The notes under the pieces were generated by a model. The model did no database searches, was not told where the DNA came from, and was given only the letters and a program-made list of their open reading frames with translations. A stretch of DNA of 64,000 bases from an uncultured Planctomycetales bacterium. Lineage in GTDB: Bacteria > Omnitrophota > Gorgyraeia > Zapsychrales > JANLHA01. Positions 1 through 64,000 of this stretch are shown here, piece by piece (within the stretch, counting starts at the first letter, position 1; each line of letters opens with the position of its first letter). Made by a program: the position numbers and the translations under genes. Location: the NCBI GenBank assembly GCA_964450385.1, contig CAYVEC010000002.1, positions 65,262 through 129,261 of the forward strand, given 5' to 3'.

Positions 1-1793
1 CCGGGGATTATTCTGTCGACGCGGTGACGCTTCAACATAAAAAAGGCCAGACCATCATTGACCTTGCCGTCCGCTCGCAAATGGTCGCTGCTAAACTTCC
101 CGACGGCATCACATTAAACGGCCCTGTCCAAACCTCAGGAAAACTCACGCTGACGCCAAAGGCGGACCCTGCCTATCAAGGATCGATCACGTTGACGAAT
201 GTGAGGCTCTCAGGGCTCAAGAAGATCCCTGACGTCGGGTCCATCTCCGGAATCCTCACGCTTGAGACCGACCGGGTCGTCACAAAAAAACCAATCACCC
301 TATCGCTCGGCGGCCAGCAGGTCCATCTGACGGCCATGGTCAAAAATTTTAATAACCCCTATTGCGAGGCCACGATCTCCGCGTCAGGTATCCGGCTTGA
401 AGACTACAGCGACTACGCGGGCGACTTCCTCACCCGTCATCGCCTTGCCGTTCGCGGAAGCGCCGACGTGGATCTCGAGGTCCAAGGTCCGCTCTCAGCC
501 ATTACAGCGGCCGACTATACGATCACTGCCCACGTCACAAACGCGGCCGTATCGCTCGGGGACCATGCTGATCTTTTTCAAGAAATCCGCGGAGAGGTGA
601 AATATAAAAAAGGCTTCGTCTCCTGGTCTGACCTGAAGTTCTCGTCGTTAGGAACCGCATATTCCTCAACCGGGACGCTCAAGAATTTCGATCGCCCCGT
701 GATTTCCTTCAAACTGAACAACCCGAAATTCCAGCTCTCCCTGTCCTCGCGGTCATCAGGCAACCAGCATGAGATCTCCCGGCTCGAGCTCAAAGGCGGC
801 AAGACCTCGCTCTCCGGCCAAGGCCGGATCAGCACCTCCACCAAAATACCCATGATTGAGCTCTCGCTCGAAGGACAGATCGACACCGCCACCGTCGGCG
901 ACATCGATCAACGGCTCGCCAAGCCGCTCCAGCCGTTTGCTCCTCAAGGGCTGCTCTCCATGTCTCTCGCGATCAACGGCCCGGCCCAATGGCCCCTGGA
1001 CCCAAAAACATCCGGATCGCTATTCGCCCAGAGCCGAGAACTCATCATCAATCAATATGCCCTCTCCTCGTTCCAACTCTCCGCCGGCCTCTCAGCCGGA
1101 CAACCCGCATCCCTCGACCTCTCCGCCCTCTTTTATGACGGACGGCTCGAGCTCAAAAGCCGGGTTCAACTGGACGACCCCCAACTCAATATGCAGACAC
1201 AGTTCCAGCTCGACGGATGCGACCTCGCGAAGCTGAAGAACGCATCCCCCCTCAAAGAAAAAAATCTCTCCGGGACCCTCTCGACGTCATTTTTTATGCA
1301 AGGCCCTCTTAAAGAGACCCGGTCGGTTATCGGTAACGGGACCATCACGGCGACTAACGGGCATCTCTATACAGCGATCCTCAAGGGGGCCTGGAAAGAC
1401 CTCCTGATCGATGAATTCCAAAATATCGTTTTTACGGATGGACGCGCAACCTTCAAGATCAAGAACAACCAGATCATGAGCAACGACCTCTACCTGAGGA
1501 GCCAACGCATCGATCTCGACGGTTCAGGATGGATCGGCCTCGACAAACGCATCAACATTACCTTTATCCCCACATTTAAAGAATCCGCCATCCTGCGAAC
1601 GGATTCAGAGGTCCTCAAAAAAGTCGTCACGACCGTCGTGACACAGACCCGGGGATATATCACGATCAAGCTCACCGGAACGTTGGACAAGCCCCAACAC
1701 GCGGTTGAAAAAGACCCCTCCAAGCTCATGCAAAAGGCGACCGAGAAACTCCTAGACGGCATGCACAATATCTTTGAGGGACTCACCGAATAA
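1..1793 (+). CDS. AsmA-family outer-membrane assembly protein, C-terminal part (5' end probably outside the window; frame is open back to position 1, listed start is GTG at 24)
   Basis: The C-terminal region (DGRATFKIKNN...ITIKLTGTLDKP) resembles the AsmA/TamB C-terminal domain. No in-frame stop lies upstream of 24. Confidence 0.4.
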   Translation, partial: GDYSVDAVTLQHKKGQTIIDLAVRSQMVAAKLPDGITLNGPVQTSGKLTLTPKADPAYQGSITLTNVRLSGLKKIPDVGSISGILTLETDRVVTKKPITLSLGGQQVHLTAMVKNFNNPYCEATISASGIRLEDYSDYAGDFLTRHRLAVRGSADVDLEVQGPLSAITAADYTITAHVTNAAVSLGDHADLFQEIRGEVKYKKGFVSWSDLKFSSLGTAYSSTGTLKNFDRPVISFKLNNPKFQLSLSSRSSGNQHEISRLELKGGKTSLSGQGRISTSTKIPMIELSLEGQIDTATVGDIDQRLAKPLQPFAPQGLLSMSLAINGPAQWPLDPKTSGSLFAQSRELIINQYALSSFQLSAGLSAGQPASLDLSALFYDGRLELKSRVQLDDPQLNMQTQFQLDGCDLAKLKNASPLKEKNLSGTLSTSFFMQGPLKETRSVIGNGTITATNGHLYTAILKGAWKDLLIDEFQNIVFTDGRATFKIKNNQIMSNDLYLRSQRIDLDGSGWIGLDKRINITFIPTFKESAILRTDSEVLKKVVTTVVTQTRGYITIKLTGTLDKPQHAVEKDPSKLMQKATEKLLDGMHNIFEGLTE

Positions 1794-1800
1794 GCTTTAA

Positions 1801-2403
1801 TTATCTTAGAATATCAAACCGAAGCACATCGTGGATTTTTCTGAGGGCCATGGCGCGATGGCTGATCGCGGCCTTCAGCGACGGATCCACCTGACCAAAC
1901 GTCTGCCGATACTGGGGAAGGAAAAAGAGCGGATCATACCCGAACCCATTCGACCCTCTGGGCTGATCAGCGATGGTGCCGCCACAAACCCCCGAGGCCA
2001 TGACGAGAATATGACCCGCCTCAGCCAATACCGCGACACAGCGGTATCGGGCCTGGCGCCGATCAAGCGGGACAGAGGCGAGCTCTTCAAGGAGGCGCTG
2101 ATTGTTCATCGCGTCGGTCGCACGAGCGCCCGCGTACCGCGCCGAATAAACGCCGGGGCGGCCGGACAGGGCGTCAACCTCAAGCCCTGAATCCTCGCCG
2201 AGAATCAGTCCCGGGACCCGACGTGAGACAACGACTGCTTTGATACGGGCATTCGCCGCGAATGTCTCGCCGTCCTCAATGATCTCCGGCAGGTCCGCAT
2301 AATCCGCGAGAGACCGAATAACGAGATCACAATCAGCGAGAAGGGCCCTAATCTCGTTCAGTTTTCCTTGATTCCGTGTCGCCACAACAAAAGATCGCGC
2401 CAT
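1801..2403 (-). CDS. rdgB: Non-canonical purine NTP pyrophosphatase (dITP/XTP pyrophosphatase, Ham1/RdgB family)
   Basis: MARSFVVATRNQGKLNEIRALL... matches the Ham1 N-terminal signature and the FGYDPLF motif. Length is 200 aa. Confidence 0.85.
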   Translation of the reverse strand: MARSFVVATRNQGKLNEIRALLADCDLVIRSLADYADLPEIIEDGETFAANARIKAVVVSRRVPGLILGEDSGLEVDALSGRPGVYSARYAGARATDAMNNQRLLEELASVPLDRRQARYRCVAVLAEAGHILVMASGVCGGTIADQPRGSNGFGYDPLFFLPQYRQTFGQVDPSLKAAISHRAMALRKIHDVLRFDILR

Positions 2404-3129
2404 CTAATCCTCCCCGATCCCGCAGCCTTTTAAAGCCGCCCGCTGGACCGCGACGATTGCACCGATCCCGTCGGCCGCAGCCGCATACATCTGATCAAAC
2501 TGCTTTTTGCTGAACGGCGCGCCCTCGGCGGTCCCCTGGATCTCAACGATCTTCCCGTGTCCAGTCATGACCACGTTCATATCAACGCCGGCCGTTGAAT
2601 CCTCGGCATAATTCAGATCAACCGCGACCTCACCGTCACAGACCCCAACACTCACCGCGGCGACAAGGTCCTTCACCGGAACGGACGGGATCAGGCCGTC
2701 GGTCTTCGCCTTTTTGAGCGCCAGGGCCAAGGCCACACACCCGCCGGTGACCGAGGCCGTACGCGTGCCTCCGTCAGCCTGAATGACATCACAATCGATC
2801 TTGACCGTCCTCTCGCCAAGCTCGGACATCTCGACGACCGACCGCAGGGAACGGCCGATGAGCCGCTGGATCTCCTGAATACGGCCCGCGGTCTGATTCC
2901 GCTTGACCCGCTGAGGGCACGAGCCCGGAAGCATGCCGTATTCCGCCGTCACCCACCCCTGCCCCGTGCCTTTTAGGAACGGCGGAACCCCATCCTCGAT
3001 CATGGCCGTGCAGACAACATGTGTATCACCAAAAGCAATGAGACATGAGCCGTGGGCATGCTTGATATAATTCTTTTTGATAACGACCTTCCGAATCTGC
3101 CGAGGCTCGCGGCCGTCACGTCGAGACAT
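2404..3129 (-). CDS. rph: Ribonuclease PH
   Basis: Full-length RNase PH-like protein of 241 aa (RDGREPRQIRKV..., GTGQGWVTAEYGMLP, RLIGRSLR). It directly abuts rdgB, the common rph-rdgB pairing. Confidence 0.85.
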   Translation of the reverse strand: MSRRDGREPRQIRKVVIKKNYIKHAHGSCLIAFGDTHVVCTAMIEDGVPPFLKGTGQGWVTAEYGMLPGSCPQRVKRNQTAGRIQEIQRLIGRSLRSVVEMSELGERTVKIDCDVIQADGGTRTASVTGGCVALALALKKAKTDGLIPSVPVKDLVAAVSVGVCDGEVAVDLNYAEDSTAGVDMNVVMTGHGKIVEIQGTAEGAPFSKKQFDQMYAAAADGIGAIVAVQRAALKGCGIGED

Positions 3130-3550
3130 CGCGCCCTCCCCTCTTCTGCCGGCGCCGGTAATCGGCCCGGACGTTTGTGGTGATGCCGCCCCGCGGATTC
3201 ATGACGATCTCGACCCTCATCCACCTCGGGTGACAGGCACCGACAAGATCATCCAGGATCCGATTCACCAGATGCTCGTGAAAGATCCCCACCGAACGGT
3301 ACGCGGTCAAATACATCTTGAACGACTTCAATTCAATACAATAATCCGCCGGGGCATAGACCACATCAATAACCGCGAAATCCGGCAAACCGGTCTTCGG
3401 GCAGATGCAGGTAAACTCAGGGATCTCCAAATGGACCTCATAGTCACGGTCCGCATACTGATTCGTCCAGACCTCGATCTCGGGCAGCGACAGCGCGCGG
3501 ACCGCCTGCTGAAGCCCTTCATACGACCCTGTTCTCACCTTTGCCATCAT
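3116..3550 (-). CDS. queF: NADPH-dependent 7-cyano-7-deazaguanine (preQ0) reductase, type I
   Basis: Carries the EFTCICPKTGLPDF catalytic-Cys motif and the QueF motif region. About 144 aa. Confidence 0.85.
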   Translation of the reverse strand: MMAKVRTGSYEGLQQAVRALSLPEIEVWTNQYADRDYEVHLEIPEFTCICPKTGLPDFAVIDVVYAPADYCIELKSFKMYLTAYRSVGIFHEHLVNRILDDLVGACHPRWMRVEIVMNPRGGITTNVRADYRRRQKRGGRDVST

Positions 3551-3564
3551 TCACCTCACTCACG

Positions 3565-4236
3565 TTACGGAATTTCGATTAATCGATGGACCTGCGGGAG
3601 GACCCTCACCCGACGGAGGCCTTCACGGGCCATGTCCATGCATTCAAGCGCCCGCCGCAAGGCCCCCTCTCGAAGCCGCCCGGTCTCGGGCTGAACGCAG
3701 AGCGGGATCTCCGGAGAGACGGAACGGATGATCTCGACCGCCCGGCGGAATTCATCAGCGTCTGTCTCGGGCGTCACGACGATCTTCACAAACACCTCGG
3801 TCCCGACCGCGGCCCTCAAAAACGCCTCATGCCGCTCCCACAAAGGCGGGACGCCTGCCGACGACGGGAGTTTGATATCCATGGCGACCGTCGTCACCCA
3901 AACGATCACCTTCCTCAAACCCTCCACAATGGTCCCGTTCGTCTCAAGATAGATCGGGATCCCGGCCCGAACCAGATGAGGAAAAACCTCCGCGAGGCCC
4001 TCGGCCTGTTCGAGCGGCTCACCTCCGGTAAAACTCACCGTGTCGCCCGACCGGTATCGCGCCTGAATCTCATCAACAAGATCGTGTGCCGTCATCACCC
4101 GTTGCAGCGGAGAGGCAGTGTCGCACCAACGGCAGCCGAGGTCACACCCCGCAAGCCGCACAAAAAGATGCGGTGCCCCAGCGTAGAACCCTTCACCCTG
4201 AAGCGATGAAAAAATCTCAGTCACCCGGATATCCAT
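3565..4236 (-). CDS. queE: 7-carboxy-7-deazaguanine synthase (radical SAM)
   Basis: N-terminal EIFSSLQGEG and a CDLGCRWCDT Cys cluster typical of QueE. Confidence 0.85.
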   Translation of the reverse strand: MDIRVTEIFSSLQGEGFYAGAPHLFVRLAGCDLGCRWCDTASPLQRVMTAHDLVDEIQARYRSGDTVSFTGGEPLEQAEGLAEVFPHLVRAGIPIYLETNGTIVEGLRKVIVWVTTVAMDIKLPSSAGVPPLWERHEAFLRAAVGTEVFVKIVVTPETDADEFRRAVEIIRSVSPEIPLCVQPETGRLREGALRRALECMDMAREGLRRVRVLPQVHRLIEIP

Positions 4237-4242
4237 ACGGCA

Positions 4243-4938
4243 CTACCCCTCAAGGGCCGGATCAACGACCCCTGCCTGCTGAAACCCCTTCGCTCGAAGA
4301 AGACAGCTATCACATCTCCCGCACGGCCGACGGCCGCCCGCATAGCACGACCACGTCAATTCATACGGCACGCCCAGACGCCGTCCGAGACGGATGATCT
4401 GGGCCTTGCTCTTATGGATCAAGGGAGTCTTCACCCTGAGCCGCCGACCCTCAACCCCTGCCTTCGTGCCCACGGCCAATACCCGCTGATAGGCCTTATA
4501 AAATTCCGGCCGGCAATCAGGGTATCCGGAATAATCAACGGCATTCGCGCCGATAAAAATAGCCTCCGCCCCGAGAGCCTCGGCATGCGCCGCCGCGATA
4601 CTCAAAAAAACGATATTCCTCGCCGGGACATAGGTGGACGGGATCTCCGACACAAAATCAACACGATCCTTGGGGACATTCAGGGACCGGTCCAAGAGGG
4701 CCGATCCGGTCTCGGGCATTGCAAGGCGAACAAGACGGTACCGGCACCCCGCCGCCTCTGCAACGGCGATCGCGCTCTTCACCTCACGGCGATGCCGCTG
4801 GCTGTAGTTAAAAATCAAGGCCTCGCAGGAATATCCCTCGGCCAGGGCATAATACAGGGTGGTGGCCGAATCCAGGCCCCCGGACAGAAGGACAAGGGCC
4901 GAACGCGTTCTTTTCTTATTAGGGGATGACATTCTCAT
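4243..4938 (-). CDS. queC: 7-cyano-7-deazaguanine synthase (PP-loop ATPase)
   Basis: LLSGGLDSAT PP-loop and a C-terminal CGRCDSCLLR zinc-binding motif. Confidence 0.9.
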   Translation of the reverse strand: MRMSSPNKKRTRSALVLLSGGLDSATTLYYALAEGYSCEALIFNYSQRHRREVKSAIAVAEAAGCRYRLVRLAMPETGSALLDRSLNVPKDRVDFVSEIPSTYVPARNIVFLSIAAAHAEALGAEAIFIGANAVDYSGYPDCRPEFYKAYQRVLAVGTKAGVEGRRLRVKTPLIHKSKAQIIRLGRRLGVPYELTWSCYAGGRRPCGRCDSCLLRAKGFQQAGVVDPALEG

Positions 4939-5297
4939 GGCCGGTAGATGACGCTCGCGGTGTCCGACTCCCAGACCCGCACATATGAAATGACAGCGCC
5001 CGGAAATTCCCGCGCCACGGCCTGATAAAGGACACGGGCCATATTCTCCGTCGAGGGATTCACGCCCTGAAATTCGTCAAGGTCATTGAGGCAGACATGG
5101 TCCCAGCGCTCCATGATGTGGCCGAGCCGCTTTTTGAGCTCTTTAAAATCAATGACCAGCCCGATCTGATTCAATTGGTCGGATTCCACGGCCACCTCGA
5201 CCTTCCAGGTGTGCCCGTGGAGATTCTCACATGCCCCCTGATACCCTCTTAAAAAATGGGCGGATGAAAAATGATCCGAAACCACGAGCTGATACAT
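4935..5297 (-). CDS. queD: 6-carboxy-5,6,7,8-tetrahydropterin synthase
   Basis: 120 aa with the SAHFL...CENLHGHTW signature of the QueD/PTPS family. Overlaps queC by 4 nt. Confidence 0.9.
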   Translation of the reverse strand: MYQLVVSDHFSSAHFLRGYQGACENLHGHTWKVEVAVESDQLNQIGLVIDFKELKKRLGHIMERWDHVCLNDLDEFQGVNPSTENMARVLYQAVAREFPGAVISYVRVWESDTASVIYRP

Positions 5298-5312
5298 CCT
5301 ATTCCCTCCTCC

Positions 5313-6119
5313 CTAAAACATCTTTTTCTTCAGCGCGATATCGCGGCCCAAGAATTTCTTGGCCAAGACACGAAAATGCTCCGGGGCATCGCTCACCAAA
5401 AATCGATGCGACGCCCGACGGGCTCGAAGGCGCAGAAGTCCCTCCCGCCGCAAACCCCCCTCAAGCTGACGAGCGACTTCAACCGCCGAATCAATCAGCG
5501 ACACGCCCTCTCCCATCACATCCGCGATCGTCGCCTTTAAGAGCGGATAATGGGTGCAGCCGAGAATGACCGTATCAACACGGGCCTTCTGCAGGGTCTT
5601 AAGATATTCGCGCGCGACCTGACGCGTCACGTCTCTCTCAAACCACCCCTCTTCGACGAGAGGGACAAAAAGAGGGCACGCCTGGGCCATCACACGACAG
5701 CCCGGCCGGGCCCGACATAATTGCCGCTGATACTCGCCGCTCGCCACCGTGGCCGGGGTCGCGACGATACCGATTCGTCCGGTTCGGCTCGTTGCCACGG
5801 CCTTTTTGACCCCGGGTTCAATGACCCCCAGCACTGGCACATCGAGCTCACGTTTCAGCAGACGCAGGGCATAACTCGCCGATGAATTACAGGCGATCAC
5901 GATCGCCTTCACCTTATATTCCAAGAGGACCTCGGCGTTCTGCCGAGAAAATCGGACAATCGACGCCGGGGACTTGGTCCCGTAGGGAAGCCGCGCTGTG
6001 TCACCAAAATAGACAATATCCTCATAAGGCAGGAGCTGCATCACGGCCTTCGCGACCGTGAGCCCCCCTAGTCCTGAATCAAAGATCCCGATCGGCGCGC
6101 GGGCCGTGTCCTGTTTCAT
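5313..6119 (-). CDS. murI: Glutamate racemase (start chosen at internal Met MKQDT; the ORF extends to 6185)
   Basis: IGIFDSGLGGLTV and ...VILGCTHYPLL motifs of MurI. Confidence 0.85.
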   Translation of the reverse strand: MKQDTARAPIGIFDSGLGGLTVAKAVMQLLPYEDIVYFGDTARLPYGTKSPASIVRFSRQNAEVLLEYKVKAIVIACNSSASYALRLLKRELDVPVLGVIEPGVKKAVATSRTGRIGIVATPATVASGEYQRQLCRARPGCRVMAQACPLFVPLVEEGWFERDVTRQVAREYLKTLQKARVDTVILGCTHYPLLKATIADVMGEGVSLIDSAVEVARQLEGGLRREGLLRLRARRASHRFLVSDAPEHFRVLAKKFLGRDIALKKKMF

Positions 6120-6220
6120 AAAACCACCTTTGGCTATCTTCTCATGTGCCGTCATTATAAACATTTCGTGGGAAAAATACAACACCGGCGCTCGCAGGCG
6201 GCGCCATGAGCCGCCGCCCC

Positions 6221-7255
6221 TTACCGCGAATTCACATAGCGGACGATGGCGCGGGCCAGGCTCTCGGCGATCCCCTGACGATAGTCCGGGGTTTTAAGAA
6301 GGCGCGCCTCACGCGGATTAGTCAAGAACCCGGTCTCGACCAAGACCGCCGGGGAAAGGGTGTTCTTCAGGACATGGAATCCCGAATCCTTAGCCCCGCG
6401 ATTCGCTACGCGGGTGTCCTGTGCCAAGACGCGGGACACCTGATTCGCAAGGGCCGCTGATTCATTGATCTTATAGCGGTACATCAGATCCTCAAGCACC
6501 CGCTCAACGTCGCGGTTCTGGGTATTGACCGCAACCTGTTTAAGAAAGATCTGCCTGTTTTTCAACCACTGAGCAGTCTCGCGTTCCCGGGAGGTGAGGG
6601 GCGTCGCGCTCCAGACCTCAACCCCCGAGGCCCGGACCGCCTCGCTCGCGTTGACATGAATACTCACAAAAAGATCCGCCCGCATGCGGCTCGCGAGCTC
6701 GCCCCGCTCTTCGAGGGAAAGGAAGGTGTCCGTTGAACGTGTCAGGGCTACCTGAAACCCTTCGCGCTCCAATTCGGTCTTGAGCCGTTTCACGATATCA
6801 AGGACGATCGTCTTCTCCTGACCGCCGTGGCCGTCCATGGCCCCGGGGTCCTTCCCGCCATGCCCAGGATCAAGAACAATCAAGAATTTCCCCGACCGGA
6901 AAAAGACAACCCCGCCGACAAGCCTCGCCAAAACCTTGTTGCGAACATCCTCGGGCGCGATCACCTGGCCCTCTCTGATCCATAACGGCCGGCTGATTTT
7001 GATCTTTTCCTCATTCAGCCAAATCTCATCGCTCCCGACAAAAGCGCTCACCCGATCCGCCCCCTTGTCAAGTTTGATCCGCTGAGTCACAGGATCATAA
7101 TCATAAAGGACCCCGCGCTGCTGGCACACCGATGCCAGAGAGAACCCATCTTCTGAATGTCTCTCCGGGACCGTCGCGCAACCGGCGATGAATACAGCGA
7201 GACAGAGACTGCACACACCCATCAACCCCATCTTAGAAACTGCCGTCTGATGCAT
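6221..7255 (-). CDS. N-acetylmuramoyl-L-alanine amidase (AmiC-like, lipoprotein signal, N-terminal AMIN-like domain)
   Basis: Lipobox ...FIAGC. The Amidase_3 core reads LIVLDPGHGGKDPGA ... VSIHVNAS ... NxGxK. Confidence 0.8.
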   Translation of the reverse strand: MHQTAVSKMGLMGVCSLCLAVFIAGCATVPERHSEDGFSLASVCQQRGVLYDYDPVTQRIKLDKGADRVSAFVGSDEIWLNEEKIKISRPLWIREGQVIAPEDVRNKVLARLVGGVVFFRSGKFLIVLDPGHGGKDPGAMDGHGGQEKTIVLDIVKRLKTELEREGFQVALTRSTDTFLSLEERGELASRMRADLFVSIHVNASEAVRASGVEVWSATPLTSRERETAQWLKNRQIFLKQVAVNTQNRDVERVLEDLMYRYKINESAALANQVSRVLAQDTRVANRGAKDSGFHVLKNTLSPAVLVETGFLTNPREARLLKTPDYRQGIAESLARAIVRYVNSR

Positions 7256-7271
7256 ATCCCTACCTATCCTC

Positions 7272-9281
7272 TTATTTTTTTGTGTCCTGAGCGGTACCGG
7301 TAATGATGCGGGGAGTCAGAAAGATCACGGTCTCCGTCTTCACCTTCTCATCATTCGTGTGGCGAAAGGCCGCGCCCACAAGCGGAATATCCCCCAAAAC
7401 AGGGACCTTTTTATGCGAATACCGTTTTTCATCTTTGATCAACCCGCCGATGACAATGGTGACCCCGTCATGGATACGCACGGTCGTCTCTGCCTCAGAT
7501 GTCTCGACGACAGGGATCTCATTGTTCTCGCTGGTCAACAGGGTATCGATCACAGAACTCACCTCAGGCTTGATCTTCATCGTGATAAAACCGTCTTTAT
7601 GAACAATCGGCGTCACATAAAGCTTCACGCCAACATCAATAAAATTCACGCTCTCCGCGGTCGTTGTCGGGCCGGTGCTCGGGGTCGTCGTCGTTGTGGT
7701 CACATAGGGCTGGGTCGAACCGACAAGGATGCGTGCCTCCTGATTATTCAGGACCGTGATGCTCGGGCTCGACAAGATATTCGTCTCCCCGATCTCCTCC
7801 AGGGCCTCGACCATCGCGGTATAACTGTTGTTCGTGATCGTGCCCACCCGGAGCGAGCCGCGCTGGGCGGCGGTGTTCTCAAGGACATTGAAATCCGATG
7901 TCAGAGTCAACTCATCCATCGCAGGAAAGATCGCCTGCCAATCAACGCCAAGATTATACTCGTTGCTAAGCTGGACCTGAACGATCTTTGCCTCGATCAA
8001 GACCTGCCGTTCCTGGACATCAAAAGCCGAGACCACTTCCGCGATCTCCTTCAACTTGGCCGGTTTATCAACGACGATCAGCTTATTTGAACGGGTGTCG
8101 AACTTGACCCGGCCGACGCTCCGGGACAGAATCGACTCAACCTTCGCCGCAAGATCCTCGGCCAGGGCATAATTCAGCTCGAAGACCTCTGTCCGGACAG
8201 GAAAATCGATCTCGTAGATCAGGTTCTCCATCTTCGTGAGATTCTCCGGCGTTTCCATGATGACCATGGCATTCGATTTCTCGTCCGTGATGATCTTCCC
8301 TCCGGATGACCGCATGTTCTCTAACAGATGCGCTACATTCAGAACCGGGGCGTACTTCAAGTGATAGACCTTGGTATCGAGCGCCCCGCCGAAAACCTGG
8401 CCATAGCGCTTCTCATATTCAGCCCCGGTCATCACGCGAATGATCCCATCCTCCTGGCGGTAGGCCATCCCGTTCGCGTCGAGGATGATCCTCAGCGCAT
8501 CGAGGATATGGACATTTTTTAAATACATGGAGACCCGGCCCTGAACACCCTTGCCCGCAATAATATTCGTCCCGGTCTTCTGGGCGATCAGGCTGAGAAC
8601 ATCCATGAGATCGATATCCTTTAATTCCAACGAGTCGACCATCCCCGAGTCCTTAAGCCCCTCGGCCAGTCCCGGAAGGGGCGCCTCTGCGGCCTCGGGA
8701 GCGTCGGGCATGGAAACATCGTTTTCAGAAAACAAAACCGGCGATGCGGCATCACCTAAAAAGCCCTCCGGCTCATGGGTCTGATCGTCACCGATCACCA
8801 CGGCCTTATAGATCTCTCCCCGCGCAGCGGGCTGGTACGGAGCCGCCGGAGCCACCACCCCTCGGACCCGACGGACCGCGTCCTCATCAAAGATCTCAAT
8901 ATTGCTGATCACATCAACGGTCTCGACCGGAGGATCAGACACTTCCGGCAGATCCGGCAGCTCTGGCAAGTCCGGAAGCGCCGCCTCTGCGAGCGCGGTC
9001 CCACCTCCCTCGGCCGCATCACCCTCAATCGCACCGGCATCCTCGGCAATCGGGAAAGCCACAGGTTCCTCAAGATTTCGATTGAATTTAGGGGCCTGAC
9101 TTTGCGCAATAAGGACCGTCGAGGCACGGTCCCCGGACCCCTGTTCAAGCGAGTCCAAGGCATAAGTGGCCGCATCCATCTGACTGTTCGCATGAGCAGA
9201 CGATGCCGTGAGCACGGTCACGACCACAAGCATCCATCCGATTCTAACACGCATCCCCATTCCTTTGACGCCTCTATTCAT
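7272..9281 (-). CDS. Secretin (PilQ/GspD family), second secretin of the cluster, with long acidic/Pro-rich N-terminal low-complexity region and Thr-rich linker
   Basis: Signal peptide. The C-terminal secretin domain reads IVIGGLIKDEKRYSHKKVPVLGDIPLVGAAFRHTNDEKVKTETVIFLTPRII. There is also a TTTTTPSTGPTTT linker. Confidence 0.8.
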   Translation of the reverse strand: MNRGVKGMGMRVRIGWMLVVVTVLTASSAHANSQMDAATYALDSLEQGSGDRASTVLIAQSQAPKFNRNLEEPVAFPIAEDAGAIEGDAAEGGGTALAEAALPDLPELPDLPEVSDPPVETVDVISNIEIFDEDAVRRVRGVVAPAAPYQPAARGEIYKAVVIGDDQTHEPEGFLGDAASPVLFSENDVSMPDAPEAAEAPLPGLAEGLKDSGMVDSLELKDIDLMDVLSLIAQKTGTNIIAGKGVQGRVSMYLKNVHILDALRIILDANGMAYRQEDGIIRVMTGAEYEKRYGQVFGGALDTKVYHLKYAPVLNVAHLLENMRSSGGKIITDEKSNAMVIMETPENLTKMENLIYEIDFPVRTEVFELNYALAEDLAAKVESILSRSVGRVKFDTRSNKLIVVDKPAKLKEIAEVVSAFDVQERQVLIEAKIVQVQLSNEYNLGVDWQAIFPAMDELTLTSDFNVLENTAAQRGSLRVGTITNNSYTAMVEALEEIGETNILSSPSITVLNNQEARILVGSTQPYVTTTTTTPSTGPTTTAESVNFIDVGVKLYVTPIVHKDGFITMKIKPEVSSVIDTLLTSENNEIPVVETSEAETTVRIHDGVTIVIGGLIKDEKRYSHKKVPVLGDIPLVGAAFRHTNDEKVKTETVIFLTPRIITGTAQDTKK

Positions 9282-9750
9282 CCCTCAATCGAATCACTGC
9301 CGACCCCGCCCCGGAGACGACCTCTACCTCGCCAGGACGAATGTCCACGATCCGCGTTGCCCCCAAAAGATCCCCGCTCCGTGTCACGACCACCGTATGA
9401 AGCTCCCGCTGTTCCCAGATCGCCTGACGCTCTCTCCCCACAATGATGCCAACTAACTGATATTCGTTTGCGATTTCGCCGCTCCCAGTTGTCTGAGGAG
9501 CATCTTCACCGGCGTTGTTATCCGACGGACGCCCATTCTCAACAAAGATATCCCTGAGGATGATCCGATCGATCGTCTCAGGTGACGGCTGCACGCGCCC
9601 GGGAACGACGGACGGATGGGCGAAACCATCCTCGGGCGCTGCGGATTGCAACGACCGATGCGGCAGAATATGCCACGCAGACCCGGCCGCGAAACACACC
9701 GCAAGAAACCAGAACAGCCCTGTGATCCAACGCATAAACATTATGAACAC
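9274..9750 (-). CDS. PilP/GspC-like periplasmic secretin-interacting protein
   Basis: About 158 aa with an N-terminal TM/signal. It sits directly upstream of a secretin. Function inferred from position and size. Confidence 0.4.
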   Translation of the reverse strand: MFIMFMRWITGLFWFLAVCFAAGSAWHILPHRSLQSAAPEDGFAHPSVVPGRVQPSPETIDRIILRDIFVENGRPSDNNAGEDAPQTTGSGEIANEYQLVGIIVGRERQAIWEQRELHTVVVTRSGDLLGATRIVDIRPGEVEVVSGAGSAVIRLRDE

Positions 9751-9834
9751 GTTCCGTATTTATTGTACTGATTTTTATAAAAGAATTTTATTAATTTTAC
9801 TCTTTTTTTATTGCGTCTAAACCCTTCCATCGCC

Positions 9835-10377
9835 TCACGCCTTCGGAACTATGAAATTCCGGCTGATCTTCAAAACACAACGCACCGTTCGGGAATGTCC
9901 CGGCCCGCGCTCCATGGATATCTCATCGATAAAAAACCCGTCCGGCCGTGATTCCAGGCCATAGACAAAACGCATCACCGAGAAAAAATCATGGCCGGCA
10001 ATAACATGAACGGAAAATTTTTCTGACACGGCGTCGCGCGAAACAGTTTGCGGCTTCACCTCAATGATCGTGACCCCGGACTCCGCGGCCGTTTTCTCAA
10101 TGACCGCGATCATCCCGGACATCTCCTGTTCCTCAGGCTCCCGTCGAGTCAGACGCTGTGCCTCCTCTTGAAAATCCTTTTCATATCCAGCATAATCACT
10201 CACCCGCGCCGCGATCCCCGCAGCCTGTTCTTCGAGCCGGGCCGCCTCGCGTGCCAAACGCTCCGCATAACCATTTAAAGGGGCATAGATCCATTGCCGT
10301 GCCACAAACACCCCGAGGGTCATAAGCCCGACGAGCAACAATGCCTGTTCCCGCTGATTCATCACCCGCCTTATCAT
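9835..10377 (-). CDS. GspM/PilO-like inner-membrane assembly protein
   Basis: Single N-terminal TM, coiled-coil, then a periplasmic domain. It follows the GspL-like gene. Confidence 0.5.
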   Translation of the reverse strand: MIRRVMNQREQALLLVGLMTLGVFVARQWIYAPLNGYAERLAREAARLEEQAAGIAARVSDYAGYEKDFQEEAQRLTRREPEEQEMSGMIAVIEKTAAESGVTIIEVKPQTVSRDAVSEKFSVHVIAGHDFFSVMRFVYGLESRPDGFFIDEISMERGPGHSRTVRCVLKISRNFIVPKA

Positions 10378-11780
10378 AGTCCCTCCCCATTCCGAACCGC
10401 TCGAAGGGTCATCCGGAATTCAGAGAGTTCCCGGTTGAGGCGTTTTCGGCGGTTCGCATACCGAAGCTGGACATCTCTGAACGCCGGGTGCCGAAGGAGC
10501 CCCTCCTGAAATCCGCGGACCTGATTCGGGACCGGCGTGTCGGCCTGAATGACCACCTCACGATCGGCGTTGATCCGAACAAGCTGACAGGTCACATCCG
10601 CTGGCGTCAAAGAGACCAATCCTGCTATGACCTCGCTGACCGAGGGTTTCAGATACTGCGACGCAAAAAAAGCCATCACCTGCTGGTCACGTTCCAGCGC
10701 CTTAACCCGCGGCGCCATCGCGCTCATCCGTCGCTCGGCATCTTCAATCCGGCGCTGATAAACCGCCACGCGGGCACTCAAAAAAACGATAAGCATCAGG
10801 ACCGCTCCTCCAGCGGCAATAAGCAGCCTTCGGAGATCCCGCTGAAACCCCACGTGCCGGTGTCCGGCGATCTCCGCCGCGGGCAGAAGATTCATCGTGT
10901 CGCCGGCCCGCAAACCGAGAGCCCCAACCAACGCGGCGACGGATGACGTCTGAGCCATCTTAATAAACTCTTCGCGGACCGCCTTGGGTCCAGGATGGAA
11001 CGCCCCCTCAACTTCCTCGCGCCGAATCGGCCCGTTGATCACCGATGACAACGCCGGCTCGACACGGCTGAAGGTCTCCGAGTCCGCGATGACCGAACAT
11101 TCCGACGGAATATACTCTTTATGGCCATGAAGGAACAGACGCAGGGTGCGGACCGCTTCCTCTGCCCATAACGACGCGTCCCCGTCACGGACCTGTTCAC
11201 GGCCGCCAATAAGATGTTTTGAAAAAAGAACCTGAACTCCCCGACAAAAACATATCTCACTATGGCGTCGATCAATGTTAACGATGATCCGAAAGACCTC
11301 AGGCGCCGCGGGAGGACAGGCGGCCACGGCACTGATCCCACTCACAAAGATCCCTGAAGGCACAAGAGCATGCCGCCGCAGGGCATCGAGATACTGCTCC
11401 ATGGCCTCCTCACCCGAAAGGGCCACGACAACATCGGCATTCCCCTCAGCGAACCTCTGACACGTCTGATAGCCAAACACGACCGAATCGGACCCGAAGA
11501 CATCGATGACCGGCGCCTGACACGCAACCATCCGACGGATCTCCGCCTCATCAATCGACGGCAAAAGAAGCCGTTTCAAGACCGTCTCGCGCCGCGAGAC
11601 GATCACCAGGACCTCACCGCCCTGGGCCACCCGTGCCAGTCCGAGCGACCCAACATCGACCGCAGTGTCGGCCGTCCGAGGCACCTCCCGTAGGAGAACG
11701 CACTCGCCCCTTCGGACAGCCAGGGCGCGAACCGCGTAGTCCGTAAATTCAATGACGATTTTTTTATCGTGGATGATCAC
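10374..11780 (-). CDS. GspL-like protein (PilM-like actin-fold cytoplasmic domain fused to TM plus PilN-like periplasmic domain)
   Basis: 468 aa. The N-terminal ~300 aa is PilM/GspL-cyto-like. An internal TM (LLIAAGGAVLMLIVFL) is followed by a coiled-coil and a PilN-like domain. Confidence 0.55.
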   Translation of the reverse strand: MIIHDKKIVIEFTDYAVRALAVRRGECVLLREVPRTADTAVDVGSLGLARVAQGGEVLVIVSRRETVLKRLLLPSIDEAEIRRMVACQAPVIDVFGSDSVVFGYQTCQRFAEGNADVVVALSGEEAMEQYLDALRRHALVPSGIFVSGISAVAACPPAAPEVFRIIVNIDRRHSEICFCRGVQVLFSKHLIGGREQVRDGDASLWAEEAVRTLRLFLHGHKEYIPSECSVIADSETFSRVEPALSSVINGPIRREEVEGAFHPGPKAVREEFIKMAQTSSVAALVGALGLRAGDTMNLLPAAEIAGHRHVGFQRDLRRLLIAAGGAVLMLIVFLSARVAVYQRRIEDAERRMSAMAPRVKALERDQQVMAFFASQYLKPSVSEVIAGLVSLTPADVTCQLVRINADREVVIQADTPVPNQVRGFQEGLLRHPAFRDVQLRYANRRKRLNRELSEFRMTLRAVRNGEGL

Positions 11781-12861
11781 CTGTCAACCGTCCCTGCACC
11801 CATGACACGACCTCCAATGACTCCCGATCGATCACGACCCTGACCTGGGTCGATACCTGGGCCGGATCCCCATAACCAACGATCTCTGCCCGGATAAACC
11901 GCGATACCGGAGTATGCACGGCAGATACCGCCGCGGCCAGGACCCGTTCCCTGGCATTCAGAATAAGCTCTTCCCATCGGATTTCCTGATCGTCCCCGGT
12001 TCCCTCCCGGCCATCCGGTCCCCGACGATATACGACGATCTTCTGGACCAACGAACGCGCATCCCCCTCGTCCGCGCGCGTCGCCCCGCCAGTAAACGTT
12101 CGGAACACCGCCCCGAGGACCTGTTCCGAGGCCGTATTAAAATTCAGCCGCAATCGGCCGGATCGCGGAAAAACCGTGACATACGGCCGGAGATCCACCA
12201 GCATCTCCGGGGAGACCCCCTTCACAAGCGACAGCTCAGCAAAACTTTCAAACGGCCCGTTCTTTGGTCCGTATGAACGATCACTATAGAAATCAGCCTC
12301 CTGCCCGGGCATCGCCTCAGCCCGGTCATGATCGCGATCCGTCCAATCCAGGATACTGGCCGCCGCGAGCCGCGCCTCTTCCAGAGTATATCCCAATCCC
12401 ATGATGAGCTCAATCAAAACCGAAATATTCTGGACCGTCACCGCGTTTAGATTGATCCGGCTTTCCTCGTCGGAAAAACCATACTGAGGCCCCTGCTCAG
12501 GCGCTCCCTCACCATCGCGAACGACATCAAAGCGCCCAAAGGGTAAGGCGACCTGACGAAAGGCCTGCTGTGGGCCCTCTCCGGGATGAAAAACCACCCC
12601 GAGCTGATACCGCGTGTCGATCCCCCGTCCCTCTTCCGAGACCGAGTCTTCATAGATCCGTCGGATCGCATAGGCAAGGGCCGAATAGCAGGCATGCCGC
12701 GAGCGCATCCGTCCCAGTTGATAACGGGCACCGGCGAGCTGAGCCCGTGTGCCCCGCGACATCCCAAGGCTCAGGACCGTTAGGATGACGAGCGCCCAGA
12801 CCGCAATAAATAATATGACCCCTGACCGATTCGTCAAGGCCATGACCCTGGACCTTCTCAT
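11764..12861 (-). CDS. gspK: Type II secretion minor pseudopilin GspK
   Basis: 365 aa with an N-terminal hydrophobic segment, a GspK-like size and a position after GspJ. Confidence 0.6.
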   Translation of the reverse strand: MRRSRVMALTNRSGVILFIAVWALVILTVLSLGMSRGTRAQLAGARYQLGRMRSRHACYSALAYAIRRIYEDSVSEEGRGIDTRYQLGVVFHPGEGPQQAFRQVALPFGRFDVVRDGEGAPEQGPQYGFSDEESRINLNAVTVQNISVLIELIMGLGYTLEEARLAAASILDWTDRDHDRAEAMPGQEADFYSDRSYGPKNGPFESFAELSLVKGVSPEMLVDLRPYVTVFPRSGRLRLNFNTASEQVLGAVFRTFTGGATRADEGDARSLVQKIVVYRRGPDGREGTGDDQEIRWEELILNARERVLAAAVSAVHTPVSRFIRAEIVGYGDPAQVSTQVRVVIDRESLEVVSWVQGRLTGDHPR

Positions 12862-13568
12862 GGAGAACCCTCATCTAGCACCGTCATGATCTGTCCCTGC
12901 GGGATCACCAGCCGCCGCGACAGTCCGCCTGAGGCGTCCTCTCCGGCGAGCCTGACATGGACCCGTATCTCTCGTGGCGGAACAGCGGCCTTCCACACCG
13001 AGAGCCAGACCGTTTCCTCTGTCCCCTCGGCGCCGCTCAAATATAAAAACTCGAACCGAACCCCCCCATCAGCCAATCCGATGGCCATGACCTGATCACG
13101 TCCCGACCGACCGGCTTCCCGGGCCGCCTCATCATGAGCAAACGACCGTTGCTGACGGACCACGACCCAGCCGGAACCGGCCGCCTCCTTCATGCCCCAT
13201 CCCTCCTTGATCCGGTCCGCCCAGAACACCATCCCGACGACCTCTCGCCACGGCCCCGCGTAATAACAGACGCGTTGGAGCCCGTCGGGGAGCCCCGTGA
13301 TAAAACACATCTCCCTATCCGTCGCCTCAAAGGCCGTGACACGCCCGCTCTCATCCGAATAAGGAACGGCATTCTCAACATCCTGGAGAAGGCGCTCAAC
13401 CATCTCATACCGCTGCCGATCCCCACGGCGAAAATCGCGGGCCCGGCGCGACACCATCAATGATGTCGCGATCGTCGCATACGCGCTCACGGCCAAAGCC
13501 CCGACGACCGCGCAGACGACCAAGAGTTCAACCAAGGAAAATCCGGAACGCGAGCGAAATCTATTCAT
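12858..13568 (-). CDS. gspJ: Type II secretion minor pseudopilin GspJ
   Basis: Prepilin signal SGFSLVELLVV (G-1, F+1, E+5). Confidence 0.65.
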   Translation of the reverse strand: MNRFRSRSGFSLVELLVVCAVVGALAVSAYATIATSLMVSRRARDFRRGDRQRYEMVERLLQDVENAVPYSDESGRVTAFEATDREMCFITGLPDGLQRVCYYAGPWREVVGMVFWADRIKEGWGMKEAAGSGWVVVRQQRSFAHDEAAREAGRSGRDQVMAIGLADGGVRFEFLYLSGAEGTEETVWLSVWKAAVPPREIRVHVRLAGEDASGGLSRRLVIPQGQIMTVLDEGSP

Positions 13569-13974
13569 CCGCCCCCTCCGCCTGGATTAACACCGCGATC
13601 GATGTCGCCAATTCTCTTGCCCCTTCGCCCTCACCCCACCGGACACGAAGAACGGCCTGGGACACGCCCTCGTGACGCGGCCCTTCGGTCCACTCGCCCG
13701 CGCCCTCGTCGATCGATGTCATAAGCCCTGTCCCCTCGTCGATAGCCTCCCCCCAGGGGACACGCTCGCGATACCGGGCACGAAGGACATCAGCAACGCG
13801 ATTATGAAGAGCGGTCATCGCGCTCAGATAGGCCTCAGCCCGCGACTGTGTCGAGGCGCTCTGCACGATCGCCTGTACCATGGTCACCAGCCCCACGGAC
13901 AGAATAACGATCGCGAGGACCACCTCGACTAAAAGCCATCCCTCTTTTTTAAGTCCCTTGCCTCGGCGTATCAT
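13561..13974 (-). CDS. gspI: Type II secretion minor pseudopilin GspI (start chosen at internal Met MIRRGKG)
   Basis: Prepilin-like KKEGWLLVEVVLAIVIL (G-1, E+5) and a small ~137 aa size. Confidence 0.55.
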   Translation of the reverse strand: MIRRGKGLKKEGWLLVEVVLAIVILSVGLVTMVQAIVQSASTQSRAEAYLSAMTALHNRVADVLRARYRERVPWGEAIDEGTGLMTSIDEGAGEWTEGPRHEGVSQAVLRVRWGEGEGARELATSIAVLIQAEGADE

Positions 13975-14510
13975 TCGGCACACCCTTCCAAAATCACAGC
14001 CCGCCCCCAGAGCGCCCGTGTCGTGACCTGAAGACACTCATCCCCCTCGCACAGGCACGCATCCCCGCCGCCCAATGTCCCGTCCCCGTCGATAAGCCAC
14101 CCCTGACCCAAAACACGGACCTCAATAGGGTCGGGAATGTCCAAAAAATCAGCTCGAGAGCGCGTGCGGTGACGCACGCTCTGGCCGGTCCCCTCTGCCG
14201 TGCCGTCATCTCCGCCGGCATCAATAATAAAGCGTCGGCTCGCGGCATCGAAGAGAACCTCCCTCGGGGCCCCGGCGACCGCGGCCTTCACATGGGCGAG
14301 GTCAAGCAGGGCAACGAGGTCTTCTGCCGTGCGTTCCCGCCGGGCCTTCTCAAACGAGCCTCGAAACGACGGAACGGCCAGAGCCGCAATCACCAGAAGA
14401 AGTGCAACGGCCATGACAAGCTCGACATATGTCATGGCCGATTGATGAACCCGGAACGATCCCTTACGAAGACCGCTCATCGACGGAAACCTACTCTTCA
14501 TGACCAGCAA
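13971..14510 (-). CDS. gspH: Type II secretion minor pseudopilin GspH-like
   Basis: Hydrophobic N-terminal helix with MTYVELVMAVALLL (E at +5). Position -1 is Ala rather than Gly. Confidence 0.5.
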   Translation of the reverse strand: MLVMKSRFPSMSGLRKGSFRVHQSAMTYVELVMAVALLLVIAALAVPSFRGSFEKARRERTAEDLVALLDLAHVKAAVAGAPREVLFDAASRRFIIDAGGDDGTAEGTGQSVRHRTRSRADFLDIPDPIEVRVLGQGWLIDGDGTLGGGDACLCEGDECLQVTTRALWGRAVILEGCAE

Positions 14511-14511
14511 G

Positions 14512-14943
14512 CTATTCCTCCTTGACCCAATTCGTCACATCATCATCACTCTCAATGCCGTCAGGACCTAATGAAAAAAGATCATACCCCTCTGCATTCT
14601 GGGTCCCCGGATACCGATACCCATAGGCATTCCCCCAGGGGTCGTGCGGGATGACCTTCTTTTTCAGATACGGTCCGCGCCAATTATTCACAAGCGGCGG
14701 GACCTCCGGGGCCCGGATCAGGGCCGCGAGCCCCTGCTCCGTCGTGGGATATCGCCCGTTATCCAGCTCATAAAGGTCCAGGGCGGCCATCAGGTTCGCC
14801 TCAATATCGACCCGCGCCGCGGAGTGCCTGGCCTGCTCCCCCCTCCCGGCAATGTTCGGGACCACCATGGCCGCGATAACCCCAATGATCATCACCACCA
14901 ATAATATCTCAACCAGCGTAAATCCCCGTCGTTCTGAACGCAT
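14512..14943 (-). CDS. gspG: Type II secretion major pseudopilin GspG
   Basis: RRGFTLVEILLVVMIIGVIAAMVVPN plus a C-terminal GspG body (DPWGNAY..., SLGPDG). Confidence 0.9.
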   Translation of the reverse strand: MRSERRGFTLVEILLVVMIIGVIAAMVVPNIAGRGEQARHSAARVDIEANLMAALDLYELDNGRYPTTEQGLAALIRAPEVPPLVNNWRGPYLKKKVIPHDPWGNAYGYRYPGTQNAEGYDLFSLGPDGIESDDDVTNWVKEE

Positions 14944-14960
14944 TCTCGCCTCCTACTCAA

Positions 14961-16175
14961 TTATTGGACCATCATGTTCATCCGAAAGACCGGCAAGACC
15001 AGGGCCAGGACAATGAATCCGACGGCGAGCCCCAACCCGAGGATCAAGGCCGGTTCGAGTAATGTGCTCACCAGACGGGTCACCGCATCGAGCTGCCGCT
15101 TATAAAAATCTGCGAGTTTTTCAAACCCCCTCGCCAATTCCCCTGACTCTTCCCCAAGTGTCACAAAATCAACCACAAGGTCAAAAAAGAACCGTCCTTT
15201 TTTCAGCGCCGCGCTCAACCGCTCTCCGTCTCGAACATCTTCGATCACCTGCTGCATATCGTCCTGGGCCGTCCGCCAGCCCGTCGATCCTGCGGTGGCC
15301 TGAAGGGCCGCGATCACATCAACCCCGCCTGACAACAGGGCCCCGAGCATCCGGCTCCAGCGCTCAAACACCGCGCTCTTCAACAGCCTGCCGATGACTG
15401 GCAAACCGAGGACCGCGCCCTCCCAATAGAGCCGATGACGGCCATGACGCCACACGGCGCGGCCATAAAAACCGGCCGCGATCACCAGAAGCGCCCCGAC
15501 CCACCACAACCGAGAACAGAGATCGCTCACTGACATCAAGATAACGGTCGGCCAGGGAAGCGATTGCCCGATATCATCGAAAAGACCAGCCATCCGAGGG
15601 ATCACCCAGACAAGAAGGACCGACATCGTCGCGATCCCGACAACGATGATAAAGGCCGGATACAACAGGCTCATCATCACCTGCTGCCGAAGCCGATGCC
15701 GCGCCTCGAGCACATCGGCGAGACGCGCCATCATAGCCCCAAGCTGACCGCTCATCTCACCGACCCGCGCCATCTGGACCATCTCTTCAGAAAAAACATC
15801 ACGGTGCTGTTCCATGGCGGCTGAGACCGACGCCCCATCACGAACAGCCGCGGCCATCTCGGTCAAAAGGGCCTCGACCCCAGGATGCCGCGTCTGGGTC
15901 TGAAGGGCGGCCAAGGCCGCAGCTACCGGAAGCCCATGGTCCAAAAGATCGCTCCAGTGACGGATCAACATGACGGTGTCCCCCTCTGAAACACGCGGAC
16001 CCCGCGCCCCACGACGCCTCTCCCTGCGCGCCGAAGGCTGAACGCCGACGACCTCTAAAGGGACCATCCCCTGACCGTTCAACTGCCGGATCGCGCCTGC
16101 GGCGCTCTCCGCACTGATCTCGCCTCGAACGATCTTGTGCGGCCCCTGTTTCGCTGTATAAGAAAAAGTAAGCAC
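14961..16175 (-). CDS. gspF: Type II secretion inner-membrane platform protein GspF
   Basis: 404 aa. The N-terminus is MLTFSYTAKQG... The protein has two repeated T2SSF domains with three TM segments. Confidence 0.85.
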   Translation of the reverse strand: MLTFSYTAKQGPHKIVRGEISAESAAGAIRQLNGQGMVPLEVVGVQPSARRERRRGARGPRVSEGDTVMLIRHWSDLLDHGLPVAAALAALQTQTRHPGVEALLTEMAAAVRDGASVSAAMEQHRDVFSEEMVQMARVGEMSGQLGAMMARLADVLEARHRLRQQVMMSLLYPAFIIVVGIATMSVLLVWVIPRMAGLFDDIGQSLPWPTVILMSVSDLCSRLWWVGALLVIAAGFYGRAVWRHGRHRLYWEGAVLGLPVIGRLLKSAVFERWSRMLGALLSGGVDVIAALQATAGSTGWRTAQDDMQQVIEDVRDGERLSAALKKGRFFFDLVVDFVTLGEESGELARGFEKLADFYKRQLDAVTRLVSTLLEPALILGLGLAVGFIVLALVLPVFRMNMMVQ

Positions 16176-16197
16176 CCCCCCTCCCGTCGATCACCGG

Positions 16198-17901
16198 CTA
16201 AGCCGTCTCCTCCCTCGTCACCCTCAGAACCTCATCGATCGTTGTGATGCCCCGCTGAACCTTGTCCCAGCCGTCCTCCGCCATCGTGGTCATCCCCTTA
16301 GCCGCGGCAAGGGAACGGATCTGCTCAACTGAGGCCTTCCGCACGATCATCTCCTTCATTTCCTCATTAAGGACAAGAAATTCATAGATCCCCTCCCGTC
16401 CATAAAACCCCGTCTCGCCACACGCGGCACAGCCCTGCCCCCGATACACGGTCACCGATCCCGGATCAATATCCAGACCCAACCCCGCGACAAGGGCCGG
16501 ATCAGCGGGGATCGCAGTCTTGCACCCGGGGCAGATCCGTCGGACAAGCCGCTGGGCGATAAAGCAGTGAACAGAGTTCGCGACCATATAGGGCTCCACC
16601 CCCATATCGATCAACCGGGCGATCCCGCTCACCGCGTCATTCGTATGCAGCGTCGAGAAGACCAGATGCCCGGTCATCGCGATCTGGATCGCGATCTCGG
16701 CGGTCTCATGGTCCCGGACCTCCCCGACCATCATCACATCGGGATCGTGGCGCAGCATGGACCTCAGCCCCGAGGCAAAGGTGAAATTCAAGATGGGATT
16801 GATCTGAAGCTGAACGACGCCGGGAAGCTGATATTCGATCGGGTCTTCGATGGTAATAATCTTGCGCTGGGCATGATTGATCCGGGCGAGGCATGAATAC
16901 AGCGTCGTGGTCTTGCCGCTCCCGGTCGGACCGGTCACAAAAATGATCCCGTAGGGACGACGGACAAGCCGATCGAGCACGGCGAGGTTCGTTGGAGAAA
17001 GCCCGAGCTCAGAAAAATCATAGAGTTTGTTCGAACTAAGGATGCGGATCACAACGCTCTCGCCATACGACGTCGGGAGAAACGAGACCCGAAGATCAAG
17101 ATCGACCTCACCGGCCTTGACCTGGAACCGGCCGTCCTGGGGCCGGCGCTTTTCAGCGATATTCAGATTGGACAGGATCTTGATGCGCGAATTGATCGCC
17201 TCGCGGAAGAACCAGATATTCGACGGCGTATGGACATCAACGAGAACTCCATCGATCCGGTAGCGGATCTTGAGCTGCTGCTCATAAGGTTCAATATGAA
17301 TATCGGTCGCGCGCTTCAGATGCGCCTCGCGCAAGAGCTGATTGATGAATTTGGCGATCGACGCCTCGGATTCGATCTCGGTCAAATTATCAACCTCGGG
17401 TCCAACGGCCGCCGGCTCGTCCCCGCGTTGCCCCATCATCGCATCGATCGTCTCAGCCCCAATCCCGTAATATTTTCCAATGGCCTTGGCCAAGTCCTTA
17501 GCCCCGGCGAGGACCATCTTGATGCGCCCGGGCCATGCCGTTTCAAGGACATCGATCATCTGAAGGTCGCCGGGATGATGGGCCGCAACCGTCAGGGTCT
17601 CGCCCTCGCAGGCAATAGGCAGAACATTCCATTGGGTTGCGTATTTCGCGGGGATCTTATTTAAGACTTCAGGATTCAGAACGAGGTCCGAGACATCAAC
17701 ATAATCATATCCGAGCTGACCGGCGAGGATAGGCAGAAAAAGCTGCTCCTCTTCAAGGAAGCCGAGCCGGAGTAAAACGACTCCGAGAAGTTCACCCGAG
17801 CGTTTCTGTTCATCAAGGGCTTGGACCAGCTGTTGTTCAGTAATCAGTCCATGATCGATCAACAGAGCGCCCAGAGGCATTGAATGTTCTAAATTCTCCA
17901 T
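16198..17901 (-). CDS. gspE: Type II secretion ATPase GspE
   Basis: Walker A GPTGSGKTT and a tetracysteine CPGC...CAAC zinc motif. The N1 domain reads LLIDHGLITEQQL. Confidence 0.9.
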   Translation of the reverse strand: MENLEHSMPLGALLIDHGLITEQQLVQALDEQKRSGELLGVVLLRLGFLEEEQLFLPILAGQLGYDYVDVSDLVLNPEVLNKIPAKYATQWNVLPIACEGETLTVAAHHPGDLQMIDVLETAWPGRIKMVLAGAKDLAKAIGKYYGIGAETIDAMMGQRGDEPAAVGPEVDNLTEIESEASIAKFINQLLREAHLKRATDIHIEPYEQQLKIRYRIDGVLVDVHTPSNIWFFREAINSRIKILSNLNIAEKRRPQDGRFQVKAGEVDLDLRVSFLPTSYGESVVIRILSSNKLYDFSELGLSPTNLAVLDRLVRRPYGIIFVTGPTGSGKTTTLYSCLARINHAQRKIITIEDPIEYQLPGVVQLQINPILNFTFASGLRSMLRHDPDVMMVGEVRDHETAEIAIQIAMTGHLVFSTLHTNDAVSGIARLIDMGVEPYMVANSVHCFIAQRLVRRICPGCKTAIPADPALVAGLGLDIDPGSVTVYRGQGCAACGETGFYGREGIYEFLVLNEEMKEMIVRKASVEQIRSLAAAKGMTTMAEDGWDKVQRGITTIDEVLRVTREETA

Positions 17902-17951
17902 GATCCATCATCCGCTCGGGCATCGACCGATGAAATCGCACCTGTCATGAA

Positions 17952-19466
17952 TTATGACGATGTGTCCAATTTCCAAAAAATCACATATTCCGTATTAACG
18001 ACCCGCAGCTTGTCCATGCGAAAGGCCCCGCCAAGGACCGGCAGGTCCCCCAGGACCGGCACCTTCAAGGTCCGGGCCACCGACTCGGTCTTTATGAGCC
18101 CGCCGAGGACCACATAGGATCCGGCCTCGAATTGGACCTGGAACTTCTTTCCAGGATCGATGATGCCGCCAAGGCCCTTATCCGATTCTCCCATCCAAAA
18201 AAGCCGTGGATACACCGCGAATTGGATCATCTCATCCGGTAAAAATGACGCAGCCATCTCCGCCTGTATTTTAAACCCATCGGGATCGAGCATGACATCC
18301 TTGTCTTTGACCAGAAGGGGCGAAAATGGGCTCGTCGTGTCAATCACCGCGACCCGCTGCTCTTCTGCGGTCAGCGGGATCGACCAGGTCGAGAGGTCCT
18401 CGACAAAGCCAACCGCGTCCAAGGCCTCAAGGAGTACCTTGAAGTCCTCTTCATTTAAGATCCCAATCTTGAAAATCAACCCCGGCGGTTCCGAAGCACA
18501 CTCGGCGCACTCGAACTGTTGATATTGACTGATGATCGCGGCCCAATCAACACCGTTCGCGTACTCTTCGTTAAGCCGGATCCGCACGACCCTCACCTTA
18601 ACGGTGAGCTCAACCTTACGATCAGCCTCACGGATCGCCGCAGCGATCTTTTCAAGGGCCGCGGCCGAGTCCGTGACCGAAATGGAATTCTTAGCTGAAT
18701 TGACCTCAAGACGACCGACATCCTTCGTCAAGAACTTAGCCGCCAGGGACTGGACCTTTTCCGCGCGGGCGAACTGAAGGACAAAATCCTGGGTCACAGC
18801 CTCAACATCGCGATCCGTGACCGCGCGCGCGATCGTTTCAACCGCCGCGGGGGTATCAACGATAATGACCTGCCGATTTTTATCATCCATAAAAATCAAG
18901 CCCCCCTCGTTCGACAACGGGCGGACCATCGGTTCGATCATCGACGGCGACTGGTATCGAAGGCTGATCACCCGGACGGCGCGCTCAGGCTTAAAGGCCT
19001 TGCCATAACGATCAGCATACGCCTGACGAGGCATAACAATCGCCATCCCGTCTTCGATTTCGTAGGCCAGATCATATCTGAGGGCCGCGATATCGAAAAG
19101 GTCTTCAACAGAGACGTCCTTTACGGCGAGGCCGATGGCCGGCTCAATCCGAGCCGTCTCAGCGACGATGATCGTCCATCCCGTCATCCGAGCCATCTCA
19201 TCAAACAGCCCGCCAACTGTTTTCGCCTGAAGATCAACCGCGGGGAAACGCTCGCCGAGTGCCCGAGGCTGAGCAACGGGGAAGGCCGCGGGCGCGTCAT
19301 TCGTTGAGACAGCGGGCCCGCCTTCATAGGCATTCAGCATCCGCTCGATATCAACGCGACGCTCATCCTGGGCCCGTGCCCCTGAAGCCGATAAAAACAC
19401 GGCCACAACCGTTGTCACAATATAAAAATGAATACGCAACCATGTTTCCTTTCGCTCATACATCAT
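17952..19466 (-). CDS. gspD: Type II secretion secretin GspD (start chosen at MMYERKET; the ORF extends to 19556)
   Basis: Signal peptide and a C-terminal secretin domain (VLGGLIKTESVARTLKVPVLGDLPVLGGAFR). Confidence 0.85.
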   Translation of the reverse strand: MMYERKETWLRIHFYIVTTVVAVFLSASGARAQDERRVDIERMLNAYEGGPAVSTNDAPAAFPVAQPRALGERFPAVDLQAKTVGGLFDEMARMTGWTIIVAETARIEPAIGLAVKDVSVEDLFDIAALRYDLAYEIEDGMAIVMPRQAYADRYGKAFKPERAVRVISLRYQSPSMIEPMVRPLSNEGGLIFMDDKNRQVIIVDTPAAVETIARAVTDRDVEAVTQDFVLQFARAEKVQSLAAKFLTKDVGRLEVNSAKNSISVTDSAAALEKIAAAIREADRKVELTVKVRVVRIRLNEEYANGVDWAAIISQYQQFECAECASEPPGLIFKIGILNEEDFKVLLEALDAVGFVEDLSTWSIPLTAEEQRVAVIDTTSPFSPLLVKDKDVMLDPDGFKIQAEMAASFLPDEMIQFAVYPRLFWMGESDKGLGGIIDPGKKFQVQFEAGSYVVLGGLIKTESVARTLKVPVLGDLPVLGGAFRMDKLRVVNTEYVIFWKLDTSS

Positions 19467-19519
19467 TATTGCTAATCTATTATAAACGAAATTTCTAATA
19501 GTTATAATACAAGTATTTT

Positions 19520-20857
19520 TTATTTTGGGAGACCTTCTGACTGCCCGTCCGCACAATCGCGCCCTGAATCAACGGGCACCTCTCTGCCCATGCTCTCGAA
19601 GATCGCATGCGCCTCAGCGATCCGCCCCAATCTCAACAAGGCCTCGGCCTGCGTCAAACGATACACCGACCGGCCAGGAACATAGACCAATGCCTGATTA
19701 ATCGCGTCAAGCCCCCGGTCAAAATCCCCCTCTTCGTCCATATAGTACCAGGCGAGTTCATAGAGCGCCTCGGGATTCTGCGGACGCTCTTCGAGGCTCT
19801 TCTCTAAAAGCCGCTTGGCCTCACAGGGGCCCAGGTCTTCCGCACGATAGAGATACTCCGCATACGAGGGATTAAACACCCCCAAGAGGATGACCGGGAC
19901 CACGACCATCGTGGCATTAAAAAAATAATGGGCGATCACGCTCGGCCATACCGATCCGCTCCAGGCGCGGAACAGCGTCAAGACCATCCCCAAGACCAGG
20001 ATGATAACGACGGCGAGCGGGTCTCCGGCATATTGATCAAGGTGCATCCCCGTAAAGATCAACGCGCTCATGAGCACCGCGATCCCCCGTCCCTTGATCT
20101 GATCAATCACGTAATAAAAATAGCCTCTAAAAAAGATCTCTTCCAAAAGCGGAGCGACTCCGACAGCAACAAATAAAAACATCATGGCCATGCCCGATGA
20201 GTCGGCCATGTCGAGGAACTCGCTGAATGGCGTCGCCGGCTGGACTTGACGAAAAAAGAGCAGTGTTGAAGCAACGAGGGCCAGTCCCGCGCCCGCGAAG
20301 GCAGCCGCAGACCACGTCATAAGGCGCTGATGCCGATGACACACGGTCAGCCCCAAGAGCTCTTTAAGGTCCAATCCTGGGAACCGGCGAGCGCCTATAA
20401 CGATGAGGCCCATCATCAACAGCCCGCCGAAAAACGAAAGGAGCAGGATCCAGAAGACCAGCGGCATCGCGTGCCCCCACCCGGACTTCGCGGCCCGAAG
20501 GATCACCGACACGGCAATCATACCTACAAACCACTGGAAAATAACACCGATAGCCTCAATCCCGAGGACAAAACGGTACGACGGGCTGGCCGGGGCATAA
20601 TGTCCCCGCTCCGCAAACACACACATCGCCTTCCTCCGACGGAGGACATGTGCGGCCGCGACCAGGGCGAGCGCCAGGACAGCCGCGCCGTCGAACCCGT
20701 CGATCTGGGCAGCAAGGACAACTGATATCACCGCGAGCGCCCCGGTCAAGAGAAAGTGGAATGAAAAGACCTCGCGAAAAACATCACGTCCGACCTTTTT
20801 GATCAACAAGAAATCACTAAACAAGAGAACGGGCAAGATAACAAATGCGGTATCCAT
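19520..20857 (-). CDS. CPBP-family intramembrane metalloprotease (CAAX protease/Abi) with C-terminal TPR-like region
   Basis: EEIFFRGY ... FTGMHL motifs of CPBP, in a multi-TM protein. Confidence 0.7.
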   Translation of the reverse strand: MDTAFVILPVLLFSDFLLIKKVGRDVFREVFSFHFLLTGALAVISVVLAAQIDGFDGAAVLALALVAAAHVLRRRKAMCVFAERGHYAPASPSYRFVLGIEAIGVIFQWFVGMIAVSVILRAAKSGWGHAMPLVFWILLLSFFGGLLMMGLIVIGARRFPGLDLKELLGLTVCHRHQRLMTWSAAAFAGAGLALVASTLLFFRQVQPATPFSEFLDMADSSGMAMMFLFVAVGVAPLLEEIFFRGYFYYVIDQIKGRGIAVLMSALIFTGMHLDQYAGDPLAVVIILVLGMVLTLFRAWSGSVWPSVIAHYFFNATMVVVPVILLGVFNPSYAEYLYRAEDLGPCEAKRLLEKSLEERPQNPEALYELAWYYMDEEGDFDRGLDAINQALVYVPGRSVYRLTQAEALLRLGRIAEAHAIFESMGREVPVDSGRDCADGQSEGLPK

Positions 20858-20882
20858 GCTGTTCGAATTCCCCCGACGCCTC

Positions 20883-21323
20883 CTACGGCACCAATGATTG
20901 GACCCACTGATTCCCCGAAGATCCCTTCGCCGAAACAGAGATCACCCGATGAAGAGACCCGTCTTGATTGTAGAGCCTCACCTCACCGCTCGCCTTGGTC
21001 CAAACGGCCTCAAGAGGCCCCTCACGATAATATTGACGCCTCACGATCATCTGGCCATCACGGAAGATCGCATCCCTGAACAACGGCCCATGACGATAAA
21101 AAACCTTCTTCCGCACAAGCGAACCCTCTTTATACCACCATATCCGCCGAACATGACCATTGCTGTAATATTCGCGCTGCGCCCCGTTCAGCGGCCGCTC
21201 CTTGGCCCATGACGGAAACGGCATCACGACAAGCCCCCACACAGAGACCACGGCCACCCACAGCACAAGACCTCGGATCCTCATCGGCTGTTCTCCTTTA
21301 ATCATCCATGCCACCTGTCCCAA
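20883..21323 (-). CDS. MORN-repeat exported protein (YwqK-like)
   Basis: N-terminal signal/TM. Repeated YYxNGxxxxxxxYKEG-like units. Confidence 0.45.
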   Translation of the reverse strand: MGQVAWMIKGEQPMRIRGLVLWVAVVSVWGLVVMPFPSWAKERPLNGAQREYYSNGHVRRIWWYKEGSLVRKKVFYRHGPLFRDAIFRDGQMIVRRQYYREGPLEAVWTKASGEVRLYNQDGSLHRVISVSAKGSSGNQWVQSLVP

Positions 21324-22038
21324 AAAGACGCTGGATTATTGTAACACCCTTTGCCTGATCCATAAAGAACGGACTTGTGGCAATCGTCACGAGTCTCGCC
21401 TCCTTGAGCAAATCCCGGATCACCCGCATCTTTTTCGCCTCATCGATATATTCCATCGGCAGCGAAAAGATGTCGAGATCGATATCCACGGCTGCGGCCG
21501 GAGCGACCGTCCGGTCAAAGGCCGATGAGGAATCAATAAAAACCACCTCGGAAAAGAGGCCGTTCTTAAGGGCCGGCGGGATAAAATTGCCGACGTTGAG
21601 TTCCTCATTCACATACCTAAAGACCTCGGCCCACGAAGCCCCCGGCCCCGCAAGATCGATCCCGCGCGCCGGGACCCTGGTATCTTTATGCTGATCCACA
21701 TGAATCAGGCGGCCTCCAGGCTCAATGACCCCGATCCTCACCCCCCAAAACCAGAACATAAAAGCATGCTGATGATTATCAAAAACAAAGACATGCTGGC
21801 CCTGCCGCTCCCAATAAACAAAACGGGCAAGACCCACACAGGGGCGCTCGGCCCCGTCATCAATGTCATCAAACACGATCTCATGTCCAACGGCCGTGTC
21901 CTTCCAGGTCCCTCTCACCAAAGGCGCCACATACAGCGACCGGTGCTGCCGCCGCTCATAGGAAAAGGCATTGTTGCCTTTCGGTTCTGTAATAAAAAAC
22001 CCCCGATAGAGGTCCTGCAGCGAGCAGATATCAGCCAT
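21298..22038 (-). CDS. UPF0489-family protein (start chosen at MADICS)
   Basis: VFDNHQHAFMFW and a C-terminal DIDLDIF, compared from memory with the UPF0489 (C5orf22-like) family. Confidence 0.4.
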   Translation of the reverse strand: MADICSLQDLYRGFFITEPKGNNAFSYERRQHRSLYVAPLVRGTWKDTAVGHEIVFDDIDDGAERPCVGLARFVYWERQGQHVFVFDNHQHAFMFWFWGVRIGVIEPGGRLIHVDQHKDTRVPARGIDLAGPGASWAEVFRYVNEELNVGNFIPPALKNGLFSEVVFIDSSSAFDRTVAPAAAVDIDLDIFSLPMEYIDEAKKMRVIRDLLKEARLVTIATSPFFMDQAKGVTIIQRLFGTGGMDD

Positions 22039-22582
22039 TGCCCGCCCCTCCGCCGAGGGATCGCAAAAAAAGGCCGCGCGCCTCATCGACAAGGCGCCGC
22101 GGTGACGTCCCCTGCGCAAAGACATGCACACTCTCAAGTGATGACACGACCGGCCCCTGACAGCGGTCATCGAGCACGAACATCGGGATGTGACGAGCGA
22201 TCGTGTCCTGCCGAAGCCGTTCGATAGCCATGAGGCTCCCTCCTTCGACCGATGACCAGTTCACAATGATGAGATCCGGGACTCGGCGTTCGACAATCGG
22301 AACGACATCCCTCCAACCATCAACGCCCACAGCCGCATACCCGGCAATAAAAAATTCATACAGCACCGCCTCGCGCTCCCTCCCCGACATGAGGACGAGC
22401 ACCGTCCTTTTCCTGAGCGTCTCGAGCCGGCGCTCCATCTCCTCAAGGAGATCGCTCGCGGTCTGGGGCGCGACCCCGAGATTCAAAAGTTTGTCAATGA
22501 TATCCGATTTAAACAACCCCGCGGTGACCTGTTCCGCGACAAAGGCATAGAGCTTGTTGATATCCTGATCCGAATTCTCCAC
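22031..22582 (-). CDS. CheY-like pseudo-receiver domain protein
   Basis: (beta/alpha)5 receiver-like pattern (TVLVLMSG...DLIIVNW...MFVLDD). The expected phospho-acceptor Asp appears to be replaced by Asn. Confidence 0.4.
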   Translation of the reverse strand: MENSDQDINKLYAFVAEQVTAGLFKSDIIDKLLNLGVAPQTASDLLEEMERRLETLRKRTVLVLMSGREREAVLYEFFIAGYAAVGVDGWRDVVPIVERRVPDLIIVNWSSVEGGSLMAIERLRQDTIARHIPMFVLDDRCQGPVVSSLESVHVFAQGTSPRRLVDEARGLFLRSLGGGAGNG

Positions 22583-22653
22583 CGCCTCACCCCGTTCTCA
22601 TGGCCAGCCGAAACGCCAAAAGAGGCCTTTTGTTTCTTCGATTTTCCGATATA

Positions 22654-23331
22654 ATGAAACAAACTGATAACATAATGCCCATGACGTCACGACCCATTCT
22701 TATCTTCGATTTCGATGGCACGATCGCCGACACACATCAATATATCGTGGACGTCAGCAACCGCCTGGCCCTCGAATTCAATTATAACCAGATCTCTGAC
22801 GAAGACTCTGTGCTCCTCAAGGATTTTTCAGTGCAAGAGGTCATCCGCCACCTCGAGGTTCCCCTGCTTAAGATCCCCGCCATCATCGCGCGGGCCAAAA
22901 AAGAATTCTATCAGGACATCCAGTCGATCCACCCGATCAAGGGCCTTCAAGAAGCCCTCGACGCCCTCAAGGCACGGGGAGTTGTGATCGGGATCCTTTC
23001 ATCAAACGCGGCCGAGAATATCCACGCCTTTCTCCAGCGCCACGGGATCGACCATTTTGATTTCATCCATTCCACATCAAAGATCTGGGGAAAAGACATC
23101 TCGATCAAAGGACTCATCGCCGAGCACCATCTCAACCGCGATGACGTCATTTATATCGGTGACGAGATCCGAGATATCGCGGCGGCCCGCAAGGCCGGCG
23201 TGCGCGTCGCCGCCGTGACCTGGGGCTACAACTCCGCCCAGGCCCTTCAAAAAGAAGGCCCCGATGCCCTGCTCCATTTCCCCCATGAGCTTGTCAGCTT
23301 CTGCCATTCTCTTCAAGCCCCGCTCCGTTAA
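22654..23331 (+). CDS. HAD-superfamily hydrolase (phosphoglycolate phosphatase-like, subfamily IA)
   Basis: Motif I LIFDFDGTIAD and motif IV GDEIRDIAAARKAG. Confidence 0.7.
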   Translation: MKQTDNIMPMTSRPILIFDFDGTIADTHQYIVDVSNRLALEFNYNQISDEDSVLLKDFSVQEVIRHLEVPLLKIPAIIARAKKEFYQDIQSIHPIKGLQEALDALKARGVVIGILSSNAAENIHAFLQRHGIDHFDFIHSTSKIWGKDISIKGLIAEHHLNRDDVIYIGDEIRDIAAARKAGVRVAAVTWGYNSAQALQKEGPDALLHFPHELVSFCHSLQAPLR

Positions 23332-23339
23332 GCGCCGGC

Positions 23340-24245
23340 CTACTCATCTTCAGACGCGATGCTGACCGACTTCGGAATAAGCCGCGATCGGAGAAGATCA
23401 TAATTTTTTTCGCTTGAAACGATATGATACGTTTTAAGCCGCCACGAACCCGGACGCTGCTCAAAGGCCTCGGCATCAAGCCGGTCCAGGACCCGGCCGG
23501 AGTCCATGTCCCTCATCGACAATCCCGCCTGATGAATGATCGGCCACCCCCCGCCGAAATCCCAGAGATTCGAGCGGTCCAGACAGCCGCAGGCGCGTCC
23601 CAGGGACGGCCAGGCAAGATTAATGACCGCACACGCGGTAACCAAAAACCGACAATCCTGATACCGCCAGTCATGGGTCCGAAAAAAATTATCAGACAAT
23701 AAGAACAACGACCGGCTCGAGATCTCCTGATCGACCGGGACGATCCGGTGTTCCCGGCAATTCGGGCCGAACGGGTCCTGGACATAGAAGGCACTCTCCC
23801 CATCGGCATATAGGAGCTCATTAAGGACCGGAAAAAAGATCATCCCAAGCCATGGCCTGCGGTCCTTTAAAAGTCCCACGGAAATCCCATAAAGCGGGAT
23901 ACGATTAGCATACAAACGGGTCCCATCGACAGGGTCAACGGTCCAGAGATACGGAGCATGGGCCCATTCGGTCTGACGATCATGGACCCCCTTCGTGATC
24001 GCCTCCTCATCGACGAGAAGATGCCGACGGGTATCGAGCAGCGCGGCGAGCCTTTCATGAGCGATCTTGGAGATCGCGTAGTCCGCGCGGGTAACGACTG
24101 AGTCATCGGGCTTGAGCCCGGGCTGAGCGTCCCCGATCATCTGACAGGAGACCACCCCAGCCTCCCTGACGAGATCCCACATAACGTCTAAAAAATCACA
24201 TGCCCTGTCATTCATCGCCTTCTCCTTAACGTTCAAGCCATTCAT
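23340..24245 (-). CDS. Inositol monophosphatase / CysQ-family phosphatase
   Basis: WTVDPVDGT motif and an upstream metal-binding DEEA/E motif. Confidence 0.6.
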   Translation of the reverse strand: MNGLNVKEKAMNDRACDFLDVMWDLVREAGVVSCQMIGDAQPGLKPDDSVVTRADYAISKIAHERLAALLDTRRHLLVDEEAITKGVHDRQTEWAHAPYLWTVDPVDGTRLYANRIPLYGISVGLLKDRRPWLGMIFFPVLNELLYADGESAFYVQDPFGPNCREHRIVPVDQEISSRSLFLLSDNFFRTHDWRYQDCRFLVTACAVINLAWPSLGRACGCLDRSNLWDFGGGWPIIHQAGLSMRDMDSGRVLDRLDAEAFEQRPGSWRLKTYHIVSSEKNYDLLRSRLIPKSVSIASEDE

Positions 24246-25249
24246 CGGCTCAATGTCATGACCTCCCGCTCGGTGAGCGTCCTCGCCGCCGAGGCCTCGG
24301 CCTCTTTAAAAGGCCACCGCCGAACAACGATCTCCTGCGCAACAAGCGCCCGGGCCTTTGAAAAATATTGGGCGAGCCCTCCAGCGGTCGCGATCTCATC
24401 GGCCCCGACGCTCGGTCCGCGGGCCAAGACCATCGGCCCATTGACCCCGACCAACTCAACGAGATAATCCCCTTCCCGCGCGTGCGCGACCAAGGCCTTG
24501 TTATCCATCTGATCACGGCCGGCAACCGCGATACAGCCCTCGCTCACGCGAAAATACCGGCCGCAATTTAAGATATCCATGTCCCGGGCCTCGCGGTACG
24601 GAAAGGCCAAAAAGTCCCTGACCCGCGGCGCGAAATTCACCTGTGTCAAGACGCACCCGCCCGCCGGCGCTTCATAACCCTCGATCCCCCACTCCTCGGC
24701 AAGGGCCATCTGAATTTTTCGTGACCGACCCGCGACGCGCAACAGCCGTGTCCGATCGACAAGCCCCTCCTTTTCAGGAATCGTCACGGGCAAGAAAAGG
24801 GCCGAGAGCGGCCGGACCACACGCCCCTCAAAGGCCATTCCCTCTTCCATAAGACGAAAGCTCTCTTTGCGCTGAGAGAACGGGCGCTGGCCCAGAACGT
24901 CCCCTGTAACGATAAAATCAGCCCCGATCCGCTGGCGGCGCGCCTCAGCCGTCATCAGCATGAACCGATGACAGTCCATACACGGATTAATCGCCCGGCC
25001 ATAACCATACTGCGGATGCCGGACGACCTCAAGATAATCATCACCGAGCCTCTCGACGACCATTGGGATCCCGATCGTCTTCGCAAGACGCTCACACCGT
25101 TTAAGATTCCCGTCGCCCCAGGGCATTGCGCAATAAAGCCCATGGACCTCGATCCCTTGGTCACGCATCAGCCGGATCGCAATGGCACTGTCAAGCCCTC
25201 CGCTAAAGAGCGCGACGGCCTTCGTTGTTTTTTTTTCCTCAACCATCAT
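24242..25249 (-). CDS. PP-loop ATP pyrophosphatase, ThiI/tRNA sulfurtransferase-like (start chosen at MMVEEKK)
   Basis: SGGLDS PP-loop and a ThiI-like TGDVLGQ motif. Confidence 0.45.
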   Translation of the reverse strand: MMVEEKKTTKAVALFSGGLDSAIAIRLMRDQGIEVHGLYCAMPWGDGNLKRCERLAKTIGIPMVVERLGDDYLEVVRHPQYGYGRAINPCMDCHRFMLMTAEARRQRIGADFIVTGDVLGQRPFSQRKESFRLMEEGMAFEGRVVRPLSALFLPVTIPEKEGLVDRTRLLRVAGRSRKIQMALAEEWGIEGYEAPAGGCVLTQVNFAPRVRDFLAFPYREARDMDILNCGRYFRVSEGCIAVAGRDQMDNKALVAHAREGDYLVELVGVNGPMVLARGPSVGADEIATAGGLAQYFSKARALVAQEIVVRRWPFKEAEASAARTLTEREVMTLSR

Positions 25250-26192
25250 CAACCATCCTGCGAAATCGTGCGATAAAGAATCCGTCAAAAAGCCCGCTCG
25301 GCAAAATCCGCGAACACTCCTCGACCCTCGGATCAAATCCCCGGCCCCGCCATTCAAAGACCGCCGGATATCGCGGGACATCGTCCGACCACGGAATCAC
25401 CTCAAGCTGAAACGCGCCACCGGTCTTCCGCAAAAACCAGTCGATCACCCCTTCATTCTCCTCCGGGGCAAAGGTGCACGTCGAATACACCAGCACCCCA
25501 CCCGGCCGGACCGCGCGACCGGCCGTCAACAACAACCCCCGTTGTTTCACGACCATCTCCGCGATCTTTCGTTCACTCCAATATTGAAGACTCTTTTTAT
25601 CTGCTGTTCGAAACCGGCCCTCAGAACTGCACGGGGCATCAACCAAGACTCGGTCATAGGGTTCCGCTGGCCGGAAACGGCGCCCGTCCGAACAGATCGG
25701 AACAACATTCTCCGCGCCCAATAGATCGATGACATATTTTAATTTATAAAATCTCGAACGCACCGTCTCGACCGCCGTCAGGTGTCCGCGATGATCCATC
25801 CGTGCGGCAATATAGGTCGTCTTGCTCCCAGGCGCAGCGCACACGTCAAGGACCCGTTCTCCCGGCGCCGGCTCAAGCGCAAGCACCGCAAGCATGCTCG
25901 AAACCGACTGCCGATACAGACATCCGGTGTTGAGAAGGTCCTGAACCAATGGTACTGCCTCATCGCCCTCAAAAAGGACCACAGCCTCACGAACCGCCGA
26001 GACAGGCTCGCCGACGACGCCCGCATCCTTAAGCCGCGCCCGCGCCTCTTCAAGACCAATCCTCAAGGTGTTAATCCGATAAACCCTCGGCGCCGGGGCA
26101 TCAAAACGCGCGGCGACCCCAGGATATAAAACCGCCGGCACGATCTGTTCAAGCCGTTCTAAAAACCGGGCCGGCAAGGGATTTATGTTCAT
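25239..26192 (-). CDS. RsmB/NOL1/NOP2/Sun-family RNA cytosine-C5 methyltransferase
   Basis: VLDVCAAPGSKT (SAM motif I) ... DRVLVDAPCSSEG (catalytic Cys motif). Confidence 0.85.
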   Translation of the reverse strand: MNINPLPARFLERLEQIVPAVLYPGVAARFDAPAPRVYRINTLRIGLEEARARLKDAGVVGEPVSAVREAVVLFEGDEAVPLVQDLLNTGCLYRQSVSSMLAVLALEPAPGERVLDVCAAPGSKTTYIAARMDHRGHLTAVETVRSRFYKLKYVIDLLGAENVVPICSDGRRFRPAEPYDRVLVDAPCSSEGRFRTADKKSLQYWSERKIAEMVVKQRGLLLTAGRAVRPGGVLVYSTCTFAPEENEGVIDWFLRKTGGAFQLEVIPWSDDVPRYPAVFEWRGRGFDPRVEECSRILPSGLFDGFFIARFRRMVDDG

Positions 26193-26213
26193 GAATGATA
26201 CTTCCAGATACGA

Positions 26214-26414
26214 TCACTTATTTCGAACCGCCTGCTGAACGGCACGCTTCAACTGCAGAATAAAGGCCTCTTTCCGATCCTTCTGTCCCTCTGCCCCTGG
26301 AGACGCAAGCGGGCTTTCAGGCGGGACCGAGTGGCCCGCAGGCTTAAGGACCCCAGCAGAAAGAAATTTTCGCTGCTTCTTGTGCCAGACGACCTCATGA
26401 CGTTTCTTATTCAT
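26214..26414 (-). CDS. Small basic hypothetical protein
   Basis: ORF only. 66 aa and K/R-rich. Confidence 0.2.
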   Translation of the reverse strand: MNKKRHEVVWHKKQRKFLSAGVLKPAGHSVPPESPLASPGAEGQKDRKEAFILQLKRAVQQAVRNK

Positions 26415-26624
26415 CTATTTCTTTGCCGTCTTACGCTGCGTTCGCGCAATCGCTTTGGTCATTCGATCAAACGCCTGGTCAGGCGTGGCGCCTTCGGTCA
26501 AATGATCCGCGCAGACCGCCGCATACCCCTGACGGTTTTTGATCTTAAACATCGTGACGGGCAAACGACCGATCTTGCGTTCCTGTGCCATGGAAGCCCC
26601 CTTTGATTGGCCGGATCCCCCCAC
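26415..26624 (-). CDS. Small hypothetical protein
   Basis: ORF only. 69 aa. Confidence 0.2.
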   Translation of the reverse strand: MGGSGQSKGASMAQERKIGRLPVTMFKIKNRQGYAAVCADHLTEGATPDQAFDRMTKAIARTQRKTAKK

Positions 26625-26849
26625 GGTGATCAGGCGTTGTTATCATAGCAATCCCGCCGGTCTCTGTCCACGATTTACCCATAAAAGTGGCCAGAGCTGG
26701 GCAGCTCTGGCCTGAGTGATGAGTACAACTGGTTGTGTGTGATGCGTATGAACTTGGGTTTCCAGGAAGGAAAAGGTGGGCTCATACGATCACCCCTAAT
26801 ATACATCGGGCGTCAAAAAATGGCAAGTTTTTTTGTCCGCCGCCCTCCC

Positions 26850-28157
26850 CTAATCCGTGATCGAGACGACCGTCTGCCAAAGATTCCCTTCAAGATCGAT
26901 CTTTTTACGCCGGCCGACCGCGACCTGAAGCGGAACATGGGTGAAATGATGGTTCCAGTGCCCGATAAAAAGATCGGTCTTCCCTGCCATGGCCGCGTGA
27001 ACCGCCCGCTGACCGAAAAAGATACAAAAAATCGAATCCGCGGCATTAGCGGGGCAGCTCCGAATCATATAACTCGGATCGATGTATTTAATCGTGACCG
27101 GAATCCGGCGGCTGGCAAAATGGGTTCGGATCCTGTCCTTAAGAAAAATCCCGATATCCGGGAACACGACATTCCCCGAGGCGTCGCGTCCAGGCTGTGT
27201 CCCCGCCATCATGTTGGCGCTGACGCCTTCGGCGACCACGATTACCGCATGGCGTTTCCGCTCAAGCCGGCGCTCGAGCCGCGCCAAAAGCCCGCCCTCG
27301 CCATCAATCGCGACCGGGGCCTCAGGGATGAGACAAAAATTCACATCGCTGTTCGCGAGCGTCGCTCCCACCGCGATAAAACCCGAATCCCGTCCCATGA
27401 GTTTAACAAGGCCGATCCCATTCCATGCGGCCCGCGCCTCTTCATGGGCGGTCTGAACAGACCGGCGCGCCTCCTCAACAGCCGTCATATATCCAAAGGT
27501 GTTCTCCGAACAGACAATATCATTATCAATCGTCTTCGGGACTCCGACGACCGCGATCTTAAGCCCGCGTTCGCGAAGGCGCTCGGACAGTTGATGAGCG
27601 CCGGCAAAGGTCCCATCCCCGCCGATCACAAAAAGCATGTTCACATGAAAATGCGTCAGGGTATCGATCATGTCATCGATATCCTGCGGGCCCCGGCTTG
27701 TCCCTAAGATCGAACCTCCCTCGTGCTGGATATCTTCGACGATCTCAGGCGTCATCCGCATCGGTTCTTCCCGGCGGCGGGATGACATCCCTTCATACCC
27801 GAAACGGAACCCCAGGATTTCCCGGACCTGATATTCAAAATGGAGGGTCAGGGTGATCGTCCGGATCACATCATTGAGGCCCGGGCAAAGCCCTCCGCAG
27901 GTCACGATCCCCGCAACGACCTTGTGAGGATCAAAAAAGATCCGCCGACGGGGACCTGCCTCTTCAAAGGCCGGCAGCGCCGCAGGCTCATTCCCGCACG
28001 CGCACATATCTGCGGAATTCGCATAGACATAGACACGATTCGTGTCTTCAATAAAGGTACGTGGGCGCTGAGACAACGGCGAATCGTGCTCGCACGGCCC
28101 CAATGTCGAGATCGTGAGGTCCCGAACCTCTTCCTGCGAGGGTCGTTTTCCTTGCAT
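26850..28157 (-). CDS. pfk: 6-phosphofructokinase (PFK-A family, PPi-dependent-like long form)
   Basis: GIVTCGGLCPGLNDVIR ... IGGDGT ... MGR motifs. Confidence 0.85.
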   Translation of the reverse strand: MQGKRPSQEEVRDLTISTLGPCEHDSPLSQRPRTFIEDTNRVYVYANSADMCACGNEPAALPAFEEAGPRRRIFFDPHKVVAGIVTCGGLCPGLNDVIRTITLTLHFEYQVREILGFRFGYEGMSSRRREEPMRMTPEIVEDIQHEGGSILGTSRGPQDIDDMIDTLTHFHVNMLFVIGGDGTFAGAHQLSERLRERGLKIAVVGVPKTIDNDIVCSENTFGYMTAVEEARRSVQTAHEEARAAWNGIGLVKLMGRDSGFIAVGATLANSDVNFCLIPEAPVAIDGEGGLLARLERRLERKRHAVIVVAEGVSANMMAGTQPGRDASGNVVFPDIGIFLKDRIRTHFASRRIPVTIKYIDPSYMIRSCPANAADSIFCIFFGQRAVHAAMAGKTDLFIGHWNHHFTHVPLQVAVGRRKKIDLEGNLWQTVVSITD

Positions 28158-28186
28158 AGGACTCCCTTCGATTGAACCGCCCTGGG

Positions 28187-29152
28187 TCAGCCGACGAGCA
28201 GGGGCTGTAATATGTTCAACAGATAGCCCATTAAAATAATATAGAGTGTCACCAGCCCGAAAAAGATCCCGATCAACTTCAGCCTCATGGCCCGGCGTAA
28301 TAAAATCGCCTCAGGCAGACTGAGCGCCGACGTCGCCATCATAAAGGCCATCGCCGTCCCGAGAGGCACCCCTTTTTGGAAGAGGACCATGGCGACCGGG
28401 ACAATCGAGGCGCAGCCTCCGTACATCGGGACCCCGATGAGGACCGACAACGGCACGGCAAAAAATCCCGTGGACTCCACAATGGACTGAATCGTCTCCC
28501 GGGGAACATAATTATGAATAACGGCTCCAATGCCAACCCCGACCAGGACCCACTTCCAGATCTTGTGAAGAATAGCAAGCGACTCGCTCACCCCAAAACG
28601 CACCCGGTCAATAAACGAACGGAATTGCGGTCCGTCGTCGGCCGCGCCCGAGGCCACCATGTCCTCTTCGAGCATAGCCTCAAGCCTCATCTTTCCGATA
28701 AGATGTCCAACCACGGCGCCGACCAAAACACCAAAGACGACATAGACGATCGTAATCTTCCAGCCAAAGTACATCAGCATGAGCACGACCAAGTACTCAT
28801 TGATAATAGGCGATGTGGCCAAAAAGGAAAAGGTGACCCCAAGGGGAACCCCTCCTTTAATAAACCCCAAAAAGATCGGGATCGAGGAACACGAACAAAA
28901 CGGCGTCACCGCGCCAAACACGGCTGCTGCGAGATTGCCAACAAAGCCCCGGCCCGCAAGCCACTTTTTCACGGTCTCCTGAGGCAGAAACGACCGGATG
29001 AACCCGATGAAGGAGATCATCACAAAAAGCAGGATAACAATCTTCGCGGAATCATAAACGAAAAAATGCGCCATCCCCGACACATGGGTATCGTGGGGAA
29101 GACGCAAAACATCATAGATGATCCAATCGGCGATCTTTAACAGCATCCGCAA
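28187..29152 (-). CDS. ArsP/DUF318-family permease (COG0701)
   Basis: Signature TPFCSCSSIPIF and a second repeat half with a ~8-10 TM topology. Confidence 0.75.
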   Translation of the reverse strand: MRMLLKIADWIIYDVLRLPHDTHVSGMAHFFVYDSAKIVILLFVMISFIGFIRSFLPQETVKKWLAGRGFVGNLAAAVFGAVTPFCSCSSIPIFLGFIKGGVPLGVTFSFLATSPIINEYLVVLMLMYFGWKITIVYVVFGVLVGAVVGHLIGKMRLEAMLEEDMVASGAADDGPQFRSFIDRVRFGVSESLAILHKIWKWVLVGVGIGAVIHNYVPRETIQSIVESTGFFAVPLSVLIGVPMYGGCASIVPVAMVLFQKGVPLGTAMAFMMATSALSLPEAILLRRAMRLKLIGIFFGLVTLYIILMGYLLNILQPLLVG

Positions 29153-29307
29153 TCCCTCTCATCAGATTGTTTTTTCTGCGGTTCTTGTTTTGGCCCGCAG
29201 CAGCAGGACGACTCATCGGCCTGTTGTTTCATTTTTTTATCCAACTTCTCCATGAAGTTTCCCCAAAAACCTTTTTTTGAACCGCCTCCGCAACATTGGT
29301 CTCCCAT
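29137..29307 (-). CDS. Unannotated 56-aa cysteine-rich mini-protein (MGDQCCGGGSKKGFWGNFMEKLDKKMKQQADESSCCCGPKQEPQKKQSDERDCGCC), translationally coupled to the permease
   Basis: Translated by hand from the minus strand. SD-like GGAGAGG lies ~6 nt before the ATG. The stop overlaps the permease start by ~16 nt. The peptide has 9 Cys in 56 aa. It is below the 60-aa cutoff of the ORF track. Confidence 0.5.
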   Translation of the reverse strand: MGDQCCGGGSKKGFWGNFMEKLDKKMKQQADESSCCCGPKQEPQKKQSDERDCGCC

Positions 29308-29390
29308 AACCCTCTCCTTTTAATCTTTAATGATCCATGAATGAATGCTCATCCATTAGTCTGACGAAGACCCAAAACCTTTCATCGTCG

Positions 29391-30410
29391 TTACGGCCGA
29401 ATCCGCATCGACCGTTCGGTAAACTCGATGATCCGACGCATCATCCGGACGGCCTCGACCGGAAAGGCCCCGACCGCGGTCTCACCCGAGAGCATGACCC
29501 CCTGGGCCCCGTCGAAAATGGCGTTAGCCACATCGCTGACCTCGGCGCGGGTCGGCCGCGGATGCTGGGTCATGGACTCAAGCATCTGGGTCGCAACAAT
29601 ATCAAAACGGCTCGCCCGCCGTGTCTTTTCAAGGATCCGTTTCTGAAGCACCGGCACCTCATAGATCGGGACCGAGACCCCTAGGTCCCCTCGGGCCACA
29701 ATAATCCCGTCGCAGGCATGAATGATCTCATCAATATTCCTCAGGGCGTCCTGATTCTCGATCTTGGCAATCACCCGGCAGGGTGCCCCGTGGCGGGCCA
29801 CGAGGTCCGTCACAAAATCGACATCCTTCCGAGAACGGACAAAAGACTGGGCCACATAATCAACCCTGTGGTCGAGACCAAAGGTGAGGTCTCGCCGATC
29901 CTTTTCGGTAAAGATCGTATCCCGCACCTTCAGTTCAGGAATGTTCACGTTCTTCTTCGACGAGACCGTGCCGCCCTGTTCAACGCGAACCTTGATTCGC
30001 CCGCGCGCCCGTTCCACGACCTTGAGATCGATCACGCCGTCCGCGATATAAATATGCATCCCGACACGAAAGGCGCTCTCGTCAAGCCCGCAGTCCAAGG
30101 GCAAGACGTCGCGCCCGTTCGCCGGAGGGATCGCCATCGACAGGATCTCCCCGGCCTGAAGCTCACGCGGGGCGGGCAGTTCACCGAGCCGAATCCGATA
30201 CCCTTCGAGGTCCTGCATGATCTTGATCTTCCGCTTCGCCCGTCGATTTACCTGACGAATGGCCTCAATGCTTTGAAGATGGGTCTCGTGGGTCCCGTGG
30301 GAAAAATTGAGACGCACGATATCCATCCCCTCCTCAGCCAAGGCCCGCAGCATCGCCGGCGAACTCGTGGCCGGACCAATCGTACAAATGATCTTTGTTT
30401 GTCGAGACAT
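29391..30410 (-). CDS. pyk: Pyruvate kinase (short form, no C-terminal regulatory domain)
   Basis: TKIICTIGPAT ... RLNFSHG ... MVARGDLG motifs. Confidence 0.85.
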   Translation of the reverse strand: MSRQTKIICTIGPATSSPAMLRALAEEGMDIVRLNFSHGTHETHLQSIEAIRQVNRRAKRKIKIMQDLEGYRIRLGELPAPRELQAGEILSMAIPPANGRDVLPLDCGLDESAFRVGMHIYIADGVIDLKVVERARGRIKVRVEQGGTVSSKKNVNIPELKVRDTIFTEKDRRDLTFGLDHRVDYVAQSFVRSRKDVDFVTDLVARHGAPCRVIAKIENQDALRNIDEIIHACDGIIVARGDLGVSVPIYEVPVLQKRILEKTRRASRFDIVATQMLESMTQHPRPTRAEVSDVANAIFDGAQGVMLSGETAVGAFPVEAVRMMRRIIEFTERSMRIRP

Positions 30411-30464
30411 GCCCTCTCCTTCAGCTATCCACAGCCCTCTCAACAACCGGAAACGCTCACGCGA

Positions 30465-31274
30465 TCACTTCTCTTGATACAGATGCACGTCGCGCTGCGG
30501 AAAAGGAATCGTGATCCCAGCCTTTTCCAGCGCCAGCTTCCCCTGTTCAATGATGTCGAAACGCACATCCCAATAATGTTCCGGCTTGCACCAGGGGCGG
30601 CAGACAAGGTTCACACCGCTCTCCGCCAGCTCATTCACGGCCACGACCGGCGCCGGGTCTTTCAAGACCTTCGGATGCGCGGCGAGCAGGTCCGACAGAA
30701 CCTGTTTCGCCACCCGCATATCATCCGTATATGAAATCCCAAACACCATATCAACCCGGCGGTGAGGAACCGCGCTCAGATTAATAATATTGCTATTGGT
30801 GATACTAGCGTTCGGCACAATAATGCGACGGTTATCCGGGGCCATAAGAATGACATTAAAAATCTTGATCTCTTCAACCCGCCCAAGGACCGCGGCGATC
30901 TCGACAACATCACCCACACGAAAAGGCTTTAAGATCACGAGGATCACCCCGGCGGCAAAATTCGACAACGAGCCCTGGAGGGCCAAGCCGACGGCAAGAC
31001 CGGCGGCACCGACGATCGCGACAATCGACGTCGTTTCAACCCCAAGTTTGTTAACCGCCGCAATAATGACAAAAACAAGAATGCCGAAATACACCAGGTC
31101 CTTCAAGAACGTCGAGAGTGTGTGGTCAAAATGCGAACGTTTAAAGACCTGTTCCATCAGGCCTGCGACGATCTTTGCCACCCACCGGCCGACGACAAAA
31201 ATCACGATCGCGGCCAGGATGTTCAGCCCATACGTTAAAATATACTCGCCGATTTTTTGGATGATCCCTTCCAT
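30465..31274 (-). CDS. Small-conductance mechanosensitive channel (MscS family)
   Basis: Three TM segments plus the conserved GxxxxGxxAGxxLVILKPFRVGD region. Confidence 0.8.
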   Translation of the reverse strand: MEGIIQKIGEYILTYGLNILAAIVIFVVGRWVAKIVAGLMEQVFKRSHFDHTLSTFLKDLVYFGILVFVIIAAVNKLGVETTSIVAIVGAAGLAVGLALQGSLSNFAAGVILVILKPFRVGDVVEIAAVLGRVEEIKIFNVILMAPDNRRIIVPNASITNSNIINLSAVPHRRVDMVFGISYTDDMRVAKQVLSDLLAAHPKVLKDPAPVVAVNELAESGVNLVCRPWCKPEHYWDVRFDIIEQGKLALEKAGITIPFPQRDVHLYQEK

Positions 31275-31377
31275 AACCCCTCCCCCATGATCAGAACAAA
31301 CATTAAAGGGGCGGTGAGGTCTGACCAGACCTGGCCGCCCCGTCTCCCTCATTCACTCGATCCTGACACGATCCTGT

Positions 31378-31734
31378 TTATTTACCTAACCCGCCGAGCG
31401 CATTCTTTACCCCGGCCGTGGCCGCATCGATCTTCTGAGCGGCCAATTTCTTGATCTCCTCCTCAGCCTTCGTCAGAACACCCTTGGCCTCAGCAGAATT
31501 GCTGTCAAGCTTTCCCAAAACGTATTTCGCCGTCGAGACCGCCTGATCATAATTCTTACTGCTTAAAAAGGCGTTCGCCTCTTTCACGAGATAAGCGACC
31601 TTGGCCTGGACATCCGCGAGCTGATCCGCGTATTTGATAGCCTCATCGGCATTGGCCGACTGGGGTTTTTGAGCGCACCCAACAACGCCAACGGCTAGGA
31701 CAGCCGCCATCACACCCAAAACGATCTTGTTCAT
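31378..31734 (-). CDS. Hypothetical lipoprotein, helical/Ala-Lys rich
   Basis: Lipobox VVGC. Confidence 0.4.
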   Translation of the reverse strand: MNKIVLGVMAAVLAVGVVGCAQKPQSANADEAIKYADQLADVQAKVAYLVKEANAFLSSKNYDQAVSTAKYVLGKLDSNSAEAKGVLTKAEEEIKKLAAQKIDAATAGVKNALGGLGK

Positions 31735-31837
31735 GTCCCCCTCCTCTGTAATAAGTACATTAGAAAAAAGTGAATTATTATGTCACAGGAACTCTAAAAA
31801 ATAAACACCAAAATACCAACCGCCCCAATAGCGTCTC

Positions 31838-32734
31838 TTATCCACCGAGTTGCGTTTTTAACCGAAGCACGGCGATCTCCTTGGCCTTGGCCTCAACCTC
31901 AATCGTGAATGACCGGCCGCGCCAAGAGACCGGAAAGTCCGCAAGATCGATATAATCATGATGAGGCCGCGGATCCGGCCCTGACCACCCATATTTGGGG
32001 CTCGAGAGATGCATAAGAGGTTCGCGGTTCCAGGTCGCCACGGCCTCGTCGGTTGCCTCCTCGACCGTCAACCCATCGGGAAGACAGCGATGATGATGCA
32101 CATCATAGGTCAAGGGCACGCCGGTGGCCCGTGCCACAGGCAGGAGGTCCGACGGAGTGAAACTCCGGTCATCATTCTCGATCGTTAATAATCGGCGGAT
32201 CCGTTCCGGCATACGCCGGATGGTTTTGACTAGCCGGGCCAGGGCCGCGAGTTTATCCCCGTAGACCCCGCCGGCATGAATATTAATACAGTCAGCCCCG
32301 ACCCATTCAGCGACCTGCGCGTGATAAGCCAGGTCCGCCAGGGACCGGGCAACCACACCCGGGTCTGGAGAATTCAGGACCACGAACTGATCCGGATGGA
32401 ACGTGAGGCGGACATCAAGACTTTGGGCAAGGGTCGAGCACCGGACAAAAAGACCGCGGATATCCTTATACCCAGGCAACTCTGTGACGGCATACCCCGC
32501 GTCCGGATGCGTCTTCACCGGCAGGATCTGGCTGTTGATGCGAAAACACCCAATTCCATGCCTCCCGCAGAAGGTGATCGCCGCCTGTAACGCTATGGCA
32601 TTCTCACGGCAGATGTCAGAAACCTTGCGCAGGACCGCGTCGCGCGGCATCCGGAGGAGCGCCGTCGCTGTTGTGGTCCGAAAACGGATCGGCTCATTAA
32701 CAAACAGGCAACACAGGCCAAGACGCAGTGCCAC
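31838..32734 (-). CDS. uvsE: UV-damage endonuclease (UvdE/Uve1 family)
   Basis: LRLGLCCLF N-terminus. TIM-barrel endonuclease motifs IHAGG and IENDD. Confidence 0.7.
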   Translation of the reverse strand: MALRLGLCCLFVNEPIRFRTTTATALLRMPRDAVLRKVSDICRENAIALQAAITFCGRHGIGCFRINSQILPVKTHPDAGYAVTELPGYKDIRGLFVRCSTLAQSLDVRLTFHPDQFVVLNSPDPGVVARSLADLAYHAQVAEWVGADCINIHAGGVYGDKLAALARLVKTIRRMPERIRRLLTIENDDRSFTPSDLLPVARATGVPLTYDVHHHRCLPDGLTVEEATDEAVATWNREPLMHLSSPKYGWSGPDPRPHHDYIDLADFPVSWRGRSFTIEVEAKAKEIAVLRLKTQLGG

Positions 32735-32750
32735 AAAACCTCTTTCAATT

Positions 32751-33347
32751 TTATTTAGCAGAAAAAAGTTTTTTTACCAATGCCGCGACCGCATCAAGCT
32801 CACGCCCGAGATCCTCGCGAGAACGGCCAACTACGCCATACAGATATTGATGCAGCACGACCTTCATTCCGCAAAAGGCGAAGATCCCTTCATCAACGGT
32901 CTTCGTCAAGACCGCGCGCATGCCGCCCTGTTCATAATGGACCTCCGGGCCTCCTGTTGTATTGATGAGCACCGCCTTTTTATCCTTAAGCAAGCCCACG
33001 ATCTGTTTGGTCGTCGGATCCGCTGCATAGGCAAAGCCATAACTTAAGACCCGATCAACATATCCCTTTAGCACGGCCGGCAGATTAAACCACCAGATCG
33101 GAAAGACAAACACCACGAGGTCCGCGGCGCGGATCGCGGCCTGTTCCTGTGCGACGTCGGCGCGGGCCTTGCCCTGCCTCATCTGCTGAAAATCCTCAGC
33201 CGCAAGAACAGGATCAAACCCTTCCTTATAAAGATCCCGAACGCTGACCTCATGCCCGCCAGCGCGAAGAGTCTCAACAACCCGGTCCTTGATGGCAGCG
33301 TTCAGACTTGCCGGGTTCGGATGCCCATAGATCACCAATGCCTTCAT
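32751..33347 (-). CDS. NAD(P)H dehydrogenase (quinone), flavodoxin-like (NQO1/KefF-like)
   Basis: MKALVIYGHPNP...SLN ... FPIWWFN motifs. Confidence 0.75.
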   Translation of the reverse strand: MKALVIYGHPNPASLNAAIKDRVVETLRAGGHEVSVRDLYKEGFDPVLAAEDFQQMRQGKARADVAQEQAAIRAADLVVFVFPIWWFNLPAVLKGYVDRVLSYGFAYAADPTTKQIVGLLKDKKAVLINTTGGPEVHYEQGGMRAVLTKTVDEGIFAFCGMKVVLHQYLYGVVGRSREDLGRELDAVAALVKKLFSAK

Positions 33348-33488
33348 TGTTTTCCCCCTTGGTTATCACGTTGGTCTCGGCCATGGATACTGGCGATGAT
33401 TATTGTACCAGAGAACAGGTATTTCGCTTGATAAAATCAGCGACCCGAGCGTGCGTCATTAATAAGGACTGATTTGAAACCAGAAGCG

Positions 33489-34484
33489 CTATTCCGGAAT
33501 AACCGGATCCAGCGGATAGAATTCCATCACTTTATAATCATGGTAGGACGGGCCGAGAAGCGGATGCTGATTCTGGACCCGCAGAGGAAGAGATTCGTCA
33601 TGCGAATATAAATAGTGATACGCGAGATCGCTCATAAAACCCTGCTGCCAGGCGATCGTAATATGGCTGTCCGCGATACGGACGATGCGGGACAAAAAGC
33701 TGATGAGCTGATCATCCCCACCCTCTTTTTTAAGCCGTTCCAAGGTCAGGTGAAGCATGCTCACAGGGTCCCTAAGCGCAACTGTCTCAACGACCTCGTC
33801 ATCCGCCACCCGTTCATAAAAAACCGTGCCTGTGTCGCCCCGCTCAACCACAACCCGATCCCTGATAAAAACACTCTTGACCCCGTTCACCATTCTTTCT
33901 TCCTTGTCCTCATAGATCGACACGCTGCGATTCTGATCCTTGAGAAAGACCGAACGGAAAAGATTTCCAAGCCCCCAGGGGTTCGAGGCCCTCAGGCGCT
34001 CAAAATAACGCCAATAATTCGCAAAAGGCCGATCGCCTTTTCGAGGCGCCGAGAGGTCTGGAAGATCGGCGAACAACTCTTCGGTCAGCGGCGTCAATAA
34101 CGGCACCAACTCCTCGCAGGACGGACAGGTCTGAAGCCGCGCTTCCCACTTCCGCCGAAAGGCCTCCATGGGCTCAAAGGAAAATGATCCCCATTCATCC
34201 TGAGCGATCATCTCCTGAACCCCGACCATATCCGTCAAAAATTCCGGGAGCATCTGGCGCATGTCATCCGCCCAGCGAGCGATCTCCTCCTTGCCCTGAG
34301 CCGTCTCCACGCGCCGAACCGCCTCAGCGAGAACAAGCGGAACCGCCTCGTCATACCTTGTAGAGATATCGAACGACCTGTCGCGGAGAGCCGCCTCCTG
34401 ATGCGCCACAAAACGGTCCATGCCGATGGCGCCGATCAGGGCGGCTGTGAGGCTAACAAGAAGAATATTACGAAGAATGTCCAT
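33489..34484 (-). CDS. Hypothetical exported/membrane-anchored protein
   Basis: N-terminal hydrophobic segment. No recognisable motifs. Confidence 0.3.
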   Translation of the reverse strand: MDILRNILLVSLTAALIGAIGMDRFVAHQEAALRDRSFDISTRYDEAVPLVLAEAVRRVETAQGKEEIARWADDMRQMLPEFLTDMVGVQEMIAQDEWGSFSFEPMEAFRRKWEARLQTCPSCEELVPLLTPLTEELFADLPDLSAPRKGDRPFANYWRYFERLRASNPWGLGNLFRSVFLKDQNRSVSIYEDKEERMVNGVKSVFIRDRVVVERGDTGTVFYERVADDEVVETVALRDPVSMLHLTLERLKKEGGDDQLISFLSRIVRIADSHITIAWQQGFMSDLAYHYLYSHDESLPLRVQNQHPLLGPSYHDYKVMEFYPLDPVIPE

Positions 34485-34629
34485 GAATGATTGGTCAGAA
34501 TCCGGATCACATCAATCTAGAGTCTAAATGATATACAAAATATACACTATTTCTATTAAAATAACAAACTCGGAAGGTCTTTATTCTCAACGGCTTATAT
34601 ACATTGTAAAAAAATCAAATTTTTGCCAC

Positions 34630-35214
34630 TTACCTGGCACCCTGGACCGTCTTCTTTAATAACCACGCCATATTGCGTCCCAAGACCTGCATCGTCTCCC
34701 TGCCCTCGTCATCGTTCTCAACCTCGCCCTCACCCCGGCCCATGCCCAGATTCCAATAACTCGACCCCGGAACGATCATCTGTTCAATAAAGAAAAACAG
34801 ATTCATCGAATTAAACACATGGACCGCGCCGGCGCGCCGGACCGCGACCACCGAGGCCCCGACCTTACGTCGTAAAAGATATCCGTTCGCACGCGCCACC
34901 ATCCCGGCCCGGTCGATCAAGGCCTTGATCTCAGGGGTCATGTTGCTAAAATACGTCGGCGAGGCCAGAATGATGCCGTCCGCCGCGAACATCTTTTCAA
35001 GATACTCGTTGAGCGGGTCATCGTTCAAGACACACCGGCGATCCTGCCGATCCTTGCAAGTAAAACACGCACAGCACCCCCTCAGCCGACAGCCCGACAT
35101 CTCAACGAGCTCTGTCGCGATCCCCTCGGCCTCAAGCTCACGAAAGACCATCCCGATGAGCCGCGATGTGTTCCCGCCCGCGCGAGGGCTTCCATTAAAG
35201 GCAACGACCTTCAT
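34630..35214 (-). CDS. Iron-sulfur flavoprotein / NADPH-dependent FMN reductase-like (Isf family)
   Basis: MKVVAFNGSPR... flavodoxin-like N-terminus and a Cys cluster CRLRGCCACFTC. Confidence 0.65.
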   Translation of the reverse strand: MKVVAFNGSPRAGGNTSRLIGMVFRELEAEGIATELVEMSGCRLRGCCACFTCKDRQDRRCVLNDDPLNEYLEKMFAADGIILASPTYFSNMTPEIKALIDRAGMVARANGYLLRRKVGASVVAVRRAGAVHVFNSMNLFFFIEQMIVPGSSYWNLGMGRGEGEVENDDEGRETMQVLGRNMAWLLKKTVQGAR

Positions 35215-35349
35215 ATCCCCTCCTTATCACCTCTTCCGGTCCGAAGTTCCTTCCGGTCATTGTGACATCATATCACTTTTTTGGGAATAAAAAAGCACGG
35301 GGATCAGCCCCCTGATCCCCGTGCCACCGCGGATTTAGGACAAAACCGT

Positions 35350-35835
35350 CTATTCGCGGGATTTCAGCTCCCGGTCGAGCATGAGCAATCCCATCGAGTT
35401 ATTCCCGATCAAATCCAGTTTGGTCAAAATATCCGTCGCGTTCTTCTCCTCCTCCACCTGCTCGTCCACAAACCACTGGAGAAAGCCCACAGCCGCATAA
35501 TCATGAAGCGACGTCGCGACCGAATAAAGGTTGTGGATACTCGCCGTGACCTTCTTTTCATGGCCGAGGGCCTCTTCAAAAACAGCACGCACGGACGCGA
35601 AGTCGGATTTCGGCTTCTCAAAAGCCCCGAGGACAACCGGGCATCCGCGGTCATTGAGATATTCAAAGATCTTCATGCCGTGCTCGACTTCCTCCTGGGC
35701 CTGTTTTTTCATCCAATGAGCCATCCCGGAAAAACCCTGGGCCTCAAAATACCCGGCCATGGACAGATACAGATAGGCTGAAAAAAGTTCCTTCGTAATC
35801 TGTTCGTTCATCACCTCATAAAGTTTTTTGTCCAC
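35350..35835 (-). CDS. ftn: Ferritin (non-haem, Ftn-like); the true start may be the internal MNEQ
   Basis: Ferroxidase-centre pattern E...YLS...EExEHG ... QW..EQ.EE. Confidence 0.75.
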   Translation of the reverse strand: MDKKLYEVMNEQITKELFSAYLYLSMAGYFEAQGFSGMAHWMKKQAQEEVEHGMKIFEYLNDRGCPVVLGAFEKPKSDFASVRAVFEEALGHEKKVTASIHNLYSVATSLHDYAAVGFLQWFVDEQVEEEKNATDILTKLDLIGNNSMGLLMLDRELKSRE

Positions 35836-35949
35836 GTTTAACCCCTTTCTAATTTTAAATATCTGTAGACTAATATAATGTTGTCGGAACGATCATAGAA
35901 AACTTACAGAAAATCTAGCACCTCCTAAAAATCCTGATACAATACGACC

Positions 35950-36750
35950 ATGCTTGAACAATTATGCCTAGGGATGGTCCAAGGAATAGCCGAATGGCTT
36001 CCGATCAGCTCGGAAGGCATGATCGTTTTTGTCCAAAGGATCTTTTTCGGCCATACGGACTTTAAAACGACGATTCAGGGGGCGCTGTTCCTCCATCTCG
36101 GGTCGGCCTTGGCAGCAATGATTTATTTTAAAAACGACATCATCTCCCTCGTGCGAGCACTCTGTGCGCCCAAACGGGCATCGGCCGCCGAACAGACCCT
36201 CCTCTCCTTTCTTGTGGTCACGACCATCGTGAGCGGGCTCCTCGGCCTAGCCCTCATCACGACCATCGGCCGGTTCCTTGACACCTGCCCGTACGCCACC
36301 CCGATATCCCTCTGGCTCCTCGCGGCCGGATTGGCCTTGACCGCGCTCTTCCAATATTATGCCAAAAATCAGGGGCACCGGAACGCCGGAGACCTAAAAA
36401 TGCCCGATACCCTGATTTTAAGCGCTGCTCAGGGTCTGGCAAGCCTGCCCGGCATCTCACGCTCCGGAATCACGATCTCGTGCCTCTTATTCCGCAACCT
36501 GAGCACTGATGAAAGCCTCCGGATCAGTTTTTTAATGAGCGTCCCGATCGTTTTGATCGGAAATGTTGCGATCGGCCTCTTTGGCTTCTCTTATGATGCC
36601 GTCCACCTCATCGGCCTTGCGGCCTCGTTCGTGACCAGTCTCGTGACCATCCACCTCCTCATGGCGGTTGCCCGAAAGGTGAATTTTGCCCCCTTTGTCG
36701 GCTTCATGGCCCTTCTGGTCGCCCTTTCTGCGGTTTTCCACGCCTACTGA
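35950..36750 (+). CDS. uppP: Undecaprenyl-diphosphatase
   Basis: GIAEWLPISSEGM and 8-TM BacA pattern. Confidence 0.85.
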   Translation: MLEQLCLGMVQGIAEWLPISSEGMIVFVQRIFFGHTDFKTTIQGALFLHLGSALAAMIYFKNDIISLVRALCAPKRASAAEQTLLSFLVVTTIVSGLLGLALITTIGRFLDTCPYATPISLWLLAAGLALTALFQYYAKNQGHRNAGDLKMPDTLILSAAQGLASLPGISRSGITISCLLFRNLSTDESLRISFLMSVPIVLIGNVAIGLFGFSYDAVHLIGLAASFVTSLVTIHLLMAVARKVNFAPFVGFMALLVALSAVFHAY

Positions 36751-36868
36751 TACGCCGCTGTGATGAGCGGCTTAACCGCCTGACGCCACAAGGGATATCG
36801 ACCGAGTCTCTCCGAGACCTCCGACGGGGCCAAACGCCAAAATCTCAAAAAATTTTTTATATAAAAAC

Positions 36869-36896
36869 TTGACATCGGAAATATTTATAGTAAATT
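36869..36896 (+). promoter_or_regulatory. Sigma70-like promoter (TTGACA-16nt-TAAATT) in a low-GC 390-nt intergenic region, ~245 nt upstream of the speH-like/SET operon
   Basis: A perfect -35 hexamer and a partial -10. The long AT-rich leader follows. Confidence 0.3.
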
Positions 36897-37143
36897 TAAG
36901 GTGCAACAAAAAGGAGCATGCAATTCCTCAAAAAGTCCCCTAATAAATGGGGCAAGGCCAGGTAAACCGGGTTTGCCTGTCCGACACGGAAGGAAAGATT
37001 TCCTAACAACGCACTCTGATTTTTAAGTATTCTCGTGCCTACTTAAAAATTCGTTTGCGTTTTTTATTTTTTATAAACCGACTACAAAGGAGGATGACCT
37101 TAGCGGCCTGCTTTTGTAGAATCACACGGGAGAAGCGAACAGA

Positions 37144-37533
37144 ATGAACACAAAACCACGAGAATACCGACGGATCAACGAGAACGGAACGATTTATTAT
37201 GGAAAGCATCTCATTGTCACCGCGCGCGGATGCAATGAGAGCCTCTTAGACAAGGCTGCGATCGCCAAGTTCATGACCACCCTCGTCAAACGGATCGACA
37301 TGGTCGCCTTTGGCGATCCGATCGTCGAGCGTTTCGGCGGCGGCGTGGAAGTCGGTATCTCGGCCGTCCAATTAATCGAAACCAGCGCCATCGTCATCCA
37401 TACCAACGACCAGGCACGCGACATGTACCTCGATGTCTTCAGCTGCAAAACCTTCTCGGAGGACGCGGCTATCGAGTTCGTGAAAGAAAACTTCAGTCCA
37501 ACCTCCATCAACCACCAGGTGCTCATGAGATGA
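37144..37533 (+). CDS. S-adenosylmethionine decarboxylase proenzyme-like (SpeH/AdoMetDC small form)
   Basis: VQLIETSAIVIHTNDQ...DVFSCKTF matches the AdoMetDC (L)IAESHISIHTWPE...DVFTCG core, including the processing-Ser context ETS. Confidence 0.6.
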   Translation: MNTKPREYRRINENGTIYYGKHLIVTARGCNESLLDKAAIAKFMTTLVKRIDMVAFGDPIVERFGGGVEVGISAVQLIETSAIVIHTNDQARDMYLDVFSCKTFSEDAAIEFVKENFSPTSINHQVLMR

Positions 37534-37994
37534 ACAGATTCTATCCCAAATTCGTTCCAGAATTTCCGTACGAGCCGTCTCCGGAAAAATTCAAGATCGG
37601 CAGGATCAGTAAAGCCGTCGGTTCCGGCGTCATTTCAAAGGCAGCGTTCAAAAAGGGTGAGATCGTTTTCGGTTTTACAGGTTTCACGATCGACTTCATC
37701 ACCCAGTTCTCATTGCAGTACGGCAAGAACATGAACATCCATGATCCGTTCTTCATGGGCAAGGTCCTCCATTCATGCGACCCGAACACATCGTGTGATA
37801 TGCAGCGCCGGATCTTCATTGCCCGGCGGGATATCCATCCCGGAGAGCTCGTCACCATGGACTATGAACAGACCGAGGACGTGCTCTTTAAGCCCTTCCT
37901 CTGCCAGTGCGGAGCGGGCAACTGCCGAAAGATCATCCAGGGCAAGGCGATGGTCGCCGATGCCATGCGTAAATCTATGCGTAAGGTCGCCTGA
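37530..37994 (+). CDS. SET-domain protein lysine methyltransferase (small bacterial/viral-type SET)
   Basis: LHSCDPN (NHSCxPN), ELVTMDYE (catalytic Tyr) and post-SET CQCGAGNCR. The ATGA start overlaps the upstream gene. Confidence 0.75.
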   Translation: MNRFYPKFVPEFPYEPSPEKFKIGRISKAVGSGVISKAAFKKGEIVFGFTGFTIDFITQFSLQYGKNMNIHDPFFMGKVLHSCDPNTSCDMQRRIFIARRDIHPGELVTMDYEQTEDVLFKPFLCQCGAGNCRKIIQGKAMVADAMRKSMRKVA

Positions 37995-38051
37995 TCAGGC
38001 GTGATAACAAGAATGATTGACGGGGGCTGCAGCTAATGCAGCCTCCCTTTT

Positions 38052-39389
38052 TTATGCGATACCAAGACGCCGAAAAAAACGCCGGCGACGCGACCGGGAT
38101 GGATTAAAATACCCGCACAGGGTCGCTGGAAACTCGCGGTGAACCATCCGAATGTGCTCGGCCAGTCCCAAAGGCAGCCTCCGGCCGGATTCAAAGCCGA
38201 TAGCCCGGAGATAGCCGAGGGGATCAAAATTCATGTTGCGCCATTGAATCATGTCAACAGATCCTGTCCGAAGCAGCCGGCGAAGGGCGCGGGTCTCACC
38301 AGCGGAATCCGTGACCCCCGGGGCCACAAGATAATTGATCGAGACAAATCCCCTGCAGCGCTTGGCTATCCGAATCGAGGCCATCACATCCGCAAAAGAA
38401 TATCCTTTCGGACGGTAATAGCGCTCATAATACTCTGGCTGAAGACTATTGAGACTCACCCGCACACTGTCCAACCCGGCCTCAAAGAGTGCGCGGATCG
38501 CCTCGGGCCGGCTCGCGTTCGTATTGAGATTGATCACCCCGCGCCGGGTCGCCCGGCGGATCAGCCGAACAGACTCGATCAGAATATCAGCGACGTTCAA
38601 GGGTTCGCCCTCACACCCCTGACCAAAACTTACTACCGGATCCCGGGTAGCCCGGATATGCGTAAGCGCGGTCTCGGCCACCTCTTCGGGTGTCGGTACA
38701 AAGGCGATCCGAGGCTGAGTCACCGGGCACTCTCCATCGGGTTGATACGAAATGCAGCCGACGCAGCGGGCATTACACGTCGGCGATGTCGGGAGCGGGG
38801 CCTCGTATCTTTTTAGAAAAAAATTCCTGGCCGCCGGGCAGCCGTTGACACAGGCGCAGGTCTCAAGATGGCGCATGAGACGATTTTCGGGAAATCGTTT
38901 CTGGTACTCGCGGATGGTTTGTTTCATGAGATCGAGGTCCATCAGCCGGGGATCCTGCCTGAGCTCCCGGTCCACCCGGATCGCGGCAGCATAAAATTCA
39001 CCGCGGAAAAACGCCACGGCCCCATAGGCAAACATCGGCAGCAGGCGGGCGCTCGGACGCTCCTCAAACGCGGCATGATAGCTGGCAGTATACCCCGGGG
39101 CCAAAAAAGCAGCAACCGGATAGACCGGGCCGCTGATCCCCTCCAGGGGGCTCGTGTCGATCCGGCACAACCGCCGGTTCTCCAAATCACAGGCGATCGC
39201 TAACCGGTCCGGGAGCATATAGAGCGCACTGCACGCCGGAAGCCTGACGCAGTCCTCTCGCGTCAAGGGGACATACTGACCCCCGGCCATCCCCACGGCC
39301 TGTAAAAAAGGCACATTAACGATCCGGCCCTGGCCGTCGCTCACAACGAGTTGTGGATATTGTTCTGCCATCAGGTCCCCTAAAGACAA
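38052..39389 (-). CDS. Radical SAM enzyme with ~200-aa N-terminal extension of unknown function
   Basis: CNARCVGC (CxxxCxxC). No C-terminal SPASM cysteine cluster was seen. Confidence 0.7.
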   Translation of the reverse strand: MSLGDLMAEQYPQLVVSDGQGRIVNVPFLQAVGMAGGQYVPLTREDCVRLPACSALYMLPDRLAIACDLENRRLCRIDTSPLEGISGPVYPVAAFLAPGYTASYHAAFEERPSARLLPMFAYGAVAFFRGEFYAAAIRVDRELRQDPRLMDLDLMKQTIREYQKRFPENRLMRHLETCACVNGCPAARNFFLKRYEAPLPTSPTCNARCVGCISYQPDGECPVTQPRIAFVPTPEEVAETALTHIRATRDPVVSFGQGCEGEPLNVADILIESVRLIRRATRRGVINLNTNASRPEAIRALFEAGLDSVRVSLNSLQPEYYERYYRPKGYSFADVMASIRIAKRCRGFVSINYLVAPGVTDSAGETRALRRLLRTGSVDMIQWRNMNFDPLGYLRAIGFESGRRLPLGLAEHIRMVHREFPATLCGYFNPSRSRRRRFFRRLGIA

Positions 39390-39438
39390 CGGCAGCTGCG
39401 CTAGGCGCAGCTGCCGCGACTGACCCCATAAATCCCGA

Positions 39439-39522
39439 CTACTTCTTCTTGCTTCCGCAGCAGCAGCAACTCGTTTTTGCTGCCTTCTTCACCGGCTTCT
39501 TCGCCGCTTTTTTTGTAACCAT
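39439..39522 (-). CDS. Unannotated 27-aa Lys-rich peptide ending in four consecutive Cys (MVTKKAAKKPVKKAAKTSCCCCGSKKK), 49 nt upstream of the radical SAM gene
   Basis: Hand translation of the minus strand. SD-like AAGGGGG lies ~5 nt before the ATG. Co-oriented with the radical SAM gene and directly upstream of it. Confidence 0.35.
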   Translation of the reverse strand: MVTKKAAKKPVKKAAKTSCCCCGSKKK

Positions 39523-39614
39523 CCCCGCCCCCTTTGTTCACCGCCGTTAATCCGACCGGTCACGATGACCGGTCTTCATCAGATATCCTCCGCGTCGCAT
39601 TCAACGAACAACGC

Positions 39615-40046
39615 CTACTTCGCTTTAATGATCTTGATCCTCGTATACCCTCGTTCGGCGAGCAGCGCCGATGTTGTTTTCAAAGAGGCATTCATCATCC
39701 ACGGCTTGACCTCCATCAGTTTGACAAGGGTCTTTCGCCCATGCTCATCAAAAAAAGAAATATACGTCCCCGAGACCGGACGATCACTGAAGGCCCCCTG
39801 ATACAACGCGTCATTTTTCGGTCCCCAGGCGCAATCATCATGCGCGAAACGCCATTCCTCCGTCAGATTCTTCTTTCTTCCGTCGAGGAGCGCCTCACAG
39901 GCATCTCGATCATGGGTCAGTGTGATCATCACCAAAAAATTCTTCCTGGGAGATTTATAGATCGTCGTGGCATACCAGTTCGCGGCCAACGCGGCGTCAC
40001 ACAACCCAAGAAGCCCAACACACACGAGACAAAAAATTCGGCGCAT
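39615..40046 (-). CDS. Hypothetical secreted protein (signal peptide; two Cys pairs)
   Basis: N-terminal LLGLCDAALA signal. No known motif. Confidence 0.4.
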   Translation of the reverse strand: MRRIFCLVCVGLLGLCDAALAANWYATTIYKSPRKNFLVMITLTHDRDACEALLDGRKKNLTEEWRFAHDDCAWGPKNDALYQGAFSDRPVSGTYISFFDEHGRKTLVKLMEVKPWMMNASLKTTSALLAERGYTRIKIIKAK

Positions 40047-40128
40047 CGTTTTCCCCTATCGAAATTTCATTTCATCAACGCGCGCTATTATAACAAAAAC
40101 AAAATAAAAATACTTAAAAAATACCGGG

Positions 40129-43100
40129 TCATTTCGTCTTCCCCTCGGCCAGGACGCCCCCGAACCCGTCAAAGGGAACGACCCTGATGATCACGGGGGC
40201 CAGCCCGGTCAGCGGGCGCGACAACGAGTCCTTCCAATTCATAAGATCGATCGCCTGCCCTTCCGTTTCGTCGATAGCGACATCGGTCATGTCAAAGTCA
40301 ATCCCGCCGACGTCTCGTGCCTGAGACGCGTCGGCTCGGGCCGATCGGTCAACCGGGGCCGGATCACCAAAAAAATATCTCTGAACGTCTTCATAGAGCA
40401 TTGTCTTAAGAACTATCTCATCAAAGGCACGCCAGACTTGGCGGGTATCCGTGCCCGTATGATTCTGTGACAACCACAATGAAACGTCTTTGAGCCAACG
40501 TTGATACTGAACAGGCCTTGCGACAAGATGAAAGGCATTCAACAGGCCAAGCACCTGATCCATGTCTCCCACCTCAAGATTGCTCGATGCATCAGCAGGG
40601 TTTTTCTTGCTCACAAGATCCTGTGAATCAATGGTGCGTATCTCTCCTCGGGCGGTTATGATAAGATTCGACAGCCGCAGATTTTGATGGGCAAACCCGT
40701 AGCGCCCCTCAGCATAGCGCAGGCGTTTAATAAATTCTCCCAACGCCATGACAGCCCCTGGCTCACCCAAACCGGCCACATCACCAAGCCCCCTGATTCC
40801 CTTCTCCCGATCGACAAGAAAATGGGGACTCAGCCGATAATCCGCTCCAAGGGATTCACGGTTTTTCAGCTGCGAAAAAAGACTCATCACCAGAGGGTCA
40901 TCCGAGATGTCGTTAAAAAATTCATCCAGTCGGTCCCCAGGCCGACCCTCTGCGCTCGATAGACCGTGTCCCATGACCACAAAGACGCGCTCAGGCTCGC
41001 GATCCTGGCCATCAAAAAATAATACAGCCGTAAAAATAGAGTCAAATAAGTTCTCTACTCTTCCGGTAACAAAAAGTCTTCGGCCGTCCGGATACTCCAA
41101 GACCGGGGTCTCGCCATTCATCAGGCCGCGACGCAGGGCCTCCTCTATATCCCCACCGGTCCACTCATATCTCATCGGATTTCTCGGCACACCGTCAGAC
41201 GAAAAAAACTCGCCCTCTTCCCGGGCCTCAATCTCGATCAACGACGGCGTCGCCCCCGCCATCATCTGATCAAGAAGGCTGTCCCCCTTGCGCCGCTGCC
41301 ATCGCACGCCCGTCCCGAACTGCGGATCCCATTCAAACCCTGAGCCCGTCACGCCAAACGTCCGACTATCAATGCCCGCGCGACGAAAGATCTGGTGAAT
41401 CTGGCCCTGAGGCCACGCGGCCGACTGAAAATAATCGGTCGTCCCTATATAAAAACCGGCCTCATCATCGATCATATCAAGGACATCGCGCACATCCATC
41501 AGCGCCTCAGGTAAACGGGTCGAATCAAACACGACATTGTCAAAACGATGCGAGATCCCCAGGTGACTAAAGGCCAGATCGGCCTTGTCCGTTCCCATCT
41601 CACGTAAAACCGCCTTAAGATTCACGACAAAGGACTCCTTGTCGTCCCAAATAAAAAACACATTCGATTCAGTCGTCCGAATCCATTCCGGGAAGAAATC
41701 CCTGCTATATCCCACAAAAAACAGATTCCTCACCCCCTGCCGCCGATAATGTTCTCCGAGCTCCTTCAGCCCTATCCCGGCCCCGCACCCCAAATCAACA
41801 ATGACAATCGGGTCCGCCTCGTCAACCCTCTTTTGAATCCGCTCATCGATCAACGCCCGAACAGGAATAATACGCTCAATGTCCTCAAGCCGCGTATGCG
41901 TTTCCTGCCATTCCGTCGTATCCTCATGCCTAAAAACGACACCCCCCGTATGATCCCGCTCAATGGTCATAACCCCGTCCGGACGGAGATCCTCTCCGGT
42001 GATCGGTACGGTTGTAAACAGCTTACTTCCGTTGACCTCTATTCGTTGAGGCTCAGTGAGCATCGCCTGATCTGCCACCGTTAAATTGAGCCGATATTCA
42101 TTCGCGAGATATCCGTCCAGAACAACCTCCTCAAAAGCATCCCAGTAGTCCGCAAGGGTCCCGGTCCTCCCCTGACGCGCGACCCACTCGCGCATCTCAT
42201 CCTTCCAGGACTCCGGGACCGGATCAGTCAGCATCTCCTGATCGCCGAGAATGTCGATGAGCGATCCAAAATCGCTCATCATGTCATCGGGGTCCCAATA
42301 CTCAAAGGCATGAGATGTGACGCGGCTTCCCTGCATGAGCGCGATCTCATTCCAGTCAATAAGACGCAGTCCTCGGCGGGGATCAACCATAATATTGCGA
42401 GGAAGCAGGTCCCCATGGATAAACCCGAACCGGCGCTGGGCATCACGAAGACGGTGAATAAATTCAATTACCTGCGTTCGCATCGCACGAGATGACCCCC
42501 TCCGCTCAAGCGATTCACCAGAGGCCTGGTCGAGGATAAAATGCCGCGCCAGACGATAGTCCTCCTCGATTGTCTGAAGATTAGCCGGCGCAGCGAAAAA
42601 ATCCCGAGTCGCCGGATCGGCCTGGACGGCTTGGAAGAATTCTTTTAACCGCCTCAGGCGCGCGCCCATCCGCTGAGACGGCGCCTCCATCGCTGCAACG
42701 ATGAACTTCACCACAACGTCCTTCGGCGCCGCAGGATGTCGAGGATCCGTCAGCCGCCCCCGGAAAACTTCCGCGGCCCAAGAATTCGTGATGCCCTCAA
42801 TGATCTCGAGACGCCTGCCGTCTGGATACTTGAGCACCGGACGACGACCATTTTTTAACCCGTCCCGAAGCTGATCGCACAAAGAAACGGCATTGTGATC
42901 CCATGCCACCGGCATCGTCGGCTTAACAGTGAGCCGAACGCTGCTCAGCCCCCCTTCTAATTGTTTGAACAAAAGCGGGTCCTTGGTCACCCGAACCATC
43001 GTCACCGTCATCCCTTCCGCCTCGAACAATCGAGGGTCGACATTGTTTTGTTCGAGATGCGATAAGGGAAACAGCCATAATCCCGCGCCGTCATCAAACA

Positions 43101-44832
43101 CGTCTAAGATGTCATGCCGTATATACCCAATGACATCCTGTTGACCAGACGCCTTCCCGCGACTGCTAAAAAGATGGGTGATGCCCAAGTGGCTAAATCC
43201 CAAGCTGACCTTTTCTGCCCCGATCACGTCAAGAATCCGACGGAGTAAAATATTGAAATGCTCCTTCTGATCCCAGATCAAAAAGACATTCGGCCGCGTC
43301 CCCTCACCCCACTGCCGCGGCATGTCCGCCCCATAACCAATAAAAAAAAGATTCTTCCGATCCTCATATCGCGCGGCGAGCTCCTTCAGGGTCCGGCCGC
43401 TGCCGCATCCCCAGTCAAGAATCACGATCGGCTTTTCAGGTTCAGAAGAGGCCTCACGATCAGCGATGAGGGCGTCAATCTTACGCGTAATATCCAAATG
43501 ACCATCAACCGCCGCGAGTGACGAATTCATGACCGGCCATGGAGACTCCTCGCTAGTCTCCAAGTACGGCTCGGAACCAACGCCGTCCCGCAGACTGACA
43601 AACCCGTGATTGCGCCACAATGCCGCCAAGAACTGATCGCTCAGTTCCGTTCGGGTCGTATAGATCGTCTGCCCCTGAAAATCGACGTTTCTGACCTCAA
43701 CACCAGCAGCCATCCGTGTATGGGCTACTGTGCCCGAACCCTGCCCCATGGGCCGGACCATCGTATCGATCTTTACCCACCTGGCATCTGGACCGACGGC
43801 AGACCGCAGGTCGTTTTGCGTTCCATCCTCGGTGAGCATCGCCATGTCCATCGCGACCCCGCCGGAAAAATATTTGCGGGGCACCACCTCCCCGCGTTCG
43901 GCGTCATACTCCTCACGAATAAGACTGTAGACCCCCTCGCGCAACGCCTCAAGATATCCCTCATAGATCTTTGTCGTATCCTCATCATCCGTGAACTGAA
44001 CACCCGCCACCAATCCCTGATCAACATACCGCGCCCCGAGGATCCCCTGACGGAGATGCCGTTTATACCAGGCCGCCAGAATCAAGGCGTGATAGATCTG
44101 TCTCAGTCGGCGAAAACGCGGGCCCTCATTCACCTCGTGCTCAAGCGCCGGGACAAGGACGTCGCGCAAGACCGTCCCTCTCCCTGAGTGATCCGCAGAC
44201 ACGCCTTCTGATCCCGGCTTCGTCTTCCCACGATACTCTCCATCCATCATGACGCGGAGCCGGGCCCGGGTCACAAAGACCCGCGGCCCGTCGACATAGA
44301 CCTGCGCCTCGGCGGGAACGATCCAGACCTTGGGGGTCACTTGATCGGCGCCCTGTTCTGCTGCGAGCCCAGCCTGCCCGAGCGCCGTCCAAAAACGGCG
44401 GCCGGTCTCCTCCTCCGGGTGAAGCAGGGAGGCGCTCACGTGTTTGAGCACATAATCCTCCGCGAGCATGTCCCGCCCCATCTCTGTATCGCCAAAGGCG
44501 TCCGCGATGATCCGGTCCGGCTCATCCGGAGAGAGATTGACCCACATGTCTTTTTCCGGAATGGTTAACGCGGCTAGAAAATATTTAATCAACCGCGCAG
44601 AGTCATCCGTGACCTGGGCCTCATCACCTGTGGCCTCTCCGGGATCGAGAATAAATTGAAAATGAAGGGGATTGTCCGCATCGAGTTCGATGCCGCGCAG
44701 CATCATCGGCTGAGACGCCACAGGAGATCCCGGCGCCCAAAGAGGGGCCTCAGCCCATCCGACCGAAGCGAGGACCAAGGCAAAACAAACAAAAAAAGGC
44801 AAATAAAAACGAATTTTTGTGATTTTCATCAT
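40129..44832 (-). CDS. Giant (1567 aa) signal-peptide-bearing protein with two tandem modules, each a class-I SAM-methyltransferase-like domain followed by an APH/choline-kinase-like phosphotransferase fold; the second kinase-like domain is degenerate
   Basis: Signal peptide ...SVGWAEA. MTase motif I appears twice (IVILDWGCGSGRTL at ~aa 480; IVIVDLGCGAGIGL at ~aa 1010). APH-like catalytic region IHGDLLPRNIMV...LIDWNE is present in module 1. Module 2 reads FAHQNLRLSNLII...TIDSQD. Internal repeat PVLKYPDGRRL / PVLEYPDGRRL. Confidence 0.6.
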   Translation of the reverse strand: MMKITKIRFYLPFFVCFALVLASVGWAEAPLWAPGSPVASQPMMLRGIELDADNPLHFQFILDPGEATGDEAQVTDDSARLIKYFLAALTIPEKDMWVNLSPDEPDRIIADAFGDTEMGRDMLAEDYVLKHVSASLLHPEEETGRRFWTALGQAGLAAEQGADQVTPKVWIVPAEAQVYVDGPRVFVTRARLRVMMDGEYRGKTKPGSEGVSADHSGRGTVLRDVLVPALEHEVNEGPRFRRLRQIYHALILAAWYKRHLRQGILGARYVDQGLVAGVQFTDDEDTTKIYEGYLEALREGVYSLIREEYDAERGEVVPRKYFSGGVAMDMAMLTEDGTQNDLRSAVGPDARWVKIDTMVRPMGQGSGTVAHTRMAAGVEVRNVDFQGQTIYTTRTELSDQFLAALWRNHGFVSLRDGVGSEPYLETSEESPWPVMNSSLAAVDGHLDITRKIDALIADREASSEPEKPIVILDWGCGSGRTLKELAARYEDRKNLFFIGYGADMPRQWGEGTRPNVFLIWDQKEHFNILLRRILDVIGAEKVSLGFSHLGITHLFSSRGKASGQQDVIGYIRHDILDVFDDGAGLWLFPLSHLEQNNVDPRLFEAEGMTVTMVRVTKDPLLFKQLEGGLSSVRLTVKPTMPVAWDHNAVSLCDQLRDGLKNGRRPVLKYPDGRRLEIIEGITNSWAAEVFRGRLTDPRHPAAPKDVVVKFIVAAMEAPSQRMGARLRRLKEFFQAVQADPATRDFFAAPANLQTIEEDYRLARHFILDQASGESLERRGSSRAMRTQVIEFIHRLRDAQRRFGFIHGDLLPRNIMVDPRRGLRLIDWNEIALMQGSRVTSHAFEYWDPDDMMSDFGSLIDILGDQEMLTDPVPESWKDEMREWVARQGRTGTLADYWDAFEEVVLDGYLANEYRLNLTVADQAMLTEPQRIEVNGSKLFTTVPITGEDLRPDGVMTIERDHTGGVVFRHEDTTEWQETHTRLEDIERIIPVRALIDERIQKRVDEADPIVIVDLGCGAGIGLKELGEHYRRQGVRNLFFVGYSRDFFPEWIRTTESNVFFIWDDKESFVVNLKAVLREMGTDKADLAFSHLGISHRFDNVVFDSTRLPEALMDVRDVLDMIDDEAGFYIGTTDYFQSAAWPQGQIHQIFRRAGIDSRTFGVTGSGFEWDPQFGTGVRWQRRKGDSLLDQMMAGATPSLIEIEAREEGEFFSSDGVPRNPMRYEWTGGDIEEALRRGLMNGETPVLEYPDGRRLFVTGRVENLFDSIFTAVLFFDGQDREPERVFVVMGHGLSSAEGRPGDRLDEFFNDISDDPLVMSLFSQLKNRESLGADYRLSPHFLVDREKGIRGLGDVAGLGEPGAVMALGEFIKRLRYAEGRYGFAHQNLRLSNLIITARGEIRTIDSQDLVSKKNPADASSNLEVGDMDQVLGLLNAFHLVARPVQYQRWLKDVSLWLSQNHTGTDTRQVWRAFDEIVLKTMLYEDVQRYFFGDPAPVDRSARADASQARDVGGIDFDMTDVAIDETEGQAIDLMNWKDSLSRPLTGLAPVIIRVVPFDGFGGVLAEGKTK

Positions 44833-44907
44833 AATTCTTTCAATATTTATATAAGTATTAAGGATAATAATTGAAAAAACAAGGTCCTGTCATACTTTTT
44901 TAAAAAG

Positions 44908-44944
44908 AAAACGCCTTTTTCTAAAAATCAGAAAAAGGCGTTTC
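44908..44944 (-). terminator. Rho-independent terminator, perfect 11-bp stem (AACGCCTTTTT / AAAAAGGCGTT) with flanking A/T runs, between the dodecin gene and the giant gene
   Basis: Inverted repeat read directly in the sequence, followed by A/T tracts on both strands. Confidence 0.6.
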
Positions 44945-44978
44945 ATGAACTGGAAACCGACCTGGCTACCCTAAAGAA

Positions 44979-45170
44979 TCACATCTCAACCGCGACCTTC
45001 AGCTTCACCTGAAATTCCTTAACAAGCCCCTCCCTCACCGCGCCGCGCTGCTCGACCACCTCAAAAAAATGCACCCGCCGGCCATCTGCCACGAGTTTCT
45101 CGATCGCGGACTGGACCGCCTTTGAAAACCCCACAGATGAGATCCCCACAACCTCAAGCATCTGCAACAT
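44979..45170 (-). CDS. Dodecin-family flavin-binding protein
   Basis: 63 aa. VVGISSVGFSKAVQSAIEK...HFFEVVEQRGAV...FQVKLKVAV matches the dodecin beta-alpha-beta-beta pattern. Confidence 0.65.
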   Translation of the reverse strand: MLQMLEVVGISSVGFSKAVQSAIEKLVADGRRVHFFEVVEQRGAVREGLVKEFQVKLKVAVEM

Positions 45171-46656
45171 CCCCTAGCTCCTTTCTCTCCTGTCCTTGCC
45201 CGGCCATCCCTGACCGAAGATATTTCAAAAATTCATCAACAACGCGGGGATGAAACTGCTGCCCCCGATTCCGCCGGATCTCCTCGATCGCAGTCTCCCG
45301 CGACAGGGCCGCCCGATACGCCCGATCAGTCGTCATCGCGTCATACGCATCGGCCACGGCCAGGATCTGGGCGTACAGATTGATCCCCTCTCCGGCGAGC
45401 TGATCCGGGTATCCCGTGCCATCATAATGTTCATGGTGCCCTCGGACAATCGCAAGGAGCTCTTTGTCGAAGACCGCGGATCGAAGAATGTCCTCACCGA
45501 TGGCCGGATGCTGATGAATGAGGTCCCACTCCTCAGGGGTCAGCGTCTCTTTTTTATTCAAGACCGAATCCTGAATCGCGAGTTTCCCGATATCATGGAG
45601 CTGAGCCGCTTCCCAGATAAGTTCCACCGCGTGTTCGTCAAGCCCCATTGTCTTTGCGATCCCGGCGGCATACCCCGCGACCCGGTCCGAATGCCCACGT
45701 GTATAAATATCCTTGGCCTCTAGGATCCGGATCATGGACTGCATCGCGCGGTAAAAATAATGATGGGTCTTTTTCCGTGAGAGCCACAAGGCCCGCGCCA
45801 TCCGGTTAAAATCGCTGGCAAGGCCAGCAACCTCGTCATGCCCGGAATCGTCAACGCGGAACGTGAACTCGCCCTTACTGATCCGCCGCGTCCCCTCGGC
45901 AAGATCCTCGATCCTTCGGGTGATCCACCCCGAAAGGGCGATCCCAAGGCCAACAGCGATCGCAATCCCCGCGCCCAGGACGGCAATCCCGCGCCGATGG
46001 ACAAGGCGTCTCACCGCGTAGACATCATCCGCAGTCACATCAACTCCAAGGACCGCCACCGGTTCCCCGTGTTGATTTCGAATCGGGGCATACCCTGAAA
46101 GAAGGCTCCCCCACTCATCTGAGCCGAGACGGGTATCCGCAGTCGGACCATCAAAGGCCTTCATCATCTCAGGGAACCGCGAGGCATCATACCGGGCCCC
46201 GGGATAACATTCCTGACCCCGACGAACGTCCTGCCCGCCGCCCTCCGCGTCAGGGTCAACTACGAACTGCCAGATCCCCTGTTCCTCGGTCCGGGTCATG
46301 ATATACACAAACCGCACCGGCGGATTGGCGTCGAGGATCCGCTTGAGCTTCTGTAAGGTCGCCTGATAGGCCGGAGACTCAACCCCCTCCCGCGTCAACG
46401 GGATTTCCTCAAGCCGATCCCCATCAATGAATAAGGCCGCGGTCTGGGCGACGACCTTCAATTTATCGCGGAGCTGGTCAAACTGGGCATCAAGGGCATA
46501 AGAATAAATAAAGGCATTACTCAAGGCCACGACCGTGACCGTACTCGCGATCAAGGCCGCCGTGACCTTCCAACGGAAACTTCCGCGGGCGAGGATCCGT
46601 GCCCCAGGTCCCACCTGCCGTCGACGTCTCACGCCCTTGCTTCCCGTACCGATCAT
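45154..46656 (-). CDS. HD-GYP domain c-di-GMP phosphodiesterase with periplasmic sensor domain and HAMP
   Basis: HDIGK...HHEHYDGTGYP. Two TM segments flank a ~200-aa periplasmic domain, with HAMP before HD-GYP. Confidence 0.8.
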   Translation of the reverse strand: MIGTGSKGVRRRRQVGPGARILARGSFRWKVTAALIASTVTVVALSNAFIYSYALDAQFDQLRDKLKVVAQTAALFIDGDRLEEIPLTREGVESPAYQATLQKLKRILDANPPVRFVYIMTRTEEQGIWQFVVDPDAEGGGQDVRRGQECYPGARYDASRFPEMMKAFDGPTADTRLGSDEWGSLLSGYAPIRNQHGEPVAVLGVDVTADDVYAVRRLVHRRGIAVLGAGIAIAVGLGIALSGWITRRIEDLAEGTRRISKGEFTFRVDDSGHDEVAGLASDFNRMARALWLSRKKTHHYFYRAMQSMIRILEAKDIYTRGHSDRVAGYAAGIAKTMGLDEHAVELIWEAAQLHDIGKLAIQDSVLNKKETLTPEEWDLIHQHPAIGEDILRSAVFDKELLAIVRGHHEHYDGTGYPDQLAGEGINLYAQILAVADAYDAMTTDRAYRAALSRETAIEEIRRNRGQQFHPRVVDEFLKYLRSGMAGQGQERKELGDVADA

Positions 46657-46684
46657 CTAGCCGCCCCCGATTCTCTCCGATGAG

Positions 46685-47602
46685 CTACCGTCCCCAGAGT
46701 CCGCCGTCTTTTTTGATCAATCTCAACAAAAATTGAACAACTGTCTCATCAAACTGCGTCCCAGCCCCGCGGGTCAACTCATCCAGGATCGTCTCCTTGG
46801 AAAGGGCCGCCCGATAAAATGTGGTCGTATTCATCTCGTCAAAGGCCTCGCAGACCGCGATGATCCGTGACTCAAGCGGGATGTCCGCCCCACGCTTCCC
46901 ATCGGGATATCCTGTCCCGTCCCAACGCTCATGATGGTGGCGGATCGCCGCGCGCTCAAGATGAAGAAATTTTAACGGCCGGAGGATCTCGTCACCGAGG
47001 ATCGTATGCCGATTGATCTTCTCACGCTCCTCCGGAGAGAGGGCCCCGGACTTTTTAAGGATCTCATCATCGATAACGAGTTTCCCAAGATCGTGCAACA
47101 GGGCGGCCCGACGGATCGATTCAACAGTGTCCGCCGAGAGCCCCATCTCGTTTCCAATCAAAACAGCGAGGCGCGCGACCCGGGCCGAGTGCCCGTGAAG
47201 ATACAGCGCGCGGCGTTCAACAAGATTAATTAACGAAGCAATCGTTTCCACCTCGGCATTCTCAAGCCGCACATAGGCGCTCAATAACTCATCATTCATG
47301 GCCTGAACGCGTTCGCGCTCGCCGACCTCGCGCATCCAGAGATGGCCAATGAGGGCCAAGACGATCATCAGGATAATCTTCTCCGAGATCTCGCTCATCT
47401 CGGGCGCGGTGAAGACGATCGCGAGCTGAACGCAAACGAGAAAAAAAATTCCGCCCATCAACCACATCTTGAGGCGATTATTATATGAGACCGCTGCCTC
47501 AAGCAGTCGGCTGTGCTGATACACCCCAGGTTCCTGATCAACGTTCATGTTCTGCCCCCTCACGCAGGATGAATGAGCTTCTTCAAAAACTGTACCGCGC
47601 AC
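46685..47602 (-). CDS. HD-GYP domain protein (membrane-anchored)
   Basis: HDLGKL...HHERWDGTGYP and two N-terminal TM helices. Confidence 0.8.
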   Translation of the reverse strand: MRGTVFEEAHSSCVRGQNMNVDQEPGVYQHSRLLEAAVSYNNRLKMWLMGGIFFLVCVQLAIVFTAPEMSEISEKIILMIVLALIGHLWMREVGERERVQAMNDELLSAYVRLENAEVETIASLINLVERRALYLHGHSARVARLAVLIGNEMGLSADTVESIRRAALLHDLGKLVIDDEILKKSGALSPEEREKINRHTILGDEILRPLKFLHLERAAIRHHHERWDGTGYPDGKRGADIPLESRIIAVCEAFDEMNTTTFYRAALSKETILDELTRGAGTQFDETVVQFLLRLIKKDGGLWGR

Positions 47603-48878
47603 GAAGATAAATGTTTTTGTTTTTTTTCATTTGGGCGAACTCGGTTGTCTGCCCTTCTCCCCAGGGGACGTTCGCGCCCAGCGTCACCTTCCACCGGTCC
47701 GTCACATCATACTGAATGCTCGGCCGAAGGTATCCATCCTCATCCGACGGCGAATAAAAATGAAACACCGAGACCGCTACGGTCTGATTCTTATAAAGCT
47801 TCGTGACCCGCTGTGTCAAGAGATGCCGGCCCTGGTCATATCTGAGGTCCGAGGAAAGAAGATTGTCTTCATAGGCCCCGTAATCAAGCCGATGTTCATA
47901 AAGATACTGAACCCCCACGCGCCAATCTCCCCCGAGGTCTCGTTCATAACCAGCGAGGGTCTTCACCATGGAATTTTCGATGAGCCGGTTGTCGCCGGCA
48001 TCATCCTCGCGTGAGTTATAATAGCCCGCCTCGAGATTCCCGATCCCCCCGAAGGCCGGTCCTCTGAGGCTCCCACCATAGACATCCAACCGACGGTAAA
48101 AAAGCTCGTGCGCTGCCTCATCCTTAATGCTCGACGCGTTCTTATCAAATCCCCGAAAGGCATAGAGCGCGGCCTCATGGCTGCCGACCCCTCGATAGAG
48201 CCGAAGGGCATACTCGGCATTCGATAACTGACGGGCTGGTTCCACAAGCCGCCGGTCCGAAGCGCAGCCGGCGATCTCACCTTCAAAAAGGTCGTAAAAG
48301 GAGAGCCGGTCCCCGTCGGGCTGAAGATTCGGTTGAAAAGCGGCCGCCACGATATCCAGATTCGCGGCCTCATGAAAGAGGGAGACGCGGACCGCGTCCG
48401 ACGGCCGTTTCAGATACTCATCATCGCGCCCTGAAAAGAACGAGATATAATCCTTCGGAAAAAGGTCATTCACAAAAAGATAATCACCCGTCCCCCAAGT
48501 CAGGACCTGACGGCCCGCCCGGACATCCATCCGTTCAAGCGGGCTGAACGACAGATTGGCCTCGCGAACCTCGACGGCGGTCTTCGCGCCAAAATATCCA
48601 TCAACCGTCCCGTCCGCCTTAAGATTCACGACCGCATTCTTTTCAGCCAGAAAATTCTCACCCTCCCAAAAATACTGGGTTTTGAACTGCAGACGCTGCT
48701 CGAGAAAATGATAATCACTGTGTTTGGTATCGATCGAGTCGTCGGTTCGGACCCCGGCCGCCGTCTCGGCAAAGCCGTGAACTCCGGTCCACGCAGCGTC
48801 CGCCGGACCCGCGGCCCCGACCGCACACCCGGCAGCAAGACACAGCGAAATAACGATTTCTCTCATCATCGGATCCAT
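47583..48878 (-). CDS. Outer-membrane beta-barrel protein (DUF1302-like partner of RND exporter)
   Basis: Signal peptide. Alternating beta-strand pattern. C-terminal ...RARYSF with terminal Phe. Confidence 0.5.
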   Translation of the reverse strand: MDPMMREIVISLCLAAGCAVGAAGPADAAWTGVHGFAETAAGVRTDDSIDTKHSDYHFLEQRLQFKTQYFWEGENFLAEKNAVVNLKADGTVDGYFGAKTAVEVREANLSFSPLERMDVRAGRQVLTWGTGDYLFVNDLFPKDYISFFSGRDDEYLKRPSDAVRVSLFHEAANLDIVAAAFQPNLQPDGDRLSFYDLFEGEIAGCASDRRLVEPARQLSNAEYALRLYRGVGSHEAALYAFRGFDKNASSIKDEAAHELFYRRLDVYGGSLRGPAFGGIGNLEAGYYNSREDDAGDNRLIENSMVKTLAGYERDLGGDWRVGVQYLYEHRLDYGAYEDNLLSSDLRYDQGRHLLTQRVTKLYKNQTVAVSVFHFYSPSDEDGYLRPSIQYDVTDRWKVTLGANVPWGEGQTTEFAQMKKNKNIYLRARYSF

Positions 48879-49672
48879 TGCGCCGGCGGCGTCCTTAAAA
48901 ACCGTTCCGTAAAGATATCATCGGTCAGACCCACGTCATAGCGGATGTTGGAAAAATCCATCAGCGTATTCCCGCCGCGGACGAGGTCCGTGGCCCGCGA
49001 TTGGACGACCGTCCAGTGGCCGTCGATCTCCTGGACATCAAGGGCCTCGATCCGGCGGATCACCGCACCTTTCGCGTCATAATATTCCGCCTTAGACGGC
49101 ATGAACGTCGCCTTGTCGATCCAAACAGAATAAGAACTGAACTCCGCCTCGCGTCCGGGCTTCGGCGTATTCTTGACAACATAATGGGTCTCGGTCTCGT
49201 CAACGAGCTCATGGACATCGGCCTCAAGGCTCCGGCCCGAGACATCCTCATAGACAAAATGAGAGCCAACGAAACTCGATCGCTTATCACTCGCGGCCAC
49301 GCGTCGGACAAGATCCAGGGCCGGGAGGAACAGCCAGCGGTCATCATCGCTCGCCCCGGTCTTTTTCCAGACCATATAGACCATCCGAGCCACATCAGCC
49401 GGCTTGCGGAAATACACATAAAATTTCTGTTCCCCACCATCGGTGACATTCTTCCTCAGGATACGGAACTCACGCACGCGGCTCCGTCCCTGGCTGTCCA
49501 CGATCGTCATCGTGACGTCCGTGCTCCCGTCATTCCCCGCGTAATGCGCGACGCGGTTCGCCCGCGCCACGATCTCCTCAACCTCGAGACACCATCCCTG
49601 CCCCGCCCACCAAACCACGATCATCCCGGCGGCAGCAAGGAGCGCTCCCCAGCGACCTGTCCGTTTATCCAT
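48866..49672 (-). CDS. LolA-like outer-membrane lipoprotein-sorting-family protein (DUF1329-like)
   Basis: Signal peptide, ~268 aa, positioned between the RND exporter and the OMP. Confidence 0.45.
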   Translation of the reverse strand: MDKRTGRWGALLAAAGMIVVWWAGQGWCLEVEEIVARANRVAHYAGNDGSTDVTMTIVDSQGRSRVREFRILRKNVTDGGEQKFYVYFRKPADVARMVYMVWKKTGASDDDRWLFLPALDLVRRVAASDKRSSFVGSHFVYEDVSGRSLEADVHELVDETETHYVVKNTPKPGREAEFSSYSVWIDKATFMPSKAEYYDAKGAVIRRIEALDVQEIDGHWTVVQSRATDLVRGGNTLMDFSNIRYDVGLTDDIFTERFLRTPPAQWIR

Positions 49673-52259
49673 TCATTCCCTCCTCCGTTTTGCACCGCGT
49701 TCTCCCTGACAGCCTCCGGCATATTCCAGCAGCCGCAGCAATGATCCCGATCTCTACAAAGACAGTCGGCCGCCATCCAAGCGGCGAATATCCGATCAGG
49801 ACATACGCAACCGCGGCCGCAACAAACCCGGCCGACAGCACGCACGCCCCGCAATGGCATCCCGTGCCGCCGCGGGGGTCTTCAAAAAAGGCCTTCGGCA
49901 CAAGGGTCGCAAGGGCCGGCAGAAGAAACAGCGTCGAGAGACTCGAGACCGCCATGATCATGAACATAAAGAATCCCACCGTCTTATATGGAACGAGCGG
50001 CGCGGCCAGGAGTGGAAGGAATCCGATCGCCACGACCAGGGCATTCCGGATGATCGCGCGGCCCGGGCCCTGAAACATCTCATCCGCTGTTTTTTCCCAA
50101 CTGCCGGTCTCACGATACAGCTCAAGGGCCCGCTGAATAAAATGAATCGCAAAATCAACCGACAACCCAAGCGTCAGCGCCGAGAGCACCGCGACAGGCA
50201 TATCATAGTCTTTTCCGAAAAATCCGAGCAGGCTATAGATAAAGAGGATCGTAACCGTAAGCGGGATCATCGACAGCAAGGCCTTGAGCGGCGAACGGAA
50301 GAGATAAAGCATCATGAACAGGACAATAATGTAGGACCCGATAAAATTATTCAGCATCCCCTTCACCATATTATCCTGCCAGATCACATTAATATACGTC
50401 GAGCCCGCCCACTTATACGTGACCTGATAGGGCGGAGGATTATTGGCGATATAGTCATCAACAAACGCGAGCACCCGGACCATGTCTTTATTGTCCCCGC
50501 TCTTCAGCTGGAACCAGATGTTGGTCTTGCTGTAATCCGGGGTCGTCATGTGCCAAACATCGTCGGGCCGGTGGGAATTTTCGAATGAAATAAGGCACTG
50601 GGCCACGGCCGCCTTTGAATCAGGGATCCGCTCATCACGTGGATTCCCTCCAAGCAGCTCATAATAGACCTTCTTCACCACATCCCCCAGTGAGGTTGTC
50701 TTCCCAACGAGCCCGGTCCCGGCCAAGGCCTGCTGAAACCGTTCCAGGTATCTCAGCATCGCCGGCTCAATAAAAAGTTCTTCCTCAGAATCGCGCGACT
50801 CAAAAACCAGATACGACTCATATGTTCCGGCAAAATGACGGTTCAAGACCCGGTCCGCGACCCGGAGCGGGTGCGCGGTGTTAAACCACCGGACCGGATT
50901 GTCATTCACCTGAACGCGGCTGATCCCATAAAGCGACACCGCGACGACCATCACCGAAACGATAAGGACCGCCTTGGCCCGCCGAAGACAGACCCTCTTC
51001 ATCCAGCCGAGAATGCGATCGATCAGATGTCCGCCCGACTCTTCCGGATGCCCGAAATCCACAAAACGCCGTTCTGGGATGAGCATAATATAGGCCGGAA
51101 TAAACACCATGGTCAGGATCCAGGCGATCGCAATCCCGATCGCGACAAAAACACCAAAGACCTGGACCGGCGGGATATCAGAGAATGACAAGGAGACAAA
51201 CCCCGCGATCGAGGTCAGCGATGTATAGAGCATCGGGGTGAACAGCTCCTCAAAAACGACCCGGATCGTTTTCGGCCGGTCATTAAAGGTCCTGTATTTA
51301 TCAAAAAATTCACTCAAGATATGGACCGAATCAAGGACCGCGATCGGCATGAGGAAAATCGGGATCATCGAGCTCATGATGTGCACAGGATACCCAAAGG
51401 CCATGAGCAACCCCATGGATATCACGACCGTGACCAGGGCCACGAGCATCGGGCCAATGATCAAAACCGCAGATTTAAAAAAGATCCACATGAGCACAAA
51501 GATGACAAGACCGGCCAGAGGGGCCGAGATCGCCATCTGTTTAAACATCTCCACCCCGAACTGATCCTCGGCCACCGGGAGACCTGTGACATAATAGCGC
51601 TCCGCACCCTGTTCTCCGGCGACGATCTTTCGGATCGCCTGAGCCACGGCATAACTGAGGGTCTTTTTCTCGATCGGGACATAAACCGCGACCGCCTGGC
51701 CGTCGCTCGAGACAATGCTGTCGCGGAACATCGGGTGCGCCTCAGCCCGTTCACGCGTCTGCCGGGCCTCCTCGCGCGACTTCGGAGGCGCCGACATCAG
51801 CCATTGGAATTCCACAGTTCCGAGATCCGCCTGACGGACATCATCGCGTGTCGAAAGGGTGATGATCTCCGGGACAATAACGCCCGGGATCTTTTTGATC
51901 TCTTCGGTAATCCGATAGAGCTTCTCTAAAGTCTGGGGATTAAAGACACCGTCCGGGTCCGCGTCATTGACTACACCGAGCACGACAAAATCGTACAGAG
52001 CGAATTCGGCCCGAACCTGCCGATGCGTCACCTTCACGGGTGCCTGGTCAGAAAGCATGTTCTGAGGGTCCGTATCCACCCTGATCCGGGGGAACTGGGC
52101 GATCGAGACCACGACCGCGAACACGGCGAGGGCCATGATGTGCTTCGGATAGCGCATCGCAACATTTAGAACCTTTGTCAACATACCCTTCCTCCCCTTC
52201 GTCTCTTTATGCGAACGGCTTCCGACTCTAGCAGATAAAAGCCGTGTGTATTTTAACAA
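49665..52259 (-). CDS. RND-superfamily exporter (COG1033/MMPL/HpnN-like, 12 TM with two large periplasmic loops); the true start is probably the internal MLTKV at ~52184
   Basis: Two repeated 6-TM halves with SSD-like TM bundles, ~840 aa. Confidence 0.7.
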   Translation of the reverse strand: MLKYTRLLSARVGSRSHKETKGRKGMLTKVLNVAMRYPKHIMALAVFAVVVSIAQFPRIRVDTDPQNMLSDQAPVKVTHRQVRAEFALYDFVVLGVVNDADPDGVFNPQTLEKLYRITEEIKKIPGVIVPEIITLSTRDDVRQADLGTVEFQWLMSAPPKSREEARQTRERAEAHPMFRDSIVSSDGQAVAVYVPIEKKTLSYAVAQAIRKIVAGEQGAERYYVTGLPVAEDQFGVEMFKQMAISAPLAGLVIFVLMWIFFKSAVLIIGPMLVALVTVVISMGLLMAFGYPVHIMSSMIPIFLMPIAVLDSVHILSEFFDKYRTFNDRPKTIRVVFEELFTPMLYTSLTSIAGFVSLSFSDIPPVQVFGVFVAIGIAIAWILTMVFIPAYIMLIPERRFVDFGHPEESGGHLIDRILGWMKRVCLRRAKAVLIVSVMVVAVSLYGISRVQVNDNPVRWFNTAHPLRVADRVLNRHFAGTYESYLVFESRDSEEELFIEPAMLRYLERFQQALAGTGLVGKTTSLGDVVKKVYYELLGGNPRDERIPDSKAAVAQCLISFENSHRPDDVWHMTTPDYSKTNIWFQLKSGDNKDMVRVLAFVDDYIANNPPPYQVTYKWAGSTYINVIWQDNMVKGMLNNFIGSYIIVLFMMLYLFRSPLKALLSMIPLTVTILFIYSLLGFFGKDYDMPVAVLSALTLGLSVDFAIHFIQRALELYRETGSWEKTADEMFQGPGRAIIRNALVVAIGFLPLLAAPLVPYKTVGFFMFMIMAVSSLSTLFLLPALATLVPKAFFEDPRGGTGCHCGACVLSAGFVAAAVAYVLIGYSPLGWRPTVFVEIGIIAAAAGICRRLSGRTRCKTEEGMNG

Positions 52260-52303
52260 ATCCTATAGAGTTGTCGAAGGATAATTTCTCCCTCTCTTGG
52301 AAT

Positions 52304-52334
52304 AAAAATAAAAAAGGCGGCCGGATATCCAGCC
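52304..52334 (-). terminator. Rho-independent terminator (AAGGCGGC-loop-GCCGCCTT followed by T-run on minus strand) downstream of PEP-CTERM gene
   Basis: Inverted repeat plus TTTTTTATTTTTATT read on the minus strand. Confidence 0.55.
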
Positions 52335-52363
52335 GCCTTGAACAAACATGATTTTTTTACCTC

Positions 52364-53209
52364 TTACAAACTCCGTCTCCGCCGAGCGAACGCGCCAAGC
52401 GCCCCAGCCCCAAGGAGCACGAGGCTCATGGGTTCCGGCACTGCCTGCGGGGCCTCGGGATTCTCATCGCGGTCGATAAACCCGCCGCCGACATCCCAGC
52501 GGGCAAGCCACCCGCCAAAGGCCTCACCGTCAGGAACACTCGCGATAACCGCATCAAAACTCACCGTCCCGTCCTCCCGGATCTCGCCTTCACCGTTCAA
52601 GGTGTATTGAAGCATCTTTTCCCTGCATCCCGGATCAACGCAATAATCCGAATATACCGTATAATACCGGGTATTTAAGATACCGGTGGTCGGATTCTCA
52701 TAAAAAGTGTAATACTTTAATTCAAACTGAAGGACAAACTGCAGATGATCATTTGCGGAATCCGTTGTCCCTGCGAAATCATAATCATATGAAAAAGCGG
52801 GAAAGATCATACTGCTCGGAAAATTAAAGAACTGGGCCCGGCCATAAAAATCCACATTACCAAGAGCAGAGGTTGTAGCCCCGTCCGGCGTCTGATAAAC
52901 CGCCTCAAAGGCCGATCCGCCATTACTCAACGCCGTCCCAGTCAGCGAACTATACCCATCCGTCCTGGGCAAGGCATTATTCAGATAGACCGTGCCCTGC
53001 GGCGCCCAAGGGAACGACTCACTATGAGTACTATAATTATAGTAAGAAAGATAGCCAAACCGCCCATCCGTGTACGTCGACTGGCTGGTGCCCGGGGTTA
53101 CGCCCCATGAAAAATTAACAACACCATTCCCCGTCACCATGGCATGCGCGGGCTGAATACCGAGGACTAAAGAAACAATTAAGAAGAGAACCGCTCGTTT
53201 ATTCATCAT
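52364..53209 (-). CDS. PEP-CTERM-anchored secreted protein (exosortase substrate); start chosen at MMNKRAV
   Basis: Signal peptide. C-terminal VPEPMSLVLLGAGALGAFARRRRSL is the PEP motif plus TM plus Arg-rich tail. Confidence 0.8.
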   Translation of the reverse strand: MMNKRAVLFLIVSLVLGIQPAHAMVTGNGVVNFSWGVTPGTSQSTYTDGRFGYLSYYNYSTHSESFPWAPQGTVYLNNALPRTDGYSSLTGTALSNGGSAFEAVYQTPDGATTSALGNVDFYGRAQFFNFPSSMIFPAFSYDYDFAGTTDSANDHLQFVLQFELKYYTFYENPTTGILNTRYYTVYSDYCVDPGCREKMLQYTLNGEGEIREDGTVSFDAVIASVPDGEAFGGWLARWDVGGGFIDRDENPEAPQAVPEPMSLVLLGAGALGAFARRRRSL

Positions 53210-53263
53210 GAAGCCCTCAAGAGCATTTTTGATTTTTATATATAATATATACTTGAGGGCTAA

Positions 53264-53323
53264 AATATAGCATATGGCAGGAACGAATGTCAATGGGACA
53301 ACCCCTCCCCAACCCAGACAGAA
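53264..53323 (-). promoter_or_regulatory. Sigma70-like promoter (TTGACA-18-TATATT on minus strand) overlapped by a conserved 36-nt dyad motif shared with the other PEP-CTERM gene
   Basis: Motif tgtcaatgggacaacccctccccaacccagacagaa (plus strand 53288..53323). It is 30/36 identical to 62065..62100. Confidence 0.45.
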
Positions 53324-53407
53324 GAAAGATGCATAACTAATGATTTTTGAAGCGATTTTAAACGAATATGAATGATAGTCCGGTCAACAAACCGTTACAG
53401 GGGGGGC

Positions 53408-54751
53408 CTAGGCAGCCCGGCTTAAAGGGTCCGGGCCGCTTTCCCCTAATATGGCAGAACCAGGAATGCCCTTAATGAACTCCTGCCTCAGGCTATAGGT
53501 GTAGGCGCCCTGGACCGGGACAAGGAGAATGTCTCCTTCCCGGATGCCTGTACCAAAATAGGAATATCCCCAAAGGTCATGAGGCGTACAGAGCGACCCA
53601 AAGACCGTGCATTCCCGCTCATCAAGCCCGGGCTGGCTCAGATTGATCACAGGAAAATAATCCGCCTCATAGCGTTCCCAGCCGACCATATTGATCCCGC
53701 CGTCCACGATCACGACATCATCCGCTTTTTTATCCATGACCTTGAGCAGAATATGCATGGCCTCATGGCTGATCCAGCGGCCCGGTTCGAGATGGACCGC
53801 GCAGTCGACATAGGGAAAAACATATCGGCGAAGCGCCGTGTCCAACTCCTTCACAAAATCCGTGATCGGCGCTGCGCGATGCCATCGATGATCCAGGCCT
53901 TCCGTAAGCCGCGGGTCCGCGATCTTTTTCACCTGCCCCTCGGGCGTGGCCGAGGGCTGGATCCACTCGCCATCCGGAGGCCAATAGCCGCCGCCGATAT
54001 CCAAGAACGTGATCCTCGATCGCAGGGGCGCAGCGAGGTCCGCCAGAAGCCCGCCGAGGCGTTCCAAAAAGGCCGTCTGTTTCCTTGCGTCGAGATTCCA
54101 GCTCGCGTGGAATTGAAACCCGCAGAGATCCAATGCATCACACGCTGCGGCCGCTTCAACAAATCGCGGCACCTCGCGTAACGGAATCCCAAATTTGCGC
54201 CAGAGACCCTCTTCTTCGATCATCAGACGGACCCCGGCACGGATCCTTCGCCCCTTCGACCCGCCGAAGACCTGCGGCGCGACGCGCTCGAGCCGCGCGA
54301 GCTCACCAAAACTATCAAGCAACAGGATCACGCGATCGGCATGACGGCAGGCAAGGAGGAGTTCCTCATCGGTCTTGCCCGGCCCGCTAAAAATGATCTC
54401 CCGCGCCTCAGATCCGAGGGCCAGACCAAGCTCACGGCCGCTCGACACATCAAGGCCATACCCCTGACGGACCACGCTCGTAATCACCGCCGGGTGATCA
54501 TTACTTTTCATCGCATAAAAACAGGTCACCTGCGGCAGGACGGCCAAAAAGGCATCGCGGAATTCAATCGCCCTCCGCGTCAGCGCCGGCACATCAACCA
54601 GATAGACCGGGGTGCAGTCAGCGGCCTCGATATAGCGTTCCTTCGCTTCAATAAAACGCCGCACAAAGGCCCGCAAGACCGCCTCGTCCAGAAGCGGGGT
54701 CTCGGCACGTAAGATCCCCTCGATATTATTGAAGTAATTTTGCGGGTTCAT
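53408..54751 (-). CDS. PLP-dependent decarboxylase, Orn/DAP/Arg decarboxylase family 2 (exosortase-system-associated type); start chosen at MNPQNY
   Basis: FYAMKSN (PLP-Lys) ... barrel and C-terminal beta domain motifs. Sits in a PEP-CTERM locus. Confidence 0.7.
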   Translation of the reverse strand: MNPQNYFNNIEGILRAETPLLDEAVLRAFVRRFIEAKERYIEAADCTPVYLVDVPALTRRAIEFRDAFLAVLPQVTCFYAMKSNDHPAVITSVVRQGYGLDVSSGRELGLALGSEAREIIFSGPGKTDEELLLACRHADRVILLLDSFGELARLERVAPQVFGGSKGRRIRAGVRLMIEEEGLWRKFGIPLREVPRFVEAAAACDALDLCGFQFHASWNLDARKQTAFLERLGGLLADLAAPLRSRITFLDIGGGYWPPDGEWIQPSATPEGQVKKIADPRLTEGLDHRWHRAAPITDFVKELDTALRRYVFPYVDCAVHLEPGRWISHEAMHILLKVMDKKADDVVIVDGGINMVGWERYEADYFPVINLSQPGLDERECTVFGSLCTPHDLWGYSYFGTGIREGDILLVPVQGAYTYSLRQEFIKGIPGSAILGESGPDPLSRAA

Positions 54752-56039
54752 TCTTGAACTCAATGGCCACCTGCACCTTCTGCATGATCTCACAACACTG
54801 GCCTTCAAGGACCCGATCGGACAATGGAGAAAAGATGACATACCCCAAGACGCGCGAATCATAATCCTTAGGCGGCAGCTGGATTCTCTCACCCGGCAGG
54901 CGGTACGGCTGCCACGATCGAACCCGGTCATCGGCCAAGGCCTCGGACGCATCGATCGACCTTAAGATCCCCTCCTGCTGGGCAAAGATCCGCATGCCGA
55001 CAAGCCGCTGCCACCGCCGAGGATCGACGGGGACAACCGTCCGGCCTTCCGCGAAGTCAAAGCTCGCGGCAAAGACATCAAACCCGGAACTGGCTTGAAT
55101 CAACGGAGGCAGGCAATCGCCTCCAAGGCGGGGCGTCATCTCAAAAAATACGATTCCTTCTCCGACAAACTTAAAATCCGCCATCATGATGCACCGGGTC
55201 AATCCAAGGCTGAGCGCCGCCTGACAGACATGACCTTCAATCCGCTCCAGAGTCCACCCCTCGGGCAGGACCGCCGGTACCTCATACGCCATGATCGTAC
55301 CAAAGACCTCGCCGCGCTTCGCGATCTTTTTCGATACCCTGAGCGCCCGGACCCGTCCGCCCTCAAGCATAAAATCACCGCTGTACTCATCGCCCACGAT
55401 ATATTCCTCAAGGACCACGGCCTGACGGGGATCCTCATCATCAGCCATATCGATCCCGCCGTACATCCTCTCGTTGGGGTGCGCGGCGAGGGTCTTGCGG
55501 ATGAGCTGGAACGAGCGCCGGCAGTCATCGGCGCTCGCGCACAAAAAGACAAGTTCTCCGCCGCTGCCGCTTAGCGGCTTCATCACGGCGAGCCCGCCCG
55601 CAAGGTCCTCAAAAAAACCCACCGCCTCAGCCTCGGTCGCGGCAAGAGCCGCCCGAGGGCACCCGACACCGGCAGCCATCCAGACTCGTTTTGAAAGATG
55701 TTTCGACCGGCAGCGGACCACGGCCTCGTGTGATGAAAAATCCAGACCAAAGGCCTCGGCCACGGCCGCGCCGAGCCAGAGGGATTCGCAGTCATAACAG
55801 ACAACGCCCGACAGGGTCCATCCGTAACGGCCGAGATGCGCCCGAACGGCCTCGACGACCGGCCCCGCCTCAAGCAGGCCCACGAGCACCTCAGCGTCCG
55901 GCGGCGGCACGAGCTGCGGCCAACGGCCGCGTTCTCCGGGATCCGTCACAAAAAGGGCGCGGCCAGGGAACCGCCGCGCCAGCATGTCGATGTAGTCCGC
56001 CGTTGTCCCAACCACCAGAACTCGCGCATTGGCAGTCAT
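54726..56039 (-). CDS. ATP-grasp domain enzyme (carboxylate-amine ligase-like)
   Basis: ATP-grasp fold pattern (VMKPLSGSGG..., ...EEYIVGDEYS..). Confidence 0.55.
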   Translation of the reverse strand: MTANARVLVVGTTADYIDMLARRFPGRALFVTDPGERGRWPQLVPPPDAEVLVGLLEAGPVVEAVRAHLGRYGWTLSGVVCYDCESLWLGAAVAEAFGLDFSSHEAVVRCRSKHLSKRVWMAAGVGCPRAALAATEAEAVGFFEDLAGGLAVMKPLSGSGGELVFLCASADDCRRSFQLIRKTLAAHPNERMYGGIDMADDEDPRQAVVLEEYIVGDEYSGDFMLEGGRVRALRVSKKIAKRGEVFGTIMAYEVPAVLPEGWTLERIEGHVCQAALSLGLTRCIMMADFKFVGEGIVFFEMTPRLGGDCLPPLIQASSGFDVFAASFDFAEGRTVVPVDPRRWQRLVGMRIFAQQEGILRSIDASEALADDRVRSWQPYRLPGERIQLPPKDYDSRVLGYVIFSPLSDRVLEGQCCEIMQKVQVAIEFKNEPAKLLQ

Positions 56040-56046
56040 GGGAGCC

Positions 56047-56967
56047 TCAACTGATATTGCTTAACAGGTCCAGGGGACGAGGAGAGAGATGGAAGATCTT
56101 TTTCCAGGAAAAATCCCCGCTCAAGAAGTCTGCCTCTTTGTATTTCTCTTCGCAGGCCTTCTTGATATGATGCAGATTGATCACCTTGGCCACGCCAGGA
56201 TAATTCGCGTCGGTCCCGCCGGCCAACAGGGTATAGACGCCTTTATAAAGACAGCCGACATCCACGGCCGCAGGCTTTCCATCAATAATGACGGTCGTGA
56301 TCCTCAGCCACCGTTTCTTCCGAAGGAACTCGGCAAGCTGGCGGAAACTGGCGCTGAACCGTTCATCCTTAAAATACGAATCCTCCCCAAAACGCTCGAT
56401 GCTCATGCGCACCATGACATCAAAGTCTGAGAACTCGTCAAGACGAATCGTAAGATCGCGCAGATAATACTTATCGACCTCGCGGCTGATCGCCTTGCGG
56501 GACTTCCGGGAAAAAAGGGCATAATAATTATCGATATTATAGCTCATCAGTTCCGAATAAAAGATATACCCGATCTCATCGGTCGTCGAGAGCTTCGCCG
56601 GAAGGTGCGAATTCGGAAGGAGATACCGCAGATGAAATGGGATTTTTTTGCGCTTCAACCAGTTGAGCATCTGATTAAAGACCGCCTGGTCGCGGGCCAC
56701 GACCCGGTTCTGCTCCAGCCAGGTCTTCCCCTGCCAGACTTCGCCGGGAAAATATCCGTAACAGTTACTCTCAGGGATCCAGCTGAGCGGAATCAGGCCG
56801 AGCGGCTGACCATCCTCCTGGGCAAAGATAAACAGCGGGGTGCGTTGAAAATGATCATGAAAACATTCGCGGACTTCCCAGAGATCCATGAGACGATCCT
56901 CGGGGATCATCCGCTTCCACAATTGTCGACAGGTGTCAAGGTCAGAAGTGCTGTAAACTTTTATCAT
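56047..56967 (-). CDS. FemAB-like/GNAT-fold acyltransferase (PEP-CTERM-system-associated FemAB-related family)
   Basis: ~300 aa BioF2/FemAB-like acetyltransferase pattern. Neighbours are PEP-CTERM genes. Confidence 0.5.
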   Translation of the reverse strand: MIKVYSTSDLDTCRQLWKRMIPEDRLMDLWEVRECFHDHFQRTPLFIFAQEDGQPLGLIPLSWIPESNCYGYFPGEVWQGKTWLEQNRVVARDQAVFNQMLNWLKRKKIPFHLRYLLPNSHLPAKLSTTDEIGYIFYSELMSYNIDNYYALFSRKSRKAISREVDKYYLRDLTIRLDEFSDFDVMVRMSIERFGEDSYFKDERFSASFRQLAEFLRKKRWLRITTVIIDGKPAAVDVGCLYKGVYTLLAGGTDANYPGVAKVINLHHIKKACEEKYKEADFLSGDFSWKKIFHLSPRPLDLLSNIS

Positions 56968-57187
56968 AGTGATACTGATCTTCTCCGCACATCCCTGATG
57001 CGCGCCTCCCCTAACAAGGTTAACTGTGCCAACCCATTCTTGTCTTAATCATATAATCTTTAAAATAAAAAAACATATTTTTTTGGTTTTTTTTACCCGG
57101 GAGGTGCGCTGTGAAAATTGCTCTTTTAGAGCCCATTTTAGCGACGGGAGCATGCTATTTATCGACGAGGCATGCGGTCAAAAAAGA

Positions 57188-57220
57188 GGGGCCAGGCAGA
57201 ACGGCCTCTGCCTGGCCCAT
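57188..57220 (-). terminator. Rho-independent terminator (perfect 12-bp stem GGGCCAGGCAGA/TCTGCCTGGCCC, T-run on minus strand) after the YqaE-like gene
   Basis: Inverted repeat followed by CTCTTTTTT on the minus strand. Confidence 0.55.
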
Positions 57221-57258
57221 AACATAACAACACAATCCAACGATTTTTCCCGTCGACA

Positions 57259-57426
57259 CTATGCCTTTTTGTCCGTCAGGACCAGCCATAGCGCATGGAT
57301 AACACCCGGGATACCGCCTAAAATGGTTAAAACAATATTGATCCACAAATGATTTGTCACGCCAACCTGAAGATACGCGGCAACTGGTGGAAGAAAAATC
57401 GATAAAATGATTTTCACAATTTTCAT
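57259..57426 (-). CDS. YqaE/Pmp3-family proteolipid (UPF0057)
   Basis: MKIVKIILSIFLPPVAAYLQVG....ILTILGGIPGVIHALWLV is the two-TM Pmp3 signature. Confidence 0.7.
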   Translation of the reverse strand: MKIVKIILSIFLPPVAAYLQVGVTNHLWINIVLTILGGIPGVIHALWLVLTDKKA

Positions 57427-57599
57427 ATGCTCTCCCTTAATACACATATTGTTTTCCCCCTCAATACTGCTGTTGAATAGTCCTACTTCTTTTCCTTTTT
57501 CGGCTTCTTCTTTTCCTTCTTTCGCGGACTCTTGTCTCCCATCTTCCTCCACCCTCCTTTCCCTAAGGTTTTCTTCCCGTGCTTCTTAAAAACATCCGC

Positions 57600-58034
57600 C
57601 TATTCATCCCAGGCAATGGATTCCGGCGCGATCTCAAGCGGGGCTCCGGTATCAGCCGACCCGGCATTGCCGGCGCTGCCGGCGCCCGGCGCTCCGCCCT
57701 CAGGGCCAGCGCCCTTACGCGCCAAAAAATGGACATTATTTGCCGAGATCCGCACCCGGCTCTGGGTCTTGCCGTCCTTTTCCCAGCGGTCCTGACGGAG
57801 CCGGCCCTCAACAATGATCCCACTCCCCTTCGTCAGATATTTCGCGCAATTCTCCCCAACCACGCCCCAGACCTCGACATCAAAATACGAGACCTCGGTC
57901 GCCTTTTCACCGTTTTTCGAAAACACACGATTGTTCGCGATCGACAGATTGCAGACCGCCTTACCCGACGTTGTGTACCGCATCTCCGGGTCCCGCGTCA
58001 GGTTCCCCATGATGTTCACCGAATTGAGACTCAT
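57600..58034 (-). CDS. ssb: Single-stranded DNA-binding protein (OB-fold) with Gly/Ala-rich linker and a non-canonical acidic tail (...ESIAWDE)
   Basis: MSLNSVNIMGNLTRDPEMRYTTSGKAVCNLSIANN ... W..VV.W matches the SSB OB-fold. Confidence 0.75.
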   Translation of the reverse strand: MSLNSVNIMGNLTRDPEMRYTTSGKAVCNLSIANNRVFSKNGEKATEVSYFDVEVWGVVGENCAKYLTKGSGIIVEGRLRQDRWEKDGKTQSRVRISANNVHFLARKGAGPEGGAPGAGSAGNAGSADTGAPLEIAPESIAWDE

Positions 58035-58208
58035 TCCCCTGCCCTCTCTTTCCTCATCCATTGATCTATCAGCCGTTTCTCCGCGCCTCGGCCGCTCGTG
58101 GCGATTGCTATTTTACGCCTCCGGCCCACCCGCGACAAGAAGATTTTTGAATAGAAAAACCCAAAGCCTTCTGCTGAGCCTTCCCGCGCGTCACGGCAAG
58201 GCAGAACA

Positions 58209-58604
58209 TCATGCCCGCGTGATCAATGCGTTGATGCGCTTCAACAGTTCGCTGAACATCTCATCCCCGCATCGGACCGTCACCTCGCGCCGATCATTCG
58301 TGGCCAAAACCTCATCGAGTTCGCGAATGATCCGTTCATAGGGGCCCAGGATCTTGTTGGTGAGATAAAAGGCGTACAGGCAGGAAATAACGATCGCAAG
58401 CGCGGTAACCGGCAAGGCGATGAGGATGGCCGACTTGATCGTCACAGAGGGGATTGTGTAAAAGAGGCTGTTCTGATCCGCGTACAGATAAGCAAGGAAA
58501 AGGACCATCATCCCGAGAGCGCACACTCCAAGAGCAAGGATATAAAAAAGAACCCGGGCCTGAAATTTGTTAACATGCCGAAAGATATTGCGTTTGAACG
58601 CCAT
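58209..58604 (-). CDS. Hypothetical membrane protein (2 TM plus cytoplasmic helical domain)
   Basis: Hydrophobic segments only. Confidence 0.3.
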   Translation of the reverse strand: MAFKRNIFRHVNKFQARVLFYILALGVCALGMMVLFLAYLYADQNSLFYTIPSVTIKSAILIALPVTALAIVISCLYAFYLTNKILGPYERIIRELDEVLATNDRREVTVRCGDEMFSELLKRINALITRA

Positions 58605-58752
58605 AGTCGAAAAATCCTTCAGCGCCCTATCACATGATCCCCTTTTACTTTATCACCCGAACCAATTTTTTCTATCAAAAAATCGTAAATAAATAGAACG
58701 AGGAGGACCTCCCGCAGGCCCTCCTCTTGATCATCCGTTCGATTTACGAACG

Positions 58753-60882
58753 CTATTTCTTGATATTGACATTAACGATGTTCGTGTAGGTCGACCTCAT
58801 GCCGGTTTCTATATTAAAGGCCTGGACTCGATACGCATAGGTCCCAGTCGTTAAGATCGTTTCCTGGAACCGTGTCACATCGGCCCCTGTCTCGGCGACC
58901 CGTTGGAACTTAATCACCCCACGGGTCTTGACGCCTCGTTCGATATAAAAACCGCTCTCATTCGTCGAACCATCAAGCCACGTAAGCGTCACCGTCCGGC
59001 CTGAAAGCGCGGCCTTCAAGCCCGACGGCGGCAATAAGACCTCGGGGTTCTGAGCCACGGTGATCGTGACCCCAGCCGACGCGGAGCCGCCGACATCATC
59101 GGTCACCGAGAGACGCGCCGTATATGTGCCCGGATTGACATAAGTGTGCCTCACAGACACCCCTTGAGCGGTCACCCCGTCCCCAAAGTCCCAGCCATAG
59201 GACACGAGACTGCCATCAAGGTCATATGAATTTGCCCCGTCAAACGCGACATCCAACGGCGCATATCCAGAAACGGGCAGGGCTGAGATCACCGCGACCG
59301 GCGCCGCGTTCCCCGTATCAAGATCGTACGAAACAGAGGCATAAACCTGTGCCGCATCAGCGCTTGTTGAGGCATTCGATGAATACGCCTCGGTGCCGCC
59401 GTTCGCCACATTCACGAGTTTAAAACTTTTTAAAAACGCCGGATCCCCCGATGTCGAATCCTGCATCCCAAGATAAAAATGATACGTGCCGCTGTTCGCC
59501 GGAACGATGTCCGTGAAATCAAACACAAAGGTCCCGTCAACAGCCGTCGTGGTCCCATTAAAGGCGTACGGGCCGCCCGCGTACGACAGGGCATACGACG
59601 GATACCATACCGTGGTCGGCGCAGTACGGGTGGCGTCGGATACGCCTAACGTCACGCGCAACTGATTGCGTTTTAAATGATTGAGGGTGAAATACCCCAC
59701 GAGTTTGGGGCTATACTCTGCCCGTGCCAGGACCCAATGGGCGCTCGCCGGCGACCACCCCAGAACGCGCCCGGTGCTCGGCCCGCCCTCAACCGCTGAC
59801 GGATTTTTTAACGCATCATAGGCCATCCACATAAAGCCCGCCTCGCCCCAGCCGGTTCCCCAAGAATTCGCGATGCGAAAGGCGCCTTTTTCACCCGGAT
59901 CAACTGTTCCATTAGCGTTAATATCAACCCAAATGTGGTCATTGTACCCCACGACCGTCATGGCATGATAGCCTTCGGAGCCGTTAACCCAATAGCAGAT
60001 CGGTTTCCCTACAAAGGGATCATCCTCGATCACCGCCGGATCATTTCCGATCGTTTTTGTCTGCCATGAATAAATATAGGTCGGGAAATTCAAAATATAC
60101 CCGTTGACGAGCATCTCCTTCACTAAATTAATGCCCTCATCGGTATTGGTGTTCGCCACATATCCATACCGGTCGAACCGCCGTTCGATCGAGGCGCGCC
60201 AGACATCAGGATTGAGCGACCAGGCGCGGTAATCCGAATCATACGGGAACTCGGCCCAGGTGGCATTGCCGTGTTTGACCCCGATACTATAGGCCCAATA
60301 ATACCAGCTCCCGCTGTCAGAGCCGCCGTTCACCATATTGTAGGCCCATTTGGGACTGAGCCGCATCGCGTCCCCGCCGTTCTTGGCATCAAGGTCACGC
60401 GCCTTCGCCAACATATAGGTCATCGTATAATAAACACCTGAGAACGACCCGCACGACCCCAGGCTCCCCTGACTCCGGATCGGAGGAAAATATTTTAACG
60501 CACTGTTATCAACCGAATCAGGAAGAACGGCAAAAGCAGAATTGGGGGCCTCGGATTCCACACTCACCGTGCCGCCAACCGCCTCAACCGCAGTGACGAG
60601 GTCCTCGCCATCGGCTACCACAGCCTCAGGCGAGAGCAGCGGCTTATTCTTTTTTTGACGGGCCTGGTTCACCCGCTCGAGACCCCGGGCATTAATCTTC
60701 ACCCTTTTAACCTTAGGGTGCGTGGTCTCAATGATTCTCAGTTCTTCAGACGAGAGCTCCGGCAACCCGGTCTTATGCGGATCATTGCCCGCCGCACTCT
60801 GGCCCCAGGCACTCACCGGTCCGATGAGCGAGCCCGAGATAAAAAGGACAATGATCGTTTTTAAAAAATATTGACGCTTCAT
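58753..60882 (-). CDS. Secreted papain-like (C1) cysteine peptidase with C-terminal PKD domain and FN3-like domain
   Basis: Signal peptide. RSQGSLGSCGSFSGVYY resembles the C1 active-site QGxCGSCW. PKD motif WDFGDG...Y.Y..PGTYT..L.V.D. C-terminal FN3-like beta-rich region. Confidence 0.6.
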   Translation of the reverse strand: MKRQYFLKTIIVLFISGSLIGPVSAWGQSAAGNDPHKTGLPELSSEELRIIETTHPKVKRVKINARGLERVNQARQKKNKPLLSPEAVVADGEDLVTAVEAVGGTVSVESEAPNSAFAVLPDSVDNSALKYFPPIRSQGSLGSCGSFSGVYYTMTYMLAKARDLDAKNGGDAMRLSPKWAYNMVNGGSDSGSWYYWAYSIGVKHGNATWAEFPYDSDYRAWSLNPDVWRASIERRFDRYGYVANTNTDEGINLVKEMLVNGYILNFPTYIYSWQTKTIGNDPAVIEDDPFVGKPICYWVNGSEGYHAMTVVGYNDHIWVDINANGTVDPGEKGAFRIANSWGTGWGEAGFMWMAYDALKNPSAVEGGPSTGRVLGWSPASAHWVLARAEYSPKLVGYFTLNHLKRNQLRVTLGVSDATRTAPTTVWYPSYALSYAGGPYAFNGTTTAVDGTFVFDFTDIVPANSGTYHFYLGMQDSTSGDPAFLKSFKLVNVANGGTEAYSSNASTSADAAQVYASVSYDLDTGNAAPVAVISALPVSGYAPLDVAFDGANSYDLDGSLVSYGWDFGDGVTAQGVSVRHTYVNPGTYTARLSVTDDVGGSASAGVTITVAQNPEVLLPPSGLKAALSGRTVTLTWLDGSTNESGFYIERGVKTRGVIKFQRVAETGADVTRFQETILTTGTYAYRVQAFNIETGMRSTYTNIVNVNIKK

Positions 60883-61091
60883 GGTCTCTTCTCCTTATAG
60901 TAAGACATCCCTCGTAAAACCCCTACTTTAAGTATACCCCGGTTTTCAAGGGTTTCTGGAGAATCCGCGCAAACGCTTCCCTGAATATCAAAACTACTGC
61001 TTCTTTTAAAAAAAATAGGGGCAAATCACGTTCTTTTTAAGAAATAATCCAAAAAAGAACACGATCTGCCCCTAAAAAAATCTCAAAACTT

Positions 61092-61934
61092 TTAACCCCG
61101 GCGTCTACGCCAGATCAGGCTGCCCGCCATGCTCGTTCCTAAAAGGACCATCGTAGCCGGTTCCGGTACTGGATTGGCCCCAGGCACGTCATCTATTTTC
61201 CCATCAATCCAGATATAATCGGAAATACACTCATATTTCGCCAAGAATAACCGCATCGAATCCCCTTCATTAAGATCCCCGAAATACCACCGTGGGATCC
61301 GGCTCTCTAAAACATACGTCCGGCCGGTCCAACCCCAGCTATTACCAGAATCACGCGGCTCTCGCCCGATTCCAGTCCAGGGTTCGACGCTCCCGAGAGA
61401 GCGATTAAAGATCTCATAATCGCCAATATCCGTTCCCTGAAGAATTTGATACGGAGCCCCGCTTGACGTCCGCCACCGGGTCACCTGATAAATATCTTGC
61501 TGGATCGCTGCCCCGTCATCCGTTCGTGCGCCAAGGAGCCCAATCTTGAGACCAAGCTCATAAATGCCGTCACCATCGGCATCAATCGCCATATCCTCAG
61601 GGTACGGGCTTGTTCGCGAGTAGGCCGGATCAAAGGGGATCGAACTCACGACCGCCCAATAAAGATAGTCCGCGTCATTGTCAAAATAAATCGCCTCAAG
61701 ATCGCGCGATTCTGCAAATATTGAGGTGCGGATCCCTAACCCTTCATTGGTCGAATATTTATTCACATCATCCGCCTCACGCCATTCAACACGGGCGCTA
61801 TCCGGCTGCCAATCCGTAAATGCCGTCACCCCCCAGTCGTCCAGGCGTCCATCGATCACATAACCGAAGGCGGCCGGGACAAGAGTCACGCAACAGACCG
61901 CGACGCCCAGAATAGATAAAATTTGTTTTTTCAT
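61092..61934 (-). CDS. PEP-CTERM-anchored secreted protein (exosortase substrate)
   Basis: Signal peptide. C-terminal VPEPATMVLLGTSMAGSLIWRRRRG. Confidence 0.8.
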   Translation of the reverse strand: MKKQILSILGVAVCCVTLVPAAFGYVIDGRLDDWGVTAFTDWQPDSARVEWREADDVNKYSTNEGLGIRTSIFAESRDLEAIYFDNDADYLYWAVVSSIPFDPAYSRTSPYPEDMAIDADGDGIYELGLKIGLLGARTDDGAAIQQDIYQVTRWRTSSGAPYQILQGTDIGDYEIFNRSLGSVEPWTGIGREPRDSGNSWGWTGRTYVLESRIPRWYFGDLNEGDSMRLFLAKYECISDYIWIDGKIDDVPGANPVPEPATMVLLGTSMAGSLIWRRRRG

Positions 61935-62041
61935 TATGCGCTCCTCATCATGTTAATAAAAATAAATCTCCCCCTACTGAGGGTTGGAAAGCATTTGTGT
62001 TTAAATATAGTTAATAACATTAATAATCGGAATCGTAAATA

Positions 62042-62100
62042 AAGATACATGAAGAGTCGGGTTCTGTCAACGGGACACTCCCCCCCAAACCCGGACAGAA
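62042..62100 (-). promoter_or_regulatory. Sigma70-like promoter (TTGACA-17-TATCTT on minus strand) overlapped by the conserved 36-nt dyad motif shared with 53288..53323
   Basis: tgtcaacgggacactcccccccaaacccggacagaa (plus strand 62065..62100). Confidence 0.45.
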
Positions 62101-62232
62101 CCAAAAGCCCTCCCAGAACCAAAAATACACCGATACCATGGATCACGAGACCCGAGGCGCCACGCCAAGCCTAACCTGTTGGGAATCAACGTGTTGAAAT
62201 CCTAGGCCGTCCGATCTGATCAGCCCCCGACT

Positions 62233-64000
62233 CTATGCCGCGCGGCGCACGAGCCGGCCCAAAAAATTCTTCACCCGATGGACATACCAAAAGGTGAGCG
62301 GTGTAAAGACAAAACTAAAGACAATCGAGGCCAGCATGCCGCCGATCATGACCGCACCCATCGCGGATTTGACCGGCATGACAGACCACAGCTGCGGAAG
62401 AACGCCGAGCACGATCGCCAAAGACGTCATAATGATCGCGCGGAATTTTTCCGAGGCGCCAAGCCAGAGGGCCTCGATGACCGGGACCCCCTCGTTCATT
62501 TTAAGAAGGGCGTAATCCAGCAGGAGGATCGAGTTGTTCACCACCATCCCCACGAGCATGATCATCCCGAGCATCGAGGCGATATTGATCGACTGCCCGA
62601 GGAAAAACAGGGCATAGAACACCCCGATGAACGACGTCGCCACCGACCACAGAATCGGCAGGGGATAAAAGAACGAGTTCATGAGCGCGCACAAGAGCAT
62701 CAGGGTCAGGATGACCGCGAGCAAAAAGGCCTTCCCCGTCTCCCGGCTCGATTCGTCCTGGTGTTCGGAAGCCCCCGAATAAACGTATCGATACCCCTCG
62801 TCAAACGATACCGCCTTAAAAGCCTCGTCCAAGACCGTTTTCACATATCCGGCGTTGGATTTCGCAAGATATCCGTCAAGCGTAATGATCCGTTCTTTGT
62901 CCCGATGACGGATCGTCGGGATCGCCTTGTCCTCCTTGATCGATCCAAAGGCATTGACCGGGTTCAGGCCCTTGCGCGAGATCACGCTGATCTGACTGAT
63001 GTCGTCGAAATCCTCGGTGTATTTTTCATCGAGTTGGACATTAATATCATATTCCTCGCCGGCCTCTTTATAGACATTCGTGTCATCCCCATAAACAGAG
63101 GTCCGAACGATCGTGCCAACCTCGACGTCAGTAACCCCGGCCCCTACCATCCGTTCTTGATCAGGAACAAACACGACCTCTTTTTTGGGGATCTTATATG
63201 ACGATTTCACCGACCGGAAATAGCCGCTGTCCTCCATGATCCGTTTCATCTCGCGCGAGATGGCGATCATCTTGTTGTAATCCAGGCCATAGAGATCGAT
63301 CGTGATATCGCCCTCAACGCCGCCGCGGGCCTCCCCGCGTTCAATGTTGATCTCGGCGTCCGGGATCTGGGCCATGAAGGGAATAAGCTCATGAATAATA
63401 TCCACATCACTCCGCCGGCGTTCAGCCAAAGGAACGAGATTCACCACCACCGCGGCATTCTCCACCCCATCGGTTCCGATAGACGTCAGGAGGGTCTCGA
63501 CCTCACGGATCTGCTCCAGCCGTTTTTCGATGAGCCCGGCGACCTCGGAAGTCCGCTCGATCGTGGACCCCTGCGGCATCTCGACCTTCACCGTGATCAT
63601 ATTCTCATCCGAATCCGGAAAAAAGTCGCTGCCGATATACGGCATGATCCACCGGAGGGAAAAGAAGCATAACAGCATCACGAGAACCGTGGTCTTTGGA
63701 AAACGAAAGGTGAGATTAAAAATCCGCTGGTACTCCCTGAGGAGCGCAGCCATGACCCGCTCGGTCACCGCAACGATCCACAGGAAAGGATTCAAGGCCC
63801 AATGCCGTTTCTTCCCGCCGTCTTTTTTCTTTTTTAAAATCAGACCGCAGAGCATCGGGGTCAGGGTAAAAGAGGCCAGGAGCGAAAAGACCGTGGCATA
63901 AATGACCGTAAGCCCGAACGAGCGCATAAACTGGCCGATGATCCCCCCCATCGACGAGATCGGCATAAAGACAACGAGATTCGTTCCGGTCGAGGCAAAG
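62233..64000 (-). CDS. RND multidrug efflux permease (AcrB/HAE1 family), C-terminal portion; the gene continues beyond the window end
   Basis: C-terminal TM bundle and periplasmic porter-domain pattern of AcrB. The ORF is open to the window edge. Confidence 0.7.
   Translation of the reverse strand, partial: FASTGTNLVVFMPISSMGGIIGQFMRSFGLTVIYATVFSLLASFTLTPMLCGLILKKKKDGGKKRHWALNPFLWIVAVTERVMAALLREYQRIFNLTFRFPKTTVLVMLLCFFSLRWIMPYIGSDFFPDSDENMITVKVEMPQGSTIERTSEVAGLIEKRLEQIREVETLLTSIGTDGVENAAVVVNLVPLAERRRSDVDIIHELIPFMAQIPDAEINIERGEARGGVEGDITIDLYGLDYNKMIAISREMKRIMEDSGYFRSVKSSYKIPKKEVVFVPDQERMVGAGVTDVEVGTIVRTSVYGDDTNVYKEAGEEYDINVQLDEKYTEDFDDISQISVISRKGLNPVNAFGSIKEDKAIPTIRHRDKERIITLDGYLAKSNAGYVKTVLDEAFKAVSFDEGYRYVYSGASEHQDESSRETGKAFLLAVILTLMLLCALMNSFFYPLPILWSVATSFIGVFYALFFLGQSINIASMLGMIMLVGMVVNNSILLLDYALLKMNEGVPVIEALWLGASEKFRAIIMTSLAIVLGVLPQLWSVMPVKSAMGAVMIGGMLASIVFSFVFTPLTFWYVHRVKNFLGRLVRRAA

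What the first reader, a model, noticed from the sequence alone, without database searches (positions are those of the whole stretch)
53264..53323. Conserved 36-nt dyad motif upstream of both PEP-CTERM genes (first copy)
tgtcaatgggacaacccctccccaacccagacagaa at 53288..53323 is 30/36 identical to 62065..62100. Both copies lie just upstream of a PEP-CTERM protein gene on the same strand. Each has the form TGTC ... GGGACA ... GACAGAA with a G/C-rich core, and the TTGACA (minus strand) doubles as the -35 of a sigma70-like promoter (18- and 17-nt spacers to TATATT / TATCTT). This looks like a dedicated transcription-factor operator controlling exosortase substrates. PEP-CTERM genes are usually co-regulated with exopolysaccharide loci by a dedicated two-component system (PrsK/PrsR) acting at sigma54 promoters. 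Here the architecture instead looks sigma70-like with an overlapping dyad site.
Basis: seen in the sequence. Interest (0 to 1): 0.6.

Follow-up and report, generated by a model that had tools for sequence, protein, structure and literature searches.

The report
Repeat-bearing sigma70 promoter for PEP-CTERM genes
Both exosortase-substrate (PEP-CTERM) genes in this window, and PEP-CTERM genes in at least three other uncultured bacteria, sit behind the same ordinary-type promoter with phased TGTCC repeats just upstream, which looks like an undescribed control site different from the known sigma-54/PrsR switch.

Summary
53288..53323 and 62065..62100 match at 30/36 without gaps, are the only two copies in 64 kb, and each lies upstream of a minus-strand PEP-CTERM gene (PF07589). 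The two genes are otherwise unrelated. On the gene strand the block reads TTCTGTCY-(G-rich)-TGTCCCRTTGACA, then 18 or 17 nt, then TATATT or TATCTT. Public scans found five more sites with the same layout, two of them in a Ca. Omnitrophota MAG. Four of the five precede PEP-CTERM genes and one precedes a small HTH_17 gene. These relatives show three direct YTGTCC repeats at a 10-nt period, the last abutting a TTGACA -35, followed 17-18 nt later by a -10. In the window copies a G-run replaces the middle repeat. The -10 was never part of any search pattern, yet it is present in 6/6 PEP-linked sites against 2/15 other pattern hits. None of the six has a sigma-54 -24/-12 element or the 17-nt PrsR box. 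All five PEP2 homologues examined elsewhere have a sigma-54 promoter. My best reading is a sigma70 promoter with a tandem-repeat site for an unidentified dedicated regulator, probably an activator. I rate it a new variant of a known kind, of moderate interest.

The parts
53317..53323 (-). Copy 1, distal repeat word TTCTGTC (block positions 1-7), centred about -64 from the inferred transcription start
   Evidence: Sequence. CTGTC is invariant in all 7 family members.
53301..53316 (-). Copy 1, G-rich spacer (TGGGTTGGGGAGGGGT). It occupies the place of the middle TGTCC repeat seen in relatives.
   Evidence: The stretch is similar between the two window copies but is not conserved in L034, L024, L016 or L025.
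53294..53300 (-). Copy 1, proximal repeat TGTCCCA, immediately upstream of the -35. Together with the -35 it forms TGTC-N5-GACA.
53288..53293 (-). Copy 1, -35 hexamer TTGACA
   Evidence: 11/12 match. Invariant in the family, including the unforced copy L034b.
53264..53269 (-). Copy 1, -10 hexamer TATATT, 18-nt spacer, preceded by TG (extended -10)
53212..53261 (-). PEP1 5' leader hairpin. AGCCCUCAAG pairs with CUUGAGGGCU, which contains the Shine-Dalgarno GAGGG.
   Evidence: -16 kcal/mol, z = -3.2. Seen in copy 1 only.
52364..53209 (-). PEP1, a PEP-CTERM protein gene (281 aa, signal peptide). It has no homologue in the 5.8-billion-protein set.
62094..62100 (-). Copy 2, distal repeat word TTCTGTC
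62078..62093 (-). Copy 2, G-rich spacer (CGGGTTTGGGGGGGAG), including a run of seven G
62071..62077 (-). Copy 2, proximal repeat TGTCCCG
62065..62070 (-). Copy 2, -35 hexamer TTGACA
   Evidence: 10/12 match.
62042..62047 (-). Copy 2, -10 hexamer TATCTT, 17-nt spacer
   Evidence: L034a has the same hexamer at the same spacing.
61092..61934 (-). PEP2, a PEP-CTERM protein gene (280 aa)

Best explanation
Each copy is the upstream part of a sigma70-type promoter that drives a monocistronic PEP-CTERM gene. TTGACA is the -35, and a TAnnnT -10 follows 17-18 nt later. Immediately upstream lie TGTC(C) words on one face of the helix, at about -44 and -64 in the window and additionally at about -54 in relatives. 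I propose they form the binding array of a dedicated transcription factor that binds head-to-tail. The likeliest candidate is an activator of the winged-helix kind (OmpR/PhoB-like response regulator, or an Xis/HTH_17-like protein) that contacts RNA polymerase from beside the -35. This factor would co-regulate exosortase substrates in lineages or loci that do not use the PrsR/sigma-54 box. Shown here: the sequence conservation, the association with PEP-CTERM genes, the promoter geometry and the absence of sigma-54 elements. Inferred: that a protein binds the site, what kind of protein it is, and whether it activates or represses.
For: The two window copies match at 30/36, are unique in the window and have sharp edges, in front of two non-homologous PEP-CTERM genes. 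Independent sites with the same layout were found elsewhere. L001/L034a lies in a Ca. Omnitrophota MAG. L034b lies in the same gene cluster and was found with a loose TGTCY-N5-TGTCY search rather than the forced pattern. L024 and L016 came from the metagenome scan. All of their downstream genes pass PF07589. Alignment A2 shows invariant CTGTC, TGTC and TTGACA, and a middle TGTCC/TGTCT/TGCCC in 5 of 7 sites. The spacers and flanks are not conserved, and the host DNA ranges from 38% to 56% GC. The -10 was never part of a search pattern. It is present at 17-18 nt in 6/6 PEP-linked sites against 2/15 other pattern hits, Fisher p = 5e-4. Every PEP-CTERM transcription unit in the sampled DNA has the motif: window 2/2, L034 2/2, L024 1/1, L016 1/1. 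Relaxed and PWM scans found no further copies. None of the six regions has GG-N10-GC or a PrsR box. All five PEP2-homologue promoters elsewhere have sigma-54 promoters, and two of them have canonical TGTCA-N7-TTACA boxes with an NtrC-type regulator gene nearby (a PrsK-like kinase gene as well in L033). The distance from the -35 to the start codon is 61-131 nt in the PEP-linked sites, which suits a promoter.
Against: No candidate regulator gene was found in the window, and none is shared between the motif-bearing contigs. The -35 is a perfect consensus and the -10 is good. That is unusual for an activator-dependent promoter and fits a constitutive promoter or a repressor site equally well. Conservation of the proximal TGTCCCRTTGACA in most relatives was forced by the search pattern; only L034b tests it freely, and there it reads TGTCATATTGACA. 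The family is small (7 sites) and the strict pattern is rare in 185,579 species genomes. One member, L025, drives an HTH_17 gene rather than a PEP-CTERM gene. The window copies lack the middle repeat. Only 64 kb of the genome could be examined.
Confidence: 0.6

Rival explanations
1. The site is a repressor operator. A dimeric repressor binds the TGTC-N5-GACA palindrome that overlaps the -35, helped by the distal TGTC word (in copy 2 the larger dyad GGTTCTGTCCGGG / CCCGTTGACAGAACC), and shuts off an otherwise strong promoter.
For: The -35 is perfect and the -10 is good, so the promoter should fire unaided. TGTC-N5-GACA overlaps the -35 and is over-represented in the window. Copy 2 has a long dyad (+ strand z = -3.3).
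Against: The extended dyad is absent from copy 1 (z = 0) and from L034, L024 and L016. What is conserved across organisms is three same-orientation repeats upstream of the -35, a layout typical of activators. Nothing covers the -10 or the transcription start.
Confidence: 0.2
2. No dedicated factor is involved. The block is simply a strong housekeeping-type promoter whose upstream part is shared through common ancestry or copying of a promoter cassette.
For: The -35 and -10 are near consensus. The two L034 copies precede paralogous genes and could have been duplicated together with them.
Against: PEP1 and PEP2 are not paralogues and their flanks are unrelated. Between organisms only the TGTC(C) words and the promoter hexamers are kept, while spacers and GC content change. 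No other promoter in 64 kb carries the words. The link to PEP-CTERM genes recurs in four separate sources.
Confidence: 0.12
3. The block is a divergent PrsR-type enhancer (the PEP-CTERM box of Haft 2006) serving a sigma-54 promoter.
For: It begins with TGTC and ends with TTGACA, as the 17-nt motif 1 begins with TGTCA and ends with TTTACA. Sigma-54-type PEP2 orthologue promoters also carry TGTCA words at 10-nt spacing (L012, L008).
Against: No sigma-54 -24/-12 match with 2 or fewer mismatches lies upstream of either gene. None of the six family regions has GG-N10-GC downstream of the block, whereas all five controls do. Copy 1 has only 78 nt between the block and the ATG, against a known mean of about 63 nt spacer + 17 nt motif + 71 nt. 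The half-site spacing is 4 bp shorter than in TGTCA-N7-TTACA.
Confidence: 0.04
4. The block is a structured RNA, a terminator of the upstream gene, or a generic interspersed repeat.
For: Copy 2 can fold into a hairpin. Both blocks lie downstream of another minus-strand gene.
Against: Rfam gives no hit at gathering or E-value thresholds. Copy 1 has no significant fold, and the pairing is not conserved in relatives. There is no U-tract. Only two copies exist in 64 kb. The two copies would be read in different frames, so the block is not coding.
Confidence: 0.03

Closest known systems
PEP-CTERM box of Proteobacteria (Haft et al. 2006, PMC1569441): 17-nt motif 1 (PrsR enhancer site ending in TTTACA) + about 63 nt + sigma-54 -24/-12 motif 2
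   Same: Both are conserved DNA elements in the long non-coding region in front of mostly single-gene PEP-CTERM operons. Both have repeated units and share word content (TGTC... / ...TT(T/G)ACA). Both presumably co-regulate exosortase substrates.
   Different: This block has no sigma-54 promoter and instead a sigma70 -35/-10. The repeats abut the -35 rather than sitting 32-92 nt upstream of the promoter. The units are direct repeats of 10 nt rather than a 17-nt TGTCA-N7-TTACA unit. PrsK/PrsR/PrsT were not seen, although only 64 kb is available. Haft et al. explicitly noted that other motifs remained to be found for PEP-CTERM genes lacking their box.
OmpR/PhoB-family response-regulator sites (e.g. 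the E. coli Pho box CTGTCAT-N4-CTGTCAT; OmpR F/C boxes; cyanobacterial RpaB HLR1). From general knowledge, not tested here.
   Same: Both have tandem direct repeats at a period of about one helical turn, located directly upstream of or abutting the -35 of a sigma70 promoter. The CTGTC core word resembles the Pho box half-site.
   Different: The period is 10 rather than 11 nt. A perfect -35 is retained, whereas Pho boxes replace it. The target genes are PEP-CTERM genes, not phosphate genes. No cognate regulator has been identified.
Xis/HTH_17-type winged-helix proteins that bind three head-to-tail sites (lambda Xis X1, X1.5, X2). From general knowledge; a lead only.
   Same: Both have two strong direct repeats about 20 bp apart with a weaker or degenerate middle site, as in the window copies. 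One family member (L025) sits directly upstream of an HTH_17 gene.
   Different: No HTH_17 homologue was detected in the window. Xis proteins act in recombination, not as promoter activators.

Membership tests
PEP-CTERM box (PrsR / sigma-54; Haft 2006) | Located in the non-coding region upstream of PEP-CTERM genes | tested here: met
PEP-CTERM box (PrsR / sigma-54; Haft 2006) | 17-nt motif 1 ending in TTTACA (seen as TGTCA-N7-TTACA in L033 and L009) | tested here: not met
   no TGTMA-N7-TKACA in any of the six family regions. It is present 3 times in L033 and once in L009.
PEP-CTERM box (PrsR / sigma-54; Haft 2006) | Sigma-54 -24(GG)/-12(GC) motif 2 about 63 nt downstream of motif 1 | tested here: not met
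   none downstream of either window block or in L034a/b, L024 or L016. It is present in all five control promoters.
PEP-CTERM box (PrsR / sigma-54; Haft 2006) | PrsK, PrsR and PrsT encoded in the same genome | not testable with these tools
   Only 64 kb of a 131.9-kb contig is available. No such genes were found among the ORFs scanned against Pfam.
Sigma70-type promoter | -35 TTGACA-like and -10 TATAAT-like hexamers 17 +/- 1 nt apart | tested here: met
   (11/12 and 10/12 matches). (6/6 PEP-linked sites against 2/15 other pattern hits).
Sigma70-type promoter | Transcription starts about 7 nt downstream of the -10 | not testable with these tools
   No transcript data are available.
Tandem direct-repeat activator site (OmpR/PhoB-like) | Two or more same-orientation half-sites at a period of 10-11 bp | tested here: met
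   TGTC at block positions 4, 14 and 24 in L034a/b, L024 and L016. The window copies keep positions 4 and 24 (20 nt apart), and the middle unit is degenerate.
Tandem direct-repeat activator site (OmpR/PhoB-like) | A cognate winged-helix regulator that binds the repeats | not testable with these tools
   No candidate was found in the window or shared between contigs. Binding needs an experiment.
Generic interspersed repeat (REP/MITE-like) | Many copies at unrelated positions | tested here: not met
   two copies in 64 kb, both at PEP-CTERM genes. Caveat: the rest of the genome was not seen.
Structured non-coding RNA | Match to a known family, or a conserved fold | tested here: not met
   (no Rfam match). 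(copy 1 z = 0 to +1). The pairing is not conserved in alignment A2.

The most novel reading that the evidence does not exclude
An unrecognised regulator binds phased TGTCC repeats beside a sigma70 -35. It defines a second PEP-CTERM regulon that spans phyla (Ca. Omnitrophota and the unidentified lineages of the window, L024 and L016) and has replaced PrsR/sigma-54 control. PEP2's own homologues elsewhere, down to 29% identity, still use sigma-54, so this would be a case of promoter rewiring of an exosortase substrate.
Probability: 0.45. Interest if true: 0.6.

Novelty: new variant of a known kind. Interest (0 to 1): 0.5.

Why it matters
PEP-CTERM/exosortase systems are widespread in environmental and biofilm bacteria. 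The only described control logic for them is the proteobacterial PrsK/PrsR sigma-54 box, and Haft et al. (2006) left regulation outside that class open. A compact, recognisable sigma70-type box gives three things. It is a marker for finding exosortase substrates and their co-regulated genes in uncultured lineages such as Omnitrophota. It is a handle for identifying the regulator by phylogenetic profiling or DNA-affinity methods. It is also an example of the same gene family (PEP2 and its homologues) being driven by two different promoter classes.

Tried and rejected
Source genome. The look-up of encoding contigs could not retrieve it. The listing of cluster members gave no name or accession. 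The taxon of the window stays unknown.

Genome scan. The strict pattern gave 7 hits, of which only L001 is a real relative. L002-L007 are coding or unrelated intergenic chance hits.

Metagenome scan. It gave 19 hits, of which 3 are family members (L016, L024, L025). The rest lack a -10, a middle repeat and a PEP-CTERM gene.

Viral scan. It returned only two copies of one chance coding hit.

PEP1 homologues. There are none, so no orthologous promoter could be compared.

PEP2 homologues. L008, L009/L010, L012, L032 and L033 turned out to have sigma-54 promoters, not the motif. L011 shows neither clearly.

Two further contigs with L001-type genes could not be read because the sample file was too large.

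The sigma-54, RNA-structure, coding and generic-repeat readings were rejected, as set out under the rival explanations.

A search for a regulator shared between motif-bearing contigs found nothing. tblastn of the L025 HTH_17 protein against the window found nothing.

Literature searches for the sequence, or for a non-sigma-54 PEP-CTERM regulator, found nothing relevant.

Full report
OBSERVATION. The sequence is as described. On the + strand, tgtcaatgggacaacccctccccaacccagacagaa (53288..53323) and tgtcaacgggacactcccccccaaacccggacagaa (62065..62100) match at 30 of 36 positions with no gap. A degenerate consensus allowing three mismatches finds only these two sites in the 64-kb window, and none in 100 dinucleotide-preserving shuffles. 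When the two upstream regions are aligned, similarity is confined to the block and the flanks are unrelated.

Both relevant genes are on the minus strand. PEP1 is 52364..53209; its likely start is the ATG at 53209, and the TTG at 53293 listed by the ORF finder is the TTG of the -35 hexamer. PEP2 is 61092..61934. Both pass Pfam PF07589 and TIGR02595. Outside the C-terminal sorting signal the two proteins are not homologous. PEP1 has no homologue at all in a 5.8-billion-protein set.

ANATOMY ON THE GENE STRAND. Copy 1 reads TTCTGTCTGGGTTGGGGAGGGGTTGTCCCATTGACA, then 18 nt, then TATATT (with an upstream TG). Copy 2 reads TTCTGTCCGGGTTTGGGGGGGAGTGTCCCGTTGACA, then 17 nt, then TATCTT. These are the two best sigma70-like matches in 52-63 kb, scoring 11/12 and 10/12. 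The start codons lie 78 and 131 nt downstream of the -35. No sigma-54 consensus with two or fewer mismatches lies upstream of either gene. The two blocks would be read in different frames by the ORFs that overlap them, so the block is not coding.

RELATED SITES ELSEWHERE. The source genome is not among the species-representative genomes, since neither window copy was returned by the scan. Its contig (131,902 nt, NCBI) could not be fetched.

A strict pattern scan of 185,579 species genomes gave seven hits, and six look like chance. The seventh, L001, is in a Ca. Omnitrophota MAG (JAHFGL010000004.1). It reads TTCTGTCCttagTTGTCCtaccTTGTCCCATTGACA, then 17 nt, then TATCTT, and lies 61 nt before a PEP-CTERM gene.

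A longer stretch of the same contig (L034) shows four PEP-CTERM genes in two pairs. The second pair is preceded, just after a terminator-like hairpin, by TTGTGTCCaacaGTGTCCtaccTTGTCATATTGACA, then 17 nt, then TATCCT. This copy was found with a loose TGTCY-N5-TGTCY search, not with the forced pattern.

A metagenome scan (CTGTC-N16-TGTCCCRTTGACA) gave 19 hits. Three have the full layout:
- L024 reads TTCTGTCCccggTTGTCCgggtTTGTCCCATTGACA-18-TATACT and lies 67 nt before a 277-aa PEP-CTERM gene.
- L016 reads ggCTGTCCacatGTGTCTacgtCTGTCCCGTTGACA-17-TAGTAT and lies before a small PEP-CTERM ORF.
- L025 reads atCTGTCCtattGTGCCCaataTTGTCCCATTGACA-17-TATACT and lies before a 64-aa HTH_17 gene beside a Fic gene. 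Further TGTCC words lie upstream of it.

All the PEP-CTERM assignments pass PF07589. The other 16 hits lack a -10, a middle repeat and a PEP-CTERM gene.

WHAT IS CONSERVED. Alignment A2 of the seven sites shows invariant CTGTC at block positions 3-7, TGTC at 24-27 and TTGACA at 31-36. A middle TGTCC/TGTCT/TGCCC sits at positions 14-18 in the five non-window sites. The spacers, the flanks and the host GC content (38-56%) are not conserved.

The element is therefore best described as three direct YTGTCC repeats at a 10-nt period, the last abutting the -35. In the window copies the middle unit is replaced by a G-run that the two copies share.

TGTC-N5-GACA occurs 4 times against 0.57 expected, and copy 2 has the long dyad GGTTCTGTCCGGG/CCCGTTGACAGAACC. 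Its GGG/CCC arms are not conserved in the relatives.

Most proximal words in the relatives were fixed by the search pattern, so only L034b tests them freely.

TESTS OF THE PROMOTER READING. The -10 was never part of any search pattern. I classed sites by whether a PEP-CTERM gene follows. A TAnnnT hexamer with at least 4/6 matches at 16-18 nt is present in 6/6 PEP-linked sites and in 2/15 other pattern hits, one of which is L025 (Fisher p = 5e-4).

None of the six PEP-linked regions has GG-N10-GC downstream of the block or a TGTMA-N7-TKACA unit.

All five promoters of PEP2 homologues from other sources have clear sigma-54 promoters. These are L008 at 61% identity, L009/L010 at 60%, L012 at 51%, L032 at 29% and L033 at 30%. 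Examples are TGGCATgttttTTGCT, AGGCACatttaTTGCT and TGGCACagataTTGAA. L033 and L009 also carry the canonical 17-nt TGTCAnnnnnnnTTTACA boxes and an adjacent NtrC-type regulator gene; L033 also has a PrsK-like kinase gene. This is the architecture described by Haft et al. 2006 (PMC1569441). It is supported experimentally for DVUA0057 in Desulfovibrio vulgaris (PMC3333781).

SPECIFICITY. Every PEP-CTERM transcription unit in the DNA I could read from motif-bearing organisms carries the element: window 2/2, L034 2/2, L024 1/1, L016 1/1. Relaxed-regex and PWM scans find no other copy in these sequences. One family member, L025, drives an HTH_17 gene instead.

ALTERNATIVES EXCLUDED. Rfam finds nothing at gathering or E-value thresholds. 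The block of copy 1 does not fold better than shuffles, and the pairing seen in copy 2 is not conserved. With two copies in 64 kb it is not a generic repeat. A viral-contig scan gave only a chance coding hit.

MECHANISM. Shown: a sigma70-type promoter geometry, and same-orientation TGTC(C) words at about -44, (-54) and -64, conserved across unrelated PEP-CTERM genes and distant genomes.

Inferred: the words are the binding array of a dedicated regulator. Phased head-to-tail repeats directly upstream of a -35 are, from general knowledge, typical of OmpR/PhoB-type activators; the Pho-box half-site CTGTCAT is similar. Xis/HTH_17-type proteins also bind two strong sites about 20 bp apart with a weak middle site, which matches the window copies, and L025 places the element directly in front of an HTH_17 gene.

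Against an activator, the -35 is perfect, so a repressor acting at the TGTC-N5-GACA palindrome or a constitutive promoter cannot be excluded. No regulator gene was found in the window or shared among the contigs.

COMPARISON AND NOVELTY. The element works like a PEP-CTERM box, that is, a cis site tied to exosortase substrates, but it fails two defining features of the known box: motif 1 and the sigma-54 motif 2. I therefore do not file it as a member. Haft et al. stated that further motifs remained to be found for PEP-CTERM genes lacking their box. I found no paper describing this one. I rate it a new variant of a known kind, of moderate interest. The evidence rests on seven sites and on no experiment.

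Noticed in passing
window 53212..53261 (-): The PEP1 5' leader forms a 10-bp hairpin: AGCCCUCAAG pairs with CUUGAGGGCU, with an AT-rich 30-nt loop. The 3' arm contains the Shine-Dalgarno GAGGG just before the ATG. The fold is -16 kcal/mol, z = -3.2. It may be translational control or an mRNA-stabilising 5' hairpin. No equivalent is present in copy 2.
   Followed up: partly
window 61970..61983 (-): The PEP2 leader holds a short terminator-like hairpin (CCCTCAGTAGGGGG followed by AGATTTATTTTTATT) between the promoter and the ribosome-binding site. The stem is weak (5 bp) and this could be chance.
   Followed up: no
window 62057..62107: Copy 2 has an extended inverted repeat, GGTTCTGTCCGGG ... 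CCCGTTGACAGAACC (+ strand fold -19.4 kcal/mol, z = -3.3), and a run of seven G between the TGTC words. Neither feature is present in copy 1. A change in the length of the G-run would alter the phasing of the two repeats.
   Followed up: partly
L008 1188-1260; L009 3650-3795; L012 110-190; L032 9950-9970; L033 9797-9975: Homologues of PEP2 (29-61% identity) in other organisms are driven by sigma-54 promoters with upstream TGTCA-word repeats. L033 and L009 have canonical PrsR boxes and an NtrC-type regulator gene (L033 also a PrsK-like kinase gene). The same gene family is therefore wired to two different promoter classes.
   Followed up: yes
L025 (reverse strand), about 60-110 nt upstream of the block, and 146..337: Extra TGTCC words (tttTGTCCtagTGTCCtaag...attGTCCatc) lie upstream of the three-repeat block. 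The downstream gene is a 64-aa HTH_17 protein next to a Fic-domain gene. This may be an autoregulated DNA-binding protein or a mobile-element context.
   Followed up: partly
window 53408..56967 (-): Directly upstream of PEP1 is a three-gene set: a PLP-dependent decarboxylase, an ATP-grasp enzyme and a FemAB-like GNAT. The decarboxylase and GNAT have weak, sub-threshold similarity to exosortase-A-associated families (TIGR03099, TIGR03019). No exosortase gene is present in the window.
   Followed up: partly
window 52364..53209 (-): PEP1 has no detectable homologue other than itself among 5.8 billion proteins, so it is an orphan PEP-CTERM protein.
   Followed up: yes
L016 4620..4875: The small PEP-CTERM gene downstream of the motif looks interrupted. 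ATGAAGAAATTAATGCCCTGA encodes MKKLMP followed by a stop, and the PEP-CTERM ORF continues in another frame. This could be a frameshift, an assembly error or a very short pre-protein.
   Followed up: no
window 45154..47602 (-) and 7272..19556 (-): The window holds two adjacent HD-GYP (c-di-GMP phosphodiesterase-type) proteins, one with a HAMP domain. It also holds a cluster with secretin-family proteins (Pfam) and ORFs that look by eye like pseudopilins and type II secretion/type IV pilus components (not scanned). This is possible biofilm-related context for the PEP-CTERM genes.
   Followed up: no
window 28187..29152 (-) vs L016 6268..7224 (-): The ArsP-type permease of the window is 60% identical over 316 aa to one on the motif-bearing contig L016. 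This hints that the two organisms may be related.
   Followed up: no
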